From: Candidatus Omnitrophota bacterium
Lineage (GTDB): Bacteria; Omnitrophota; Omnitrophia; Omnitrophales; Aquincolibacteriaceae
Reading direction: 5' to 3'
Assembly: GCA_043732705.1 (NCBI GenBank)
Contig: JAYTHE010000032.1
Coordinates: 2,005-66,004 of the forward strand
Length of the DNA: 64,000 nucleotides
The notes under the pieces were generated by a model. That model was not told the origin of the DNA. It did not search any database and was given only the letters and a program-made list of their open reading frames with translations. The stretch's first letter is position 1, and each line of letters begins with the position of its first letter. Made by a program: the position numbers and the translations under genes. Shown piece after piece: positions 1-64,000 of the stretch.

Positions 1-13
1 CAAAAAACAAACT

Positions 14-556
14 ATGGCGGGAATTAATTGGAGTGGTATTGCAAACTTGAGTGCAACAGGCGTGAATTGGAACGGAGTCAATCAGGTTGCTGGTCAAATG
101 ACATCGACTTTTACCCTTGCACAGTCAGTGGAAGGAACCTCCTTTAGTATTTTAAAAACAGTCAAGGAATTGCAGGATAAGATTGGCGGGTCTGATTCTG
201 ACCAAACGCTCTTTCAAAAAACGCAGGCAATGCAGTCTTTAATCGAGCAAGTTCAAACTTTGTCGGTTGATATCGCGAAAGATACGAAAGATAACGGCAA
301 AAAGGCGACCGACATTGTCAATAAGCTCGTTGAGCTGGCTAACAAGCAGGCAAAAGACTTAAAATTTGTCGGTGACGGAGTCAAAAAGTTAAGTAAGGAA
401 CAAGAAGAGAAGATGGGTGCGGTTCAGGATAAGTTGGCAGAAGTTAAAACTTATCTCAATGCGATCAAAGAGGCGACCGATTCTCGAGATAAATACAAGG
501 ATGACCAACAGCCGACAACTGCGGTTGTTCAGTCTTGGCTTGAAGCAAGCGAATAG
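14..556 (+). CDS. hypothetical protein with no transmembrane segment
   Basis: 180-aa ORF with an AAACAAACT-ATG start context; I recognise no motif. Confidence 0.35.
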   Translation: MAGINWSGIANLSATGVNWNGVNQVAGQMTSTFTLAQSVEGTSFSILKTVKELQDKIGGSDSDQTLFQKTQAMQSLIEQVQTLSVDIAKDTKDNGKKATDIVNKLVELANKQAKDLKFVGDGVKKLSKEQEEKMGAVQDKLAEVKTYLNAIKEATDSRDKYKDDQQPTTAVVQSWLEASE

Positions 557-650
557 ACTGATAATCAGGAAGAACAGGCTCAAAAAACCCCACATTAAGC
601 CGTTAATATATTAAGTTCTTTTGATTTTAATCCAATTTGAATGGATATGA

Positions 651-2042
651 ATGGTTGCACAGTCAGTTTTTAAAATAACTCATTTTTCAGACGCATCCCG
701 CAGATTTATTTCAGCGGGATTGCTTCTTCTTCTTTTTTTCTTTTGCCGGACTGGACTTTGCGAAGATTCGATTAAGATCAAAATTTTAGCCGTTAATCCC
801 TCCTCGACAAAAAGCCTCAAAACAAAAGTCGTCCAATATCTTCCTCCGGAAGTGGGGCCTGACGATGTGTTGGATAAAGAGGGGTTGGAGATTAAGTATG
901 ACTCCGAAAAAAGATCGTATTTAATTCAAAAAGAGGTTGAGCTTAAGCCCAGTGAAGCGCAAACAATAGAAGTGCGCGTTCGCAATGTTTGGATAATTAC
1001 TCCAGAGCAAATCGATGAAGTTAAATCTCAGCTCAAACAGAGTTCAGATGCGCTTGCCAAGACTAAATTTGCCGCAACAGGAAAACTTCTTTTCGATCGG
1101 GCGAGTGAGTCAATATCGCAAATTGAGGAAAATCAAGTAAAGCCGCTTGGGATTATGCAGAGAATAGATCTTTACCGCCTGAATGTGAAGCAGTTGGAAG
1201 ACTTAAAGCAGAATGCATTGTCGCTTGAAGCGATGAGAAAATTAGAAGAAGAAAAAAAAGCGGGCATCCGCGAAGTTAAGTTTGTTGTGAGCGCCGAAAA
1301 TCCTGCCGCGAAGGAAAAGAAGCTTTCCGTGCGTAGCGATCTTCCGAAGGATGTCAAGGCGGGGGATGTTTTGGAAAAAGGCGATTTCAAGCTTGTGTTT
1401 GACAATAGAAAATCACTCCTTTCGCTTGAGCGTGAAGACACTTTAGGGCCGCATGAAGTCAGAAAATATGAAATTATAATTCGCGACATTTGGTATATTC
1501 CCCAAAGTGAGCTCGATTTCTTAAAAGGAGAACTTGAAAAGCTGGTGCCTCTTTTTGATAAAAGCCCGTATGAAGATTTTGCCGCTAAGCAGAGTGAATT
1601 TGTTACGAAGTCGATTCAAGCCATTGTCGCATTGCAGGCTGAGGTCTCTTCTTCGGCCAGTTTGGATGATCGAATCCGTGCGCATGTTCTCAATGAGCAA
1701 CGCGAGAATTCGGCTAAACGAAGAATCAAGGAACTTCAAGATTTGCTTTCTGAGGTTACTCTCAAGCCCAATGAAAAGGAAGACAAGGGGCAGCTTCAGC
1801 AGATGATCAGAAAGCTGCTTGATCTGAAAAATAAAGTTCTGATCGCGCTTGGTACGCAGCCTAAAAAAACAGTGTTTTGGTGGTTCTTTCTTGGGGTTAT
1901 CTTTTTCTTAGCGGTCGTCACGATTATTTTTTATGGTACATGGCTTAAAAAGCTCCAGGATAACAAATGGGGCGTTCAACCCGCTAAAGGCAATCCCAAG
2001 TCCGAATCTAAAGATGAATCAGCGGCCGAACCTAAACCATGA
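651..2042 (+). CDS. coiled-coil protein with an N-terminal hydrophobic segment and a C-terminal transmembrane helix; translationally coupled to the downstream ATPase alpha gene
   Basis: 463-aa ORF; stop TGA 2040-2042 overlaps the ATG of the next gene at 2039; hydrophobic stretches AGLLLLLFFFC and FWWFFLGVIFFLAVVTIIFYG; charged heptad-like repeats between them. Confidence 0.5.
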   Translation: MVAQSVFKITHFSDASRRFISAGLLLLLFFFCRTGLCEDSIKIKILAVNPSSTKSLKTKVVQYLPPEVGPDDVLDKEGLEIKYDSEKRSYLIQKEVELKPSEAQTIEVRVRNVWIITPEQIDEVKSQLKQSSDALAKTKFAATGKLLFDRASESISQIEENQVKPLGIMQRIDLYRLNVKQLEDLKQNALSLEAMRKLEEEKKAGIREVKFVVSAENPAAKEKKLSVRSDLPKDVKAGDVLEKGDFKLVFDNRKSLLSLEREDTLGPHEVRKYEIIIRDIWYIPQSELDFLKGELEKLVPLFDKSPYEDFAAKQSEFVTKSIQAIVALQAEVSSSASLDDRIRAHVLNEQRENSAKRRIKELQDLLSEVTLKPNEKEDKGQLQQMIRKLLDLKNKVLIALGTQPKKTVFWWFFLGVIFFLAVVTIIFYGTWLKKLQDNKWGVQPAKGNPKSESKDESAAEPKP

Positions 2043-3532
2043 CAGACTTAAAATACAAAGAATACGGAACTGTCAAAGCCGTTAGCGGTTGTATCGCAAA
2101 AGTAATCGGTCTGCAAAATTGTTTTTTGGGGCAGTTGGTCAAGCTCGGAAAAGGCGCGGAAGGAATTATCATGGGTTTCGATTTAGAAATCGCGCAAGTT
2201 TTGATTGTGAAAGAGGCCGAGCCTGTTAGCCCGGGATGTGAAGTGATCGGAACGTTGGAGCCGTTCAATATGCCGGTCGGGGCCAATACGATCGGAAGAA
2301 TCATGAACCCTTTGGGGGATGCGCTCGATGGATTGGGACCGATTTCATTTGATACGCGCATCCCTTACTTTAACGCCGCTCCGGCTATTATGGATCGTGA
2401 AGGTTTGGGCCGATCATTTGAAACCGGAGTGAAGCTGATCGATACCATGCTGCCTTTAGGTAAAGGACAGCGCTCATTGGTGTTGGGCGATAAGATGACA
2501 GGCAAGACAACAATTGGCACGGATATTATTGTGAATCAAAAGGGCAAAGATGTCATTTGCATTTATTGCGGTATTGGAAAAACAAAATCAGCCATGGGAC
2601 GAGTCATTGATATTTTTAAAGAAAACGGCTGTTTTGATTACACAATTATTTTGCTGGCAGCGGCATCTTCTTCGCCGGGATTACAGTATTTAGCGCCCTA
2701 CGCAGCTTGTTCGCTCGGAGAATATTTTATGTACCAGGGCAAAGATGTTTTTATTTTTTTTGATGATTTTACGACGCATGCCTGGGCCTATCGGGAATTA
2801 TCGCTCTTGATGGAAATTCCTCCAGGAAGAGACTCTTATCCGGGTGATATTTTTTATTTGCATTCGCGCATGATTGAACGCGCGGCCCAACTTGATAAAA
2901 AACACGGCGGAGGATCGATGACCTTTTTGCCGGTGGTTCAGCTTTTGGAAAGCGATATGACGGCTTATGTGCCGACTAATCTGGTTTCAATGACAGACGG
3001 ACAGCTCTCGTTAAACGCGCAGCTTTTTAATGAAAATTTTCGCCCGGCCGTGGATGTGGGGTTATCCGTTTCGCGCGTCGGAAGCCGTGTCCAATGGAAA
3101 GCGACCAAAGCGGTGACTAAGTCCTTGCGCATGGAATTCATTCAATATAAAGAATTAGTGCGTATGAGCAAACTCCAATCGGGAGGGTCGGACGAAACCC
3201 GCGAAACTTTGCGTTCAGGAAAAGTGCTTTCGGCGCTTCTCATGCAAGCGGCAGGCAAACCAGTTGCTCTCGAAATGGATATTATTATTTTTTACTCAAA
3301 AGATGTCGGTCTTTTTAAAAAAATGGAAGCCCAGCATGCTCCCGAGTTTCTGAAGGGGCTTGAAGCCTATGTGGAAAAAACAGATTCTTTGCTGCGCAGT
3401 GACATTCGCACCAAAAAAGATTTAACTGACGACTTGAAAGCAAGAATTAAAAAAATAATTGAACCCTATGTGAGCACTGTTATTAAGCAGGTGGATGACG
3501 CGAAAAAAGCCACGTTAGCTCAAATTCAATAA
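2039..3532 (+). CDS. atpA: F-type ATPase alpha-subunit-like, divergent
   Basis: Alpha-type P-loop GDKMTGKTT; N-terminal beta-barrel region resembling alpha (GRIMNPLGDALDGLGPI); full-length 497 aa. Confidence 0.8.
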   Translation: MTDLKYKEYGTVKAVSGCIAKVIGLQNCFLGQLVKLGKGAEGIIMGFDLEIAQVLIVKEAEPVSPGCEVIGTLEPFNMPVGANTIGRIMNPLGDALDGLGPISFDTRIPYFNAAPAIMDREGLGRSFETGVKLIDTMLPLGKGQRSLVLGDKMTGKTTIGTDIIVNQKGKDVICIYCGIGKTKSAMGRVIDIFKENGCFDYTIILLAAASSSPGLQYLAPYAACSLGEYFMYQGKDVFIFFDDFTTHAWAYRELSLLMEIPPGRDSYPGDIFYLHSRMIERAAQLDKKHGGGSMTFLPVVQLLESDMTAYVPTNLVSMTDGQLSLNAQLFNENFRPAVDVGLSVSRVGSRVQWKATKAVTKSLRMEFIQYKELVRMSKLQSGGSDETRETLRSGKVLSALLMQAAGKPVALEMDIIIFYSKDVGLFKKMEAQHAPEFLKGLEAYVEKTDSLLRSDIRTKKDLTDDLKARIKKIIEPYVSTVIKQVDDAKKATLAQIQ

Positions 3533-3543
3533 AGAAGTCTATT

Positions 3544-3822
3544 GTGCCAAAAGCAAAGTTTCCGCTCGAGGTTGTGAGTACGGTGGGAATTATCTTTCAA
3601 GAGGATGTTGAGTCGGTTTATTTATTCGGGGCCGAAGGAGAGTTTGAGTTGCTGCCGTACCATTTTCCGCTTGTCGCCTCGCTGGTTTCAAGCGAGATTG
3701 TGATTCAGGGGTATGATTCTTTACCGATTCAGTCAGGTGTTGTGATGTTCAGGGATAATCAGTGTACGGTTATCGCCGAAATGCAGACTGGATTTAAAAA
3801 ACTAAAAAAGGCATGGTTTTAA
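3544..3822 (+). CDS. atpC: F-type ATPase epsilon subunit, short form with beta-sandwich domain only
   Basis: LEVVS...GAEGEFELLPYHFPLVASL matches the epsilon N-terminal domain pattern; 92 aa, lacks the C-terminal helices. Confidence 0.55.
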   Translation: MPKAKFPLEVVSTVGIIFQEDVESVYLFGAEGEFELLPYHFPLVASLVSSEIVIQGYDSLPIQSGVVMFRDNQCTVIAEMQTGFKKLKKAWF

Positions 3823-4041
3823 ATGGGGCAGAACGGAGCGGTTATTTTAGTCGTGATTTGCGCCGTGTTGGGGCCGGCAGCTGTTATCGCGGTGCTGGGT
3901 GCGGCCAGTATTAAAGCTTTGGGGCGAAATCCTTCCGCGGCGCCCAAAATTTATATGGGTGTAATTTTGATGCTTGTTTTCACTGAGGCAACTTCAATTA
4001 TGGCTTTGATGGTTATTTTTCATATTTTTGGGTCGAAATGA
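3823..4041 (+). CDS. atpE: F-type ATPase c subunit (proteolipid)
   Basis: 72-aa two-helix hairpin; Gly/Ala-rich helix 1, polar loop GRNPSAAP, conserved carboxylate E in helix 2 (VFTEATSIM). Confidence 0.7.
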   Translation: MGQNGAVILVVICAVLGPAAVIAVLGAASIKALGRNPSAAPKIYMGVILMLVFTEATSIMALMVIFHIFGSK

Positions 4042-4063
4042 TTTGTAAGAAGGAACAAAACCT

Positions 4064-4789
4064 ATGATGCTTTTGCAATTTATTATTTTGCAGGTTGTTG
4101 TGTTCGGCGTGGTAATTTTCTTTTTAAAGAAAATATTTCATGGCGACACAAATAGCGCCATTCAGCGTTTAGGGAGTGTGCATCAAGATTTACTTCAAAA
4201 GCAAATCGAGCTTCAAAAGAAGAACGAAGAAATTGAAAAAGAACTGGAATTAAAACGGGAAGAGGCGAATGCTGTCGCCGAAAAAATGAGAGCGGAAGCC
4301 GCGGTCGAAATCCGCAAAAAAGAGGATGAAGTTTTGAAGGTGGCACGCACGCAGGCGGAAGAAATTATTAACAAAGCACAGTTGTCGCGTGAAGATATGG
4401 CTAAGGAAATTGAATCGCAGTTGAGCAGAAAAATGATCGGTTTTTCAGCGGAAGTCGTGAAGAAAATTATGAGTGACAAACTAGCGGCCGTGATTCATGG
4501 CGAGCTGGTTAGTGACTTTATTTTGAAAGCGAAAGGCATGGATTTGTCTTCCGCGGGCGGCGCTAATGAGATTTTTGTTGTTCGTACGCCGGTTCCTCTT
4601 AGAAAAGAAGAAATTGAAAAGATCAACGCCTTGCTTGCGAGTAAGCTCAACCGTGTTGTGCAATTCAGCGAGGTTCCTGACGCGGATTTAATCGCGGGGA
4701 TCGTAATGCAGTTTGGCTCACTGGTTCTTGACGGATCATTAACAAGTTTATTGCGCGACGCAGTCGAAAAAATTCAACAAAAATATTGA
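4064..4789 (+). CDS. F-type ATPase b/delta fusion (peripheral stalk)
   Basis: N-terminal transmembrane helix plus long charged helix (b-like); C-terminal about 100 aa resemble the delta/OSCP C-domain (GIVMQFGSLVLDGSL). Confidence 0.55.
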   Translation: MMLLQFIILQVVVFGVVIFFLKKIFHGDTNSAIQRLGSVHQDLLQKQIELQKKNEEIEKELELKREEANAVAEKMRAEAAVEIRKKEDEVLKVARTQAEEIINKAQLSREDMAKEIESQLSRKMIGFSAEVVKKIMSDKLAAVIHGELVSDFILKAKGMDLSSAGGANEIFVVRTPVPLRKEEIEKINALLASKLNRVVQFSEVPDADLIAGIVMQFGSLVLDGSLTSLLRDAVEKIQQKY

Positions 4790-4813
4790 TTTCTCGGGAT
4801 GAAGAGGTTTTGA

Positions 4814-5719
4814 ATGGGAAAAGCAACCCGGTTAAAAGCTGAGCTTGAAGATGTCGGATCTTTGCTTGAGATTTTAACTGTTTTAAAGGATGTCTCATCG
4901 AACCGTTTTTTGGTTTATTCCGGAAAAAAAATACATTATCGAAGATTTGTAGAAATCTTTATGAGTTTTTTTGAGCTCTTGGACGGCTCTCAGACAACAA
5001 GTCCGATCGTTCATAACAAAAATCAAGGGACTGATATTCTCGTACTGACTTCAGAGCTTGGATTCATGTCGCAATTGAATAGCCGGGTTAGCACGGCGGC
5101 TCTCGAAGAATACAACAAGGATCCGAATTCACGGTTGATTTGCATCGGTCAACGAGGTTCGGAAAAATGTCGGAGTATGGGAATGGTAGTTGAGAAAATA
5201 TTTTCGCCGCCTGCGTCAGACGACCGTACCGAGTTGGCTTACCAGATCCGTGACTATTTGGTGGAAAGAGTAAATAGCGGAAAAACGGGAAAAGTAGCGA
5301 TGGCCTATGTTTGGGCAAAAAGTCTGGGTGTTTTGAAACCGGTGGTCATTCCGTTACTGCCGTTTCATGATGTTCAAGACCATCACCACAAAGAGCATAA
5401 AACAAAGAGAAAAACGGGATCCGGATTACCGCATAATATTATTTTTGAAACTCAAATTGATTCGATAGTCCTGACTTTAGCGAGTATCTGGGTGCATATG
5501 CGTCTTTTTGAAATGTTGAATGATTTGCAGATTGTCGAGGCCGCCGCGCAAGCCCATCAGCTTGAATCCGCAATTGAAAGTTTGAGCGGCGAAAAGAAAA
5601 AGGTGTTAATTGATTTTAGAAAAGCGACGCGCGAGCAATTGAATGCCGCGATGCGCGGAGTCATTACATCAACCAATATGACCAAAGCAAAAATCCGGGC
5701 TAAGGCAAAGCAAGGTTAA
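4814..5719 (+). CDS. atpG: F-type ATPase gamma-subunit-like
   Basis: N-terminal helix pattern ATRLKAELEDV...LEILTVLKDVSSNRF resembles gamma; 301 aa; sits between b/delta and beta. Confidence 0.5.
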   Translation: MGKATRLKAELEDVGSLLEILTVLKDVSSNRFLVYSGKKIHYRRFVEIFMSFFELLDGSQTTSPIVHNKNQGTDILVLTSELGFMSQLNSRVSTAALEEYNKDPNSRLICIGQRGSEKCRSMGMVVEKIFSPPASDDRTELAYQIRDYLVERVNSGKTGKVAMAYVWAKSLGVLKPVVIPLLPFHDVQDHHHKEHKTKRKTGSGLPHNIIFETQIDSIVLTLASIWVHMRLFEMLNDLQIVEAAAQAHQLESAIESLSGEKKKVLIDFRKATREQLNAAMRGVITSTNMTKAKIRAKAKQG

Positions 5720-5723
5720 GTTT

Positions 5724-7211
5724 ATGAACCAAGATAATTCCATTCCCTCTGTTCAAGGCGCTGCCGAAGCAGAGGTTCCACGGCCCATTTCCGCCGTAAA
5801 ACCCTCTGAAATACCGCCCTGTTATGGGAAAATTATCGGGGTTCGCGGTCCTGTCGTGGATGTGCGGTTTGACCGCACAGAAGATATGCCCGCCACATAC
5901 GATATTTTAATCGGGCAGGGTTTTGATAAAAGAAAAATCGTCATTGAAGTCGCCGAACATCTTAGCAAAAATGATGTCCGCTGCATTTCACTCTCCGATA
6001 CTTTAAATCTGCAGCTCAACACCAAAGTCTTAAACACCCGGAAATCAGTCAGCATTCGAACAGGCGATGAGCTTTTTGGGCGAATCATTAACGTTTTTGG
6101 AGACCCAATTGATAATTTAGGGGAATTTAGCGGCGTTGATTTTCGAGTGACCCGTCGTCCTCCTCGTCCGGAACTCTTCAATATCAAAAGTAAATTTAGT
6201 TTGAAGCCTGAAGTGCTTGAAACCGGCATTAAATTTATGGATATTCTTTATCCGCTTTGCAAAGGCGGAAAAACGGGAATCCTCGGAGGCGCGGGCTGCG
6301 GTAAAAGTGTCGTGATTTTGGAATTGATCAATAATATCGTGAAGAAATACGACGGAGCCTGTGTTTTTGTCGGCATCGGTGAGCGTATCCGCGAAGGGAA
6401 TGATCTTTTCTATGAATTGAAAGAAAACCATCTTTTGCATCGCGTTAAACTTGTTTTTGGCCAAATGAATGAGCCGCCGGGTGCACGTTTTGAATGTGTG
6501 AATACCGGAATTACGCTCGCCGAAGATTTAGCGGAACAAAATAAAGACGTACTGTTATTCATGGACAATGTTTTTCGATTCATTCAGGGAGGTATGGAAA
6601 TTGCGGCTCTTTTGGGGCGTGTGCCGGGAGAATCAGGTTACCAGCCGACTTTGCAATCCGAGGTGAACGCCGTGCAGGAGCGCATCCGCTCGATTCCGGG
6701 CCGCGGATCGATTACATCGCTTCAAGCTGTTTATGTTCCTGCGGACGATATGACAGACCCCTCTGTTGTGTCCATTTTTAGCTGCTTGGATGGTGCGTTA
6801 GCGCTGTCCCGCGATTTGGCCCAGCGTGGTTTTTATCCGGCGATCGATGCTTTGAGAAGTTCCTGCACAAATCTTGATGCGCGCATTGTCGGTCAGCGTC
6901 AATACGATTTAAGTCAAAAAATGTTAGCGCTTTTTGCGAAGCATAATTCTCTGAAGCGCATTGTGCAGGTTGTGGGTGTTGAAGAACTTCCCAAAGATGA
7001 TCAATTAGATTATAAACGCGCCGAAAAATTAATTAACTTTATGACTCAACCGTTCACCGTCGGCGAAGCCTTTACAGGAAAAAAGGGCGAGTTTGTAAAA
7101 ACATCTGAGGCGGTTGATGACTGCGAGGCCATCATTAGTGGTGATTATGATAAGCTGGGCGCGCAAGAATTTTATCTTATCGGCCGGGCACCGCAGAAGA
7201 AGATGAAATAA
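5724..7211 (+). CDS. atpD: F-type ATPase beta subunit, divergent, with an N-terminal extension
   Basis: P-loop GGAGCGKSV; catalytic GERIREGNDL; DELSEED-like EELPKDDQLDYKRAEKLINFMTQPF. Confidence 0.85.
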   Translation: MNQDNSIPSVQGAAEAEVPRPISAVKPSEIPPCYGKIIGVRGPVVDVRFDRTEDMPATYDILIGQGFDKRKIVIEVAEHLSKNDVRCISLSDTLNLQLNTKVLNTRKSVSIRTGDELFGRIINVFGDPIDNLGEFSGVDFRVTRRPPRPELFNIKSKFSLKPEVLETGIKFMDILYPLCKGGKTGILGGAGCGKSVVILELINNIVKKYDGACVFVGIGERIREGNDLFYELKENHLLHRVKLVFGQMNEPPGARFECVNTGITLAEDLAEQNKDVLLFMDNVFRFIQGGMEIAALLGRVPGESGYQPTLQSEVNAVQERIRSIPGRGSITSLQAVYVPADDMTDPSVVSIFSCLDGALALSRDLAQRGFYPAIDALRSSCTNLDARIVGQRQYDLSQKMLALFAKHNSLKRIVQVVGVEELPKDDQLDYKRAEKLINFMTQPFTVGEAFTGKKGEFVKTSEAVDDCEAIISGDYDKLGAQEFYLIGRAPQKKMK

Positions 7212-7212
7212 T

Positions 7213-9540
7213 ATGATTTCTACGAACGATCGATCCACATATAAAATTTTATTGGCATCCCAAGCCATTGCTTCCGATATTTTGGAAAAAGCCCTTAAAA
7301 CTGCTGAATCCGGACCGCGTTCCTTTTGGAAAGTGCTGGCCGAATCAAGCGGTTTGGGTGAATCGGGGCTTTATGAGGTTCTTTCCAGGCAAACCGGAAC
7401 GCCGTTTGTGCAGCTCAAGAAAATGACCGTTGAGGCTAAGGCACGCGAAAAAGTTCCCGTTAAAATCGCCTGGTATTATAAATTTTTTCCTTACAAAATG
7501 GAAGAAGGCAAGGTTTGGGTCGCATTTTCTCAAATTCCCGATATTTCTATTTTGGATGAAATTCGATTCGGCATCGGAATTGACGTGATGGTTGCGTTTG
7601 CGCCAGAAAAAGAAATCGAAGAAATGCTGAATAAGCATTATGGCTTGGGCGCGGATACCGTAAATAAAATTATCAGCCAGACACCCGAGTCGGAGGCTCA
7701 CCAGACTTCCAGCTCGACGCATCAGGTGGAAGACATTGAAAAGGGAGAGGATAATGCGTCTATCGCCCAGCTTGTAAATCAAATTATTCTCGAAGCTTAC
7801 AAGAAGCGTGCAAGCGACATTCATTTAGAACCTTATCGCGGCAAAGTTCGCCTCCGTTACCGTATAGACGGTGTTTTGCATGAAGCTCCCGTGCATGCTG
7901 AAATGAAAAAGTTTTTCACTTCCATTCTTTCGCGTATCAAAATCATGTCTAATTTGAACGTCGTCGAAAAACGTTTGCCGCAAGACGGAAAAATGCGAGT
8001 TAAAACCCAGGACCAAAATTTAGATTTACGTGTTTCGTCTATCCCGACCTCGCACGGTGAAAGCATGGTGATTCGAATTTTAACTGGTAAAAATGTTTGG
8101 TCGTTGGATGCGCTTGGATTTGAGCCCCAAAATCTAGCTCAAATTAAAAATCTTTTGCAAAGACCCAATGGGATTATTTTTGCGACCGGACCGACGGGAA
8201 GCGGGAAAAGCACGACGCTTTACGCTTGTTTAACCGCACTGAATTCCGAAGAACGAAAAATCATTACGATTGAAGACCCTGTGGAGTATGAATTGGAGGG
8301 CATCAGTCAGATTCAGGTTGCGAGCGACATCGGGCTGGGTTTTTCGCAAGGATTGCGCAGTGTCTTGCGTCATGATCCTGATGTCTTGATGGTGGGCGAG
8401 GTGCGGGATTTAGAGACCGCGGACATTTCCATTCGCGCCGCTTTAACGGGCCACCTTATTTTATCGACGCTGCACACGAATGACGCGGCAAGCGGAATTA
8501 CACGCTTGACGGACATCGGTGTTGAAAAATATTTGATAGCGTCGAGCGTTGTTGCTTTTATTGCGCAGCGGCTCGTCCGTGTGATTTGTCCGAAGTGCAA
8601 AGTGGTCCGGACAGATTTAGATCAAAAAATTGAAGAACAGATGATGATAAGTTTAAGAATCAGCCCGCAGGATAAAGTTCAGACTTATCAAAGCAAAGGT
8701 TGCGACGATTGTAATGGGACGGGCTTTGCAGGACGAAGAGCCATTCATGAGGTTTTGGTCATGACGGACGAAATACGAAAGCTCATCATGGATGGAGTCC
8801 CTGCCGGTGAAATCAAACGGCACGCCATGCGTAAAGGAATGGCGTCTTTGATGCAGGATGGTTTTCGGAAAGTGCTCCAAGGGATGACGACGCCCGAAGA
8901 AATTATGCGTGTTGCTCCGTCTGACCGCGAGGCGGGGGAATCAACGTATTTGTCCATGGAAGGAATGGGTATTGAACATCTTCCTATTCCAATTAAGTCT
9001 GATGCGGGAAGAGAAAGGGAGTTTTTGGCGTCGGTCGGGGATCAGGAATCGATGTTTGTTGGTGCAACTCAAAAAGAGGTTGAAAGTCAAAGAAAATACA
9101 AAAGAATAGCAATCAGTTTGCCGCTTAGTTATCGCCTGATTGAGTATCAGGCTGAACAAGTTCCGCCGTTGTCAACGATGAAAGAGGCTATTCTTAAAAA
9201 AAACTGGGAAGCGGAAGTTCAAGATATCAGTGCCGGGGGGCTTTTATTTGCAACTGAAAATTTGAGCCTTCACACTAATGAAAAAAAGTCAGAAGCAACT
9301 AATGTCAGCGTGAGCGATATTATTAATGCTGGAAGCGTCTTAGACCTTCGGATTACATTGCCGGATGGCGAAAGTCCGGTCAATTGTATCGGACGAGTTT
9401 TGCGGGTCTCACGTTCCGTGAAAAAACAGGAGTCCACCGAACAATTTATTTTCCATGTTGCCGTGCTTTTTCTTGTGATTAATAGTCATGACCGTTTAAG
9501 AATCGAAAAATTTTGTACAATGGCAGAGAAGAAATCATGA
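7213..9540 (+). CDS. gspE: GspE/PilB-family secretion ATPase with an extra C-terminal PilZ-like domain
   Basis: GspE N-domain; Walker A GPTGSGKSTT; tetracysteine CPKC...CDDC; the final ~200 aa carry RKYKR (RxxxR) and DISAGGLLF (DxSxGG) PilZ motifs; ATG is 2 nt after the atpD stop. Confidence 0.85.
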   Translation: MISTNDRSTYKILLASQAIASDILEKALKTAESGPRSFWKVLAESSGLGESGLYEVLSRQTGTPFVQLKKMTVEAKAREKVPVKIAWYYKFFPYKMEEGKVWVAFSQIPDISILDEIRFGIGIDVMVAFAPEKEIEEMLNKHYGLGADTVNKIISQTPESEAHQTSSSTHQVEDIEKGEDNASIAQLVNQIILEAYKKRASDIHLEPYRGKVRLRYRIDGVLHEAPVHAEMKKFFTSILSRIKIMSNLNVVEKRLPQDGKMRVKTQDQNLDLRVSSIPTSHGESMVIRILTGKNVWSLDALGFEPQNLAQIKNLLQRPNGIIFATGPTGSGKSTTLYACLTALNSEERKIITIEDPVEYELEGISQIQVASDIGLGFSQGLRSVLRHDPDVLMVGEVRDLETADISIRAALTGHLILSTLHTNDAASGITRLTDIGVEKYLIASSVVAFIAQRLVRVICPKCKVVRTDLDQKIEEQMMISLRISPQDKVQTYQSKGCDDCNGTGFAGRRAIHEVLVMTDEIRKLIMDGVPAGEIKRHAMRKGMASLMQDGFRKVLQGMTTPEEIMRVAPSDREAGESTYLSMEGMGIEHLPIPIKSDAGREREFLASVGDQESMFVGATQKEVESQRKYKRIAISLPLSYRLIEYQAEQVPPLSTMKEAILKKNWEAEVQDISAGGLLFATENLSLHTNEKKSEATNVSVSDIINAGSVLDLRITLPDGESPVNCIGRVLRVSRSVKKQESTEQFIFHVAVLFLVINSHDRLRIEKFCTMAEKKS

Positions 9541-10769
9541 AAATTTACCATTATCGCGCTAAAAAAAGCCCGACCGAAGTGAGAGAGGGAACTCTTCAAG
9601 CTGAGACTGAAGAAGAGGTCATCACGAAGGTTAATGATATGGGGTTAGTAGTGGTTCAGATTCAAGAGGTAACTGATAAGCCCGAGTCTGCGGCCTCTGC
9701 GCTTCATACCAATGAGCGCGCGCGTCCGTATCGAGGCCTATTGGGGCATGCCGTGACGCGTTTCTATAAGCAGTTTGGCCGACTCATTCAATCGGGTATC
9801 CCTATACTTCAGGCACTGAAGTTAATGGCTGATCAAACTGAAAGTGTCCGTCTCAAACATATTATTCAGGAAATCCAAAAAAATGTTGCTGAGGGGCTTC
9901 CTTTGTCACAGGCGCTATTTAAATATCCCGAGTATTTTTCCCCGTTTGACCTTGCCATGATCGAGGCCGGAGAATTGGTGGGACATTTGGACGAATCTTT
10001 GAAGCGGATAGCAATTTATCGAGATAGCCAGGAAAAACTGATGTCGAAAATCCGCGGATCGCTTGCATATCCGATTTTTGTGACGGTGGCGGGAGTCGCT
10101 GCGATTGTTTTTATGCTGTCTTTTGTGATGCCTAAGTTTAGTTTGTTTTTCTTGGATTTAGGACAAGAGCTGCCGCTTTTAACCCGGCTTTTAATCGGAG
10201 CTAGTCACATTGCAGAAAAAAGCTGGATCGGAATTTTAGGCGCGGCCGTTGTTTTATTTTTTATTTTCCGACGATCTTTACAGGCGGATGCCAAGCAAAT
10301 GGGGTGGCATCGTTTTTATTTAGGGCTTCCCAAAATCGGCCGCTTGATTGTGTATTCACAATTTTCACGATTTGCGCGAACTTTGAGCCTCTTGCTTGAA
10401 AGCGGAATTCCGCTGCTTAAAGCTTTACAGACTTCTTTGCCCGTTGTTACCAATCAAGTGATCCGCGCGCAATTACAGGTTTGCCACGCCGCGATCGTTG
10501 AGGGCGGCAGTTTTGGGGAAGCTTTGCGCCGCTCGGATCGAGTACCGGTTTTTGTGACCCAATTAATTCGAGCAGGCGAAGAGTCTGGGCGGCTGCAAGA
10601 GTCGTTGAATGATATTTCCGATTGGTATGAACAAGAGTTGCAGGAGAATGCGGAAGTTTTAACCAAACTTTTGGAACCGATTTTAATTTTAGCGGTAGGA
10701 GCGATCTTAGGGCTGATGGTGATTGCGGTGCTGCTTCCCATTTTTAGCATGAATGCGGCGGTTTCTTAA
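9537..10769 (+). CDS. gspF: GspF/PilC inner-membrane platform protein
   Basis: Two tandem GspF domains with three transmembrane segments; ATGA overlap with the gspE stop (the alternative upstream start at 9513 is less likely). Confidence 0.85.
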   Translation: MKIYHYRAKKSPTEVREGTLQAETEEEVITKVNDMGLVVVQIQEVTDKPESAASALHTNERARPYRGLLGHAVTRFYKQFGRLIQSGIPILQALKLMADQTESVRLKHIIQEIQKNVAEGLPLSQALFKYPEYFSPFDLAMIEAGELVGHLDESLKRIAIYRDSQEKLMSKIRGSLAYPIFVTVAGVAAIVFMLSFVMPKFSLFFLDLGQELPLLTRLLIGASHIAEKSWIGILGAAVVLFFIFRRSLQADAKQMGWHRFYLGLPKIGRLIVYSQFSRFARTLSLLLESGIPLLKALQTSLPVVTNQVIRAQLQVCHAAIVEGGSFGEALRRSDRVPVFVTQLIRAGEESGRLQESLNDISDWYEQELQENAEVLTKLLEPILILAVGAILGLMVIAVLLPIFSMNAAVS

Positions 10770-10776
10770 GTTATTC

Positions 10777-10876
10777 TGCCTCTGCGCGAGTAACCGATAC
10801 TGTGATAATTAAAGCCTCTACGCAAAAGCGCAACCGGCACGATCATAATGAATGCCTCTGCGCAAGCGCAACCGGC
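10777..10876. repeat. three direct repeats (GCCTCTGCGCAAGCGCAACCGGCA-like) at 36-40 bp spacing, just upstream of gspG
   Basis: Copies at 10777, 10813 and 10853; the last two are near-identical over about 24 nt; followed by RBS GGAG and ATG 10888. Confidence 0.5.
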
Positions 10877-10887
10877 AAAAAGGAGTA

Positions 10888-11317
10888 TATGAAAATGAAA
10901 GACTTTAAAGAACGAGGATTTACGCTGATTGAGATTTTATTGGTGGTCATTATTATCAGTACGCTTTCGGCAATGGTTTTACCGCGCCTCGTAGGCCGTT
11001 CCGACCAGGCGCGTGTCGCGACGGCGAAAGCGGACGTTCAAGTTAATATTCCTTCGGCATTAAAGCTATACGAACTTGATAATGGATTTTTTCCGTCAAC
11101 GGAGCAAGGGCTTCAGGCGTTATTTTCGAAGTCGGCGACGCAGCCAGTCCCGGAAAATTGGAATGGACCCTATTTAGAAAGAAAACCTATTGATCCTTGG
11201 GGGCGGCCTTACCAATATTTATCGCCCGGAATTAATCGTCCGCATGATTATGATTTATTTTCCATGGGGAAAGTCGCGGATCCAAAAAAGACGGAAGATG
11301 ATATTACAAATTGGTGA
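10888..11317 (+). CDS. gspG: major pseudopilin GspG (type IV pilin-like)
   Basis: Prepilin leader MKMKDFKERG|FTLIEILLVV; GspG-like C-terminus (DPWGRPYQY); the ORF-track start at 10802 would translate the repeat region. Confidence 0.8.
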
Positions 11318-11321
11318 CCGG

Positions 11322-11729
11322 GTGAAATTAAAACCGAAAAGAAAAATAAAAGGTTTTACGCTGATCGAAGTGCTGCTCAGCGTAATGATTCTTTCTTTCG
11401 GTTTGATTACGGTGAATCAAATACTTTTACGTTCATTAAGCATTTTGAGCTATTCACAAACACGTTTTCAAGCCAACCGGGTCTTAGAAAATAAAATTTT
11501 TGAAATTCAAAATCAAACGTGGCATCAAAAACAAGCGCCCTCCTCCCGCGAGGACGGAGTTTTGCTTGGGGACCGCAAAACATTTTCATATAAAATGCAA
11601 TCCGTCAGCGTAAGAGGATCGAAATTTTTATATGAAATTCGTATGGCAATTCATTGGCTTGAATCCGGAAAAGAAAAAGGACTGACGCGAACATTTTATG
11701 CCCGCCTTCCGTACACCCCCCCAGTCTAA
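11322..11729 (+). CDS. minor pseudopilin (GspH/I-like)
   Basis: Prepilin motif KG|FTLIEVLLSVMIL; start ambiguous (ATG 11298 or GTG 11322 five nt after the gspG stop). Confidence 0.55.
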   Translation: MKLKPKRKIKGFTLIEVLLSVMILSFGLITVNQILLRSLSILSYSQTRFQANRVLENKIFEIQNQTWHQKQAPSSREDGVLLGDRKTFSYKMQSVSVRGSKFLYEIRMAIHWLESGKEKGLTRTFYARLPYTPPV

Positions 11730-12339
11730 ATCCGGTTTTACACTGATCGAGCTATTAGTCTCGATGGTTATTGCCGTGTTTGTTGGCGGGGCAATTTTTG
11801 TGACTTTTGCGCAGGGCATTCGGATTTGGCAGGCGGCGGTACGGGAAAGTCAGCATGGCAAAGAAGAGTTTTTCTTCGAAGAGCTGAAATCAGAATTACG
11901 CAATGCTTTCCTCTATAAGAAGTCAGCATTAAATGGACAGAGCCAAATGTTTGAATTTCACACTTTGGCAGCGCAGTTACGCGGAAAAAATAAAAACCAA
12001 AAAATTTGGAAAGTCCCGGCGCAAATTCGTTACCGTTTTGATCCGAGTCAGAAACTCATTCGGAAAGAAGTTACTTTTTATGAGAAGATGCTGACAGAAA
12101 AGGGTGGGGTGGATCAAACCCGGGTTGTTCTTGAGGCTGTCACGGATGTAAATATAGAGTATTATCGACACCCGAAGAAAGGTTCGTCGGCAAGTTGGGT
12201 GCGTCATTGGAGCGACACTTGTTTTCCGGAGGCGGTTAAAATTACAATTGAAACTGAATCCGGCCCTAAGATGAAAGAAGTTCGAATTGTGTCAATTCCC
12301 GCAACTGGGGAATGCACAGAAGAGGAAAGTGCGGTATGA
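11698..12339 (+). CDS. minor pseudopilin (GspJ-like)
   Basis: Leader MPAFRTPPQSKSG|FTLIELLVSMVIAV. Confidence 0.6.
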   Translation: MPAFRTPPQSKSGFTLIELLVSMVIAVFVGGAIFVTFAQGIRIWQAAVRESQHGKEEFFFEELKSELRNAFLYKKSALNGQSQMFEFHTLAAQLRGKNKNQKIWKVPAQIRYRFDPSQKLIRKEVTFYEKMLTEKGGVDQTRVVLEAVTDVNIEYYRHPKKGSSASWVRHWSDTCFPEAVKITIETESGPKMKEVRIVSIPATGECTEEESAV

Positions 12340-13880
12340 GTTTTTGGGAAAAAGCAAAAGACTGTTTAGCGGTTGATTTCTCCGGAAATCAAATGAAGAT
12401 TTTACGTGGTCAGTCCGTAAGCGGAAAAATTGTATTTAAAGACATCTTTTTTAAAAAGTTTTCGCAGGCATCCGATGCGGAAATGATGCGCGAAGTCCTG
12501 CAGTACTTTAAGAAGAATCGTATTTCCACGAAACAAGTTATCTGCACCATTCCTTCAAAATTATTTATCTCTAAAAATGTAGAAATTCCATCGACTGAAA
12601 AAGAAGAGATTGCAAAAATCATTGATTTGCAGGCGGGACGGTTTACCCCTTATTCCCGGGACGAAATTGTGATCGATTTTCTCTGTATGGAAACACCGAC
12701 TCAACATTACACCAGTGTTTTGCTTGTCATTGTTAACCGTACTTTAGTAGACCGCTATTGCCGAATTTTTGAAGATATCGGAATTCCGATTAAGATTATG
12801 ATTGCCTCAGAGGCAATGGTGCTAACCTACCGGGACTTACTGGCGGGTTCTGCGAATAGCTCGGCTGCCCTGGGCGGGCTTTGCATCGGAGAAGACTCGA
12901 CGGATTTTACGGTGATGGACCATAATCAAATGGTTTTTGTGCGTAGTTTGCCGGTTGGCGAGGAGCATTTTCAAGCCGGAAAGGATCTGGCTTCTGCGGA
13001 ATTGATTAAGGAGCTCAATAAATCTCTCTCGGCGTATCAAGACCAGGGGGTAGGAAAACCGGTTAAATCACTTATTTTGACGGGTTTTATTGACGATCCG
13101 AACGGCTTAAAGGCTATGCTGCTAGCCGGTTGTCCTATTTTACAGCGTTTTGAAACAGCTGTGACGACCTTCGGTAAGGCATCTCAGCAATTATTTCAAA
13201 TTAGTGAACAGGCTCTTCAAAAAATAGATAAAGTGAAGCCTGCGTCTTTTATTGAATTGATGATGGTGCTTTCCAAATCTGAGCAGGCGCAAATCGATTT
13301 AATTCCCAAGGAAATTAAGCTTAAGCGCGGTTTCCGCGAACAAAGCCATGAGATTACGAGCTTGGGAATCACGATCATGACAATCTTTATTGTGCTCAGC
13401 CTTTTTCTCTACACCAAAATTTATTTCAAAAATACGCGCATGCAAAAAATAGAGGCCGCCGGCAAAGCCACATTTGACGACGCGCGCATGCTAGAGCGAA
13501 TTTCAACGAAGAACCGGGTGGTACGAAAAATTTTAAAAACACGCGGTAAAGGACTTTCAGCGTTTGATGAGGTAACGGGTTTATTAGGGGAGTCGACCTA
13601 TCTTTCACATATGGGATATGACATTGACGGCAAAATCACTTTAGGCGGAACGGCAGAATCCATGTCCCAGGTGTTTGCCCTGGTGAACCGGCTAGAGGCT
13701 TCGAATCATTATCTGAGCGTCAAAGCGACAGAAACAAAATCACGCCGCGAAGGGACGAAGGACGTCGCGGACTTTGAAATTGTTTGTATTCTGCCGGAAA
13801 GTATCGCGGCAGAGAAATGGGAAGATGAAAAGTCAGGGAAATCAACCGCGTCGACAAGTTCGGAAAAACCCGGCGAATAA
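12336..13880 (+). CDS. GspL-like / PilM-PilN fusion (cytoplasmic actin-like domain, transmembrane segment, periplasmic domain)
   Basis: PilM-like N-terminus (LAVDFSGNQMKILRG); single transmembrane segment ITSLGITIMTIFIVLSLFLY; ATGA overlap with the upstream stop. Confidence 0.55.
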   Translation: MSFWEKAKDCLAVDFSGNQMKILRGQSVSGKIVFKDIFFKKFSQASDAEMMREVLQYFKKNRISTKQVICTIPSKLFISKNVEIPSTEKEEIAKIIDLQAGRFTPYSRDEIVIDFLCMETPTQHYTSVLLVIVNRTLVDRYCRIFEDIGIPIKIMIASEAMVLTYRDLLAGSANSSAALGGLCIGEDSTDFTVMDHNQMVFVRSLPVGEEHFQAGKDLASAELIKELNKSLSAYQDQGVGKPVKSLILTGFIDDPNGLKAMLLAGCPILQRFETAVTTFGKASQQLFQISEQALQKIDKVKPASFIELMMVLSKSEQAQIDLIPKEIKLKRGFREQSHEITSLGITIMTIFIVLSLFLYTKIYFKNTRMQKIEAAGKATFDDARMLERISTKNRVVRKILKTRGKGLSAFDEVTGLLGESTYLSHMGYDIDGKITLGGTAESMSQVFALVNRLEASNHYLSVKATETKSRREGTKDVADFEIVCILPESIAAEKWEDEKSGKSTASTSSEKPGE

Positions 13881-13892
13881 TAAGGTTAGGGC

Positions 13893-14594
13893 TTGATGGC
13901 AAATAAAAAATTTAATATAGGTGAGTTTCTTGGTCAGCGCACCAAAGGCGAAAAGACGCTGGGGCTGGCGGCTGCTATTACTGTTTTTGCGGGATTGATG
14001 TATGGCGTGGTGATCGGCCCGATTTTGACAAAAATGAATGCTATCGACACGGATATTTCAACCAGCCGCGATGAAATTCGCCGCGACAGACGTATTTTAT
14101 CGTTTAAAAATCGAATATTAGAAGAGTATTCCAAGTCTAATTCATATCTGGACTCAACGCAAAAAAGTTCGGAGGAAATTATCGCGACATTGCTCAAAAA
14201 AATTGAGGGTGTCGCAAAGGATAATTCAATTACTGTGAAGGACATTCGCCCCGGAGAAACCGAAATGAAGCCGCAGTTTAAAGTTTATAAAACAAGCATG
14301 GATTGCGAGGGTACTCTCACTAACTTATTGGCTTTAATGAATACACTTGAACAGTCAGACTATCTTTTCCAAATTACTCGCTACAGCTTGGAGCCAAAAT
14401 CAAAAGGCGCGGATATATTGAAAGCCACTCTCGATATCGCCCGTTATCTGATTCCCGCTGAAAAAATCGAGGCTTCCATGCTGGAGACGAACAATATGCC
14501 CGCCGTGCCTGCGGACTCCCCGGCAACGGAAACATCCGAAGTCCCGGCATTTCCGGATATGCCCGGCGATGAACCCAAGCCCAAAAATTCATGA
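13893..14594 (+). CDS. GspM/PilO-like bitopic inner-membrane protein
   Basis: Short cytoplasmic N-terminus, one transmembrane segment, periplasmic coiled region, Pro/Glu-rich tail. Confidence 0.45.
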   Translation: MMANKKFNIGEFLGQRTKGEKTLGLAAAITVFAGLMYGVVIGPILTKMNAIDTDISTSRDEIRRDRRILSFKNRILEEYSKSNSYLDSTQKSSEEIIATLLKKIEGVAKDNSITVKDIRPGETEMKPQFKVYKTSMDCEGTLTNLLALMNTLEQSDYLFQITRYSLEPKSKGADILKATLDIARYLIPAEKIEASMLETNNMPAVPADSPATETSEVPAFPDMPGDEPKPKNS

Positions 14595-15412
14595 ACAAAA
14601 AACGGCTCTTTTTTATTTCTTTTTTTCTTTGCGTAAATTTTATTTTTCCGGTCACCCTGTTTGCGGATCCTGCCGCGCCCGTGGATTCCTCAAGTAATTA
14701 CGAAAAAGCGGTATCCTTTTTAAAAGAAGACCAATACGATTCAGCTATTGAATTTTTTCAAAAAGCATTGCAAGAGGATCACGGCCCCGCCGAACAAGCG
14801 CGGATTTATAATTTGATCGGATTAGCCTATCTCAAGCAAGGTGTTTCAACATCAAGCGCAGTTGGTTCTTTTGAGCAGGCGATTAAACTTGATCCGCAAT
14901 TTGCCGAAGCCTATTTTAATATTGCGAGCGCTTATGCCGGTAATAACGCGCAGACCGAAAAGGCAGCGGAGTATTTTCAGAAAACGATTGAAATTGACCC
15001 GCATTTTTTTAAGGCTTATTTTGGGTTGGGTTGGTTTACTTTGATGCAAAAGGATGATCCCGCTAAGGCCGCTGAATATTTTCAAAAGACCCTGGACCAA
15101 TATCCAGAATTTGCTGAGGCTTATTATGGGATGGGCTTGGCTTATATTCGCACCCACAAACCACATATGGCTTTAGGCGCGGTCTCACAGTTGCGTGGTT
15201 TGAAGCGTGATGATTTAGCCGCGGTTTTGGAGCAGGCGATCAAGGACGTTTCTCCGCCGGCGGATTCAGGAACGCCGGCACCAGCGCAAGCGGTAAGAGG
15301 TGCCCCGGCTACTGCTGCGCCGCAACAGCAGGAAACCGCCCGTCCTAAAGCGCATTCGCCGTTTGAGATGGTGATGAAGGGCCGGCTGACCCCGCCTAAA
15401 AAATCCTCATAG
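14591..15412 (+). CDS. secreted TPR-repeat protein (PilF/PilW-like piloting factor?)
   Basis: Signal peptide; about five TPR units (AEAYFNIASAY, FKAYFGLGWF, AEAYYGMGLAY); ATGA overlap with the previous gene. Confidence 0.55.
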   Translation: MNKKRLFFISFFLCVNFIFPVTLFADPAAPVDSSSNYEKAVSFLKEDQYDSAIEFFQKALQEDHGPAEQARIYNLIGLAYLKQGVSTSSAVGSFEQAIKLDPQFAEAYFNIASAYAGNNAQTEKAAEYFQKTIEIDPHFFKAYFGLGWFTLMQKDDPAKAAEYFQKTLDQYPEFAEAYYGMGLAYIRTHKPHMALGAVSQLRGLKRDDLAAVLEQAIKDVSPPADSGTPAPAQAVRGAPATAAPQQQETARPKAHSPFEMVMKGRLTPPKKSS

Positions 15413-15419
15413 ACCTAAG

Positions 15420-15764
15420 CTAGTCTTTTTTAATTTTTTTCAGTTGATGCTCGAGTTGAGCAACTGCCTGAGCCAAAGATTCCGTGCGGGAGTTTTGCTC
15501 GTTGATATAAAGCGTTAAATGTAAACTGAGAAAAATAACGAAAACAAGCAGCATAAAGAAAATAAAATTACTCGGCAAACTGAAACCCGCCCAATTTGAA
15601 ATTTGAACGAGCAAGCTGTTATTGAACGCAAAAAATAAAGCCACTCCGCAGCCGATAAACCAGTTTGCGGCATATTTAAATGTCATTTTTTCACGGCGTA
15701 TGAGATCTACCACGGCCGCAACGATAATGAGCGCAATGACAATAATCAGGAACTTAGTTTGCAT
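15420..15764 (-). CDS. DUF2304-family small membrane protein (GT2-associated)
   Basis: Four hydrophobic segments; MQTKF start preceded by GGAGAT; classic position immediately 3' of a GT2 polyprenyl-phosphate glycosyltransferase. Confidence 0.55.
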   Translation of the reverse strand: MQTKFLIIVIALIIVAAVVDLIRREKMTFKYAANWFIGCGVALFFAFNNSLLVQISNWAGFSLPSNFIFFMLLVFVIFLSLHLTLYINEQNSRTESLAQAVAQLEHQLKKIKKD

Positions 15765-16479
15765 GTTTGGATATCTCCGGTTTTTTCTTAAGAGCATCGA
15801 TTAGAATGGCAAGTGTTACTTTCAGCATATAATAGAGCGTCGCTAAATAGCGGATGGACGATTGTCCGCCGCGCCGCTCGCGCATTTGGACGGGAATTTC
15901 ACCGATCCGGGACCTGTGGCGCCGCGCTATTTTAATTGCTTCCGGTTCCGGAAAATCAATAGGATAATACTCGGCAAAGCGGCATATCAGGTTGCGGTTG
16001 CAGGCTCTGAATCCCGAGGTTGGGTCCGTGAGGTAGAGGCCTGTCATTAATTTGAGCAGACTACAGAAAAAGCGGATGCCCAGGCGCCGCATCCATGTGG
16101 ATTTAAATGAGTCATCATGAATAATGAAACGGCTGCCGATACAGAGATCCAAATGATTGTCGAGAAGAGGCTGAATGATTTCTTTTAAATAACGCGGATC
16201 ATGCTGGCCGTCGCCGTCAATTTGAACCGCAATGTCATAGCCCATTTCGGCCGCAATTTTGTAGCCGGTTTGGACAGCGCCGCCGATTCCCATATTAAAG
16301 GGCAGGGTCACGACATCGGCGCCGGCTTTGAGAGCCTCAATCTCGGTTTGATCGCGGGATTGATCATTGATGACTAAAATATCGGCAAAAGAAGCGGCCA
16401 AGCGAATTTCCGAGATAAGTCCGGCAATCGCTTTTTCCTCGTTGTAAGCGGGAATAATAATTAAAATTTTAGAGGACAT
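15754..16479 (-). CDS. GT2 polyprenyl-phosphate sugar synthase (DPM1/ArnC-like)
   Basis: IIIPAYNEE...VINDQSRD...DGDGQHDP motifs (DXD). Confidence 0.8.
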   Translation of the reverse strand: MSSKILIIIPAYNEEKAIAGLISEIRLAASFADILVINDQSRDQTEIEALKAGADVVTLPFNMGIGGAVQTGYKIAAEMGYDIAVQIDGDGQHDPRYLKEIIQPLLDNHLDLCIGSRFIIHDDSFKSTWMRRLGIRFFCSLLKLMTGLYLTDPTSGFRACNRNLICRFAEYYPIDFPEPEAIKIARRHRSRIGEIPVQMRERRGGQSSIRYLATLYYMLKVTLAILIDALKKKPEISKHAN

Positions 16480-16495
16480 AGGAAAAATTGAGTAA

Positions 16496-18985
16496 ATGAA
16501 CAGGTTTTTTTTTCAAAAACAAATCCTTTGGTTTTTGGCTTTTTCTATCGCGGTTTTGTTAGGGCTTTATTTCCGCACCTATTCATTGCATCAGATCCAA
16601 ACGCCGCCGCCCGAAAAAATGGCGGCTATTTTTGTTGAGCGCGTGCTCACCAAACAGTTTGAATCCGCTCTTGCTGCGCAAAGTCCAACGCTGTCGGGCG
16701 ATGATAAATTGAAACTGGCGCATGAGCAAGCGCAAAGAATGATTGAGTCGGATCCCGCCAATTATCAAAAAGCATTCAAGCAGGCACTCGATAGGATTAA
16801 TGAGGCCAGGCCGCATGTTTCCGACCGGCATTATTTGCTTGAAGCGGACCCCTATTACTATTTTTATCTTACTGAACAAATTATTCAAAACGGAAAAATC
16901 GCGCAAAAAATAAAAGGCGGCGAATACTTTCATACCTTGATGCATGCTCCTTATGGTTATTGGACCGCGATGACTTGGCATCCTTACCTGGGATACGGGA
17001 TCGGTCGGGTGGTGCATTTATTTTCCCCCCAAATGAATTGGATGGAAACGCTTTGCTGGGTTCCGCTTGTTTTGAGCGTTTTAGCTTGTATGAGTTTTTT
17101 CTTTTTAGCCCGGGCACTTCAAATGGAATTTTTCCAGGTTTTGATCGGCGGCTTGGCTTTGATGCTTTCGCCAATTTTTATGCAGCGCAGCGGATATGGC
17201 TGGTATGACACAGATCCTTATAACTATATATTCCCATTTTTAATTCTTGGGGTTGTTCTCACCGGACTTAGGAGCCAGAAATGGGCCGCCCGGTACGCAG
17301 TTTTAAGCGGCTTTTTAACGGGCCTTTACAGTATGTTTTGGACCGGCTGGGCATTTATGTTTTTACTTGTACCCACCGCGCTTTTGGCTGCCTATATCGC
17401 GGCGCGTTATGTTTTTCGGGTACATCCGAAGCCGTTGAGTATTTTTTTAAAGTATGGGGCGATTCACTTTGCGGCCTCAGGCTGTTTCGCGGCGCTTTTT
17501 TTGACTCCGCATGGACTTTGCAAATCTATTTCACTGGGATGGGAAATTTTGAGGAAGTTTTCTCTCTCGGACGGAGATGTTTGGCCGAACATTTTTCTTA
17601 CCGTAGGGGAAGCAAGGGGCGCCTCACTTAAAAAGCTTATTTATTTGTCCGGAAATTACATCACCTTTGGAATTGCCGTGTTCGGACTCTTGCGCTGCGG
17701 TTTAAAAGTTTACACAGAAAAAAAATCTGAAAATCTTGCCAAGTGGCTTTTTCTGTTTATTTTTTCGATTCCTTTATTTGTTTTGCCGTTTAAAACGGAG
17801 CGTTTCGCAGTGCTTTTTGTTGTGCCGCTTTGCATTTGGGTGATGTACGGGGCCTGTGAAGCGCAGGAACAGCTTAAAAATTTATTCAAAAAAATTATCG
17901 CGAATCCCACCCAGGAAGGCCTGTTAAAAAAGTTGAGTGCGGGGGTCATTATGCTTGTTTTTCTGCCCTTGCCCTTAATTACAGGCCATCTTGTTTCATT
18001 GGGAACAAAGCCGATCATGGACGACGCTTGGTTCGATACCATGCAGGAATTGCGTCAAAAAACTCCTGAAAATGCGGTCGTCAATAGTTGGTGGCCGCCG
18101 GGTTACTTTATTTCGGCTTTGGCGCACCGGCGCGTGATTGTGGACGGGGGAACGCAGCATTTACAGGAAGCTTATTGGGTCGCGCGGATTTTAGCGGCGC
18201 AAGACGAAAAAGAAGCCGGGGGTTTATTGCGGATGCTCAACCAAACAGGTAATGACGCGCTTCTTTTTCTAAAAGGATTCGGCGTTGAAATTTCAGACGC
18301 GATTGATTTAATTTCCTCCGTCGTTTCTGTTCCGCGCGAGCAGGCAATGAAACTACTTCCGCCCGACATGCCGCAGCAAGTAAAAAACCGGTTTTTGGAT
18401 TTAACGCATGGCACGGGAAAGATGCCGGCCTCTTATGTCTTGGTCTACAGTGATCTTATCGAACAAAACTTGGCGGTTACGATGATCGCACGTTGGAATT
18501 TTAAAAAAGCGCGTGAAGCAAAAACTCACCGCAGTTCAAATTATGCCCAAGATTTTATGAGTATGACGAATGGGGTTTTAAAGTACATGCCTGCGGCGGG
18601 AGTTCAAAAACAGGAGGGCAAAATCCTTTTCTTTTCAAGCGGACTGATGATTAACTTAGATTTAATGGATGCCGTTATCAGCTCGCCGCAGAAAAATATT
18701 CACGGCCGGCCGGTAAGTTTGTTTTTTATGAAAGACGGAAATTTGGAAGAAAAGGTTTTTGAAGGGCCGCGGGTCGACATGTCGGCGCTTTTGGTTCATG
18801 ATCGAGACGGAAGTTACCGGGCTGTTTTGGCTGACGCGCGTTTGATTCGTTCACTCCTGTTCCGCCTTTATTATCTTAATGGCGAGGGGCTCAGTTACTT
18901 TAAGCCCTTTTCAAGACAAAAAAATCCGCTCGATAACAATGAAGTGAGCGTTTTTGAATTTAAAAATGAAGCATTTCAATCTTAA
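16496..18985 (+). CDS. STT3/PglB/AglB-family oligosaccharyltransferase
   Basis: More than 10 transmembrane segments; EL1-like EADPYYYFYLTEQIIQNG...YGYWTAMTWHPYLGYGIG; DxD (YDTDPY); C-terminal NSWWPPGYF...IVDGGTQH matching WWDYGY...LVDGGKH of PglB. Confidence 0.7.
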   Translation: MNRFFFQKQILWFLAFSIAVLLGLYFRTYSLHQIQTPPPEKMAAIFVERVLTKQFESALAAQSPTLSGDDKLKLAHEQAQRMIESDPANYQKAFKQALDRINEARPHVSDRHYLLEADPYYYFYLTEQIIQNGKIAQKIKGGEYFHTLMHAPYGYWTAMTWHPYLGYGIGRVVHLFSPQMNWMETLCWVPLVLSVLACMSFFFLARALQMEFFQVLIGGLALMLSPIFMQRSGYGWYDTDPYNYIFPFLILGVVLTGLRSQKWAARYAVLSGFLTGLYSMFWTGWAFMFLLVPTALLAAYIAARYVFRVHPKPLSIFLKYGAIHFAASGCFAALFLTPHGLCKSISLGWEILRKFSLSDGDVWPNIFLTVGEARGASLKKLIYLSGNYITFGIAVFGLLRCGLKVYTEKKSENLAKWLFLFIFSIPLFVLPFKTERFAVLFVVPLCIWVMYGACEAQEQLKNLFKKIIANPTQEGLLKKLSAGVIMLVFLPLPLITGHLVSLGTKPIMDDAWFDTMQELRQKTPENAVVNSWWPPGYFISALAHRRVIVDGGTQHLQEAYWVARILAAQDEKEAGGLLRMLNQTGNDALLFLKGFGVEISDAIDLISSVVSVPREQAMKLLPPDMPQQVKNRFLDLTHGTGKMPASYVLVYSDLIEQNLAVTMIARWNFKKAREAKTHRSSNYAQDFMSMTNGVLKYMPAAGVQKQEGKILFFSSGLMINLDLMDAVISSPQKNIHGRPVSLFFMKDGNLEEKVFEGPRVDMSALLVHDRDGSYRAVLADARLIRSLLFRLYYLNGEGLSYFKPFSRQKNPLDNNEVSVFEFKNEAFQS

Positions 18986-19039
18986 GCAGCAACTCAAGTT
19001 GAGGTCTAGAAAATTCCGATGCCGGCCGATAATCTAAGC

Positions 19040-19387
19040 ATGAAAATTCAGCATTTTATTTTAGTTTTATTTCTTCTTGTTCCCGCTGTTTCTTTTGCGG
19101 CAGATGACAAAAAAGAAAACGAGTCTGTAAAAGTAAACGGCATTGTTTTTAATATCGCCAAAGACCGAAAAATTGAAAAAATCGGCGGAGTTTATGAGCC
19201 GGAAGGCATTGATAAGTATGTGGACCGGCGCATGAGCGAAATGACAGAGCGACTTCAAAGAATTGAAATCCAACTTGATGAGACTAATAAAAAGCTGGAT
19301 AAGGTTTTCACTCAGCTGGCTTCAACCGTATCTGTATCCGCACCCACTTCGGCGCCTATTCCAACGAAAGATAAAACTAAAAAATGA
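19040..19387 (+). CDS. small secreted coiled-coil protein
   Basis: Signal peptide MKIQHFILVLFLLVPAVSFA|ADD. Confidence 0.4.
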   Translation: MKIQHFILVLFLLVPAVSFAADDKKENESVKVNGIVFNIAKDRKIEKIGGVYEPEGIDKYVDRRMSEMTERLQRIEIQLDETNKKLDKVFTQLASTVSVSAPTSAPIPTKDKTKK

Positions 19388-20424
19388 CGCCTGGTTTGAT
19401 TTCTGCGATTGTACTTAACTGGAACGGCAAAGATGTTATCGTTGCCTGTCTCGAAAGCCTTCTCGCTCAAACGTATTTATCCAAAGAAATTATTATTGTG
19501 GACAACGGTTCGGTGGACGGGTCGCTTGAGATGATTCGCTCGCGCTACGCGGGCAGGATCCAATTAATCGAAAACGGAAATAATCTTGGATTCGCAGAAG
19601 GTTGTAATGTCGGGATCCGTGCCGCGCAGGGTGAATTTATCGCGCTTGTGAACAGCGACTCCGTTTTGAGTCCTAACTGGATGGTTGAAATGGAGAAGGG
19701 GATTCAGCTTTCTCCCAAAATCGGAATGTGCGCCTGTAAAATTTATTTTTTAAAATATAAAGGCGTGATTGAAAATATGGGGCAAACCATTTCTCGGGAT
19801 GGTTTCGGGCGCACGCGCGGCAGGCTTGAAAAAGATACGGGACAATATGATAAAAGGCGTGCTGTTTTTTGCCCGAGCGGATGCGCTGCGCTTTATCGCA
19901 GAAAAATGCTGGATAAATGCGGGCTTTTTGACGAGAAATTTTTTGCTTACGCAGATGATATTGATATCGGTTTACGCGGCCGCCTCATGGGTTATGTATG
20001 TCACTGTATTTCCACCGCTGTTGCTTATCACCATCTCTCGGCATCTTTTGGTTTGCTTTCTCCGCTCAAAGCTTTTTTACTGGAGCGTAACAGGCTTTGG
20101 GTGGTCATTAAGTGTTATCCGCTACCGCATTTGCTGGCATCGCCTTTTCATACCCTGATGCGTTATTGGTACCACTTTATCGGGATTTTTCAAAAAAGGG
20201 GCCCGGCCGCGCAATATGTGAAGAAAATTTCTGTTTTTAGTTTGGCTTGGATCATGGTTAAGGTTTATCTTTCCACGCTTTATCACTTACCGCATCTCCT
20301 AAAAGAAAGACGCGAAATTCAAAAGAAAAGAAAAGCGACTACGCGCCAATTTGAACTATGGATGAAGTATTACGGTGTGAACTCCAAAGATACCGCTTTA
20401 AATGAACTTTCATTTCCGGAGTAG
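19384..20424 (+). CDS. GT2 family glycosyltransferase (rhamnosyl/galactosyl-transferase-like)
   Basis: SAIVLNWNG...IIVDNGSVDGS...NLGFAEGCN...VNSDS. Confidence 0.8.
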   Translation: MTPGLISAIVLNWNGKDVIVACLESLLAQTYLSKEIIIVDNGSVDGSLEMIRSRYAGRIQLIENGNNLGFAEGCNVGIRAAQGEFIALVNSDSVLSPNWMVEMEKGIQLSPKIGMCACKIYFLKYKGVIENMGQTISRDGFGRTRGRLEKDTGQYDKRRAVFCPSGCAALYRRKMLDKCGLFDEKFFAYADDIDIGLRGRLMGYVCHCISTAVAYHHLSASFGLLSPLKAFLLERNRLWVVIKCYPLPHLLASPFHTLMRYWYHFIGIFQKRGPAAQYVKKISVFSLAWIMVKVYLSTLYHLPHLLKERREIQKKRKATTRQFELWMKYYGVNSKDTALNELSFPE

Positions 20425-20426
20425 AG

Positions 20427-21425
20427 ATGAGCTCAATTAAAAACCAAAAAGGAAGCTTGCTGATTTTGGTTTTGTTCGCTTTGACAGTATTAAGCCTTTT
20501 AGCTTTCTCCGTCGGATATACGGTGCGTCAGAAGCTTCTTGTTGTTTCACGGCTCGAAGCTCGTGAAAATTTAAGGTTGGCAGCAGGCGCGGCTGTTCAA
20601 CAAGCCTCAACTGTACTTGCTGAAAATGGCGGGGGCTCGTATCAGTCACTTAATCAATTTTGGTCAAGTAACGAGACTCTCTGGAAAAAAGCAAAGATTG
20701 GAAATGTTGAATATTCGATTATGGCTCAGGGCGCCCCTGACGGCCCTGAATCGGTTTATGGATTAACGGATGAAGACCGCAAGATAAACCTGAATACTGC
20801 CGAGCCCGATCATTTGCAGGCGCTTTTTGAAAGTGTTGCGAGTGTTGAAAAGGAACAGGCACGGCGGATTGTAGCCGCGATCAAGGATTGGAAAGATGAG
20901 GATGATGATTTAAATGACGGCGGCGCGGAAAGCAAGGATTACTTGAGACGCAATCCTGCTTATGACGCTAAAAATGAAATTTTTAATGATTTGCAAGAGT
21001 TGCTTTGGGTGCAGGGAATGACCCCGGAAATTTTTTCAAAAGTAAAACCCTATCTCACCTTGGACGCAGCAAAAGTGAATGTCAATACAGCTTCCCAAGA
21101 AGTTTTAACCGCCATGGGGCTTAATTCAAATATTGCTTCAAAAATAATTTCTTTTCGAAAAGGTAAAGACGGTCAGGAGAGCACCGCGGATGACGGTGTA
21201 TTTAAAGATTTGAATGAAATTTCCGAAGTGCTTGGTCGCTATATTTATTTGAACGAGGCGGACACGCAAAGTTTGAATTTAATCTTTTCCAAGGGTTTTT
21301 CCGTGAATTCCACTTTTTATAACGCCGAAGTGGATGCGCAAGTGAATCAGCGTCAAAAAATCAAAGTGAATGCCGTATTAGACGGCGAGGGAAAGGTTCA
21401 GCGATGGCACGAAGAGTTTTTTTAA
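20427..21425 (+). CDS. gspK: GspK-like minor pseudopilin
   Basis: N-terminal transmembrane segment (LLILVLFALTVLSLLAF); two HhH-like NLNTAEP / VNVNTAS motifs typical of GspK. Confidence 0.6.
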   Translation: MSSIKNQKGSLLILVLFALTVLSLLAFSVGYTVRQKLLVVSRLEARENLRLAAGAAVQQASTVLAENGGGSYQSLNQFWSSNETLWKKAKIGNVEYSIMAQGAPDGPESVYGLTDEDRKINLNTAEPDHLQALFESVASVEKEQARRIVAAIKDWKDEDDDLNDGGAESKDYLRRNPAYDAKNEIFNDLQELLWVQGMTPEIFSKVKPYLTLDAAKVNVNTASQEVLTAMGLNSNIASKIISFRKGKDGQESTADDGVFKDLNEISEVLGRYIYLNEADTQSLNLIFSKGFSVNSTFYNAEVDAQVNQRQKIKVNAVLDGEGKVQRWHEEFF

Positions 21426-22558
21426 TAGCCGGATTTTGGGCAGTTGCTGGTTTGTCCGTTTTTGCGGCGCCGCAGGCCGCGCAGGAAACCGGGGATGTAC
21501 TCGAAGAGCTGAAGCTTTTCGCAAAGGCGATGGGGGCGATTCATGAAGCCTATGTCGGGGAAACGAAGGCTCGCACGTTGACTTATGAAGCTATACGCGG
21601 GATGCTTGCGGGCCTGGGGGATAAATACGCCCAATTTTTTGATCCTTCGATGTATGAATTGCTGCAAATGAGTATTCGCGGAGAATATGCCGGGATTGGA
21701 GTGATTCTCCAAATCGTAGATCATTACCCTCAGGTGATGTCGCTTCGCCCGGATGGGGCCGCTATCAAGGCCGGTGTTCAAGCCGGCGATCGGATTTTGA
21801 AAATCGACGGTGTTTCAATTGAAAACAAAGAGCTGCCGGAAGTTGCCCAGCTTTTACGGGGGGAAGCTCGTTCGGATGTTAAATTGTCACTTGCGCGTCC
21901 ATCTGTTAAGCAAGTCGTGGAACTGATCATCAAGCGCGAAAGAATCGAAATTGAATCGGTCAAGGAAACCCGGATTATTTCTCAGGGAGTAGCGTATATA
22001 TCAATTGTTAACTTTCAGGAGAACACTAGCGAGCAAGTGAATCAAGCATTGAGAAAACTTGACAAACAAGGTCTAAAAGCGTTGATTATAGACTTGCGTG
22101 ACAATGGCGGCGGCCTTTTGGAGCAGGCAGTTGATTTAGCTGGGCTTTTTCTTCCCAAAGATAAAAAAGTAGTCAGCGTAACGAGTAAAATCGAAGTGCA
22201 GCAAAAAGAGCATATGACATCCGGGAAGTACGCGACGCGCAAAGAACCCATTGTAATTTTAGTGAATCAAAAATCAGCCAGCGCTTCTGAAATATTTTCG
22301 GCCTGTATGCAGGATTACCGCAGGGCAACGATTATTGGTACGCAAACTTTTGGTAAGGCTTCCGTTCAGTCTGTTGTTCCTCTAGATGAAAAAACGGCGA
22401 TGAAGTTTACAACCGCGCGTTACTTAAGCCCGTTGGGCCGCAAAATTGACGGAATCGGTATTAAGCCCGATGAAGTGGTGGAAAAAAACGAATCAGATAA
22501 ATTGGATTTACAGATTGTGCGCGCTTTAAGTTTTTTGGGTGAACGAGTTAAAAAATAG
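21404..22558 (+). CDS. ctpA: S41 C-terminal processing peptidase
   Basis: Signal peptide; PDZ region (GVQAGDRILKIDG); catalytic region NGGGLL...SASASE...GKASVQ. Confidence 0.85.
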   Translation: MARRVFLIAGFWAVAGLSVFAAPQAAQETGDVLEELKLFAKAMGAIHEAYVGETKARTLTYEAIRGMLAGLGDKYAQFFDPSMYELLQMSIRGEYAGIGVILQIVDHYPQVMSLRPDGAAIKAGVQAGDRILKIDGVSIENKELPEVAQLLRGEARSDVKLSLARPSVKQVVELIIKRERIEIESVKETRIISQGVAYISIVNFQENTSEQVNQALRKLDKQGLKALIIDLRDNGGGLLEQAVDLAGLFLPKDKKVVSVTSKIEVQQKEHMTSGKYATRKEPIVILVNQKSASASEIFSACMQDYRRATIIGTQTFGKASVQSVVPLDEKTAMKFTTARYLSPLGRKIDGIGIKPDEVVEKNESDKLDLQIVRALSFLGERVKK

Positions 22559-22579
22559 GCTACAACAAAAGGAAATAAA

Positions 22580-23065
22580 GTGAAAAAAAATCAAGCCCTG
22601 ATCGGGTTGCTGGCAGTTCTTATTATTGGACAATTTGGATTTGAGTGGGGAACTCAATCCGCAAAAAATAAGAGCGCGCCTCCGGCCGCAGCTGCGGCAT
22701 CAATGCCCACGACAAAGGGCGGCAACTTGCCTTTCCCGCAAATGATGGGTGCGTTGACACAAAATATGACGCTTTGGCCGGCACTCACGCAGGATAATAA
22801 GATGCATGCCGTTGAAGCCGCAGTTTTAATTTTTCGCGACCGTCAAAATTCAGCAATTTTAAGGCCTGCTGAATTTTATGCAACTCAGATTGACCAGGCG
22901 CTGCATGCTAATCCAACCTTACAGCAAACCGATCTCATCTCCATGGTGAAGATGATGGCGGTTATGCAATATGATTTTTATAACGGGCAGGATAAAGATA
23001 AGCTCGCCAAAGAAGTTTTGGGCGAAGCTATGTACGAAAGCATTCGCGCTCATCGCCCCAAATAA
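22580..23065 (+). CDS. secreted hypothetical protein
   Basis: N-terminal transmembrane/signal segment; no motif recognised. Confidence 0.4.
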   Translation: MKKNQALIGLLAVLIIGQFGFEWGTQSAKNKSAPPAAAAASMPTTKGGNLPFPQMMGALTQNMTLWPALTQDNKMHAVEAAVLIFRDRQNSAILRPAEFYATQIDQALHANPTLQQTDLISMVKMMAVMQYDFYNGQDKDKLAKEVLGEAMYESIRAHRPK

Positions 23066-23082
23066 ATAAGATCAACTTAAAA

Positions 23083-23112
23083 AGCCGGCTGCTCGAGCAG
23101 TCGGCTTTTTTT
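23083..23112. terminator. bidirectional rho-independent terminator between convergent genes
   Basis: AAAAAGCCGGCTGCTCGAGCAGTCGGCTTTTTTT: GC hairpin flanked by an A-run and a T-run. Confidence 0.55.
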
Positions 23113-24571
23113 ATTTCAATTGAGGACAAGAATCGACTTTTGAAGCGGGCATCACCATTTGTCCATAAACTTCGAAAGTAAAGACCAGTGCTAGTCCACC
23201 CGCGTGCAAAAGCAGACGTTGTAAGGCTGTTTGAATTTGCCAAACGATTTCATGCGGAGATGTGTGCAAAACAACAAAATATCCAAACAAAATAAGCCAA
23301 GCTAACTGTGCCGATGTACCGCAGTTATTTCTTCTTAGTTTGGGCATGGCAGCATAAAAGAGGCAAGCTGATACAAATAAAGTCCAAAGGTAATTCCAAT
23401 TAGATTTTTCTGTCATGTAGCTTTTGAAGCCAAAGAGAATAATTTTTGTTTTTGACCAATCTAAGATTGAATGCAAATAAGTTCCTGCGCCACGCCCCGA
23501 ACCCAGGTAGTCACCGCTTTCAGCCAATGTAGTTTTAAGCACGAGAACGGCAAGAAGGGGAAGTAGAATTCCGAGGCTTAAATTGATCAAGCAGCTGCGC
23601 CAGCTTGGAATCTTCTTGATGTTTTTTAAAAAAAATAAACCCGCGGTGAATCCAGTCCAGCCGACAAAAAAAAGCCCTTCATTTTTTGTCCAGGCAGAGC
23701 AACCCGTCAACCAGCCCGCTAAGAAGAAAAGGCCTGTGTTTTTTGAACGGAAGGCTTCGAGTAAAAGTAACCCCGATGCTGTAAAAAAAAATAATAAAGG
23801 TACGTCGGCATACTGGCTAACGCCCCAAAATGAAAAAGCGCCAACTGTCATAAAGAAAGAAGAGCCCAATAGTCCGCTCAAAGGATGGATGGTGGCGCCG
23901 AGATACCAGGCTATTAAAAAAAGCGTCGAAAAAAGAAAAACGAATGCGACGACGGAGGGCCATATCTGCATTTCGCTGCCTGCCCAATTCCAGCCCCAGG
24001 CGACGGCTCCCGGTAAAAGCAGGGGGTAGTCAGGGTGGGTCCAGCTCAGAGAAGCGGAAAACATATTTTTCCATTCTTCGGGTGCACGAAAAAAGAAGCT
24101 GGCTTTAACATTCCAAAAAAATCGAGCGTCCCATCCGCCAAAAACATTGTTGATGGAAACCGATTGTAATAAAGTTGTGAATTTTAAAAAAATAAAAAGC
24201 CATAAGCTTAAAAAAATAATCCAAAGATTTTTTTGTGCTTTTGAGGCGGCCCGCCAGCTGAGCGACAAGGATTCGTACCATGATTTTTTCAAGCCGGAAT
24301 TATTTGTGATATTGAATGACGGCGACAGTGTCAACTTCATTATAAAAAAAGCCATGAGCGCCAATGCTGCAAGAGTTGAGAAAAAAGGGCCTTGATTGGC
24401 TTTAAGAAAATAGGATCCGAAAATGAGTAAGGAACAGATTGAGAGTCCTACCGGAAAAGAGAGCGCAAGAACGAAGAAGGGGTAAAAACGAAGATTAGCG
24501 TCTCGAGTTATATTTAAAATAAAAAGAGCGCCCAAAGCACCGGCAAATAAAAGCGGAAAGATGAAGGGCAT
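23111..24571 (-). CDS. polytopic membrane protein (putative GT-C-fold glycosyltransferase or O-antigen-ligase-like)
   Basis: 486 aa with more than 10 hydrophobic helices; context of lipid-linked sugar genes. Confidence 0.4.
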   Translation of the reverse strand: MPFIFPLLFAGALGALFILNITRDANLRFYPFFVLALSFPVGLSICSLLIFGSYFLKANQGPFFSTLAALALMAFFIMKLTLSPSFNITNNSGLKKSWYESLSLSWRAASKAQKNLWIIFLSLWLFIFLKFTTLLQSVSINNVFGGWDARFFWNVKASFFFRAPEEWKNMFSASLSWTHPDYPLLLPGAVAWGWNWAGSEMQIWPSVVAFVFLFSTLFLIAWYLGATIHPLSGLLGSSFFMTVGAFSFWGVSQYADVPLLFFFTASGLLLLEAFRSKNTGLFFLAGWLTGCSAWTKNEGLFFVGWTGFTAGLFFLKNIKKIPSWRSCLINLSLGILLPLLAVLVLKTTLAESGDYLGSGRGAGTYLHSILDWSKTKIILFGFKSYMTEKSNWNYLWTLFVSACLFYAAMPKLRRNNCGTSAQLAWLILFGYFVVLHTSPHEIVWQIQTALQRLLLHAGGLALVFTFEVYGQMVMPASKVDSCPQLK

Positions 24572-24572
24572 A

Positions 24573-25058
24573 TTATTTTTTCACCGCGATGCCTTTGCCT
24601 TCAGCGAGCGGCAGAAGAATGCGGTAGCCTGTTTCATCCATGCGCTTTTGAGCTACGAGTGTATTTGAGCAATAAATGATTGCAGCTCTTTGATCAGGCT
24701 CATGGCTGAGTATGGTTGGCGCAAGATAGCTTTGAGCTGTGTAAAGCCAGCTGATATTCGGCGCATAGGGTGTGAATGGAATGTCCGTAATGAAGCTTAC
24801 TTTTTCACGAGGCGGTAAAAAGGGTTTAAAAATTGAAAAAGGGGATCCAAAAGGAATAAAAGGTGTTTTGCCAAATAAAAGTTCAGCGAAAACCGCTCTA
24901 GGATACGAGGGGGGCACGGGTAACTGAGAGAAGACAGTCAAACAGATGATGACTCCGTGAAAAAGAAGTCCAAGTGTTGAGATTTTAGTCAAAGAAGTAT
25001 TTTTCATCAAGCCAATCTGGATATTGCAGTCAGAGCTTTTTTTAGCTACACTAGTCAA
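24573..25058 (-). CDS. hypothetical membrane-anchored protein
   Basis: One hydrophobic segment; abuts the downstream gene. Confidence 0.3.
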   Translation of the reverse strand: MTSVAKKSSDCNIQIGLMKNTSLTKISTLGLLFHGVIICLTVFSQLPVPPSYPRAVFAELLFGKTPFIPFGSPFSIFKPFLPPREKVSFITDIPFTPYAPNISWLYTAQSYLAPTILSHEPDQRAAIIYCSNTLVAQKRMDETGYRILLPLAEGKGIAVKK

Positions 25059-25076
25059 GTCATCATAGGCAGTTTT

Positions 25077-25496
25077 TTGAAAAGATCAATTAAAATTAGG
25101 AATGCGAAGGAGAATAAAATGAAATTCAACGCGGCGATTCTGATGGTATTGTTTCTTGCATTGTCCGGCTTTACTTGGGGTTCTTCGGACGATGAAAAAA
25201 AAGTGAGCAATGATCCTTATAGCTCGACTTCCTCAACGTCAGCAAAAAAGACAACTAAAAAAATGAAGAAGAATTACGCGTCTTCGATGTCGTCAAATAC
25301 TTCGCAATCAACTTATACACCGGCTGCTGCACCGGCCGCGTCTGGGGATCAGCGCGCGAATGCGATCCGTATTTTGACTGCCGGGGATGAAGCGACTCGC
25401 AAGGCCCGCATGGATAGTCTCACGAGATTGGCTAAATCTCTTTCTGCAGCAAAGCAGGCACAAGCTTCTCAGAACTCCAATAGTAGTTCTTATTAA
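25077..25496 (+). CDS. small secreted Ser/Thr-rich protein
   Basis: Signal peptide; S/T-rich low-complexity region; followed by a strong terminator. Confidence 0.4.
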   Translation: MKRSIKIRNAKENKMKFNAAILMVLFLALSGFTWGSSDDEKKVSNDPYSSTSSTSAKKTTKKMKKNYASSMSSNTSQSTYTPAAAPAASGDQRANAIRILTAGDEATRKARMDSLTRLAKSLSAAKQAQASQNSNSSSY

Positions 25497-25526
25497 TATT
25501 AGCTCGCGCTATTTCCATAGTTAAAA

Positions 25527-25553
25527 GGGAGGCTGAAAAGCCTCCCTTTTTTT
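25527..25553 (+). terminator. rho-independent terminator
   Basis: GGGAGGCTgaaaAGCCTCCC then TTTTTTT. Confidence 0.65.
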
Positions 25554-25639
25554 GTGAGCGGATAAGCAGATTTCCAAATCAAGAACCGCTGTAAACAGCC
25601 GAAAATACAAAGCGTTCGCCTCTCTTTAAAATAATTAAA

Positions 25640-27700
25640 TTGGATGGAAAAGGTACGTCTTTGATGAAAGCGCAGATCGACTTAACAAAAAAAAGCAACG
25701 ACGGGCTGGGATGGCTTTTCTGGCTTGTTTTTGCTTTTAAAGCGGGTGCGTCGTTTTTCTTTGCATCGCCCTATTTGGCGCAACTCTTTATTCCATTTCT
25801 TAGTTGGTTTGTCACGAACCATTTTCATAATCCCTGGGATTTTTTCTACGGTTTAAACGCTAAAATGTTTCCTTATCCCGGACTGATGCTGTGGATTATG
25901 AGTGTGCCGCGGCTTTTATTGGGACCTGTGTTGTCGGGTGATTGGAAAGTGGTGACGCCGCTGCATTTATTCGCGGCGCGTATTCCTTTGCTTGCGGCTG
26001 ATATCCTGCTCTTCCTGCAATTGAACAAATTCTTTCCTAATCAACGAAAAAAAATAATCGGAATTTATTGGTGTTCGCCGATTGTTTTTTTTATTAATTA
26101 TATTCATGGCCAACTTGATATTATTCCCACCGCTCTTTTTTTTGCGGCAATTTACTTTCTCGTGGAGAGCCGCTATCTCGTCTTTGTGCTTTTTTTAGCG
26201 CTTGCGGCCGCGACTAAAAACCATGTTTTGATTGCGGTACCGTTTATTTGGATTTTTCTTTACAAGAAGCGGTTAAGCTTTTTTCAGATGGCGGGCTATT
26301 TTCTTTTATTTGTCGCGGCTTATTTTTCGTTTTTATTGCCTTATTTAAATTCCCCGGCATTTCGACAAATGGTTTTTCATTCTCCGGAGCAAGGACGTTT
26401 ATTTGATTTCGTGATCCCCGTTTCTTCCACGCTTAAATTAATTATTTGCCCGACCGTGATCGCCTTACTTTTCATTAAATTTGCCTCTTATAAAAAGCTC
26501 AACCGGGAAATTTTATTGATGTTCTTAGGGATTGTATTCGCATCGCTTGTTGTCTTTGTTCCGCCAATGCCAGGCTGGTTTATGTGGTCCTTTCCTTTCT
26601 TGGTTTATTTTTATATGCATAACAAGGATTATTCCCGTGCCCCGTTTGTCATTTATAACGCGGTGTATGTGTTGTATTTTCTTTTCTTTTTTGAAAAAGA
26701 AGGTGATTGGATTAACAATCTGCAGGCTACTTTTCCGGTCAAGGATTTTGCGTTATCGATTGTTATGTCCTCAGTCGGTTTTATTGCCTTTTGGATGTTT
26801 AATTTGGGGCTGCGCAAAAATGAAGAATTGAAGGCAGTTGAAGCACCGCTTTTAATCGGAATTGGCGGGGATAGTGGCACCGGCAAGCATACGCTTTTAC
26901 GGGTTTTGCGCAGCCTGGTGGGTAAGTCGCGCTCCATGCCTATTTTGGGTGATGATTTTCATAAGTGGGAACGCGGGAATCAAAATTGGAATGTTTACAC
27001 TCATCTGAACCCATCCGCAAATCATTTGCATAAAGGTGCTAACTTGGCGGTGGCATTAAAAGAGGGCTATGCGATTGAAATGGTTCATTATGACCACCAT
27101 GCCGGAAAGTTTACGCATCCGGAAGTGGTTCAGCCCAATAAATTTGTTTTCTTTGTCGGGCTGCATCCCTTTTATTTGAAAAAAATGCGGGATTTAATAC
27201 CGATTAAAATTTATATGGATACCGATGAGGATTTGCGACGCACTTGGAAAGTTCGACGGGATATGACGAAGCGCGGGCATAGCCAGGAAAAAGTCATTGC
27301 GCAGATTTCAGCGCGCTCAGAAGACCGTAAAAAATTTATTGAACCCCAGAAAGATTTTGCGGATTTATTGATTCGCTACAGTCCTGTCGGGGAAATAAGC
27401 GCAAGCAGGTCCGCGCCTTTAAAAGTTTCTTTCACATTGGATAACAGTTTAGATTTGGACGATTTGATGCTTTTGCTTTCCCGCACCAGCTTGGAAGTGG
27501 AACATTTCTCGACGATTCACAAACAGGAGTTGATTGTGAGCGGCGCGATTTCAGCGCGGGAAGTCATGACAATCGCTCAGCAGTTAGATCTTAACTTTGA
27601 CGAGCTTTTGATTAATCCCCGTGGTTGGGTGAAAAATCATAATGGCATCACACAGCTCATTTTTCTGCTTCTTTATAATCATAAAATGAAAGCACGCTAA
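25640..27700 (+). CDS. fusion protein: N-terminal polytopic membrane domain (GT-C/DUF2029-like) plus C-terminal uridine-kinase/phosphoribulokinase-family P-loop kinase domain
   Basis: About 400 aa of transmembrane helices; then GIGGDSGTGKHT (P-loop) and RRTWKVRRDMTKRGHS...FIEPQKDFADLLI resembling Udk/PRK motifs. Confidence 0.6.
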   Translation: MDGKGTSLMKAQIDLTKKSNDGLGWLFWLVFAFKAGASFFFASPYLAQLFIPFLSWFVTNHFHNPWDFFYGLNAKMFPYPGLMLWIMSVPRLLLGPVLSGDWKVVTPLHLFAARIPLLAADILLFLQLNKFFPNQRKKIIGIYWCSPIVFFINYIHGQLDIIPTALFFAAIYFLVESRYLVFVLFLALAAATKNHVLIAVPFIWIFLYKKRLSFFQMAGYFLLFVAAYFSFLLPYLNSPAFRQMVFHSPEQGRLFDFVIPVSSTLKLIICPTVIALLFIKFASYKKLNREILLMFLGIVFASLVVFVPPMPGWFMWSFPFLVYFYMHNKDYSRAPFVIYNAVYVLYFLFFFEKEGDWINNLQATFPVKDFALSIVMSSVGFIAFWMFNLGLRKNEELKAVEAPLLIGIGGDSGTGKHTLLRVLRSLVGKSRSMPILGDDFHKWERGNQNWNVYTHLNPSANHLHKGANLAVALKEGYAIEMVHYDHHAGKFTHPEVVQPNKFVFFVGLHPFYLKKMRDLIPIKIYMDTDEDLRRTWKVRRDMTKRGHSQEKVIAQISARSEDRKKFIEPQKDFADLLIRYSPVGEISASRSAPLKVSFTLDNSLDLDDLMLLLSRTSLEVEHFSTIHKQELIVSGAISAREVMTIAQQLDLNFDELLINPRGWVKNHNGITQLIFLLLYNHKMKAR

Positions 27701-27701
27701 A

Positions 27702-28514
27702 TTGGCCGCACAGTCGAATCAGGCTCTTCAAGATTTAATAGAAATTTCCAAAAGCGTCGCGCAACATCCGCGGCTTGTGCAGGGCGGCGGCGGTAATTGT
27801 TCGGTAAAGTCCGGCGGCAAACGCTGGGTCAAAGCCTCAGGTTGTTTCCTGGAAGATGTTTCCGAGAAAAAAGGTTTTGCGATTGTGGATGCCGTGAGCG
27901 GCGCACCCTTGGATGAAACCAGCGGCAAAGCATCGATGGAGACTCCACTTCATACTTTGCTCGGCTCTTTCGTTATTCATACTCACCCTGTCGCGATTGC
28001 AGCCTTCACGTCGAGCACCGAAAGCCAGCATTGGTTTAAGCAGCTTTTTTCCGATCCACTTTACGTTTGGGTACCTTACGCGACTCCAGGAAAAAATTTA
28101 TTTGAAAAGGTGCGGTCTATTGTTTCCGCGCAAGATTGTCAAACCGACAAAGTGCTTTTTTTACAAAATCACGGTCTTTTTGTGACTTCTGAATCAAAAC
28201 AGCGGGCGCTTGATTTACATGAAAGAACGGTGTCAAGTGTAGAAAAATTTTTTGAAAAAAATAAAACGCCGGCTGAAATACCTTCTGACCATTTTTTGAC
28301 ACCGGATCATGTGATTTACGGTCAATTAAAAAACAATGCGGTTTCTCTTAAACAAAAAACCGCCGTTGATGAAACGCTTCTACTGGTGGGAGAAGCGCTT
28401 GCGCTTATGCATCAAAAGGGCGGAGCTCCGCATTGGCTTTTAAACAGTGAAGTAGCGCTGCTTTCGAATATGGAAGAAGAAAAACATCGCCGACAGGTTT
28501 GGGAAAAATCATGA
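27702..28514 (+). CDS. class II aldolase/adducin-family protein (TTG start)
   Basis: GGGGNCS and HTHP zinc-site motifs. Confidence 0.65.
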   Translation: MAAQSNQALQDLIEISKSVAQHPRLVQGGGGNCSVKSGGKRWVKASGCFLEDVSEKKGFAIVDAVSGAPLDETSGKASMETPLHTLLGSFVIHTHPVAIAAFTSSTESQHWFKQLFSDPLYVWVPYATPGKNLFEKVRSIVSAQDCQTDKVLFLQNHGLFVTSESKQRALDLHERTVSSVEKFFEKNKTPAEIPSDHFLTPDHVIYGQLKNNAVSLKQKTAVDETLLLVGEALALMHQKGGAPHWLLNSEVALLSNMEEEKHRRQVWEKS

Positions 28515-30838
28515 AAATCATCATTCCAATGGCAGGGATGGGAAAACGTTTTCTTGCTGCAGGTTATGACATGCCAAAAACGCTGATTCCCATCGAAGGA
28601 AAGCCAGTCCTCGAACATGTCGTCCGCCGTTTCTCGCCGGACGATGACTTTGTTTTTGGAATTAATCAAGAACATGACCGGAAAACGCCCATACGTTCTG
28701 TTCTGCAGTCTGTCGCACCGCATGGAAAAATTATCGCTATGCCGTATGAAAAGGGCGGCCCGATCGCGACCGTGAATAATATGGTTTCGGAAATTCGGGA
28801 TGATGAGCCCGTGATTGTTAATTATTGCGATTTCTCCTGGATTTGGGATTATGAACATTTCAAAAAAACGATGCAAGCCACGGAATGTGACGGCGCGGTA
28901 ATTTGTTATCGCGGGTTCCATCCGCATCTTTTGGGGCCCAATCAATATGCCACGCTCGACGCGGACGGTCTTTGGATGAAGGCTATCCGCGAGAAACATT
29001 CCTGGCATGACAATAAAGAAAAAGATTGGACCAGCTCCGGAACGTATTATTTTAAAAAAGGCTGCTACGTCAAAAAATATTTTAAAGAAATTGAAAAGCA
29101 TCATGATTGGCGCATTAACGGCGAGCATTATGTCAGCCAAATTTATCAACTGATGAAAGAAGACGGCCTTAAAATTTTTATTTATGAAATTCCTTATATG
29201 CTGCAATGGGGAACACCGGAAGATATGGAGGAGTACTGTTATTGGGCGGCCTTTTTTGACCTAAAACGGAAATATGATTTTTCGGTTGATCCGAAGGATC
29301 AGAGAAAAAATATGCAAGTATTAATTCTGATGGCGGGGGCGGGAAAGCGTTTTGCGGATGCGGGGCATTTGTTTCCGAAACCTTATATTCCCGTGGACGG
29401 CGGAATTATGGTGGAAAAATCCGCTAAAAGCTTGCCGGGGGGAGATTCCATCCTTTTTGTCACGCGCGATGAATTGCGCAATCCAAAATTGGAAGAAAGG
29501 CTTCATCGTGAATTCGACTCGCCGCGCATTCTTAGTTTGAATCAAATGACTGAGGGGCAGGCGGCCACTGCGCTTTGCGCGAAAGCGCAGTTGAATCTTG
29601 AAAAGCCGCTTCTTATCGGTGCCTGTGACCATCAAATTTTTTATGATGAAAAATATTTTCAGAAACTGACCGCCGAAGGATCAGGCGTGGACGCGCTTAT
29701 CTTTACTTATCGCAATAATCCTAATGTGCGCCGCAACCCGCAGGCTTATGGCTGGGTGGCGGGCGATGCCGCAGGACAGGCTCATTCGGTTTCGGTTAAA
29801 AAAGCTTTGCCGGGAAATCCCATGAAAAACCACGCGATTATCGGTTCATTTTGGTTTCGCAAAGCGCGTTACTTTACGGAGCATACTGAACGTATGATTC
29901 AAGAGAACTGCCGGATTCATAATGAATTTTACATTGATCAAGCGATGAACTATTTGATTCAAGCCGGTTTTAAAGTACATGTTTTTGAAGTCGATGCTTA
30001 TGCATCATGGGGAACACCGGAGGATTTACAGACGTATGAATATTGGCAGCGGTACCATCATATTTCTGCCGCCGACCTTCCGACTCAACCGGCGATGGAT
30101 AAAAAAATATCAATCGTGATTCCGGCTTACAACGAGGCAAAAAACTTACCCGGTTTATTGCAGCGCATTCACGCCTGCGTCAAAAAAAATAGTGTTCAAC
30201 AAAACTCAGAATGGATTTTAGTGGATAACGGGTCCACGGACGAAACTTGGAAGATATTGCAGGAAGCCGCGCAAAAAACGGCTTATATTAAGCCTTTGCG
30301 GATTGAGGTGAATTCAGGCTACGGAAATGGCATTTTAAAGGGTTTAAAGCGGGGAATGGGGCAGGTTTTAGCTTGGACCCATGCGGACTGCCAAACGGAC
30401 CCAGAAGACGTTCTAAGAGCTTTAAATGCCTATACAAGCGAGTCTCAAACAGGCTCAAAAGTGTTGGTTAAAGGACAGCGTCAAAAGCGGTCTTGGATCG
30501 ATTGTTTTTTTTCATTCGGCATGCAAACTTGGGCAAGCTGGGTATTGCGCATCAAACTGCATGAGATCAATGCTCAGCCCAAAGTTTTCCCGCGCGCGTT
30601 ATTGAACGAAATGCAAAACGCACCGCATGACTTTTCACTCGATCTTTATCTCCTCTATCTGGCGCAAAAAAAAGGTTATCGTATCCATGAAATTCCGGTT
30701 GAATTTAAAGTGCGTGTGCATGGCGAAGCAAAGGGTGGCGGGGGAAGCATAAAAAATCGCTGGAAATTGATTCAGCGCACTTTTAAATATATTATGGAAC
30801 TTAATCGCCGGTTGAACGCAAGTTCAGAGGCAAAATAA
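28499..30838 (+). CDS. tri-domain protein: two sugar-phosphate nucleotidyltransferase-like domains plus a C-terminal GT2 (DPM1-like) domain
   Basis: MKIIIPMAGMGKRF...PKTLIPIEGKPVLEHV and MQVLILMAGAGKRF...PKPYIPVDGG (NTP-transferase G-loops); KKISIVIPAYNE...LVDNGSTDET...HADCQTDP (GT2). Confidence 0.7.
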   Translation: MGKIMKIIIPMAGMGKRFLAAGYDMPKTLIPIEGKPVLEHVVRRFSPDDDFVFGINQEHDRKTPIRSVLQSVAPHGKIIAMPYEKGGPIATVNNMVSEIRDDEPVIVNYCDFSWIWDYEHFKKTMQATECDGAVICYRGFHPHLLGPNQYATLDADGLWMKAIREKHSWHDNKEKDWTSSGTYYFKKGCYVKKYFKEIEKHHDWRINGEHYVSQIYQLMKEDGLKIFIYEIPYMLQWGTPEDMEEYCYWAAFFDLKRKYDFSVDPKDQRKNMQVLILMAGAGKRFADAGHLFPKPYIPVDGGIMVEKSAKSLPGGDSILFVTRDELRNPKLEERLHREFDSPRILSLNQMTEGQAATALCAKAQLNLEKPLLIGACDHQIFYDEKYFQKLTAEGSGVDALIFTYRNNPNVRRNPQAYGWVAGDAAGQAHSVSVKKALPGNPMKNHAIIGSFWFRKARYFTEHTERMIQENCRIHNEFYIDQAMNYLIQAGFKVHVFEVDAYASWGTPEDLQTYEYWQRYHHISAADLPTQPAMDKKISIVIPAYNEAKNLPGLLQRIHACVKKNSVQQNSEWILVDNGSTDETWKILQEAAQKTAYIKPLRIEVNSGYGNGILKGLKRGMGQVLAWTHADCQTDPEDVLRALNAYTSESQTGSKVLVKGQRQKRSWIDCFFSFGMQTWASWVLRIKLHEINAQPKVFPRALLNEMQNAPHDFSLDLYLLYLAQKKGYRIHEIPVEFKVRVHGEAKGGGGSIKNRWKLIQRTFKYIMELNRRLNASSEAK

Positions 30839-30912
30839 AAACGCCGCAGGTTGAGCGCAAGCTCAGGGACAAAAATGAAAGCACAACTGATTGGGCGTAG
30901 CCCAGAGGAAAA

Positions 30913-31506
30913 ATGAAGCTGATCCGCCACCGTATCAATACCGTTCAGGATTTAAAAACTGTTTCCCATGAAATGGGAGTTGAGCTGGATTTGCGCGAAG
31001 GCTGCGATGGTCAAAACAGTGGAAAAATTATTTTGCAGCATGACCCGTTTAAGGAGGGTGAGAGTTTCGAAGACTATTTAAAGCAATACCGGCATGGACT
31101 CATGATTCTCAATATCAAAACCGAAGGCATTGAAAGCGCGGTTTTGGAATTAGTTAAAAAGTATAAGGTAAAAGATTATTTTTTTCTTGATGTGGCATTT
31201 CCCGCAATGATGAAATTGGTTTTAAAAGGGGAGAAGCAAATCGCAGTTCGGTTTTCTGAGCATGAGCCGGTAGAACAATGCCTGGCTTTGCGCGGGCTTG
31301 TGGATTGGGTTTGGGCGGATTGTTTTACACGCTTGCCTTTCACGCCTGAAAGCTATACTGCGTTAAAAGGAAGTTTTAAAATTTGCTTGGTCTCACCTGA
31401 GCTGCAGAATCATCCCAAAGAACGGATTTTGGAATTTAAAAATGAACTCAAGCGATATCCCATCGATGCGGTTTGCACAAAATATCCGGAATTATGGCAG
31501 TCTTAA
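30913..31506 (+). CDS. small phosphodiesterase-like protein (GDPD-like pattern)
   Basis: HRINT...GVELDLREG...ILQHD resembles the GDPD HR/E-D/HD pattern. Confidence 0.3.
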   Translation: MKLIRHRINTVQDLKTVSHEMGVELDLREGCDGQNSGKIILQHDPFKEGESFEDYLKQYRHGLMILNIKTEGIESAVLELVKKYKVKDYFFLDVAFPAMMKLVLKGEKQIAVRFSEHEPVEQCLALRGLVDWVWADCFTRLPFTPESYTALKGSFKICLVSPELQNHPKERILEFKNELKRYPIDAVCTKYPELWQS

Positions 31507-32126
31507 CGGATTTGAAGCGGGTCATCGTGGATAAGAAAGCGGTTTTGCTGGATTTGGATAACACCCTTTATGCTTATGACCCTTGTCACGCCTACGCGTT
31601 TAAAATGGTTTATCGTTTTTTTTGTCAACATGTCCAAAAAATAACTCTTACAGATTTTCAAAAAGAATACAGTTTTGCGCAAAAAAAGATTCACAGAAAA
31701 TTTAAAGGGACGGCTTTTTCACATTCGCGTTTGCATTATTTCGAAATGATATTAAGAAAATACAGTTCCGGCTTTCCCGCGTTGAAACTCGAAAAATTTT
31801 ACTGGAATGCTTTTTTCGAGAAAATGAAACTCGCGCCCTGGGTTTTTCCGTTCCTTGCTTTTTGTAAAAAGGAAAAAAAGAAGGTTGTGATTGTGACGAA
31901 TTTAACAACCGCGCTTCAGAAACGAAAAATTAAATTTTTAAATCTAACTTCAAAAGTGGATGCGATGGTGACTTCCGAAGATGCCGGAATTGAAAAACCC
32001 GATCCAAGAATCTTCCGCCGCGCGCTCAAAAAACTGCACGCCAAGCCCTTTGAAGCAATTACAATTGGTGATGATATGAAGTCGGATCGCGTGCCCTTTT
32101 TAGATTTCTTTTTAGTGAAGGGATAA
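31473..32126 (+). CDS. HAD-superfamily hydrolase (phosphatase)
   Basis: Motif I LLDLDNTLY; motif IV GDDMKSD. Confidence 0.65.
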   Translation: MHKISGIMAVLTDLKRVIVDKKAVLLDLDNTLYAYDPCHAYAFKMVYRFFCQHVQKITLTDFQKEYSFAQKKIHRKFKGTAFSHSRLHYFEMILRKYSSGFPALKLEKFYWNAFFEKMKLAPWVFPFLAFCKKEKKKVVIVTNLTTALQKRKIKFLNLTSKVDAMVTSEDAGIEKPDPRIFRRALKKLHAKPFEAITIGDDMKSDRVPFLDFFLVKG

Positions 32127-32131
32127 AGCAA

Positions 32132-33631
32132 TTGGTTGAGTTTCTGTTAAATAAAATAAAAGCCGAGAATGTCAAAAAACTCTCTCTGCGGGATTTATTT
32201 GAGCGATATTATTTTGCCTGCATTTTGTCTTTGATTCTCTGCTTTTTGTGGTGGGTGGGTTCGAATTTATATCATAATTTTTACTTTCACTCGGATGGTT
32301 TTCATTATTACTATGCGATTAGAAACTTTTTGAATGGGCATGGCCTCTATGAAGGGCCTACTTTCGAATATCTTCTTGGCGTTCACTCCTACCTGACATT
32401 TTGTCTGCTGATACCGATTTTTAAAATTTTTCCTACGCCGTTAATTTTGCTAGGGCTGACCCCGCTTTTACATTTATTTTCAGCTTATTTAATTTATCGA
32501 GTGATGAAAGAATTGACGGGTATCTCAAATATTTTTGTAAGAAGTGCTGCCGGGATTTTATATTTACTTTATCCGGTTATTTTTGGCCAGATTTTGGGAA
32601 AAAATTTTTTATTTGAGCCAGATTATTTTTTGCCACCGCTTTCTTTGCTGCTGGTTCTTGCCTGTTTACGCCGCAGTAAAAGGGCGCTTTGCTGGCTGAC
32701 TGTCTTGATAGTTGGCACAAAAGAGGAATATATACCGCTTTTTCCTTTGCTCTTATTCTGGTCACTTTGGCTGTGTCGATTTGCTTCGGGAAATCAAAAA
32801 AGATTGGCTTGGAAGGATCTGTGCGTGGTTATTCCTTATTATGTGATTACAAGTGCGATTGCGCTGGTGGTTTTGTTTTACTTTAAGAATCTAAATTCCA
32901 CCAGCCAAGTTGTTGTAGCGTTTGATATTCGGGCTATTCTTTCTTCCATGGGGCAGGCGCTTTGGTTGCTATTCACAGTGTTAGCCCTCTATCCGCTTGC
33001 GCCGCTAATCTTTGTCGTATTTTGCTTTTGCCGTGACTCAATTAAAGCGGCATTGCTTTTTTGCATTTTAGTATTTGTAGTTGGACGCTTTGGCGCGAGT
33101 TTATTTATTTATGGTTCTCTTGATTTAGAACACTGGACAAATATCGTGTTTCCGGTTCAGTTACTGCTTGTCCTTATTGTGGGTGTTGGCGAGCTGTGGA
33201 AACGGAAAAAAGCATATCTCTATTGTCTTTTATTTGCTGCCGTCATAGGTTCCGTAGGCTTATGTTTGCTGGTTGATAAACAGTCTTCAGCCTGGAAACA
33301 GTTTAAACAGATACTTCAGTCGACGGAGAAAAACCCTGAGAATCAGGAGATTTTAGAAATAGCAAAAATAATTCCCAGCCCCGGAAAGAAGAGCGAATAC
33401 TATTTGACATCAGGATATTACATTTATCCTTTCGTTAAGCGCAGTCATATGTCCTTTGAGTGGTGGAATAATAAATATAAGGATCCTGTGCTTCAAGAAA
33501 AAATCTTAAATGGTGCTCGGTTTGTCGTTGTTAAAAAGACTGATGAATGGCTGCGTTTGACGCAATTTCCTATGCCGGGTTTTCGAGCAATAAAGAATAC
33601 CGAGCATTTTATTCTTCTTTGGCGGGATTAA
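32132..33631 (+). CDS. polytopic membrane protein (putative GT-C-fold)
   Basis: 499 aa with more than 10 transmembrane helices; TTG start. Confidence 0.45.
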   Translation: MVEFLLNKIKAENVKKLSLRDLFERYYFACILSLILCFLWWVGSNLYHNFYFHSDGFHYYYAIRNFLNGHGLYEGPTFEYLLGVHSYLTFCLLIPIFKIFPTPLILLGLTPLLHLFSAYLIYRVMKELTGISNIFVRSAAGILYLLYPVIFGQILGKNFLFEPDYFLPPLSLLLVLACLRRSKRALCWLTVLIVGTKEEYIPLFPLLLFWSLWLCRFASGNQKRLAWKDLCVVIPYYVITSAIALVVLFYFKNLNSTSQVVVAFDIRAILSSMGQALWLLFTVLALYPLAPLIFVVFCFCRDSIKAALLFCILVFVVGRFGASLFIYGSLDLEHWTNIVFPVQLLLVLIVGVGELWKRKKAYLYCLLFAAVIGSVGLCLLVDKQSSAWKQFKQILQSTEKNPENQEILEIAKIIPSPGKKSEYYLTSGYYIYPFVKRSHMSFEWWNNKYKDPVLQEKILNGARFVVVKKTDEWLRLTQFPMPGFRAIKNTEHFILLWRD

Positions 33632-33634
33632 ACT

Positions 33635-35329
33635 TTAGCGCTTAGTGAGAACGTAGAAATAAAAACTGTTGGTGCCGTTGCGCGTTCGTTGGCTTGGGTC
33701 AATTTCAATGTCTGAATCTTTTTCCTCTCGATAAATCATCTTATAGTCTTCCGGATTTCCAAAAGCCATAAAATAGGGTTGATGACGCAGCATTAAAAGT
33801 ACTTTAGTTTTATATTTCCATAAATTGAAAATCTCCGGCGTCAGTTTGTCGCGATGACCGATGAATGCAATTGTTTTAAACGGTGGGGAAGTGTGCGGCG
33901 AATAATTCGATTCGGGTGTTTCATTTTCGAAATAATTTACAGTTTTCAAAACCGACGGCATGATAGCCGGGTTTTGTGTGAAGCTAGTTGTGAATAGCGC
34001 GTCCGTTTGAAAATGTTGAAGGACACTGCAGATTTTCTCTTCATTGAAAGGGTCTTTTCTTTCCTGAACGCGCTGCGGGAAAAAATAAAAAAAGCCTACA
34101 ATGATTAGCCCGAGTAAGGGAATAGTTGCAAACCGCTGGCCCAACTCTTTGCCGGTCTTATGAAGCCGGTCCAATATTAAAATCCAGCCTTCCGCACAAA
34201 GAAAAACCATATAGGGCAGGGCAATTAAACTATGCCGCGTCGGGCTGAGCGTGAGTTTGCTTTTTAAAATTAAATAAGCCCATGCCGCCGCAATCAGCAT
34301 AAAGAATAATCCGATTGTCTGTTTTCGCTGAATATTGGAACGAGCAAGCCTGATTAGCCCCAGGATAAATAAAATAAAAATTATAAAGCGAGTGAATTTA
34401 AAAAGAGGTTTCTCCTCCGGAAGAAATGCCGTTATGCTGCCCAAAACAATATAGAAATTTTTAAGAAAAAACCAAAGGGTTTGGGCGAATCGTGTAATAA
34501 GCGGGGTCGCCTGATTAATAATTAGCTGGAATTCATTATTCGGCCCGGCATTCCAGTGAATTCCGGAAGTAAGCCATTGGCGTTTGAGAAAGGTTAAATA
34601 CATCGGATAAACAAGTTCAGCGAATAGCAATCCCGGAAGAACCAAATTGATCAAAGCGCGCTTTTTATTTTGACCGCCGGACCAGTCATGCCAAAAAACA
34701 GATAAAAAATATGCGGGAGCGAAAAATAAAATCTCATACTGGCTGTGGCTCAATAGCACGACAACGAGAGATCCAATAAGACGCGAAAGAAATGAATTGT
34801 TTCCGGGCCGGATTTGCTCCCATAAAAGCAAAAGCAGTGCTACGGCTGAAAAAACGCCGATTGAATAGCTTTCCATTTGTTTAGCGTAAATAATATTTTC
34901 CCAGGAAAATACGGTTAATACGAGAGCGATTGATACGGCGGGAGTTTGCAGGCCGTCATAGCGCTTATAAAAGTAAATCAACATAAAAAAAGTGAAAACA
35001 CCGAAGATAAAAGATGGGAAGCGTCCCCAAAAAAGAATTTGGCGGTAATTTTGCCCCGAATGCAAAAGCGGAGTCGTAAAAAAGAATTGCAAAGGGGCAT
35101 ATGTCCAATGACGCGGAACAGCAGTATATTGCTGCCAATAAAAGTCACAGAGTTGAATAAGGGTTGCCTGAAGCGGAGGTTTGATTTCTTTCGCGGTCAA
35201 TATTGTTTTTGCGACGCCCAGATCATCAATATGCGAAAAGTGTGTGCCAAGATCAATCAAGCGGACAAAAGTGCCGGCAATAATTAAAAATGTTAAAAAC
35301 AGAAAACGAATTTGAAGTTGCTTATTCAT
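33635..35329 (-). CDS. polytopic membrane protein (ArnT/PMT-like GT-C candidate)
   Basis: 564 aa; first loop HIDDLG; many transmembrane helices. Confidence 0.5.
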   Translation of the reverse strand: MNKQLQIRFLFLTFLIIAGTFVRLIDLGTHFSHIDDLGVAKTILTAKEIKPPLQATLIQLCDFYWQQYTAVPRHWTYAPLQFFFTTPLLHSGQNYRQILFWGRFPSFIFGVFTFFMLIYFYKRYDGLQTPAVSIALVLTVFSWENIIYAKQMESYSIGVFSAVALLLLLWEQIRPGNNSFLSRLIGSLVVVLLSHSQYEILFFAPAYFLSVFWHDWSGGQNKKRALINLVLPGLLFAELVYPMYLTFLKRQWLTSGIHWNAGPNNEFQLIINQATPLITRFAQTLWFFLKNFYIVLGSITAFLPEEKPLFKFTRFIIFILFILGLIRLARSNIQRKQTIGLFFMLIAAAWAYLILKSKLTLSPTRHSLIALPYMVFLCAEGWILILDRLHKTGKELGQRFATIPLLGLIIVGFFYFFPQRVQERKDPFNEEKICSVLQHFQTDALFTTSFTQNPAIMPSVLKTVNYFENETPESNYSPHTSPPFKTIAFIGHRDKLTPEIFNLWKYKTKVLLMLRHQPYFMAFGNPEDYKMIYREEKDSDIEIDPSQRTRNGTNSFYFYVLTKR

Positions 35330-35486
35330 TTGTAGCGATTATGCCCTTTTGGTATAAAATGGCAACTGAGTAATTTATCTCATTGAAATTAGCCCGCACC
35401 GACTTGAATGTTTATATGATGACAAAAACAAAAGGTGATTTATTTTATTAAAGGGGCCATTTTTTCCGGCGCATACAGAAAACAGG

Positions 35487-36242
35487 ATGAAAAGCGAGGG
35501 AGACATTGCTGCGGCTCGCGATGTATTTTTCGACAAGCGCCCCACTAATCTCCGCTTTTTGTTGCATAAAAGATTTTCTTGGATGAATGAATATTGCGAT
35601 GGAAAGGAATCCATCTTAGAGGTTGGTGCGGGAGCGGCTTTCACAAAAGAATATATAAAAAATCCTTTTTTTAAAACCACAGACTACATCAAGCAGCCTT
35701 GGATTGATTTAGAAGTCGATGCTCTTCAAACAGATTTTCCGGATCAATCAATTGATGTCATTATTAGTACGCATATGATCCATCATTTGGCTAAACCGGG
35801 TGTTTTTTTTAGAGAAATGCGGCGAATTTTAAAACCCGGCGGCCTTTTACTGATTCAAGAGATCGAGACAAGGTTATTACTGAGGATATTATTGCGTCTC
35901 ATGCGTCATGAAGGCTGGTCTTATGAAATTGACGTATTTGACGAACGCTCTGTTTGTAACGATCCGAATGACCCATGGTCGGCAAACTGCGCCATTCCGC
36001 AGCTTTTATTTTCCGATTCTCAGAAGTTTGAGAAAAATATTCCGAGTTTTAAAATTTTGCGTAATGAACTTTGTGAATGCTTCATTTTCCCTTTATCGGG
36101 AGGCGTCATTGCGAAATCTAAGATGATTAATCTGCCATGGAAACTGCTAGAGTTGATAGATAAGCTGGATACTTTTTTAGTTTGGCTTTGTCCTTCTATT
36201 TTTGCGATGGGGCGCAGAGTTGTTTTAGAAAGGCGGGGTTGA
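35487..36242 (+). CDS. class I SAM-dependent methyltransferase
   Basis: ILEVGAGAAF (motif I); LKPGGLLLIQE. Confidence 0.7.
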   Translation: MKSEGDIAAARDVFFDKRPTNLRFLLHKRFSWMNEYCDGKESILEVGAGAAFTKEYIKNPFFKTTDYIKQPWIDLEVDALQTDFPDQSIDVIISTHMIHHLAKPGVFFREMRRILKPGGLLLIQEIETRLLLRILLRLMRHEGWSYEIDVFDERSVCNDPNDPWSANCAIPQLLFSDSQKFEKNIPSFKILRNELCECFIFPLSGGVIAKSKMINLPWKLLELIDKLDTFLVWLCPSIFAMGRRVVLERRG

Positions 36243-36244
36243 GT

Positions 36245-37936
36245 TTAGTTTTTTGTTTCCGCGCTTTTTTCTATTACCGCGCAAAGCGGCGCTTGATCAG
36301 CGTTAACTGTATAAACCGCTTGCGGGCCGGGCCATTGATTATTCAATAATAGATGAGGATCCCGGCTGCGGGAAAACTCAAGGCTGTATTGCCACTCATT
36401 TTTACCCTGAATGAAGGGAATATACCGCCGCCCCAAACCTTTGACTAAAAAAGGTACCGCGGAAATAGGTTCGCCGTCCGAGCGAATGATTAAAGGCGCG
36501 GCCTGATTTTGTGAGCGGGCATGGTTCACTAAGGCCTCAGACGCGCGGCGCAGGCAGTTGCCCCAGTAGTCGGTTTCGTAACGGCCATAAGCTCCCCGCA
36601 GGCCGCCGACCAAAGGGTTAAAATAAACGTATTCGTTGGGATGGTTTTGAATCATCCAGCCTAGCGGTTCCCACAAAAAAAGAATTAAAAAAAACGCAAC
36701 CGCGCTTTTCTTGAAAACAGTTTGAGCTAAATCGAAAAGAGTATTCCAGGCAAGCGCCGCCAGAATAATCATGGCCGGATAAATAAAAAGAAAGTGCCGC
36801 CAACTATCATAAACCACTGATTTGCGTAGAATGGCATAACCCAGCGGGAATAGTGCGCAGAAAATGAGGAAGCTCAGTATGGTCTTGCTGTATTTTGAAA
36901 ATAAATTTTTAGCGATGCCGGCAAATAAAAAAAGAGAAAATATAAAAAAAAGCGGACTGGAAATCAAAATCCATTTGGGCAAATAGTACCAAGGAGTTTC
37001 GCCATGCTTATAGATCAAACCTTCAAAAAGCAATTGGCCTTGCGCTCCGCCAAATTGCGAAAAAGCGCCCAAGGCTTGAAGCGGGTGAGTCAGCGGGTTT
37101 AAAAGGCCAAAGGGCCAGAAAATAAGCCCTCCTAAATATCCGCAAAGTGAAATCGGAAGCAGAATTTGAATCAGGCGCATCAAAGAAAATGCATTCGATT
37201 TTTGTTTTTTAGCTTGAAGCCAAATCAAACCGGTAAAAAGCCCGAGATAGCAGAAAAAAAGCAATCCGCCGGCTTTGATGTTGAGCGCCATTGCAATTCC
37301 GAGCGCGGTACCCGCAAGTGTTTTCCAGGTTGGGGCGGGGATTTCCTCGATGAGGCAAATCATAAAATAGGTAAAGATCGCGGCGGCCGTCGCGAAAGGA
37401 ATATCTTTAGGGTTGTTCATGGAATTTCCAAAGAAGCGCGGCGAGAGAATCAGAAATACAAGCGTAAACGTTCCGGCGCGCCATCCGCTTATTTTACGCG
37501 AGGTCAGTCCCGTGAAAAGAATGGCCGTAAATCCGAAAAGAGCATTCACGACGTGGCGCGTGTCATGCCAATGCGGCGCAATGAAATCAGTCTGCAGTGA
37601 ATAGTTAGCGACATTTTTAACACTGTCAAAGAGCGTGCCGTAAATGGCAGCGGTGATTGTGTCAAAGAGGCCGCCGTACAAATACATCGTTTCGCCGAAT
37701 TTTAGTGCGCTTTGATCATGCCCCCAGCTGAGAAGAAATTTAAGTACGAGTTTGCCATATTGGCTTTGAATCCATTCATCCCAAATGATCCCGTAACCGA
37801 GACTAAGGATGGGTATCCCAACTGCCGCGGCGAGAGTAATTGTCCAGAAAGCAGTTTTCCACGAGCACAGATCAAAAAGAGAAAAGCCCGGCTTCTCGGC
37901 TGCGGGAGCGGCAAGTTTATGGGAATTTTTCGGCAT
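36245..37936 (-). CDS. GT-C glycosyltransferase (GT39/GT83 ArnT/PMT-like)
   Basis: 563 aa polytopic; DE motif in the first loop (GIIWDEWIQSQYG). Confidence 0.55.
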   Translation of the reverse strand: MPKNSHKLAAPAAEKPGFSLFDLCSWKTAFWTITLAAAVGIPILSLGYGIIWDEWIQSQYGKLVLKFLLSWGHDQSALKFGETMYLYGGLFDTITAAIYGTLFDSVKNVANYSLQTDFIAPHWHDTRHVVNALFGFTAILFTGLTSRKISGWRAGTFTLVFLILSPRFFGNSMNNPKDIPFATAAAIFTYFMICLIEEIPAPTWKTLAGTALGIAMALNIKAGGLLFFCYLGLFTGLIWLQAKKQKSNAFSLMRLIQILLPISLCGYLGGLIFWPFGLLNPLTHPLQALGAFSQFGGAQGQLLFEGLIYKHGETPWYYLPKWILISSPLFFIFSLFLFAGIAKNLFSKYSKTILSFLIFCALFPLGYAILRKSVVYDSWRHFLFIYPAMIILAALAWNTLFDLAQTVFKKSAVAFFLILFLWEPLGWMIQNHPNEYVYFNPLVGGLRGAYGRYETDYWGNCLRRASEALVNHARSQNQAAPLIIRSDGEPISAVPFLVKGLGRRYIPFIQGKNEWQYSLEFSRSRDPHLLLNNQWPGPQAVYTVNADQAPLCAVIEKSAETKN

Positions 37937-38014
37937 GTGTTTTATTATAGCGATAGTTGCGTTAAATCAAAAAGGTGTTTTAAGATTATTTGCTGAAAAG
38001 CCGATAATGCATTC

Positions 38015-38710
38015 ATGCAAAAAATATCGATTATTATCCCTGCGTACAATGAAGCTCCGACTATTCGTCAGCTGGTTGAAAGAATTTTAGCCGTTGATTT
38101 TAAAATCGCTTACGAAATTATCATCGTGGATGATCACAGCGAAGACCGCACCCCCGAAATTGCCCGCGCCTTGGGCAGCGAATCGGCCGGCAAAGTTAAA
38201 ATTCTGCGCAATGAAGTCAATCAGGGAAAAGGATATTCGATCCAACGCGGCTTTACGCAGGCGACAGGCGACATTGTTATCGTTCAGGATGCGGACTTTG
38301 AATATAACCCGCAGGAAATTCCGAAACTGCTTCAACCTTTGCTGGACGGTCAAGCGCAAGTCGTTTACGGCAGCCGCTTTTTAAAGGGCGACCGTCCGGA
38401 TGGAATGGCGTTCCCAAACTATGTCGCGAATAAATTCCTGACTTGGCTTACCAATGCGCTTTATGGCTGCAAGTTGACAGATATGGAAACCTGTTACAAA
38501 CTTGTGAAGCGGGATATTCTCGAGAGTTTAAATTTAACCGCCCGCCGGTTTGATTTTGAACCCGAAATTAGTTCGAAACTGACGCTTAAAGGGATCGCCA
38601 TTATGGAGCTTCCGATTACTTATCATGGACGTACCGCCGCGCAAGGCAAAAAAATCAAGGCGCGTGATTTTTTTATGGCGATTGAAGTCCTTTTCAAAAA
38701 CCGCCGATGA
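38015..38710 (+). CDS. GT2 polyprenyl-phosphate sugar synthase (DPM1-like)
   Basis: ISIIIPAYNE...IIVDDHSEDRT...VQDADFEY. Confidence 0.8.
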   Translation: MQKISIIIPAYNEAPTIRQLVERILAVDFKIAYEIIIVDDHSEDRTPEIARALGSESAGKVKILRNEVNQGKGYSIQRGFTQATGDIVIVQDADFEYNPQEIPKLLQPLLDGQAQVVYGSRFLKGDRPDGMAFPNYVANKFLTWLTNALYGCKLTDMETCYKLVKRDILESLNLTARRFDFEPEISSKLTLKGIAIMELPITYHGRTAAQGKKIKARDFFMAIEVLFKNRR

Positions 38711-40548
38711 AGCGCGTTATCCGATTGTTAACTTTCGGAATCGCGACTTTTGTTTTAACCGCTTTTTCTGTTTCTTCCACTCAGGCTGAATCGCTTGCCA
38801 TGCGTGAAATTCGAGTTGCTGCCGCAGTGTCACCCGGGTTTCAATCTTTACCGGAATGGAAATCTGATTTTGAAAGGCGTTTGATCTACGCCTCACGAAT
38901 TTTTGAAAGTGAATTTAAGATTAAATTCAAATTGGTTCGCTACGTGAAATGGACGCCTTCCGAGGAAGCCGCGGAAATGACCTCTTTGCTTGAACAATTG
39001 CGCGGGGATATTAACCTGGCTGATGTGGATATTGTGATTGGTCTGACTCATTACAATGTGGCTCCCGACCACCCTGATATGAAGGATTTGCACACTCTGG
39101 GGCAAGCCCGGCCGTTTTCAGGGCATCTGGTGATTCGCTATCCCGCTAATAAGCTTTACAAGGTACAGGAAGAAACCGTGCTTGCGCATGAGCTGGGACA
39201 TGTGTTCGGCGCCGTACATACCGATGACCCCAACAGTATTATGTCGCCAGTGGTAGACCGCCAAATTCCCGTGCGATTTGATGCCGAAAACCGGCAGATT
39301 ATTCTCGAGACGCGGGCCATTAACGTGAATCGCGGCGCTGAATCCCTTCCAACCAATATGCTGCAACGATTATTGCGCTCTTATTTAAAAATGATCGGCA
39401 AAAACGGCTCCTCCGATTTTTATTATTCAATCGGACTTTTTTATTTACAGTTGGGTCAGCCCAATGACGCGATCAAGGCTTGGAAAAGAGCGGTGAGTGT
39501 TGACCCGGAAAATCCCGAGTGGCGCTATAACTTGGGCGCGCTTTATTTCAAATCAGGCGATTTTGCGCACGCGATTCCGGAGCTGAGCCAGGCCGTTTCG
39601 GGATTCCGGTTTGACGTGCAAAAACCAATGCAGGCATCGGCGTTGACCATTTTAGGCGAAGCTTATTTTGAGCAGGACAATATGTTCGCCGCGAATAATG
39701 CGTGGACTCGTGCGTTGGGTTTACAGCCGGGTGATCTCGAGCTTCAAGCGGGCTTGGCGGGAGTTAAATTTAAACAGGGCCAAATCAGTAATGCGATTGA
39801 TGATTTTCAGCGAATTTTAAAGAAGGATCCAAAAAATTTACGGTCTTTGATTTATTTAGGGAAAGCGCTGCATCAACAGCAGAAAATGCCGGAAGCGGTG
39901 CAGTATTTTGAACTCGCGCTCACCGAACTGAACCGCCAGCCGCGTACCCCCGGCCAAGTTCAGCAGTTGAGTACTGTTTACGGAGAACTTGGAAATATTT
40001 ATCTGACGCTTGATAATCAAAAACAAGCCTTTGAAAATTTTCAAGCAGCATGTGATTTAGCCCCTTCCGGCGAATGCCACAAGCAATTGGGTGTGACGAT
40101 GTTTAGTATGCGGCAATGGGGAGAAGCCTCGCGGGAATTTGCGCAGGCTTTGCAGTTTAATAAAGAGGATGCGGATGTTTATGGCATGATGGGAACAGCG
40201 CTCGCGCAGAATGATGACTTTCCCAATGCGGTCGGAGTTTTTAAAGAAGGTTTAAAATACGCGAAGGATCCAAAAATGCAGGCGCGCTTACACCGCAATA
40301 TCGGCAATTTATATTTATCGCAAAAGGGTTATGATCTTGCCGAGCCTGAATTTCAGCTCGCGTTGACGAAAGACTGGAGTGATGTCGACAGCCATTTTGG
40401 CCTAGCGATGGCTCAGCTTGGTAAAGACGAATCCGTTTCGGCGATTGATAGTTTGCGTGACGTTTTGCGTATTGACCCGAGCAATAAACGCGCTCAATCC
40501 ATGCTTGAATCGATTCAGGCCAGCTTAAACAGTCAGCAGCCCGGATAA
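38707..40548 (+). CDS. secreted metzincin-like zinc metalloprotease domain plus C-terminal TPR repeats
   Basis: Signal peptide; HELGHVFGAVH (HExxHxxGxxH) followed by a Met-turn-like SIMSP; more than eight TPR units. Confidence 0.55.
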   Translation: MKRVIRLLTFGIATFVLTAFSVSSTQAESLAMREIRVAAAVSPGFQSLPEWKSDFERRLIYASRIFESEFKIKFKLVRYVKWTPSEEAAEMTSLLEQLRGDINLADVDIVIGLTHYNVAPDHPDMKDLHTLGQARPFSGHLVIRYPANKLYKVQEETVLAHELGHVFGAVHTDDPNSIMSPVVDRQIPVRFDAENRQIILETRAINVNRGAESLPTNMLQRLLRSYLKMIGKNGSSDFYYSIGLFYLQLGQPNDAIKAWKRAVSVDPENPEWRYNLGALYFKSGDFAHAIPELSQAVSGFRFDVQKPMQASALTILGEAYFEQDNMFAANNAWTRALGLQPGDLELQAGLAGVKFKQGQISNAIDDFQRILKKDPKNLRSLIYLGKALHQQQKMPEAVQYFELALTELNRQPRTPGQVQQLSTVYGELGNIYLTLDNQKQAFENFQAACDLAPSGECHKQLGVTMFSMRQWGEASREFAQALQFNKEDADVYGMMGTALAQNDDFPNAVGVFKEGLKYAKDPKMQARLHRNIGNLYLSQKGYDLAEPEFQLALTKDWSDVDSHFGLAMAQLGKDESVSAIDSLRDVLRIDPSNKRAQSMLESIQASLNSQQPG

Positions 40549-40561
40549 AGGTGAGGACTTC

Positions 40562-41278
40562 ATGATTTGTCCCCAATGCCGGTCATCATTTTACTTTTTA
40601 GAATCGAGAACTTTGGCTGCTTCCGCGCGCTGTTTAAAATGTAGTCATCGCGGCGCACCCGTCAAATTTTCATACGATACCTATCATTCCGATCTTTACT
40701 CTTCAAAGCCTTACACCCGCAATCTCCGAACCGACCCGCAAATGAAATGGATCCTTTCGCGTCTTAATATTCAGCCGCGTGATGTGGTGATTGACTTAGG
40801 CTGCGGTGTGGGTGATTACACGCGTGAAGCGCGCAATTTAACTGAGCGGGCTGCGGGATATGACCGAGACGCGAATGCCGCAAAAAGAAAGTATCCCGGA
40901 GTTGCTTTTTTTGAACATGATTTGGATCAACCGATTCCCTTGCCGGACGCATCTGTGGATAAGTTGGTTTCAATTAATGTGATCGAACATTTGGTTGATT
41001 GGGATTTTTTTTTGCGAGAATGTCATCGCGTTTTGCGACCGGGGGGTGTGATTGCGCTTTCAACGGCTAATCGCGATTTTCTTCTGCACGCTTTCCATCA
41101 CGATGCCACGCACTATCACGAATGGACTTTAGATCAATTTGTAAAGATTGCGGAAGCCCATTTTTTGACAATTACGGCAAGAAAAGACTGTGCGATGTTT
41201 AATTACTATCCGATTAATTTAATTTTGAGCCATGTTTTGAAACCGGACCTGTCCTGGATTGGGAGAAAGAAGCATTAG
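40562..41278 (+). CDS. zinc-ribbon plus class I SAM-dependent methyltransferase
   Basis: CPQC...CLKC; VIDLGCGVGDYT; LRPGGVIALST. Confidence 0.65.
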   Translation: MICPQCRSSFYFLESRTLAASARCLKCSHRGAPVKFSYDTYHSDLYSSKPYTRNLRTDPQMKWILSRLNIQPRDVVIDLGCGVGDYTREARNLTERAAGYDRDANAAKRKYPGVAFFEHDLDQPIPLPDASVDKLVSINVIEHLVDWDFFLRECHRVLRPGGVIALSTANRDFLLHAFHHDATHYHEWTLDQFVKIAEAHFLTITARKDCAMFNYYPINLILSHVLKPDLSWIGRKKH

Positions 41279-41281
41279 AAT

Positions 41282-42844
41282 ATGAAGTGGATACAGACAA
41301 GGCATACAATTTTTGTACTTATTTTTCTTGCCACAGCGACTTTGACTTTAAGTTGTCTGGGGGTTTTTAGCACCCCTTTCTTTCGCGACTATGTCATTGT
41401 TTTTGAGGGCGGCTACCGAGTGCTTCATGGGCAAATGCCCTATCGCGATTTTTTTATTCCTACAGGCCCCATTATTTTTTATATGCAGGCTTTTTTTGAG
41501 TGCCTTTTTGGAGTTAATCTTTGGGCGTCGGCGATGCACGCAGGGGGGGTGGCGGCAATTTTGATTTGTAACTTTTACCTTGTGACAGTCAAAAAGCTTG
41601 GAAGTTTTGTCAGCTCTGTAATGAGCCTTTTGTTGTATTTTTCATTTACTGGCTACATCACGTATCCCTGGTATAACACCACGGCTTATTTTTTCTTTTT
41701 ACTAAACGTATTATTTTTAATCCCGCTTCTTGACAAAGAAAAATTAGAGGCCAAAGTTTACTTGATTTCAGCGGTTTTGTGCGTGATGACTTTTTTTTCG
41801 AAGCAAGACGTTGGAGTCTTGCATTTTGCCGGACTGTTTGCATTTTTTTCAATACATTACACCGCTGACTTAAAAAAAATATCGTTCTGTTTCTTAGGGG
41901 CGGCTTTCTTATTGGCCGCGGGCATTGCTTTGTTTTTTCAATTCAACGGCGATTTCTTATATTGGTTTGATCACTGGCAAAAAAAAGATTCACAAGTGAT
42001 GGAGAAGTTGGCTAACGGACATTTCTTTTTGCAGTGGCGACTTTATTGTGTTCTTGCTCTCGGAGTTTCACAACTCCTGTTTAAAATTTCAAAAGGTGTT
42101 CGTAAACGACTTTTTATGCTGGCCTTTTTGCTTGGAGTGCCGCTTGTCACTAAGGTTACTTCCGGGTGTTCGTGGCAAGCCACCTTGCAAGGCATTCCCT
42201 TGGTGCTTTATGTGGTTTATGAAATAGTCGAATCCTTCGGCGGACTCTCAATTCAATTAAAGTCTCAGAGACTCGGAATTAAACTCAGTTTGATTTTGCT
42301 TGCATGCATTTCATCCAATCCGTTTTACTTGGTCGGGCGCTATTTTACCGGGAGTTTCCTGACACGTGGTTCTTATGAAGGGAACGCTTGGGCTGAGGGG
42401 ATGAAACGAAAATTTGACCTTGAGGGTTTTGCCCCGATACCGAATGGAAGTTATAAAAACTGCCTTATTAAAAAAGATCTTTTGCCGGGCTTATTCAAAG
42501 TTGAAAAAGCAATGAGTCTTTTTCCGGAGTCTTTTTTTAATATGTCTGAATATGCATTTTTAAATGTTGATTTTAAGCATATTCCGATCATGAAATTGCC
42601 GCTTTGGTTTGATGAGGGCGTATCTTATTCGCATGCAGACGTTCCGAGGATTATGGCGTATGTGCAAGATACCAAGCCGCGGCTTATTTTTTTGCAGGAC
42701 GCGCATACTAATAAAGATCGCGGTCTGCAGATGTTCTACGCCTATTCGTGGATAAAAAAAGGGAAGTATGCTTCGTTGTTCAAGACTGCGGCGCCCGCAG
42801 GCTGGGACATTCACGTTTTAGTTCTGCCACCCGAGAAGCCGTAG
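41282..42844 (+). CDS. polytopic membrane protein (putative GT-C-fold)
   Basis: 520 aa; about 10 transmembrane segments in the N-terminal two thirds, then a soluble C-domain. Confidence 0.45.
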   Translation: MKWIQTRHTIFVLIFLATATLTLSCLGVFSTPFFRDYVIVFEGGYRVLHGQMPYRDFFIPTGPIIFYMQAFFECLFGVNLWASAMHAGGVAAILICNFYLVTVKKLGSFVSSVMSLLLYFSFTGYITYPWYNTTAYFFFLLNVLFLIPLLDKEKLEAKVYLISAVLCVMTFFSKQDVGVLHFAGLFAFFSIHYTADLKKISFCFLGAAFLLAAGIALFFQFNGDFLYWFDHWQKKDSQVMEKLANGHFFLQWRLYCVLALGVSQLLFKISKGVRKRLFMLAFLLGVPLVTKVTSGCSWQATLQGIPLVLYVVYEIVESFGGLSIQLKSQRLGIKLSLILLACISSNPFYLVGRYFTGSFLTRGSYEGNAWAEGMKRKFDLEGFAPIPNGSYKNCLIKKDLLPGLFKVEKAMSLFPESFFNMSEYAFLNVDFKHIPIMKLPLWFDEGVSYSHADVPRIMAYVQDTKPRLIFLQDAHTNKDRGLQMFYAYSWIKKGKYASLFKTAAPAGWDIHVLVLPPEKP

Positions 42845-42866
42845 AAAGACTTTAATTGTGGCGAGG

Positions 42867-44063
42867 TTACTTTTGGGTGCGTTTTTTTAGCACTTTGAGC
42901 AGTTCGTTTGCCGCGCGGCGGTGATCCGTAAGTTTAACCCCTAGAACATGCACTGCGCCGTCCGGATCAAAAACAAATTCATGTTCACGTGAAATTTCAT
43001 GCGCCGAAACCGTGTGACGGGGTTTGGCAAGTGGGCGAATGCCGGCATCAGTTGAAAGAATTTCAGACTGAGTGAGTTTTGCTTCCGGGAAAAACTTTTT
43101 GACAGAACTGAGGAGATAGCCGATTTCTTCCTGGGTTGCTTTCACCTCATCCGGGTTGGGTTCAAGTCTTTCGGTCGTGCCGATTCGCGCACAATTTTTA
43201 CGATTAATCACAAAGAAAATGCGCTTATCCTCAGCTTGCAAAATAGCCGAATAATTTGTAAATGGAGGAATTTCAACATGCGCGCCCGCGATTGGCACGA
43301 TTAAGTCACTTTTTATGCCACCGGCTTTTTGCCGTACTTTATCCACCCATGCGCCAGAGGCGTTGACAAGATGCTTAGCATGAAAAACTTCGGGAGAGCC
43401 GTCAATCAAGGCTTCGATGACGAATTGCTTGGATAAATTGTCAAAATGGTAACGAGTCACGGGAGTGCGTTCAAACATTTGAGCGCCTTGAATCCGGGCA
43501 TCTTCGGCAATTTGTTTAACTAGCGCCAAATCATCTGTGGTGTGATCCTGAACAATAACGCCACCCACAAGGCCCTTTGGATTCAATCCCGGCTCGAGGC
43601 GAAGCACTTCTTCCGCGGAACCAAGTATGCGTGTACCTTTTTTTGCACCGCCACATTGGGCAAGAAAGCCGTAAAACCAAGTACCAAAAAAAATAGAAAA
43701 GCGGCTTTGTCCTTGAGTTTTGTAAATTGGCATGAGTAATTCGATTTCTGTGATCAAGTGCGGCCATTGACGCGCTAGGCCGTGAGTTTCTTTGAGCGCG
43801 AGAAATACAAAGCGTAAGTTTTTCCAGAACTCGCCCAAATGTCCCGAAAGCAGGGAAGACCAGGCCGTTTCTAAATAACGCAGCCCACCATGAATCAGTT
43901 TTGAGCTTTTGCTGCTGGTTCCGGAGCCAAAAGTATTTTTTTCAAATAGCACAACACTCAGATCATGGAGCCGGCTTTCGCGCGCGATGGCAGCGCCGGT
44001 GATACCGCCGCCAATAATCGCGATATCGTAAACAACAGTTTTTTTCTGATGCGAAGAGATCAA
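42867..44063 (-). CDS. FAD-dependent oxidoreductase (glycerol-3-phosphate / 2-hydroxyglutarate dehydrogenase-like)
   Basis: DIAIIGGGITGAAIA...EKNTFGSGTSSKSSKLIHGGLRY. Confidence 0.75.
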   Translation of the reverse strand: MISSHQKKTVVYDIAIIGGGITGAAIARESRLHDLSVVLFEKNTFGSGTSSKSSKLIHGGLRYLETAWSSLLSGHLGEFWKNLRFVFLALKETHGLARQWPHLITEIELLMPIYKTQGQSRFSIFFGTWFYGFLAQCGGAKKGTRILGSAEEVLRLEPGLNPKGLVGGVIVQDHTTDDLALVKQIAEDARIQGAQMFERTPVTRYHFDNLSKQFVIEALIDGSPEVFHAKHLVNASGAWVDKVRQKAGGIKSDLIVPIAGAHVEIPPFTNYSAILQAEDKRIFFVINRKNCARIGTTERLEPNPDEVKATQEEIGYLLSSVKKFFPEAKLTQSEILSTDAGIRPLAKPRHTVSAHEISREHEFVFDPDGAVHVLGVKLTDHRRAANELLKVLKKRTQK

Positions 44064-44740
44064 TTTAAACCTTGTCTGGGCAGAGGCTGGCTTTCGCTGG
44101 CGAATTTAAATTCAAAGGGTTCGTTGCCGACAGTAACCTTGATGCGGAGATTGGGAGCATAGTCAAAAGCTTTTAAAGCAGACGCGTCATAAACAATCAG
44201 TCCGTGTGTCGCCATTCCGGGCTGCAAAATAACTTCCCGCAAAAGCCCGCTTGATTTTTGAGCCGACTTAAAAAACTTGGAACTGTTTTTCCCAGCATAA
44301 TCAGCAATCGCTTTGGTCGAAGAAATAATGCGATAAGGGTCCACAAACGGAACTAATGCCGCGACTTCACTCCATTTTGACCAGGTATTGCTTTTTTGAG
44401 AAGCTTCGGGCCAGGCCGATAAATTTTTTGATTCGCTTGAGCCTGCGAGTTTCATTATAAAACCTTCTTCGGTTGAAGCTTCGACGGCATCGGGCGAAAC
44501 AAGTACGGGCTGTTCGCTGAAATTGCTGATTTTAACCAGCACTGTTAATTCATTTTTTTTCTTAATTGAAGTTCTTAGGGCGACGCGTATACCGTCTTTT
44601 TCGATTGCCGGTTCGAGGCTTGTTGGGCCCTGAACCAAACGTTGTTCAGCGGTCTGTATAGAGGTTTGCGTCCAGGCAAAGGGGCTTGGAAACATAACAA
44701 CAAAACCCGACAAAATGAAGGCTAATATTTTTTTAAACAT
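44060..44740 (-). CDS. secreted hypothetical protein
   Basis: Signal peptide MFKKILAFILSGFVVMF. Confidence 0.4.
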   Translation of the reverse strand: MFKKILAFILSGFVVMFPSPFAWTQTSIQTAEQRLVQGPTSLEPAIEKDGIRVALRTSIKKKNELTVLVKISNFSEQPVLVSPDAVEASTEEGFIMKLAGSSESKNLSAWPEASQKSNTWSKWSEVAALVPFVDPYRIISSTKAIADYAGKNSSKFFKSAQKSSGLLREVILQPGMATHGLIVYDASALKAFDYAPNLRIKVTVGNEPFEFKFASESQPLPRQGLN

Positions 44741-44949
44741 ATAAGTATTTCCGTAAATCTATTTATCGACCAATTGAGAAGATAAATAAAGTCTTAAATA
44801 TCAGAAAAGTGCTTGACGCATAACTCAATCAAATTAAGATTGCTTTCTAAAGCTATTGCGTACTTAGCTGCTTACGTCATTGATGCTTAGATCACATACT
44901 TTTGTGAATCTTGACTCGAAGAGGCTGAAAATTTGATAACGAGGTAATT

Positions 44950-45558
44950 ATGAATTTATGGGTGATTTTTCAAAAAGGCGGGCCGATTATGTGGCCGCTG
45001 CTGGTGACTTCGATTATTGCGACTTCGGTTGTGATTGAACGCGTCATTTTTATTATGCAGGAACGCAAAAGACGCAGCGCTTTTGTGGTTGATAAAATTT
45101 TGTCGGCGGTTGAAGAAGGCGACTTAGGCAAAGCAATTGATGTCGGACGCAATTCCGAAGATTTCGTAGCCAGAACATTGATTTATGGATTAGCGCATCG
45201 TGAAAGTTCTTTTTCAAATGCGTTGCTGCGTGCCGCGAATTTAGAGTTGAAACGTTTTAACCAGGGAATTGTCGTGCTTGATACGATTATTACGCTTGCG
45301 CCGCTACTTGGATTGCTTGGTACAGTGACCGGTATGATTCACGCGTTCAGTTTGCTTGGCGGAGCCGAACTTGGCGCGCCGATGGCGATTACGGGTGGCA
45401 TCGCGGAAGCTTTGATTGCCACAGGCTTCGGACTTGCGATCGCGATTATCTCTTTGATTCCGTTTAATTATTTAAATTCATTCGCGGAAATCGCGCGACA
45501 TGAAATAGAAGACGCTTCGTCGCATTTAGAACTCCTTTTAATGCAGACGCAGCCATGA
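44950..45558 (+). CDS. exbB: MotA/TolQ/ExbB proton-channel protein
   Basis: Three transmembrane segments; TIITLAPLLGLLGTVTGMIHAF. Confidence 0.8.
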   Translation: MNLWVIFQKGGPIMWPLLVTSIIATSVVIERVIFIMQERKRRSAFVVDKILSAVEEGDLGKAIDVGRNSEDFVARTLIYGLAHRESSFSNALLRAANLELKRFNQGIVVLDTIITLAPLLGLLGTVTGMIHAFSLLGGAELGAPMAITGGIAEALIATGFGLAIAIISLIPFNYLNSFAEIARHEIEDASSHLELLLMQTQP

Positions 45559-45616
45559 TTTGGCTTTTGGGCGTCGCTCAAATCGCGATGCCCGCAACAA
45601 TGAGAGAAAAGTTTTT

Positions 45617-46057
45617 ATGAGAATTCCGACTCATCAACGCAAACGCGCGCGGATTGAAATCATCCCGTTGATCGATATTATGTTTTTTTTGCTGGCGACC
45701 TTTGTCATGGTTTCGCTTTCGATGGTCAAGAATAACGGCATTGCCGTGAATTTACCCGTCGCGTCGACCGGCGCCGCCCAGGAACGTAAAATTTTGACGA
45801 CACTCACCGTTACTGAAGAAGGCTTTTTGTATATTGATAAAGAAAAGATTTCGATCGAGGCTTTGCCTGCGCGCCTTAAAGTACTGAAAGAAACTGATCC
45901 CGATATGAAAGTTTTTATCAACGGCGATGAAAAAGCTTCTTTCGGTGGAGTGATTAAAGTTTTGGATGAAGTTCGTAAATTAGGCATCACGAAAGTCGCG
46001 CTGCAGACAGCTTCTGCTTCTGCGGTTACACCGCAACCAGCGGGAACAAGAAAATGA
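45617..46057 (+). CDS. exbD: ExbD/TolR biopolymer transport protein
   Basis: IIPLIDIMFFLLATFVMVS; start at the internal ATG with an RBS. Confidence 0.75.
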   Translation: MRIPTHQRKRARIEIIPLIDIMFFLLATFVMVSLSMVKNNGIAVNLPVASTGAAQERKILTTLTVTEEGFLYIDKEKISIEALPARLKVLKETDPDMKVFINGDEKASFGGVIKVLDEVRKLGITKVALQTASASAVTPQPAGTRK

Positions 46058-46785
46058 ATATGACCGCTACGTTTTCAAATGAAATGCGCATGAAGCATAA
46101 AATTTCAATTTGGAATAATCTCGCGGATAAAAAAACACCGCGCTTGGCTAGTTTCATCGCGGCACTTTTGTTTCATGCTGTTTTTTTCTTCATTGGTGGA
46201 ATGATTTTGATTAAGGCCCCCCAATACGCTTTGGATAGGAATCAGGGCGGTGTGGATATTTATCTTGTGGCAGCGCCCGTGCCAACAATTTTTGCCTCTG
46301 CGCCGGAGGCGCAACCGGTGGATCGCATTACCCAAAAATCTGAAATGGATATTCCGGTTTCGAAACCCGTAACCGTGAATCTGCGGGAAGTTAAAAAATT
46401 GGTGAATACCATGAAAGAATCCGTGCATCGCGGCGACGGAAGTTCTGCTCTTTCCGGAGAAAATGCGACAACTGTTTCATCCTCCGGTAATGGTCAAACA
46501 AAAGAAAAACCGGGATATTTAAAAAATCCACCTCCGGCCTACCCTTATGAATCGATACAAAGGGGGCAGGAGGGGTTGGTGATGTTGTTAGTTTCGATTG
46601 ACCGTTTTGGACATCCGCTTAAAGTGGAACTGAAGCAAGGTTCGGGATTTTATTTACTTGATCGCTCCGCGATGAAAGCGGTTAAGAAGTGGGAATTCAG
46701 CCCTGCACGGATGGGCGCGCTGGCTGTAGATACGCAAATTACAATTCCGGTTCGTTTTCGCCTCGACGACGTTAAAAAGCGCTAA
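46054..46785 (+). CDS. tonB: TonB-family energy transducer
   Basis: N-terminal transmembrane segment; C-terminal TonB domain YPYESIQRGQEGLVMLLVSID...FSPAR. Confidence 0.7.
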   Translation: MNMTATFSNEMRMKHKISIWNNLADKKTPRLASFIAALLFHAVFFFIGGMILIKAPQYALDRNQGGVDIYLVAAPVPTIFASAPEAQPVDRITQKSEMDIPVSKPVTVNLREVKKLVNTMKESVHRGDGSSALSGENATTVSSSGNGQTKEKPGYLKNPPPAYPYESIQRGQEGLVMLLVSIDRFGHPLKVELKQGSGFYLLDRSAMKAVKKWEFSPARMGALAVDTQITIPVRFRLDDVKKR

Positions 46786-46790
46786 AAATT

Positions 46791-47105
46791 TTGAAATCAG
46801 AATCTGATATCAAACGTTTAAAAATTACGCTGCTAGTTGCGGGACTTATGCTGTGTGTTGCGGTTCTGCCTTCATTGCCCTATTACTTTTTTATTTTACT
46901 TCGCTGCGTGATTTGTGGAGCTGCGGTTTATGCTGCGGTGGCATTGCGAACCGAAGATGCGCCACTCTCGAATCATTTTATTCCGTTGGCGATTCTGGCA
47001 ACTTTATTCAACCCCATGATCCCGGTTCAATTGTCGTATTCGCTTTGGCTGGTGATTGATCTTGGCACAGCGGTTTATTTTTCGATTCTAGTTAGACAAT
47101 TATGA
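46791..47105 (+). CDS. small membrane protein
   Basis: 104 aa with three hydrophobic helices. Confidence 0.35.
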   Translation: MKSESDIKRLKITLLVAGLMLCVAVLPSLPYYFFILLRCVICGAAVYAAVALRTEDAPLSNHFIPLAILATLFNPMIPVQLSYSLWLVIDLGTAVYFSILVRQL

Positions 47106-47173
47106 TGCAAATACTTCTCGTTTCTTGTCAGTCTTTCCATCTGCTATAATTCTTCATTCATTAATTACGATTA

Positions 47174-47290
47174 GAAGGTAACAAAGCATGAAGATACTAT
47201 TGCGCCGAAGGCGCATAAATATAACTGGTGGGTCCACAGTAAAGTATCTTCACTGCGACGGAGTCGCATGAAGATACTTTACTGTGGTGA
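47174..47290 (+). promoter_or_regulatory. leader region with a 27-codon Arg-rich upstream ORF (47188..47271) whose stop overlaps the main start (ATGA), and a ~25-bp hairpin (47234-47259 / 47263-47287) burying the main AUG
   Basis: Leader ORF translates as MKILLRRRRINITGGSTVKYLHCDGVA; RBS GAAGGT; the left hairpin arm can alternatively pair with the leader start region (shared TGAAGATACT). Confidence 0.5.
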
Positions 47291-47993
47291 CAGTCACGAA
47301 GGCGGTCCGGCAAATTACCTGCTGGGCATTTTGAATTATAATAACGCAGATGTGACGCACATTCCTCCAGGAGTTCAGCTTGAGCCGCAAATTTTCAACC
47401 AGCGTTTTGATGCGATTATTTTGAGTGATTATGGCCGCGATTGCGTTTCCGCTAAAGCCGAAGAAAAAATTATTTATCAGGTTTTGTCGGGAACAGGCCT
47501 TCTGATGGTGGGCGGCTGGGGTTCTTTTTCAGGGCCTTTCGGAAATTGGAAGGGTTCCGAAATTGAAAAGCTTTTGCCGGTGGATTGTCTCAAAAAAGAC
47601 GATCGGCATAATTTAGGTTCAGGGCTTTATGTGTTTAAAAAGAAAAACAACCCTATTCTTAAGGGCGTGAACTTAAAGCAATCACCCGTGATTATCGGTT
47701 TTAACGAAGTGAAGCCAAAAGAAAATGCCGACGTGATTTTAACGCTTAAAGCTTTTCAACCGTCCAAAAAGAGTTTTTCAAAACAAGAATATCCACTTTT
47801 AGTGTTAAACAAAAATCCCGAAATTCGCACTGCTGCTTTTACGACCGATTTCGCACCGCACTGGTGCGGCGGACTTGTAGATTGGGGTAATAAGCGCTGC
47901 AAACTTTTCGTATCAAAAGATATTCAAATTGAAATCGGTGATCAGTACGTTCAGTTTGTTTCACAGATTTTGAAATGGGCCGCACGCGCCTAA
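47268..47993 (+). CDS. hypothetical protein, possibly class I glutamine-amidotransferase-like fold
   Basis: 241 aa; no firm motif; first gene of the photolyase operon. Confidence 0.35.
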   Translation: MKILYCGDSHEGGPANYLLGILNYNNADVTHIPPGVQLEPQIFNQRFDAIILSDYGRDCVSAKAEEKIIYQVLSGTGLLMVGGWGSFSGPFGNWKGSEIEKLLPVDCLKKDDRHNLGSGLYVFKKKNNPILKGVNLKQSPVIIGFNEVKPKENADVILTLKAFQPSKKSFSKQEYPLLVLNKNPEIRTAAFTTDFAPHWCGGLVDWGNKRCKLFVSKDIQIEIGDQYVQFVSQILKWAARA

Positions 47994-49435
47994 TGTCTTT
48001 GCCCGCGGCAATTGTCTGGCTGCGCCGCGATCTTCGCCTTGATGACAATCCCGCCCTCATCGAGGCTTTAAAACTATGTGATGTTATTCCTGTCTATATT
48101 CATGACCCTGAGTCAGAAGGTGCTTGGCAACCAGGTGCTGCGGGACAGTGGTGGCTGCATCAATCTCTTGAAAAGTTTTCCCAAGACTTAGCAGCTAAAG
48201 GCTCACAGCTCATTTTTAGGAAAGGGGATTCGCTCTCTGAGTTAAAAAAAATAATTCGAGAGACGAATGCGAAAGGTGTCTTTTGGAACCGCCGTTACGA
48301 GTCTGAAATTATTGAACGGGATAAAAAAATTAAAGAGGCCCTTAAAAAATCAGGCATGGATGTGCAAAGTTTTAATGCCAATCTCCTGAATGAGCCGTGG
48401 ACAGTTCAAACCGGCGGCGGCACACCGTTTAAAGTTTTTACGCCGTTTTGGAAAAAATGTTTAAATTCACCGGAACCAGTTCTGCCTTTAGCGGCGCCGA
48501 AACAAATTCCTGCTCCTGCTGAATGGCCCAAGTCTTGTAAGCTTTCCGATCTCCAATTAATGCCCGCGATTAAATGGTATGCCGGCATGAAAGAAGATTG
48601 GCAGCCGGGAGAAGCGGGCGCGCATGCTGAACTAAAAAATTTTCTCGATGAAAATGGGATACGGTATTTAGACGGCCGCGATACGCCATCGATTCGTGCC
48701 ACATCGCGAATGTCGCCTTATTTGCATTTTGGTGAAATCAGCCCGCGCCGGATTTGGCATGCGGTTCAAAAAAAATCTGCTCAAAGAAAAGAGTCCGGTT
48801 GGATACGTCAAGCTGAAGGTTTTATCCGTCAAATTTATTGGCGCGAATTTGCTTACCATTTACTTTACCATTTTCCTCAGACAACCGATCATCCTTTACG
48901 AAAACACTTTGAAAGGTTTGAATGGAAAAAAGACGCAAAGCTGCTGAAAGCCTGGCAAAAGGGAAACACCGGTTACCCGATCGTGGACGCAGGGATGCGC
49001 GAACTATGGCATACGGGCTGGATGCACAATCGCGTACGCATGATCACGGCTTCCTTTTTGGTGAAAGACTTGCTGATTCATTGGCTGGAAGGAGCGCGTT
49101 GGTTTTGGGATACTCTTGTCGATGCGGACCTTGCGAATAACACTTTGGGGTGGCAATGGGTTGCGGGGTGCGGTGCCGATGCCGCACCCTATTTCCGGAT
49201 TTTTAATCCGTTTACGCAGGGTGAAAAATTTGACGGAGAAGGCCTTTATGTCCGCCGCTGGTGTCCCGAACTTGCCCAGCTTCCCAATAAGTGGATTCAC
49301 CGTCCATGGGAAGCGCCGCCAGAAATTCTAAGTGCGGCCGGGGTGGATCTGGGGAAAACCTACCCAAAACCGCTTGTAAACCATGCGGATGCCCGCAAAA
49401 AAGCCCTGCTTTTATATGACCGCATCAGGGCTTAA
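47975..49435 (+). CDS. phrB: deoxyribodipyrimidine photolyase / cryptochrome family
   Basis: AIVWLRRDLRLDDNPAL; C-terminal FAD-binding region WMHNRVRM...GWQWVAG...PYFRIFNP. Confidence 0.85.
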   Translation: MGRTRLMSLPAAIVWLRRDLRLDDNPALIEALKLCDVIPVYIHDPESEGAWQPGAAGQWWLHQSLEKFSQDLAAKGSQLIFRKGDSLSELKKIIRETNAKGVFWNRRYESEIIERDKKIKEALKKSGMDVQSFNANLLNEPWTVQTGGGTPFKVFTPFWKKCLNSPEPVLPLAAPKQIPAPAEWPKSCKLSDLQLMPAIKWYAGMKEDWQPGEAGAHAELKNFLDENGIRYLDGRDTPSIRATSRMSPYLHFGEISPRRIWHAVQKKSAQRKESGWIRQAEGFIRQIYWREFAYHLLYHFPQTTDHPLRKHFERFEWKKDAKLLKAWQKGNTGYPIVDAGMRELWHTGWMHNRVRMITASFLVKDLLIHWLEGARWFWDTLVDADLANNTLGWQWVAGCGADAAPYFRIFNPFTQGEKFDGEGLYVRRWCPELAQLPNKWIHRPWEAPPEILSAAGVDLGKTYPKPLVNHADARKKALLLYDRIRA

Positions 49436-49476
49436 GTAAGGCTTGTTCTGATTCTTCTCCCTCGATATAATCCCGC

Positions 49477-49608
49477 ATGAGCAAACTTGTCCTTATATCC
49501 CTTTTAGTTGTAGCGGTTTTTATGTCGGGCTGTAAGTCCGCAGCTATTTCTGGAACAGAAGTAGCGAGTTTTAACGGTAAGAAAACCGCGATTCTTCCTA
49601 GTCATTAA
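49477..49608 (+). CDS. 43-aa putative lipoprotein (below the ORF-track size cutoff)
   Basis: MSKLVLISLLVVAVFMSGC|KS lipobox-like. Confidence 0.3.
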   Translation: MSKLVLISLLVVAVFMSGCKSAAISGTEVASFNGKKTAILPSH

Positions 49609-49680
49609 TGTTTTGTTTTGTATCTTTCTGCTAGTTTTAATATCGTCCAAATTTGCACATAGCAAAAGCGTCTGTTAAGT

Positions 49681-51138
49681 TTGGGCTTATCTGTCGGAGG
49701 TTTCGTGTTTTTTTCGTTTTCAAATTTAGATTTTAAAAAGAAGATTATTTTATGCTCCCTCATGTCGGCTCTTTTTTCGCCGATTATTTTTTCTATGCCC
49801 TCCGTTGAAGCCGCACAGGATGACCCGGGTTTGCGTATTCCGGAGTCGCAGGAAATTGCGCCCGACCAGTTTTTGGCGAGCGACGCGAGTAAATACTTTC
49901 AGAACGGAGATTTTGACAAGGCGATGATCGCCCTCAATCAGCTCGAAAAAAGTTTTCCCAATGACGAGTTAATTCAACGTTATCGTGCGATGACGCTTGA
50001 CCGTCTCGGCAAGTCCACTGAGGCGATAGAAATTTTCAACACTCTTCTTGCTAAAAACCCTGAACATGTTCCGACGCGTTATTTTCTTGGTCAGGCTTAT
50101 GCTCGCAGTGGGCGTTATGACGACGCGGCACGTGAGTGGAAGCAAGTCGCGAAAGATGGTGAGGGAACACCCTACGCTTTTTGGGCACAAACAGCGCTTG
50201 AACAAACCGGCAAGCCGGGAGTTAAATCCGAGCCTGCTGGAAAACTTCAGCGTTGGTACATCCAGGCCCGTTACGGTTATGAATTTGATTCCAATGTTAT
50301 TTTGCGTCCCGATGACCGCTCCCTGTCGGATGTCAAAGATCCTAATGCAGGCCGTCACAATCTCGACTTAGCTATTCGTTATCGCGCAGTTTCGCGTCGC
50401 GATACCGCGTTGGATGTCACATATGCGGCACGCCAGAGTTTGCACGATGATAATTTTAATGAATTCAATTACCATTCCGAAGAGGTGGGGCTCAATTTTC
50501 GTCAACGCACGAAGATTGGCGATCAAGACGTTGTGCTGGGATTACGTTATGAATATTTATTGGGCTTTCTCGGAGAAAACCTTTATTCTCAGCGCAATCG
50601 CTGGCATATTTCTGCCGATACAAAATTTACCGAACATACCCAGACGATTTTTTATGATCGTATGACGGTTTCCAATTATGGTCCGGATGGGTTTAATCCT
50701 CCGCAAACTTCGCGCGATGGATTTGAAAATGACACCGGGGTGACTCAGTTTTTCTACGGTCGAAATTTTCAACAGCATCTCTTTTTGCGTGGTGAGTTTA
50801 ATACAGCAGCAGACCGTGGTTCTAATTTTGACTCGGTTGGGTATACCACGCGCGTGGGTTTTCATGCACCTATTCCGCACACAAAAAAGTTTTCATTTGA
50901 TATTTCTTCAGGGCTTGAAAATCATTTCTATCCGCACTTTACTTCCACATCCAGTCTTGACAGGAGCCGGCGCCGTGATCTGGAGTGGGACATATATACA
51001 GCGATAACCTACGACATTACCAAAGACTTTGCAGTGCGCAGCTTTTACCGTTATGTAAACAGCAATAATCAAAATAACTTGTATGACTATCAACGCCAAA
51101 TCGGCGGAATTCAGTTTATTTACAGCCGAGCCGCATAA
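49681..51138 (+). CDS. outer-membrane protein: N-terminal TPR region plus C-terminal beta-barrel-like domain (Slam/DUF560-like or BcsC/PgaA-like)
   Basis: Signal peptide; TPR helices; then about 330 aa of alternating amphipathic strands rich in Y/F/N/D/G/R; start uncertain (TTG 49681, GTG 49705 or ATG 49762). Confidence 0.45.
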   Translation: MGLSVGGFVFFSFSNLDFKKKIILCSLMSALFSPIIFSMPSVEAAQDDPGLRIPESQEIAPDQFLASDASKYFQNGDFDKAMIALNQLEKSFPNDELIQRYRAMTLDRLGKSTEAIEIFNTLLAKNPEHVPTRYFLGQAYARSGRYDDAAREWKQVAKDGEGTPYAFWAQTALEQTGKPGVKSEPAGKLQRWYIQARYGYEFDSNVILRPDDRSLSDVKDPNAGRHNLDLAIRYRAVSRRDTALDVTYAARQSLHDDNFNEFNYHSEEVGLNFRQRTKIGDQDVVLGLRYEYLLGFLGENLYSQRNRWHISADTKFTEHTQTIFYDRMTVSNYGPDGFNPPQTSRDGFENDTGVTQFFYGRNFQQHLFLRGEFNTAADRGSNFDSVGYTTRVGFHAPIPHTKKFSFDISSGLENHFYPHFTSTSSLDRSRRRDLEWDIYTAITYDITKDFAVRSFYRYVNSNNQNNLYDYQRQIGGIQFIYSRAA

Positions 51139-51157
51139 AGCGGCCAAGGAGAAAATC

Positions 51158-52219
51158 ATGAGAAATAAATTTTTGACGTTTGTTGCGGCAGTGATATTGT
51201 TGCCGGCTGCTGTTTTTGCGCAAACCGCACGGGATGCCGACATTGATTCGAAATTAAATGCTGGAACACTTGCCGGCATTGCTCCGCCAACGGGTTCGCA
51301 GTCTGCGCCCGCAACGGCCACAAACAATCAGAAATTTTTAGATCCGTATTTGCCGGCTGCGATTCAGACGGACAAAGTGATTTTGGGTCAGACTGATGGT
51401 AAAGCTCGCGCGTATGAAGTTCAGGGCAATGTGACCGTCGTTAAAAAAGGCAGCCCTGATGAAGTTAAGTTACGAAAAGGCGACATTCTTGAAGCGGGCG
51501 ATAAGATCTATACCGATGCGGGCTCAGCGGTATCAATTACATTTGATGAAAATTATAAAAATGCCGTTCATGTCACAGAAAATTCCAAAGCCGTTTTTGA
51601 AGGAATTGAACCGACGAATATTCGCATTATTAATGGTTCTATTTTTAGCGCTGTTGATGGATTGCCTCAGGGTAGTACATGGAAGGTGACTACGCCAGCA
51701 GCTGTCGCGGCCGTACGGGGAACGCTGTATCTTGTTAATTTTCAAGCGTCAAGCGGCCAGTTTTTTGCCGCAACGGTAAATGTGCCGGATGACGGAAAAG
51801 CCAGTGCGATTGATATTCAAGAAGTCAAAGGCGGCGGTTCAGCCAATGTTGCCGAAGGAAAGGAAATTACGCTCAAGCAGGGCCAGTCTGCAAGCAATTC
51901 GCTCGTGAAAGATTTAGATACAACTGTCTTAACTGAAGTTTTAAATTTTTTTGAAAAATTAATAAAGCTGCGAAATGATGAATCTAATAGCGGTGCACCT
52001 CCGACTGGCGGAGAATTCTTTGAACCGAATACGCTTGATCCGGCTGGCCCGGGAAATGTGGGCGGTGGTAACGATAAGTTAGACGTCAATGATCTCGGAA
52101 CGATTAAAAAGGATGCGGCACCGGAACCAGTAATTACTGAAGAAGGTTCTAATCAATCTCCTGGTGATAAGCCTGGAGATGAGTTTCCAGGCAATGGCTG
52201 CGGAGAAGACTGTAGTTAA
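51158..52219 (+). CDS. secreted FecR-domain protein, paralog 1
   Basis: Signal peptide; FecR-like core KGDILEAGDKIYTDAGSAVSITF...GSIFSAV...AAVRGTLYLV; G/P/E-rich tail ending GNGCGEDCS. Confidence 0.6.
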   Translation: MRNKFLTFVAAVILLPAAVFAQTARDADIDSKLNAGTLAGIAPPTGSQSAPATATNNQKFLDPYLPAAIQTDKVILGQTDGKARAYEVQGNVTVVKKGSPDEVKLRKGDILEAGDKIYTDAGSAVSITFDENYKNAVHVTENSKAVFEGIEPTNIRIINGSIFSAVDGLPQGSTWKVTTPAAVAAVRGTLYLVNFQASSGQFFAATVNVPDDGKASAIDIQEVKGGGSANVAEGKEITLKQGQSASNSLVKDLDTTVLTEVLNFFEKLIKLRNDESNSGAPPTGGEFFEPNTLDPAGPGNVGGGNDKLDVNDLGTIKKDAAPEPVITEEGSNQSPGDKPGDEFPGNGCGEDCS

Positions 52220-52376
52220 AAATTAAGTATTGATATGAAAAAAATCGGCACATTTTTACCGCCGCGTTTTATTTTTTCTTCAGATTGCAGCTTTCGCACG
52301 GAATTACGTACGGGACGCAGACTTTCATCTAAGTGTGTCATCGCGGCGAATAATTAAAAGGTAAGAAAACTAAAAA

Positions 52377-52928
52377 TTAGATCAGATTGCGCCGGGGCTG
52401 GAAATCGGGGTTGTAGAAAATTCCGTCGATCCAGCCCCGGTCGTTTTTACGCTCGGTAAAAGCGGCCCAAATCCATTCGGAGTGAATCTTCGAAAGCACC
52501 CCTTCGATTTTATCCGCATCGTATTTATAAAGTTTTCCGTCGTTAAATACGCGGTATTTTCCGTCTTGTTTAAAAACAGTGACTGTATGCGCGAATTGAT
52601 TTTTTCCGTAAACGCTGACGACTTGGCTTTCAAAGCCCAGCTCTTTAAGTGCCGCATCCGCAAATAAAGCAAAATCTTCGCAGTCGCCTTTTTTGCGGTT
52701 GAGCATTTCTTCCGGGCTTTGCCAGTAATCTATTTTTCCAAAATTCTCCTGATCTTCTACAAATTTAAAATTTTTTCGCATGAATTTTGATAGTTCTTCG
52801 GGCGAATGAACGGGCGCGAGATTAGGATGCAGTAAAAGAAGTGGTGCGGTGGTTTGCATTTGAGCAAACCCAGCCGGGCTCAATAGAAATGTCCATACCA
52901 GAATGAGCGCTAACGATTTTCGGATCAT
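52377..52928 (-). CDS. secreted transglutaminase-like cysteine peptidase superfamily protein
   Basis: Signal peptide; GDCEDFAL (catalytic Cys) ... FAHTV (His). Confidence 0.55.
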   Translation of the reverse strand: MIRKSLALILVWTFLLSPAGFAQMQTTAPLLLLHPNLAPVHSPEELSKFMRKNFKFVEDQENFGKIDYWQSPEEMLNRKKGDCEDFALFADAALKELGFESQVVSVYGKNQFAHTVTVFKQDGKYRVFNDGKLYKYDADKIEGVLSKIHSEWIWAAFTERKNDRGWIDGIFYNPDFQPRRNLI

Positions 52929-53255
52929 TTGTTCCTGTCCGGCAAACCGCAGCGTCGAGTCTTTAAAAGAGGATGAAACCGTCTTTTAGCTCAGTTGGTA
53001 ACCCGACTATGCTTTCATTTTTTTACTCTGGGCTGCGCCCAACCGTATAGTGGTTGGATTCACCCAGAACAGAAATGAAATCGCACCCGTGGCTTTGCGT
53101 CCTACTCTTACGAGCAGTTTGCCTTTTTCAATGTCTATTAGAAGGATGCTTGTGAGAGCTGTAAAATACAAGAGCTAGACAGTAAATAATTGTATGCTAG
53201 ACTATCAACATGATCATTTATGCTATTAATCGATATTCATTGAAGAGGTTTTAAT

Positions 53256-54215
53256 ATGAAGTTAACCACATTGAAAATTGTCCTATTAGGTCTGCTTATT
53301 TGTTTTTATATGACGTCCGCATATGCGACCAACTTACGCGATGCGGCGATTGACGCGCTTGTCTTTTCTCCTAAGCCGGATGGTAGTGAGAAAGATGGAA
53401 TGGCAAAAGTTTATGAGCTTCAGGGGAAAGCGGTGATTACGCCAAAGGGCAGTCCCGAGGAAAGAAATTTAAAAGTGGGCGATGAAATTAATAAGGGGGA
53501 TTCGGTCTTTACCGAAAAGGGCGCAAAGATTTCCATTAGCTTTGATAATCAAAAAAAGAATGCCATTCAAATTCCAGAAGATAGTCGCGCGATATTTACA
53601 AGCATTGAGCCCACGGATATTAAACTTGAGAATGGTTCAATTTTTAGCGTGGTGAATGGCTTGGCGCAGGGCAGCACTTGGAAAGTAACGACACCCTCCG
53701 CAGTTGCTGCTGTGCGTGGAACGGTTTTTCTTGTGCGTTATGAAGCTGCAAATGGAAAAATGTATGCTGCAACGGTGAATGTTCCCGGTGACGGAAAAAC
53801 TTCTGCGATTGAAATTCAGTCATTGAATGGTGGAGCGACAACTGAAATTTCAGAAGGAAAAGAAATTTCAATGAAAGCAGGCGAAGCTCCGAGCAGCGAA
53901 ATGGTTCAGGATTTAAGTCCTGAAGCTGTGTCTGAAGTTCAAAATTTCTTTGAACAGGTGAGTTCGGAAAGTGAAGCGTTAGAAAAATCGGATGATAATG
54001 AAAGTAAGTCAGAAGCAGAATCTGACAATAGTGGTGAAAACCCGCAGGATAAATCCTTAGAGGATACAAATAATTTTGATAATCCAGCTGATGCCGGAGG
54101 CTCGGACATGGAGCCGCCTCCTATAAATCAGGACGACACGCTTAAAGAGCTCGAAGAACCCAAGGCACCGGAAGAAGAGGAATGTAGGCCCGACGGATAT
54201 GGTGGGTGTTTGTAA
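53256..54215 (+). CDS. secreted FecR-domain protein, paralog 2
   Basis: Same core as paralog 1 (GDEINKGDSVFTEKGAKISISF...AAVRGTVFLV); acidic Ser/Glu-rich tail ending ECRPDGYGGCL. Confidence 0.6.
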   Translation: MKLTTLKIVLLGLLICFYMTSAYATNLRDAAIDALVFSPKPDGSEKDGMAKVYELQGKAVITPKGSPEERNLKVGDEINKGDSVFTEKGAKISISFDNQKKNAIQIPEDSRAIFTSIEPTDIKLENGSIFSVVNGLAQGSTWKVTTPSAVAAVRGTVFLVRYEAANGKMYAATVNVPGDGKTSAIEIQSLNGGATTEISEGKEISMKAGEAPSSEMVQDLSPEAVSEVQNFFEQVSSESEALEKSDDNESKSEAESDNSGENPQDKSLEDTNNFDNPADAGGSDMEPPPINQDDTLKELEEPKAPEEEECRPDGYGGCL

Positions 54216-54243
54216 TGTTAATCATTTAGAAAAAGGTAATCTC

Positions 54244-55470
54244 ATGAAAAAGTGTTGTTTTTTTATTTTAACGTTGTTTTTTTGGTGTATTGCAACTATT
54301 TCGTCTGCGGACACTAACCGTAACGCGGCAATTCGTGATGAAGCGGTTGATGCACAGGTCTTTACATCGGTTGGGGATTCAAGCACAAGTGATGGCAAAG
54401 CGATTGTTTATCAGCTCGAGGGTAAAGCGGTCATTACACCCAAAGGTAGTCCGATCGAAAGACATTTAAAGGTCGGCGATCTGATTCAAATCGGAGATTC
54501 GGTTTTTACAGAAAAAGGCGCTAGTCTTTCGATTAGTTTTGATACGCGCAAACAGAATGCCGTGCGTATTCCGGCTGAAACTAAGGCAACTTTCACAAGC
54601 ATTGAGCCGACAAACATTAAACTCGATGATGGAACTATCTTCAGCGTGGTGAATGGACTTGCAAAAGGTAGCACTTGGAAAGTAACCACACCCACGGCTG
54701 TTGCGGCTGTCCGTGGAACAGTTTTTGAAACTACTTATCACGCCGACACTAAAGAGTTTTTTGCCGCAACTCTCGAAGTTTCGGATGACGGAAAAAATTC
54801 AGCAATCGAGGTTGAATCACTTACAGGTGAAGATATGGCTAAGGTTGTTGAAGGTAAAGAAATTTCATTTAAAGAAGGCGAGATCCCGAGCCAACAAATG
54901 GTGCAAGATTTCAGTGCTGAAAAAATGGCAGAAGTGCAGCAGTTTCATCAGGAAATCTCCGCCGAGCGCGATAAAGAATCGGATGACAAATCAAAAGGGC
55001 CAGGAGGTCCGAATGGTCCGGGCGGACCGAATGGCGGAAGTGGACCCGGCAGTACAAACGGAACCGCGGCAAATGCGGCTTCCAATAATACAAATCCCAT
55101 GGCTGCATCGAATCTGATGAATACGGTCGGAAGCAGCGGGGCCAACGCATTGGGCGTGGGCGGCTTAGCCGGTTTGATTGGTACGGAAAGAACCGTCAGT
55201 TTTACTGGCGGAGCTGAAAGTGCCGTTGATGTATCGAACGTGGAGGGGTTAAGCGCCAAGAATGAAGCCTTTAAGGAGTTAATTCAAACCCCCACTCCCG
55301 AACGAATTGATCGGCTTGAAACAACAGGAACGGCCGGCGGGGGAAACTTTAAAACGGTTTATGACCAGACTGTGGGTAATCCCGCGAACGTAAATATTTT
55401 TCCGGATTCGGCGGGCGGCGGCGGATGTGCGAGCGGAACATCCAGGTCTGCTTCAGGTGTATGCGTCTAG
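54244..55470 (+). CDS. secreted FecR-domain protein, paralog 3
   Basis: Core near-identical to paralog 2; tail GPGGPNGPGGPNGGSGPG... ending GGGCASGTSRSASGVCV. Confidence 0.6.
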   Translation: MKKCCFFILTLFFWCIATISSADTNRNAAIRDEAVDAQVFTSVGDSSTSDGKAIVYQLEGKAVITPKGSPIERHLKVGDLIQIGDSVFTEKGASLSISFDTRKQNAVRIPAETKATFTSIEPTNIKLDDGTIFSVVNGLAKGSTWKVTTPTAVAAVRGTVFETTYHADTKEFFAATLEVSDDGKNSAIEVESLTGEDMAKVVEGKEISFKEGEIPSQQMVQDFSAEKMAEVQQFHQEISAERDKESDDKSKGPGGPNGPGGPNGGSGPGSTNGTAANAASNNTNPMAASNLMNTVGSSGANALGVGGLAGLIGTERTVSFTGGAESAVDVSNVEGLSAKNEAFKELIQTPTPERIDRLETTGTAGGGNFKTVYDQTVGNPANVNIFPDSAGGGGCASGTSRSASGVCV

Positions 55471-55495
55471 AAGCAGCCGTAAAAAATTAATTTTA

Positions 55496-55535
55496 GGGCC
55501 GCGGATTATTTTATATCCGCGGCCCTTTTCTGTTT
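55496..55535 (+). terminator. rho-independent terminator
   Basis: GGGCCGCGGAT-loop-ATCCGCGGCCC then TTTTCTGTTTT. Confidence 0.55.
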
Positions 55536-55590
55536 TATTTAGCGATCCTCGACGAGACTCGGTTCGTGAGAACTGTTATATTATTTACCC

Positions 55591-56319
55591 ATGAAAAAAG
55601 CAATTGTGATTGGAACCAGTACGGGAATCGGGAAAGCGCTTGTTTTTGAGCTCCACAAACAAGGTTATAGCGTCGGATTAACCGGGCGAAATCTGGATGC
55701 GATGCAGGCTATTCAAACCGAGCTTGGCGAGCATATGTCGATTGAAGTCTTGGATGTTCGCAATCCCGAAACCGCGATGGAAGCGTTAAAGCGCTTGATT
55801 ACAAAGATGGGTGGGCTGGATCTGATTGTTTTTAATGCCGGCGTACTTATTGCTAATCCTGATTTTGAATGGAAAGCTGAGCGAGAGACGACGGCCGTGA
55901 ATGTGCTTGGTTTCCAGGCCATGGCCAATGTTGCCTGCCATTTTTTTGAGAAGCAGGGTTATGGACAAATAGTCGGAATTTCTTCGATTGCCTCGCATCG
56001 CGGCACGGCACGCTCGCCGAGTTACAATGCTTCAAAAGCATTTGTTTCGATTTACATGGAAGGTTTGCGGCAGCGTTATTTCGGGACAAAAATTAAAATC
56101 ATTGATATCCGTCCGGGCTTAATTGATACGCCCATGACGGAAAAAATCCGACATAAATTTTGGAGTGTGCCGGCGGAGCAATGCGCGCGTGATATTCTCA
56201 AAGCTGTGAAGCAAAATAGAAAAACGGCCTATGTGCCCGCGCGCTGGTGGGGAATCGCGCAAATTTTTAAAATAATCCCTGAATTTATTTACCATAATCT
56301 TTACCGCCGCTATGCGTAA
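55591..56319 (+). CDS. short-chain dehydrogenase/reductase (SDR)
   Basis: IVIGTSTGIGKA; catalytic YNASKAF. Confidence 0.8.
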   Translation: MKKAIVIGTSTGIGKALVFELHKQGYSVGLTGRNLDAMQAIQTELGEHMSIEVLDVRNPETAMEALKRLITKMGGLDLIVFNAGVLIANPDFEWKAERETTAVNVLGFQAMANVACHFFEKQGYGQIVGISSIASHRGTARSPSYNASKAFVSIYMEGLRQRYFGTKIKIIDIRPGLIDTPMTEKIRHKFWSVPAEQCARDILKAVKQNRKTAYVPARWWGIAQIFKIIPEFIYHNLYRRYA

Positions 56320-56841
56320 GTTGACCCATCTCGAACTACAAGCGCGTCAAGATGCCATCCGATCTGATGGTGAAAAAATTCCCCTGATGTTGATATTGAA
56401 TAATATCCGCTCGCTTTATAATGTTGGTTCTATTTTTAGAACAGCGGACGGCATCGGAGCGCAAAAAATCTACTTATGCGGAATCACGCCGATTCCGCCG
56501 GATAATCAAATCACAAAGACCGCGCTTGGGGCGGAAAAAACGGTGCCGTGGAAGTTTTTCGAGTGCGCTGTCGATGCCGTGCGCCAGGCTAAATCAGAAG
56601 GGTATAAAATTATTTTGTTGGAGCAAACGCAAAGCAGCGTAGTTCATCAGAACTTTATTCCTGCGGGGCCGGTTTGCCTGGTGCTTGGAAATGAAAACTC
56701 CGGAGTGAGCGACGAGCTTTTGGCGCTTTCGGATGGTTCGATTGAAATCGAGATGGCAGGTCTCAAGAATTCATTGAATGTCAGCGTTGCTTTCGGAGTC
56801 GTCGGCTACGATTTGCGTAATAAGCTAAAATCTTCGCTGAA

Positions 56842-56845
<4 letters not shown>
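56312..56845 (+). CDS. SpoU/TrmH-family RNA 2'-O-methyltransferase
   Basis: [11 protein letters not shown]...[11 protein letters not shown]. Confidence 0.75.
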
Positions 56846-59150
<2,305 letters not shown>

Positions 59151-59418
59151 TTCACCTAAGGATAGATACATTGGCCGAGGTGGTTTTGAAGCGAGACAAG
59201 GAGCAAGGACGCTGGCGTAGTCGCAACACTACGTTTAGGACGAGCGACGCCGTCGCAGCTCAAAAACGCCCGGCCCTTTTAGGGAAGCCCGAATTAAGAT
59301 CGTCTGCTGCGTTGCTCCTCCTCAACGTGTTACGAGAACACGCTTTTGTCATCGCGCCTTGCATCCAATCTCAATTAAGGCTTCCAATGTGTCCATCCTT
59401 AGATGAATTACCGGTTTT
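59151..59418 (+). ncRNA. candidate structured RNA of unknown class
   Basis: 19-bp long-range helix 59156-59174 / 59384-59402 enclosing a GC-rich segment with several local hairpins (e.g. GCGACG-C-CGTCGC); the overlapping 91-aa ORF has odd composition. Confidence 0.3.
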
Positions 59419-60483
59419 ATGAAAATCAAAAAAGCTTCGGCGAAGATTTGGCGTGCCGAATTGAATCAGCCTTTTAAAATAGCTACCGGCGCTCATTCCA
59501 TTCTTGAAAATGTATTGCTTGCCGTCGAACTTGAAGACGGGACTCGGGGATACGGTGAGGCGCCTGTCGCCACGCATATTACCGGGGAAACAGTTAAGCA
59601 AACGCTTGCGAATCTCAAAAAGTGCGCGGAGCAAATTCAGGGACGCAGTATTTTTGATTATGCGGATTTTTACCCGGCATGGGAAAAGCTTTTCAAAGAA
59701 AATAAATGCGGGATGGCGGCGGCGGAAATGGCCGTATTTGATGCGTTGACCCGTAAATTAAAAATGCCGTTTTGGAAATGTTTTGGGGATAAACCTGAAA
59801 TTTTAAAAACAGATTTGACAATAGTGGTCGGTTCTTCGGAAGAGGCGCGGCTTGCTGCCGAGAAAATTCACGAGCTGGGGATTTTGACATTGAAGATTAA
59901 AATCGGAAAAAATCCCGAGATGGATTTGGAGCGTGTAAAAGCGGCGGCAAAAGTTTCACCTTACAGCCGCATTTACCTGGACGCAAATCAAGGATTTACC
60001 GTGAAATCCATTCTGAAGCTGATTGATGATTTGGCTCAAATTAAAATTATTCCGGAATTGATCGAACAGCCTGTGCCGAAGCATGATTTGAAAGGCTTGA
60101 TTGAAATTAGCCGCAAAACAAAAATTATGATTTGCGCGGATGAAAGTGCTTCATCGCCGGATGATGTTCGGAAGCTGGTGAAGATGGGGTTTAAAGGCGC
60201 GGTTAATATTAAGTTTGTGAAATTTGGTATTCGCGGCGCATGCGAGGCGGTTGCGATCGCAAAAGAGGCCGGTTTGAAACTAATGATGGGGGTGATGATG
60301 GAGTCACCGCTTGCAACGACGGCCGCGGCCCATTTTGCGGCGGCGCTCGGCGGCTTTGATTTTATTGATTTGGATTCACCCTATTTTATGAAAGAGCAGA
60401 TTACTCGCGGTTTCTCAATCGGTGCTGGCGGCGTTTATGACTTGAGGAAGATTAAAGCCGGCATCGGTGTTGAACCTTCATGA
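59419..60483 (+). CDS. enolase-superfamily dipeptide epimerase (L-Ala-D/L-Glu epimerase-like)
   Basis: KIKIG...YLDANQGFT...ELIEQPV...ICADES pattern of MR/MLE enzymes. Confidence 0.7.
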   Translation: MKIKKASAKIWRAELNQPFKIATGAHSILENVLLAVELEDGTRGYGEAPVATHITGETVKQTLANLKKCAEQIQGRSIFDYADFYPAWEKLFKENKCGMAAAEMAVFDALTRKLKMPFWKCFGDKPEILKTDLTIVVGSSEEARLAAEKIHELGILTLKIKIGKNPEMDLERVKAAAKVSPYSRIYLDANQGFTVKSILKLIDDLAQIKIIPELIEQPVPKHDLKGLIEISRKTKIMICADESASSPDDVRKLVKMGFKGAVNIKFVKFGIRGACEAVAIAKEAGLKLMMGVMMESPLATTAAAHFAAALGGFDFIDLDSPYFMKEQITRGFSIGAGGVYDLRKIKAGIGVEPS

Positions 60484-61619
60484 TCTCGATCATCTTCGCG
60501 ATTTTCTTTATTTTGGGGCTCGAAGTCTTTTTGCTGGGCCTTGCTGTTTTTCCGCGTACGAAGAATTGGTTTTCAATTATCCCCGTTATTTTTTGGCTTT
60601 ATTTTCTACCGTCTGTTTTCGCGAAGTTCGGAATTCTGCATATTCCCGAAACTTTGGCTTCATTTGCTTCGAGTTGGCTGCTGCCGCTGGCACTCATTCT
60701 GATGATTGCTCCCGCCAATGTCGGGCAATTAATGAAAATGGGAAAAACAAGTTTCGTAACTTTATGCGCGGTTTATTTTACGGTCTTGACGGGGGGATTA
60801 ATCAGTTTTCTTATTTTTCGTTCGACGCTTGCGGCAGATGCTTGGGAGGCCTTTGCGGCACTCGGCGCAACTTGGACGGGCGGCACGGTGAATATGCTCG
60901 CTGTCAAAGAAATAGTTAATTTAAGCGACAGTCACTTCTCAGTCCTGATTTTAACGGATGCTTTTATATCTTACGGATGGATGGCAATTTTAATGTTGGC
61001 CTTTCGTTGGAGCAAACATCTCGATCAATGGACGGCTTCTGAAGCTTCACAGCAGAAAAGTGATGAGTCAAGCCGGGGCTTGCCTTGGTTTCATTTTTAT
61101 GATGCCGTTTGGGTTTTGGCCGCTGTACTTTTGGTTTGGGGTTCACGGTCGCTTGCTTCCTTCATGCCAGCGACCGAAACGTTTCCGATCAAAGCTTGGG
61201 TTTTGCTTTGGGCTTCAGTCTTGGCGCTGCTTGCGGCAAGTGCGGGCTGGCATAAACTTTTGTGCAGCCGTTTTTCCCGTGAGTTCGGACTTTGGCTTTT
61301 ATATTTTGTTTTAATCGCAATTCGTGCAAACGCAGATTTCTCAATCGGAATTAAAGACTTTATGATCATGGCTGCGGCACTAGTTTGGATTTTAATCCAC
61401 GGTGCTTTAATGCTGGTTTATGCCAAAGTTTTTCGTGTCCGCTTCGCGATGGTTGCGACCGCAAGTCAGGCGGCGATTGGGGGAGTCATTTCCGCACCGG
61501 TTGTCGCCGCACTTTACGACCCGACTTTGATATCCGCTGCGGTGCTTATGGGGATATTTGGTAATTTAGTTGGGACTTATCTGGGCCTTCTTTTGGGGCA
61601 TATCATTCGCTTGCTTTAG
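60480..61619 (+). CDS. polytopic membrane protein (DUF819-like)
   Basis: 379 aa with about 10 transmembrane segments. Confidence 0.45.
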   Translation: MISIIFAIFFILGLEVFLLGLAVFPRTKNWFSIIPVIFWLYFLPSVFAKFGILHIPETLASFASSWLLPLALILMIAPANVGQLMKMGKTSFVTLCAVYFTVLTGGLISFLIFRSTLAADAWEAFAALGATWTGGTVNMLAVKEIVNLSDSHFSVLILTDAFISYGWMAILMLAFRWSKHLDQWTASEASQQKSDESSRGLPWFHFYDAVWVLAAVLLVWGSRSLASFMPATETFPIKAWVLLWASVLALLAASAGWHKLLCSRFSREFGLWLLYFVLIAIRANADFSIGIKDFMIMAAALVWILIHGALMLVYAKVFRVRFAMVATASQAAIGGVISAPVVAALYDPTLISAAVLMGIFGNLVGTYLGLLLGHIIRLL

Positions 61620-61636
61620 GTCTAGCCTCGTAATCC

Positions 61637-61685
61637 TGTCCACCTCCCGGTAGTGGACAAATTGTCCACTACCGGGAGGTGGACA
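61637..61685. repeat. 49-nt perfect palindrome (two 24-nt arms around one centre base), likely a bidirectional terminator or protein-binding site
   Basis: TGTCCACCTCCCGGTAGTGGACAA-A-TTGTCCACTACCGGGAGGTGGACA. Confidence 0.6.
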
Positions 61686-61741
61686 CAGGTATTTCATGTT
61701 GTGTGTTTTAAGATTCGTGATATCTGCCGATAAAGAGCTGT

Positions 61742-62668
61742 ATGATTACAGCTATTCCCAAATCAGGCGAAGTGCATGTTTTGCTCGACCAATTTTCAGA
61801 TTATCTTACTGTTGAAAAAGGTTTAGCGCGCAATTCCATTGATGCTTACCGCAGTGATTTGCTGCATTACCATCAAAGTTTGGTTGAACAAAAAGTCCGC
61901 GATTGGGCTAAGGTTGACCGCGCGCATATTATCCATTTTTTAGCGGATGAAGATAAGCGCGGGCTGGAGGCGACATCTCGCGCAAGAGCATTGGTAAGTA
62001 TTAAACTCTTCCATCGTTTTCTCACCAAAGAACGTTATTTAAAGGAAGACGTAACGAGCGTGCTCGAAGCGCCGAAGACTTGGAAAAAACTGCCGCAATT
62101 TTTGACGCAAACCGAAATGGAAGAAATACTGAAGCAGCCCCGGACGCGGACGCCGCGCGGTTTACGCGATCGCGCAATTTTGGAAATTCTTTATGCCGCG
62201 GGCGCACGTGTTTCCGAAGTAGCAGGTTTGCTGAAAGACAATGTTTTTTTAAGCGAGTCATTTATCAAATGCCGGGGCAAGGGAAGTAAGGAGCGTTTGG
62301 TTCCGCTTGGAAAGACTGCGGTACAATTCGCCAATGCGTACTTGGTGATGCGTGAAGAACTTTATGGCGGCAAGCTTCCCAAATCGACTTGTCCCAATTT
62401 TTTTCTGAATCCGCGAGGGCAGCCGATCTCGCGCCAATTCGTTTGGAAAATTGTAAAAAAATACGCGCTTGCTGCCGGTATTTCAAAATTGATTACACCG
62501 CATACTTTCCGTCATTCTTTCGCGACGCATTTACTTGAAAATGGCGCAGATTTGCGCGTGGTTCAAGAGTTGCTGGGTCATTCGGATATTTCAACGACAC
62601 AAATTTACACGCATGTGTCGCGAGACCGGCTTCGCAAAGTCCATGCTGAGTTTCATCCCCGCGGCTGA
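61742..62668 (+). CDS. xerD: tyrosine site-specific recombinase XerD/XerC family
   Basis: ARNSIDAYRSDL; RHSFATHLLENGADLRVVQELLGHSDISTTQIYTHV. Confidence 0.8.
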   Translation: MITAIPKSGEVHVLLDQFSDYLTVEKGLARNSIDAYRSDLLHYHQSLVEQKVRDWAKVDRAHIIHFLADEDKRGLEATSRARALVSIKLFHRFLTKERYLKEDVTSVLEAPKTWKKLPQFLTQTEMEEILKQPRTRTPRGLRDRAILEILYAAGARVSEVAGLLKDNVFLSESFIKCRGKGSKERLVPLGKTAVQFANAYLVMREELYGGKLPKSTCPNFFLNPRGQPISRQFVWKIVKKYALAAGISKLITPHTFRHSFATHLLENGADLRVVQELLGHSDISTTQIYTHVSRDRLRKVHAEFHPRG

Positions 62669-62804
62669 CCTAGTGTGCGACGCTCGATAAAGCTCGCGTC
62701 GCAAAAGCATCCTCCTATTGCGGAATTTTAAAATTTTTTTTCTAGTTAAAGCCTGCCCTGTAAAATAGTTACGATTTCTATTTTTCCCACTATATCTAGT
62801 GCAA

Positions 62805-62833
62805 TTGACAAGCCATGCCCCTATGGCTATACT
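62805..62833 (+). promoter_or_regulatory. consensus sigma70-type promoter (TTGACA-N17-TATACT) upstream of tRNA-Glu
   Basis: TTGACA at 62805-62810; 17-nt palindromic spacer AGCCATGCCCCTATGGC; TATACT at 62828-62833. Confidence 0.45.
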
Positions 62834-62924
62834 TGGCTCTCTTTTAGAAGGCACAGGTTGAGAGACTTGCTTTCTTAAGTGGTTCGCCTTGAATGAGATG
62901 CGTGCTTTAGCTGAACAATTATAT

Positions 62925-63002
62925 GTCGCTATCGTCTAGCCCGGTCTAGGACGCTGCCCTCTCAAGGCGGAAACACGGGTTCAAGTCCCGTTAGCGATAC
63001 CA
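62925..63002 (+). tRNA. tRNA-Glu (anticodon CUC) with encoded CCA
   Basis: Cloverleaf by hand: acceptor GTCGCTA/TAGCGAT; D-arm TCGTCTAG...GGAC typical of tRNA-Glu; anticodon loop CTCTCAA; T-arm ACGGG-TTCAAGT-CCCGT. Confidence 0.8.
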
Positions 63003-63026
63003 AACCTAAATGGTGGATGGTGCATT

Positions 63027-64000
63027 GTGATTAACCGATATACGCGCCCGGAAATGGGTGCGATTTGGTCTGAACAGAATAAGCTTCAAAAGTGGCTCGA
63101 TGTCGAGATTGCCGCGCTGTATGCACTTGCGAAACACGACTACATTCCTAAAAATATTCCCGCGCAAGTTAAGAAAAAAGCCAAGTTTACTGTTGAGCGC
63201 ACGCTTGAAATCGAAAAAGTTGTGAATCATGACGTGATTGCGTTTCTTACCAATGTTGCCGAGCATGTCGGGCCCGCCAGCCGTTATGTACATTACGGTT
63301 TAACTTCTTCGGATATTCTCGATACGGGGCTTGCTTTGCAAGTTTGGGATGCTTCCAAATTGATTCGCCAGGAAATCGTCAAGTTAATTGATGCTTTGGG
63401 TATCAAGGCACGCGAACATGAAAGAACTTTGATGGTGGGGCGTTCACATGGCGTGCATGCTGAACCGATTACTTTTGGTTTGAAGCTGGCTGTTTTTTAC
63501 GCAGAATTTAACCGCAACTTGGTACGTTTCGATGCGGCGGCGGAAAATATGCGTTACGGACAAATGTCCGGCGCGGTCGGAACTTTTGCGCACATTGATC
63601 CCAAAGTTGAAAAAGACGCCTGCAAGCTTTTAGGTCTTAATCCCGCGCCGGCTTCGACGCAGGTATTGCAGCGTGACCGCCACGCCGAATATATGACGAC
63701 CCTTGCTGTACTTGCGGGGTCATTAGAAAAACTTGCGACTGAAATGCGCGGATTACAGAAAACCGAAACGCTAGAAGTTCAGGAGTATTTTGCTGCCGGG
63801 CAAAAAGGTTCGTCAGCCATGCCGCATAAGCGCAATCCGATTACCTGTGAACGTATCGCGGGATTGGCACGTATTATTCGCGGCAATGCCATGGCCGCGC
63901 TTGAGAATATTGCTTTGTGGCATGAACGCGATATCACGCATTCTTCGGTTGAACGCGTTATTTTTCCTGACACTACTATATTGGTACATTACATGCTCAC
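63027..64000 (+). CDS. purB: adenylosuccinate lyase (partial; GTG start; runs off the window)
   Basis: VINRYTRPEMGAIWSEQNK...GSSAMPHKRNP signature. Confidence 0.85.
   Translation, partial: MINRYTRPEMGAIWSEQNKLQKWLDVEIAALYALAKHDYIPKNIPAQVKKKAKFTVERTLEIEKVVNHDVIAFLTNVAEHVGPASRYVHYGLTSSDILDTGLALQVWDASKLIRQEIVKLIDALGIKAREHERTLMVGRSHGVHAEPITFGLKLAVFYAEFNRNLVRFDAAAENMRYGQMSGAVGTFAHIDPKVEKDACKLLGLNPAPASTQVLQRDRHAEYMTTLAVLAGSLEKLATEMRGLQKTETLEVQEYFAAGQKGSSAMPHKRNPITCERIAGLARIIRGNAMAALENIALWHERDITHSSVERVIFPDTTILVHYML

Follow-up and report, generated by a model that had tools for sequence, protein, structure and literature searches.

Organization of the locus

We focus here on a stretch of 64,000 nucleotides from a Candidatus Omnitrophota bacterium (assembly GCA_043732705.1, contig JAYTHE010000032.1), hereafter the window, and particularly on the five genes found between positions 49,681 and 55,470. 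All five open reading frames were found in the sequence, and we will call them A to E:

49,681-51,138, + strand: A, predicted outer-membrane protein, ORF of 485 aa (477 aa in its database version, P0001)
51,158-52,219, + strand: B, candidate cargo paralog, 353 aa from the likely start MRNKF (the ORF opens at 51,083)
52,377-52,928, - strand: C, transglutaminase-like protein of the LapG family, 183 aa
53,256-54,215, + strand: D, candidate cargo paralog, 319 aa
54,244-55,470, + strand: E, candidate cargo paralog, 408 aa from the likely start MKKCC (the ORF opens at 54,199)
55,495-55,526, + strand: strong terminator-like hairpin (12-bp stem with 9 GC pairs, T run), which ends the cluster

The intergenic gaps are short (about 20 nt between A and B, about 29 nt between D and E), and C, convergent with B, lies on the strand opposite to that of the other four genes. 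By direct reading of the sequences, all five products start with a Sec-type signal peptide, and no lipobox cysteine is found in any of these peptides. Genes for ExbBD-TonB are located 3 kb upstream.

The TPR-barrel protein and its ancestry

The initial annotation described A as a TPR region followed by a C-terminal beta-barrel, a layout that the AlphaFold2 model (mean pLDDT 85.8) bears out, with three TPR repeats and then 14 beta-strands:

About aa 19-44, + strand: signal peptide KKKIILCSLMSALFSPIIFSMPSVEA, read directly
49,870-50,175, + strand: TPR domain (Pfam matches at aa 65-165, helices at aa 53-167 in the model)
50,239-51,135, + strand: beta-barrel domain, 14 strands in the model, putative remote relative of DUF560/SlipAM

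The TPR matches (TPR_19, TPR_2, TPR_16 and others, all above cutoff) are the sole Pfam finding in A, whose TPR domain presumably faces the periplasm. TPR_Slam stays below threshold (24.8 bits for a cutoff of 35.2), and the barrel gives no direct match to the Pfam family DUF560/SlipAM (PF04575). The likeness to Slam/DUF560 translocators first proposed for A could thus not be recovered by a direct HMM match, but it could be through an intermediate family. About 105 full-length homologs of A were found, and an exhaustive phmmer search with the barrel alone as a query gave 133 cluster representatives; of the 90 distant ones, 13 match SlipAM (best E 6.6e-8), more than any other barrel family. The window barrel family reaches the intermediate family in phmmer (E 1.4e-8) and aligns with it in hhalign over 283 columns (probability 100%, E 2.1e-56), and 9 of the 28 members of this intermediate family match SlipAM. 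For the P0223 barrel, the SlipAM score is 23.7 bits (gathering score 22), over profile positions 55-277 of 288. Judged from these sequence comparisons, the barrel of A is a distant relative of Slam, linked to it via the intermediate family.

Synthase-dependent exopolysaccharide exporters likewise have a TPR domain followed by a barrel, and A could be a porin for polysaccharide export (PgaA, BcsC or PelB type), with neighbours that are unrelated to it or are matrix proteins. BcsC and PelBC do appear among the Foldseek matches, some members of the barrel family weakly match BBP2_2, and sugar-transferase genes adjoin distant relatives of the protease C at two loci (L038 and L041). However, the BcsC and PelB matches have TM-scores of 0.29-0.40 with a high rmsd, those to BBP2_2 span only the last 50 residues or so, and no synthase or glycosyltransferase is conserved beside the barrel in 32 loci, the GT2 gene at 38,015-38,710 being 11 kb away. 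The strand number is also at odds with such an exporter, since Slam/DUF560 and OmpG barrels have 14 strands, as in the model of A, whereas PgaA, BcsC and PelB have 16 or more (16-18) (PMC8406197). The PgaA/BcsC-type alternative of the initial annotation was thus not upheld, and we consider a polysaccharide porin very improbable.

The secreted FecR-domain paralogs

The three paralogs all match the Pfam FecR family (PF04773) above its gathering cutoff of 24 (29.6 bits for B, 37.2 for D and 30.8 for E), and the FecR-like core already noticed in them corresponds to 188 aa shared at 47-65% identity. This core is followed by tails of 85-170 aa, rich in G/P/N/E/S/D, so that the proteins are organized as follows:

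B, + strand: signal peptide, N-terminal motif block, FecR core, helix, PPTG-LDP module, disordered tail, C-x3-C
D, + strand: signal peptide, LRDAAIDALV, FecR core, acidic tail, C-x7-C
E, + strand: signal peptide, IRDEAVDAQV, FecR core, 170-aa G/S/N/T/A-rich tail, C-x11-C
51,227-51,361, + strand: motif block of B, with ARDADIDSKL (RDxxID helix), GIAPPTGS and FLDPYLPAA (DP, then PAA)
51,395-51,961, + strand: FecR-type core of B (aa 80-268, PF04773)
51,719-51,724, + strand: Gly188-Thr189 of B, homologous to FecR G181/T182 (53,718-53,723 in D, 54,715-54,720 in E)
52,199-52,216 (B), 54,183-54,212 (D) and 55,426-55,467 (E), + strand: C-terminal cysteine loop (CGEDCS, CRPDGYGGCL and CASGTSRSASGVCV, respectively), at the end of the tail

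The motif block of B is kept in at least 16 orthologs, with D26 and D30 conserved at 90% or more, and RDxx[IV]D directly follows the signal peptide in the cargo of barrel clades 1 and 2. The cysteine pair that was described at the end of the tails is indeed present in B, D and E, but it does not extend to the family, as at least two cysteines within the last 30 aa are found in only 8 of 26 homologs. These cysteines are position-specific (22 of 26 homologs have none elsewhere in the protein), and a Cys-terminated tail is thus common without being a defining trait of the family.

In the model of B (overall pLDDT 60), aa 80-130 exceed 90. The top PDB fold for the FecR core is 5ix9, the anchoring domain of an RTX adhesin, with a target TM-score of 0.72 and an rmsd of 2.0 A over a short stretch of 65 columns (E 0.02). 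The modelled core is thus similar, in its N-terminal part, to an RTX-adhesin retention domain. The 5ix9 structure served as the template for the LapA retention module (10.1101/198937), and the NCBIfam retention-module model has sub-threshold matches to the cargo. Within the core, the RGT motif is invariant in 28 homologs and aligns with E. coli FecR G181-T182, both falling at position 74 or so of the Pfam profile, and FecR is known to self-cleave at G181|T182 (PMC12036975). For passage through a 14-strand barrel, a FecR core of 190 aa would need to be kept from folding, which weighs against translocation of the cargo.

These features also allow one to picture a system that stays entirely in the periplasm, in which the FecR proteins are not translocated and dock on the TPR domain of a porin-like or structural outer-membrane protein. 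The cargo would then be similar to peripheral membrane proteins of the Leptospira LipL45 type or to FecR-type sensors, and their maturation or turnover, possibly in a signalling cascade, would be the task of the LapG-like protease and of the Gly|Thr self-cleavage. TPR domains bind peptides, the top solved folds for the barrel of A (Foldseek) are the porins OmpG and CymA, the paralog tails are short, and the cargo has weak NCBIfam matches to LipL45, Lsa33 and Lsa19 of Leptospira. The FecR domain is itself classically periplasmic and self-cleaving (PMC12036975). Against this, neither an anti-sigma N-terminal domain (DUF4880), nor a transmembrane helix, nor FecR_C is found in B, D and E, no gene for an ECF sigma factor or for a TonB-dependent transducer adjoins theirs, and the upstream ExbBD-TonB synteny is confined to the closest relative.

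One downstream position, several partner families

The conservation of the gene order across related loci, almost all of them from Omnitrophota, bears on this question. In 27 of 30 informative loci, the next gene after that of the barrel, on the same strand, encodes a signal-peptide protein, and the family of this downstream partner varies with the barrel clade: FecR paralogs, G/S/T-rich proteins, an RHS protein of 1400 aa, or, in clade 3, tandem-FecR giants of 700-2850 aa. FecR-domain partners occur in two barrel clades, 48-74% and about 20% identical to the window barrel. The co-conservation of barrel and paralogs is therefore supported, and the barrel did not assign to a porin family unrelated to export. 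Since the partner varies at a fixed position, this arrangement fits a dedicated transporter and its cargo, and it is typical of such pairs, for example in T11SS and two-partner secretion (PMC8406197).

The periplasmic reading accounts less well for this variation. The partner fold is not conserved, clade 2 barrels being paired with non-FecR low-complexity or RHS proteins, a variation not expected of an accessory subunit or a sensor, which would be fixed. Typical exported effectors or adhesins moreover include RHS and giant proteins. We thus regard an all-periplasmic system as rather unlikely.

The adjacency could also be meaningless, the paralogs and the protease being a lineage-specific expansion that arose by chance beside an outer-membrane protein gene. 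In the closest relatives, the whole block is indeed flanked by the same photolyase and SDR genes, and as most loci come from one phylum, shared ancestry inflates the co-occurrence counts. The adjacency nevertheless persists at about 20% barrel identity with entirely different flanking genes, the gaps between genes are short, and the protease tends to occur where the cargo carries a specific motif. This reading is disfavoured, and we give it hardly any weight.

A LapG-like protease and a cleavage-type module

The transglutaminase-like gene had been seen as an insertion among the paralogs; it is there, but does not seem incidental. Its product is above the Pfam cutoffs for DUF553, Transglut_core and Peptidase_C93/BTLCP, and its best solved-structure matches are LapG 4u65_E (E 1.6e-9) and 4fgo, although the NCBIfam LapG model gives 41 bits, far below its cutoff of 320. 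The candidate catalytic residues are Cys83 (GDCEDF), His114 (AHTV) and Asn130/Asp131, and C, H and N/D are kept at these places in 13 orthologs. The orthologs adjoin cargo in 13 loci. By homology and gene order, C is thus a secreted LapG homolog and a conserved member of the system.

The cargo carries a motif that may be its target, located in B as follows:

51,920-52,054, + strand: helix TTVLTEVLNFFEKLIKLRNDES, then APPTGGEFFEPNTLDPAGPG, a candidate module for recognition and cutting by the LapG-like protease (helix predicted at aa 255-277 in the model)

This module, made of the helix, [L/A]PPTG and LDPxLDT, recurs in the cargo of 12-13 loci. Of the loci compared, 12 have both module and protease, 1 has only the module, none has only the protease and 11 have neither (Fisher p = 4.8e-6, for loci that are not phylogenetically independent). 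The place of the module differs among cargo proteins, as it can be N-terminal, internal or near the C-terminus, which is expected of a portable cleavable linker. LapG substrates likewise combine a helix, a DP motif, a small-residue scissile motif and Gly-rich flanks (PMC13090378; 10.1101/198937). The canonical LapG site [T/A/P]AAG is absent from the cargo module, and no LapD-like c-di-GMP receptor is found near the locus. No protease lies within 10 kb at locus L005, and some protease relatives, those of L038 and L041, lie apart from barrel genes.

A proposed Slam-like display system with proteolytic release

The transporter with its cargo family, or surface-display system, that the initial annotation suggested is supported by the gene order and by the putative barrel ancestry. 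We favour, with slightly better than even confidence, a Slam-like system for Sec-dependent display or secretion, in which release would be due to proteolysis of the LapG kind. A would be a dedicated translocator and anchor for B, D and E, encoded directly downstream, and, being remotely related to Slam (type 11 secretion), would combine a periplasmic TPR domain with a 14-strand barrel. After Sec export, A would capture the cargo, likely by the RDxx[I/V]D helix behind the signal peptide, and the unstructured Gly/Pro/acidic segment would be threaded through the barrel. A folded element would then stop the chain from slipping out. It could be the FecR-type beta domain, similar in its N-terminal part to the periplasmic retention (plug) domain of the LapA and MpIBP adhesins, the disulfide loop at the C-terminus, comparable to the "cysteine hook" of CdrA, or both. 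C, in the periplasm, would recognize the helix-[L/A]PPTG-LDPxLDT module and cut there, leading to cargo release or maturation, and the invariant Gly-Thr of the FecR core probably self-cleaves too, as in FecR and FoxR.

Each part of this scheme has a counterpart in a known system. The T11SS/Slam proteins (Slam1, NilB, HrpB) are, like A, single outer-membrane proteins in which a 14-strand barrel comes after a periplasmic TPR domain of about 100-140 aa; their cargo genes are directly adjacent, and their cargo reaches the periplasm via Sec and can be soluble, via signal peptidase I. Remote homology via the intermediate family also links them to A. They differ from the locus in their host phylum (Proteobacteria instead of Omnitrophota), in the PF04575 family, to which A has no direct match, and in their cargo, which where characterised has a C-terminal 8-strand TbpBBD-type barrel and a lipid anchor, whereas the cargo here lacks both and has the N-terminal RDxxID motif and FecR domains or low-complexity regions. 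To our knowledge, a LapG-like protease has not been described as a member of T11SS loci.

The Lap system (LapA, LapG, LapD, LapEBC; DvhA/DvhG) also has a periplasmic BTLCP/LapG-family cysteine protease encoded beside its presumed substrates, and the order of elements in LapA/DvhA is that of the locus cargo: 5ix9-like beta domain, helix, DP small-residue motif and Gly-rich segment. Unlike Lap substrates, however, the cargo bears Sec signal peptides in place of an RTX or T1SS signal, its presumed partner in the outer membrane is a TPR-barrel protein and not the TolC-like LapE, and the putative cleavage motif is [L/A]PPTG...LDPxLDT instead of DPxxxLxx[T/A/P]AAG. The locus has no gene for an ABC transporter or a membrane fusion protein, no LapD-type GGDEF-EAL receptor was found there either, and the parts that would be exported are short tails in the window in contrast to the giant repeat adhesins of Lap, giant versions being found in clade 3. 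In Pseudomonas aeruginosa, CdrA/CdrB similarly place a Sec-dependent cargo in a dedicated outer-membrane barrel, the cargo bearing a C-terminal cysteine hook and being released by LapG (PMC7616799; PMC4694147); but the Cys pair is found in only about a third of the locus homologs, CdrB is an Omp85/TpsB protein with POTRA domains, which A is not, and the TPS domain of CdrA is absent from the cargo. As for the anti-sigma regulators FecR and FoxR, they share PF04773 and the Gly-Thr at the position of self-cleavage by N-O acyl shift, but the cargo proteins are soluble, secreted and disordered in their tails.

The proposed system appears specific to Omnitrophota, in which we infer that translocated cargo would serve adhesion or contact with a prey or host. 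If this is true, the locus would represent an apparently new route for the surface display and release of secreted proteins.

The gene block

The cluster is made up of five genes, four of them on the same strand, and is closed by a strong hairpin.

Features of the cluster (window positions)
49681-51138, + strand: A, outer-membrane protein of 485 aa, TPR repeats at aa 65-165 (Pfam)
ORF 51083-52219, probable start 51158, + strand: B, FecR-domain protein, above the Pfam gathering score
52377-52928, - strand: C, 183 aa, transglutaminase-like families including Peptidase_C93 (BTLCP)
53256-54215, + strand: D, FecR-domain protein, above the Pfam gathering score
ORF 54199-55470, probable start 54244, + strand: E, FecR-domain protein, above the Pfam gathering score
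55495-55526: strong hairpin with a T run, end of the block

All five ORFs lie at the places described in the initial annotation, and the three proteins that it had called FecR paralogs are each confirmed by the Pfam FecR model. The intergenic distance is about 20 nt between A and B and about 29 nt between D and E, and C is convergent with B. As read from the sequences, the leaders of A to E are basic, then hydrophobic, and end in an AxA-like site, and no lipobox cysteine is found in any of the five.

Several other genes of the window deserve mention. On the + strand, 3 kb upstream of the cluster, an ExbB-like, ExbD-like and TonB trio (44950-46785; TonB_C by Pfam) is followed by a small DUF6804 membrane protein (46791-47105), a GATase1-like protein (47268-47993) and a photolyase-like ORF (47975-49435). 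A link between TonB and the system was considered and rejected: the trio is probably not part of it, because it is syntenic with the cluster only in the nearest relative, L002. Further upstream (38015-41278, + strand), a GT2 glycosyltransferase precedes a 613-aa protein and a methyltransferase. In the 613-aa protein, many TPR repeats are fused to a reprolysin/M12-like metallopeptidase domain (aa 61-198), an unusual combination; the weak match of this protein to the barrel HMM runs via the TPR region only. Downstream (55591-59150, + strand) lie an SDR-family oxidoreductase, a SpoU/TrmH-like methyltransferase, an acylphosphatase-like ORF and the NAD-dependent DNA ligase LigA, as judged from their sequences; these housekeeping genes are unrelated to the cluster.

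The barrel protein and its remote relatives

The AlphaFold2 model of A, built on a 31-sequence alignment (mean pLDDT 85.8), shows a leader followed by three TPR repeats (aa 53-167) and then by 14 beta-strands (aa 184-476), so that the barrel that had been suspected from the sequence is also predicted in the model. In a Foldseek comparison with the PDB, 14-strand monomeric barrels came out on top, namely OmpG (target TM-score 0.64-0.69) and CymA, and BcsC and PelBC appeared in the list with poor superposition only. About 105 full-length homologs of A are found (36-74% identity, 440-500 aa), annotated solely as 'TPR repeat protein', and the named organisms that carry them are Candidatus Omnitrophica/Omnitrophota.

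The initial annotation had likened A both to Slam and to PgaA/BcsC-type exporters. The second likeness would make A a polysaccharide-export porin, and the NCBIfam BcsC model does match it, at E 0.026 and in the TPR region only. This reading is disfavoured by the number of strands and by the lack of synthase genes: PgaA, BcsC and PelB have 16-18 strands, a long TPR region and a synthase operon, whereas the model of A has 14 strands and three TPR repeats, and no polysaccharide synthase gene is conserved beside the barrel in the 32 related loci that we compared.

The likeness to Slam does stand, in its strand number, its TPR domain and a remote homology that direct searches did not reveal. No Pfam match is found in the C-terminal 300 aa of A, the barrel alone still fits no Pfam family when the threshold is relaxed to E 10, and TPR_Slam scores 24.8 bits on A, under its cutoff of 35.2. 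As there is no PF04575 match for the window barrel, a direct search does not place A in DUF560. No solved (PDB) sequence was matched by the barrel alone or by an alignment of 22 barrels of the family. In the barrel family, scattered members reach BBP2_2, DUF2860 or SlipAM by Pfam (SlipAM in 1 of 22, E 0.024), and no member of the A2 alignment matches SlipAM.

The connection was made transitively, by an exhaustive phmmer search with the barrel region alone against 1.84 billion cluster representatives, which returned 133 clusters at E up to 1e-3. The window barrel retrieves P0223, the central member of an intermediate barrel family, at E 1.4e-8, and the P0223 barrel itself passes the gathering score of SlipAM (23.7 bits, with 22 required), covering positions 55-277 of the 288 in that profile. 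SlipAM is matched by 9 of the 28 members of the alignment of this intermediate family (A8), with which the window family alignment (A3) aligns over 283 of 299 columns (hhalign, probability 100%, E 2.1e-56). Among 90 of the distant ones of the 133 clusters, SlipAM is the commonest barrel family (13 clusters, best E 6.6e-8) and TPR_Slam is matched by 29. Because of these SlipAM-positive relatives and of the profile-profile alignment, the window barrel is, as far as sequence comparison can tell, a remote relative of the Slam/T11SS outer-membrane proteins. All the computational tests at hand favour the transporter-plus-cargo reading first proposed for the cluster, with a kinship to Slam that is remote, not direct.

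A constant barrel with a changing partner

With one genome scanned for each GTDB species, 32 loci were obtained and then analysed by six-frame ORF calling and HMM searches. Nearly all of them are labelled Omnitrophota, a phylum to which Candidatus Makaraimicrobium, also among the loci, belongs, and a few are labelled Planctomycetia or Deltaproteobacteria. The co-conservation that would be expected of a transporter and its cargo is observed: in 27 of the 30 informative loci, the same-strand gene directly 3' of the barrel encodes a signal-peptide protein, and the family of this protein shifts with the barrel clade.

Barrel clades, their loci and the proteins encoded downstream (identity is to the window barrel)
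Clade 1: 48-74%; window, L001-L007, L013; one to four or more FecR-core paralogs; LapG-like gene present, on the opposite strand wherever found
Clade 2a: 31-43%; L008, L009, L011, L021, L022; Gly/Ser/Thr/Asn-rich low-complexity proteins without FecR; LapG-like gene present
Clade 2b: 36-39%; L014, L016, L018, L019; low-complexity proteins starting ...R[DE]xA[IV]D..GGMEEGSR; LapG-like gene absent
Clade 3: about 20%; L023-L029, L032; proteins of 700-2850 aa, with tandem FecR domains directly after the signal peptide and a C-terminal domain common to all; LapG-like gene absent

When the barrel stays the same while the Sec-exported protein encoded beside it varies, this is the mark of a transporter with its dedicated cargo; a fixed accessory subunit would not show such a pattern. 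The genes flanking the barrel loci are unrelated between clades, and barrel and secreted-protein genes stay together in these unrelated contexts even where barrel identity has fallen to about 20%, so that a chance adjacency of the two is disfavoured as well.

The partners themselves are very diverse. In L022, the gene directly 3' of the clade 2 barrel (2015-6217, + strand) encodes a 1400-aa RHS-repeat protein with a signal peptide, to which the LapG-like gene is convergent; this protein could belong to the system as a toxin-type cargo. In L024, L025, L026 and L032, the barrel gene is directly followed by one for a giant secreted protein of 930-2850 aa (for instance L032 11253-19805). Each of these giants begins with two FecR domains, and a conserved C-terminal domain (...W[SA]D[NG][QE]W...G[TS]Y...G[AN]GAG...) is common to them; no further Pfam domain is found in them, and no LapG-like gene within 10 kb. 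Two tandem secreted paralogs of L008 (14371-16487, + strand), of 348 and 354 aa and with coiled-coil-like C-termini, are encoded just past the LapG-like gene. Extreme low complexity is seen in the cargo of L011 (7813-8454), almost wholly made of short GGNAGGN(S)GGNAGG... repeats, and in that of L021 (6225-7295), almost wholly made of GTGTGxGN... repeats.

Within clade 1, the same slot between photolyase and SDR genes holds three FecR paralogs in the window, four in L002, at least four in L003 and at least two in L004. The length and composition of the tails also differ among close relatives, L001 having a 761-aa version with an Asn/Asp/Arg/Gly-rich tail. This variation in paralog number and tails among the window and L001-L004 points to a fast diversification of the cargo. 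A word-indexed search with paralog B gave 27 matches, and as low-complexity words saturated its candidate list, the cargo family is probably larger than that.

The FecR core and the C-terminal cysteines

The three window paralogs share a 188-aa core (identity 53% for B-D, 47% for B-E and 65% for D-E), followed by mutually different low-complexity tails of 85 aa in B, 84 in D and 170 in E. In the AlphaFold2 model of B, the FecR domain alone is confident (pLDDT >90 at aa 80-130) and the tail is predicted disordered. The best PDB match of this core by Foldseek is 5ix9, a 'cell surface anchoring domain', with a target TM-score of 0.72 and an rmsd of 2.0 A over only 65 columns (23% identity, E 0.02). 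This structure is the N-terminal retention domain of a Marinomonas RTX adhesin and has served as template for the LapA retention module (10.1101/198937). On the NCBIfam retention-module model NF033682, B, D and E score 25-27 bits, below the cutoff of 50.

The residues R187-G188-T189 of B are invariant across 28 homologs, and G188-T189 aligns with G181-T182 of E. coli FecR, at the same position of the PF04773 profile (about 74). FecR and FoxR cleave themselves at Gly/Thr by an N-O acyl shift, and the fragments remain associated (PMC12036975). Given this precedent and the alignment of the invariant RGT with the FecR site, self-cleavage of B, D and E at Gly/Thr is plausible.

The PF04773 domain and the Gly-Thr dipeptide are thus common to the FecR regulators and the window paralogs, and the main alternative to transport is that the FecR proteins dock or signal purely in the periplasm. 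We hold this to be unlikely. All the other parts of an anti-sigma system are absent: E. coli FecR contains DUF4880, FecR and FecR_C by Pfam, whereas the window paralogs contain FecR alone; B, D and E have no anti-sigma N-terminal domain, transmembrane helix or FecR_C; and no ECF sigma factor or TonB-dependent transducer gene adjoins the window cluster. Moreover, the fold of the partner is not conserved across clades.

The pair of cysteines that the initial annotation had noticed at the end of the paralogs is indeed there, as a Cys-x(3-11)-Cys loop at the end of each tail, but it is no hallmark of the family. One or two Cys-x(n)-Cys loops end B, D, E and all four L002 paralogs, and 8 of 26 homologs have at least two Cys in their last 30 aa, the remainder of the protein being Cys-free in 22 of 26. 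The homologs without the loop end in a Tyr- and acid-rich sequence. The loop is therefore real and position-specific, and recalls the cysteine hook of CdrA, without defining the family.

A LapG-like protease and the module that accompanies it

The first reading of the cluster overlooked a LapG-family protease and the linker motif that co-varies with it. When C is compared with all PDB sequences by phmmer, LapG provides the top two matches: 4u65_E, the LapG chain of a LapG-LapD complex (E 1.6e-9), and Legionella LapG 4fgo (E 2.6e-4), with which C shares the signature DYWxxPxE...GDCED[FY]A. The motif DYWQSPEE..GDCED[FY]A is conserved in 13 orthologs of C, which also keep Cys83, His114 and an Asn/Asp about 15 residues further on. 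C scores 30.1 bits on Peptidase_C93 (cutoff 27) and 41 bits on the NCBIfam LapG model, far under its equivalog cutoff of 320. Proteases of the LapG type free adhesins by cutting a periplasmic segment between the retention element and the part threaded through the conduit, for the T1SS adhesins LapA and DvhA and also for the two-partner-secretion adhesin CdrA (PMC13090378; 10.1101/198937; PMC7616799; PMC4694147).

The cargo of clades 1 and 2a carries a module made of an amphipathic helix, a Gly-rich stretch, [L/A]PPTG[G/S] and, 8-29 residues later, LDPxLDT or LDPAGPG. In clade 2a the helix is an RDxxVDxx[LF] peptide directly after the signal peptide, and the L022 RHS protein has the full module (SRDLQVDQFLG, LPPTG and LDPQLDT) at aa 1215-1265 of 1400. 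The B-type cargo of clade 1 has two copies: an N-terminal one, ARDADIDSKL...GIAPPTGS...FLDPYLPAA, whose DPYLPAA is found solely in this block, and a second one after the FecR core, where a predicted helix (255-277) is followed by APPTGGEFFEPNTLDPAGPG. With a strict pattern, both motifs are found in nine of 560 ORFs of at least 150 aa, and eight of these nine are directly 3' of the barrel. Module and protease occur together in 12 loci, the module alone in one (L005), the protease alone in none, and neither in 11 (Fisher's exact p = 4.8e-6, a value that is indicative and not a true probability, since the loci are phylogenetically clustered). A protease-anchored metagenome scan neither strengthened nor broke this association: the contigs of most close relatives end before a barrel gene could be reached, L033 and L039 have a convergent cargo-like ORF, and in L038 and L041 the protease relatives adjoin sugar-transferase genes, with no barrel within 7 kb.

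LapG substrates combine a targeting helix, a DP motif, a small-residue scissile [T/A/P]AAG and Gly-rich flanks (PMC13090378; 10.1101/198937). The layout of the module recalls them, but the di-alanine motif is theirs only and is absent from the conserved module. A di-alanine site within the FecR core, 'TTPAAVAAVRGT', was rejected: the AA is replaced in D and E (PSAV and PTAV), and the stretch forms part of a beta-strand. A sortase reading of 'LPPTG' was rejected too, as no hydrophobic segment or charged tail follows the motif, which may even be N-terminal. Clades 1, 2a and 2b all retain the RDxx[IV]D helix, as do paralogs D and E, in which PPTG is missing; the helix extends beyond the PPTG-bearing cargo and is thus the better candidate for the signal read by the TPR domain of the barrel.

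Relation to known systems and a putative mechanism

The T11SS proteins, reported as proteobacterial, combine an N-terminal TPR of about 140 aa with a 14-strand DUF560 barrel, and their cargo genes lie next to them (PMC8406197; PMC12282271). A shares this order (the TPR domain is periplasmic in Slam), and in the window, too, a signal-peptide cargo is encoded beside the barrel gene. The difference lies in the cargo, which in T11SS/Slam ends in an 8-strand TbpBBD-like barrel; none is found by Pfam in B, D and E, whose C-terminal 85-170 aa are low-complexity and predicted disordered.

With the Lap system, the cluster shares a BTLCP cysteine protease of the LapG family, C being below equivalog level, and B mirrors the N-termini of LapA and DvhA in its order of beta domain, helix, DP motif and Gly-rich unstructured segment. 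Lap substrates, however, leave by type 1 secretion (ABC transporter, membrane fusion protein, TolC-like LapE) with a C-terminal RTX signal, whereas the window cargo has Sec signal peptides; no RTX Pfam match is found in it, and the neighbours of the cluster are photolyase, GATase1-like, SDR and other genes. As for LapD, a GGDEF-EAL receptor of the inner membrane, a regex search found no ORF of at least 200 aa with GGDEF/EAL motifs in the window or in the 32 loci with their 10-kb flanks; with no such c-di-GMP receptor nearby, regulation, if any, would differ from that of Lap.

CdrA is held in CdrB by its C-terminal cysteine hook (PMC7616799; PMC4694147), of which the Cys loop of B, D, E and the eight homologs is reminiscent. 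CdrB is an Omp85/TpsB 16-strand barrel with POTRA, and CdrA has a TPS domain, in contrast to the predicted 14 strands and the TPR of A; POTRA, ShlB and TPS have no Pfam match in the five window proteins. PADLOC gave no defence-system match for any of the five. The window system would then join parts of T11SS, of Lap/CdrAB and of FecR self-cleavage in an arrangement that we have not found described, neither in the literature on Omnitrophota giant genes and complete genomes nor in that on FecR and retention modules.

We propose the following path. Sec would export the cargo, in line with the signal peptides seen in the sequences, and the TPR domain of A could capture the RDxxID helix. As the analogy of T11SS, T5SS and Lap suggests, the next step would be the entry of the unstructured tail or linker into the 14-strand barrel, and the FecR-type domain, the C-terminal Cys loop or both may stop the chain and leave the protein tethered, in a topology that could run either way. 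Finally, the LapG-like protease would cut at the PPTG-LDP module and release or mature the cargo, a step that the co-variation of module and protease supports. Taken as a whole, we tentatively suggest that Omnitrophota possess an unrecognised class of Sec-dependent display or secretion system, a possibility that falls short of being probable, in which a Slam-type barrel, a LapG-type protease acting on [L/A]PPTG-LDPxLDT and self-cleaving FecR retention domains deploy and shed surface proteins. Its cargo would include short disordered 'hairs' at one extreme, then RHS toxins, and adhesin-like giants of 2850 aa at the other.

Implications

Omnitrophota are ultra-small bacteria, probably predatory or epibiotic, and to our knowledge Slam-type barrels have so far been thought confined to Proteobacteria. 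If this reading is true, Slam/T11SS-type translocators would reach beyond them to a phylum of the PVC group, and the cargo signal there would differ from the C-terminal beta-barrel known so far. LapG-family proteases are c-di-GMP-controlled release factors for T1SS and two-partner-secretion adhesins; the family would have been taken up by a third type of outer-membrane conduit as well, where it would act on another recognition motif and in the absence of LapD. A retention or self-cleaving role outside sigma-factor signalling would likewise be added for the FecR domain, and this could explain many orphan 'FecR domain-containing' secreted proteins, such as the LipL45 family of Leptospira. In practical terms, the PPTG-LDP module and its small protease could serve as a portable, cleavable surface-display tag.

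Adhesion or contact-dependent attack is suggested by the RHS and giant cargo of the sister clades, and such a role would agree with the proposal that Omnitrophota depend on hosts or live as predators (PMC10066038; 10.1101/2023.11.21.568195). The system is unmentioned in these two studies and in the preprint on roughly 180 complete Omnitrophota genomes, 10.64898/2026.06.07.730766. If true, it would offer a testable route by which uncultured Omnitrophota bring adhesins or toxins to their surface, and would bear directly on that proposed lifestyle.
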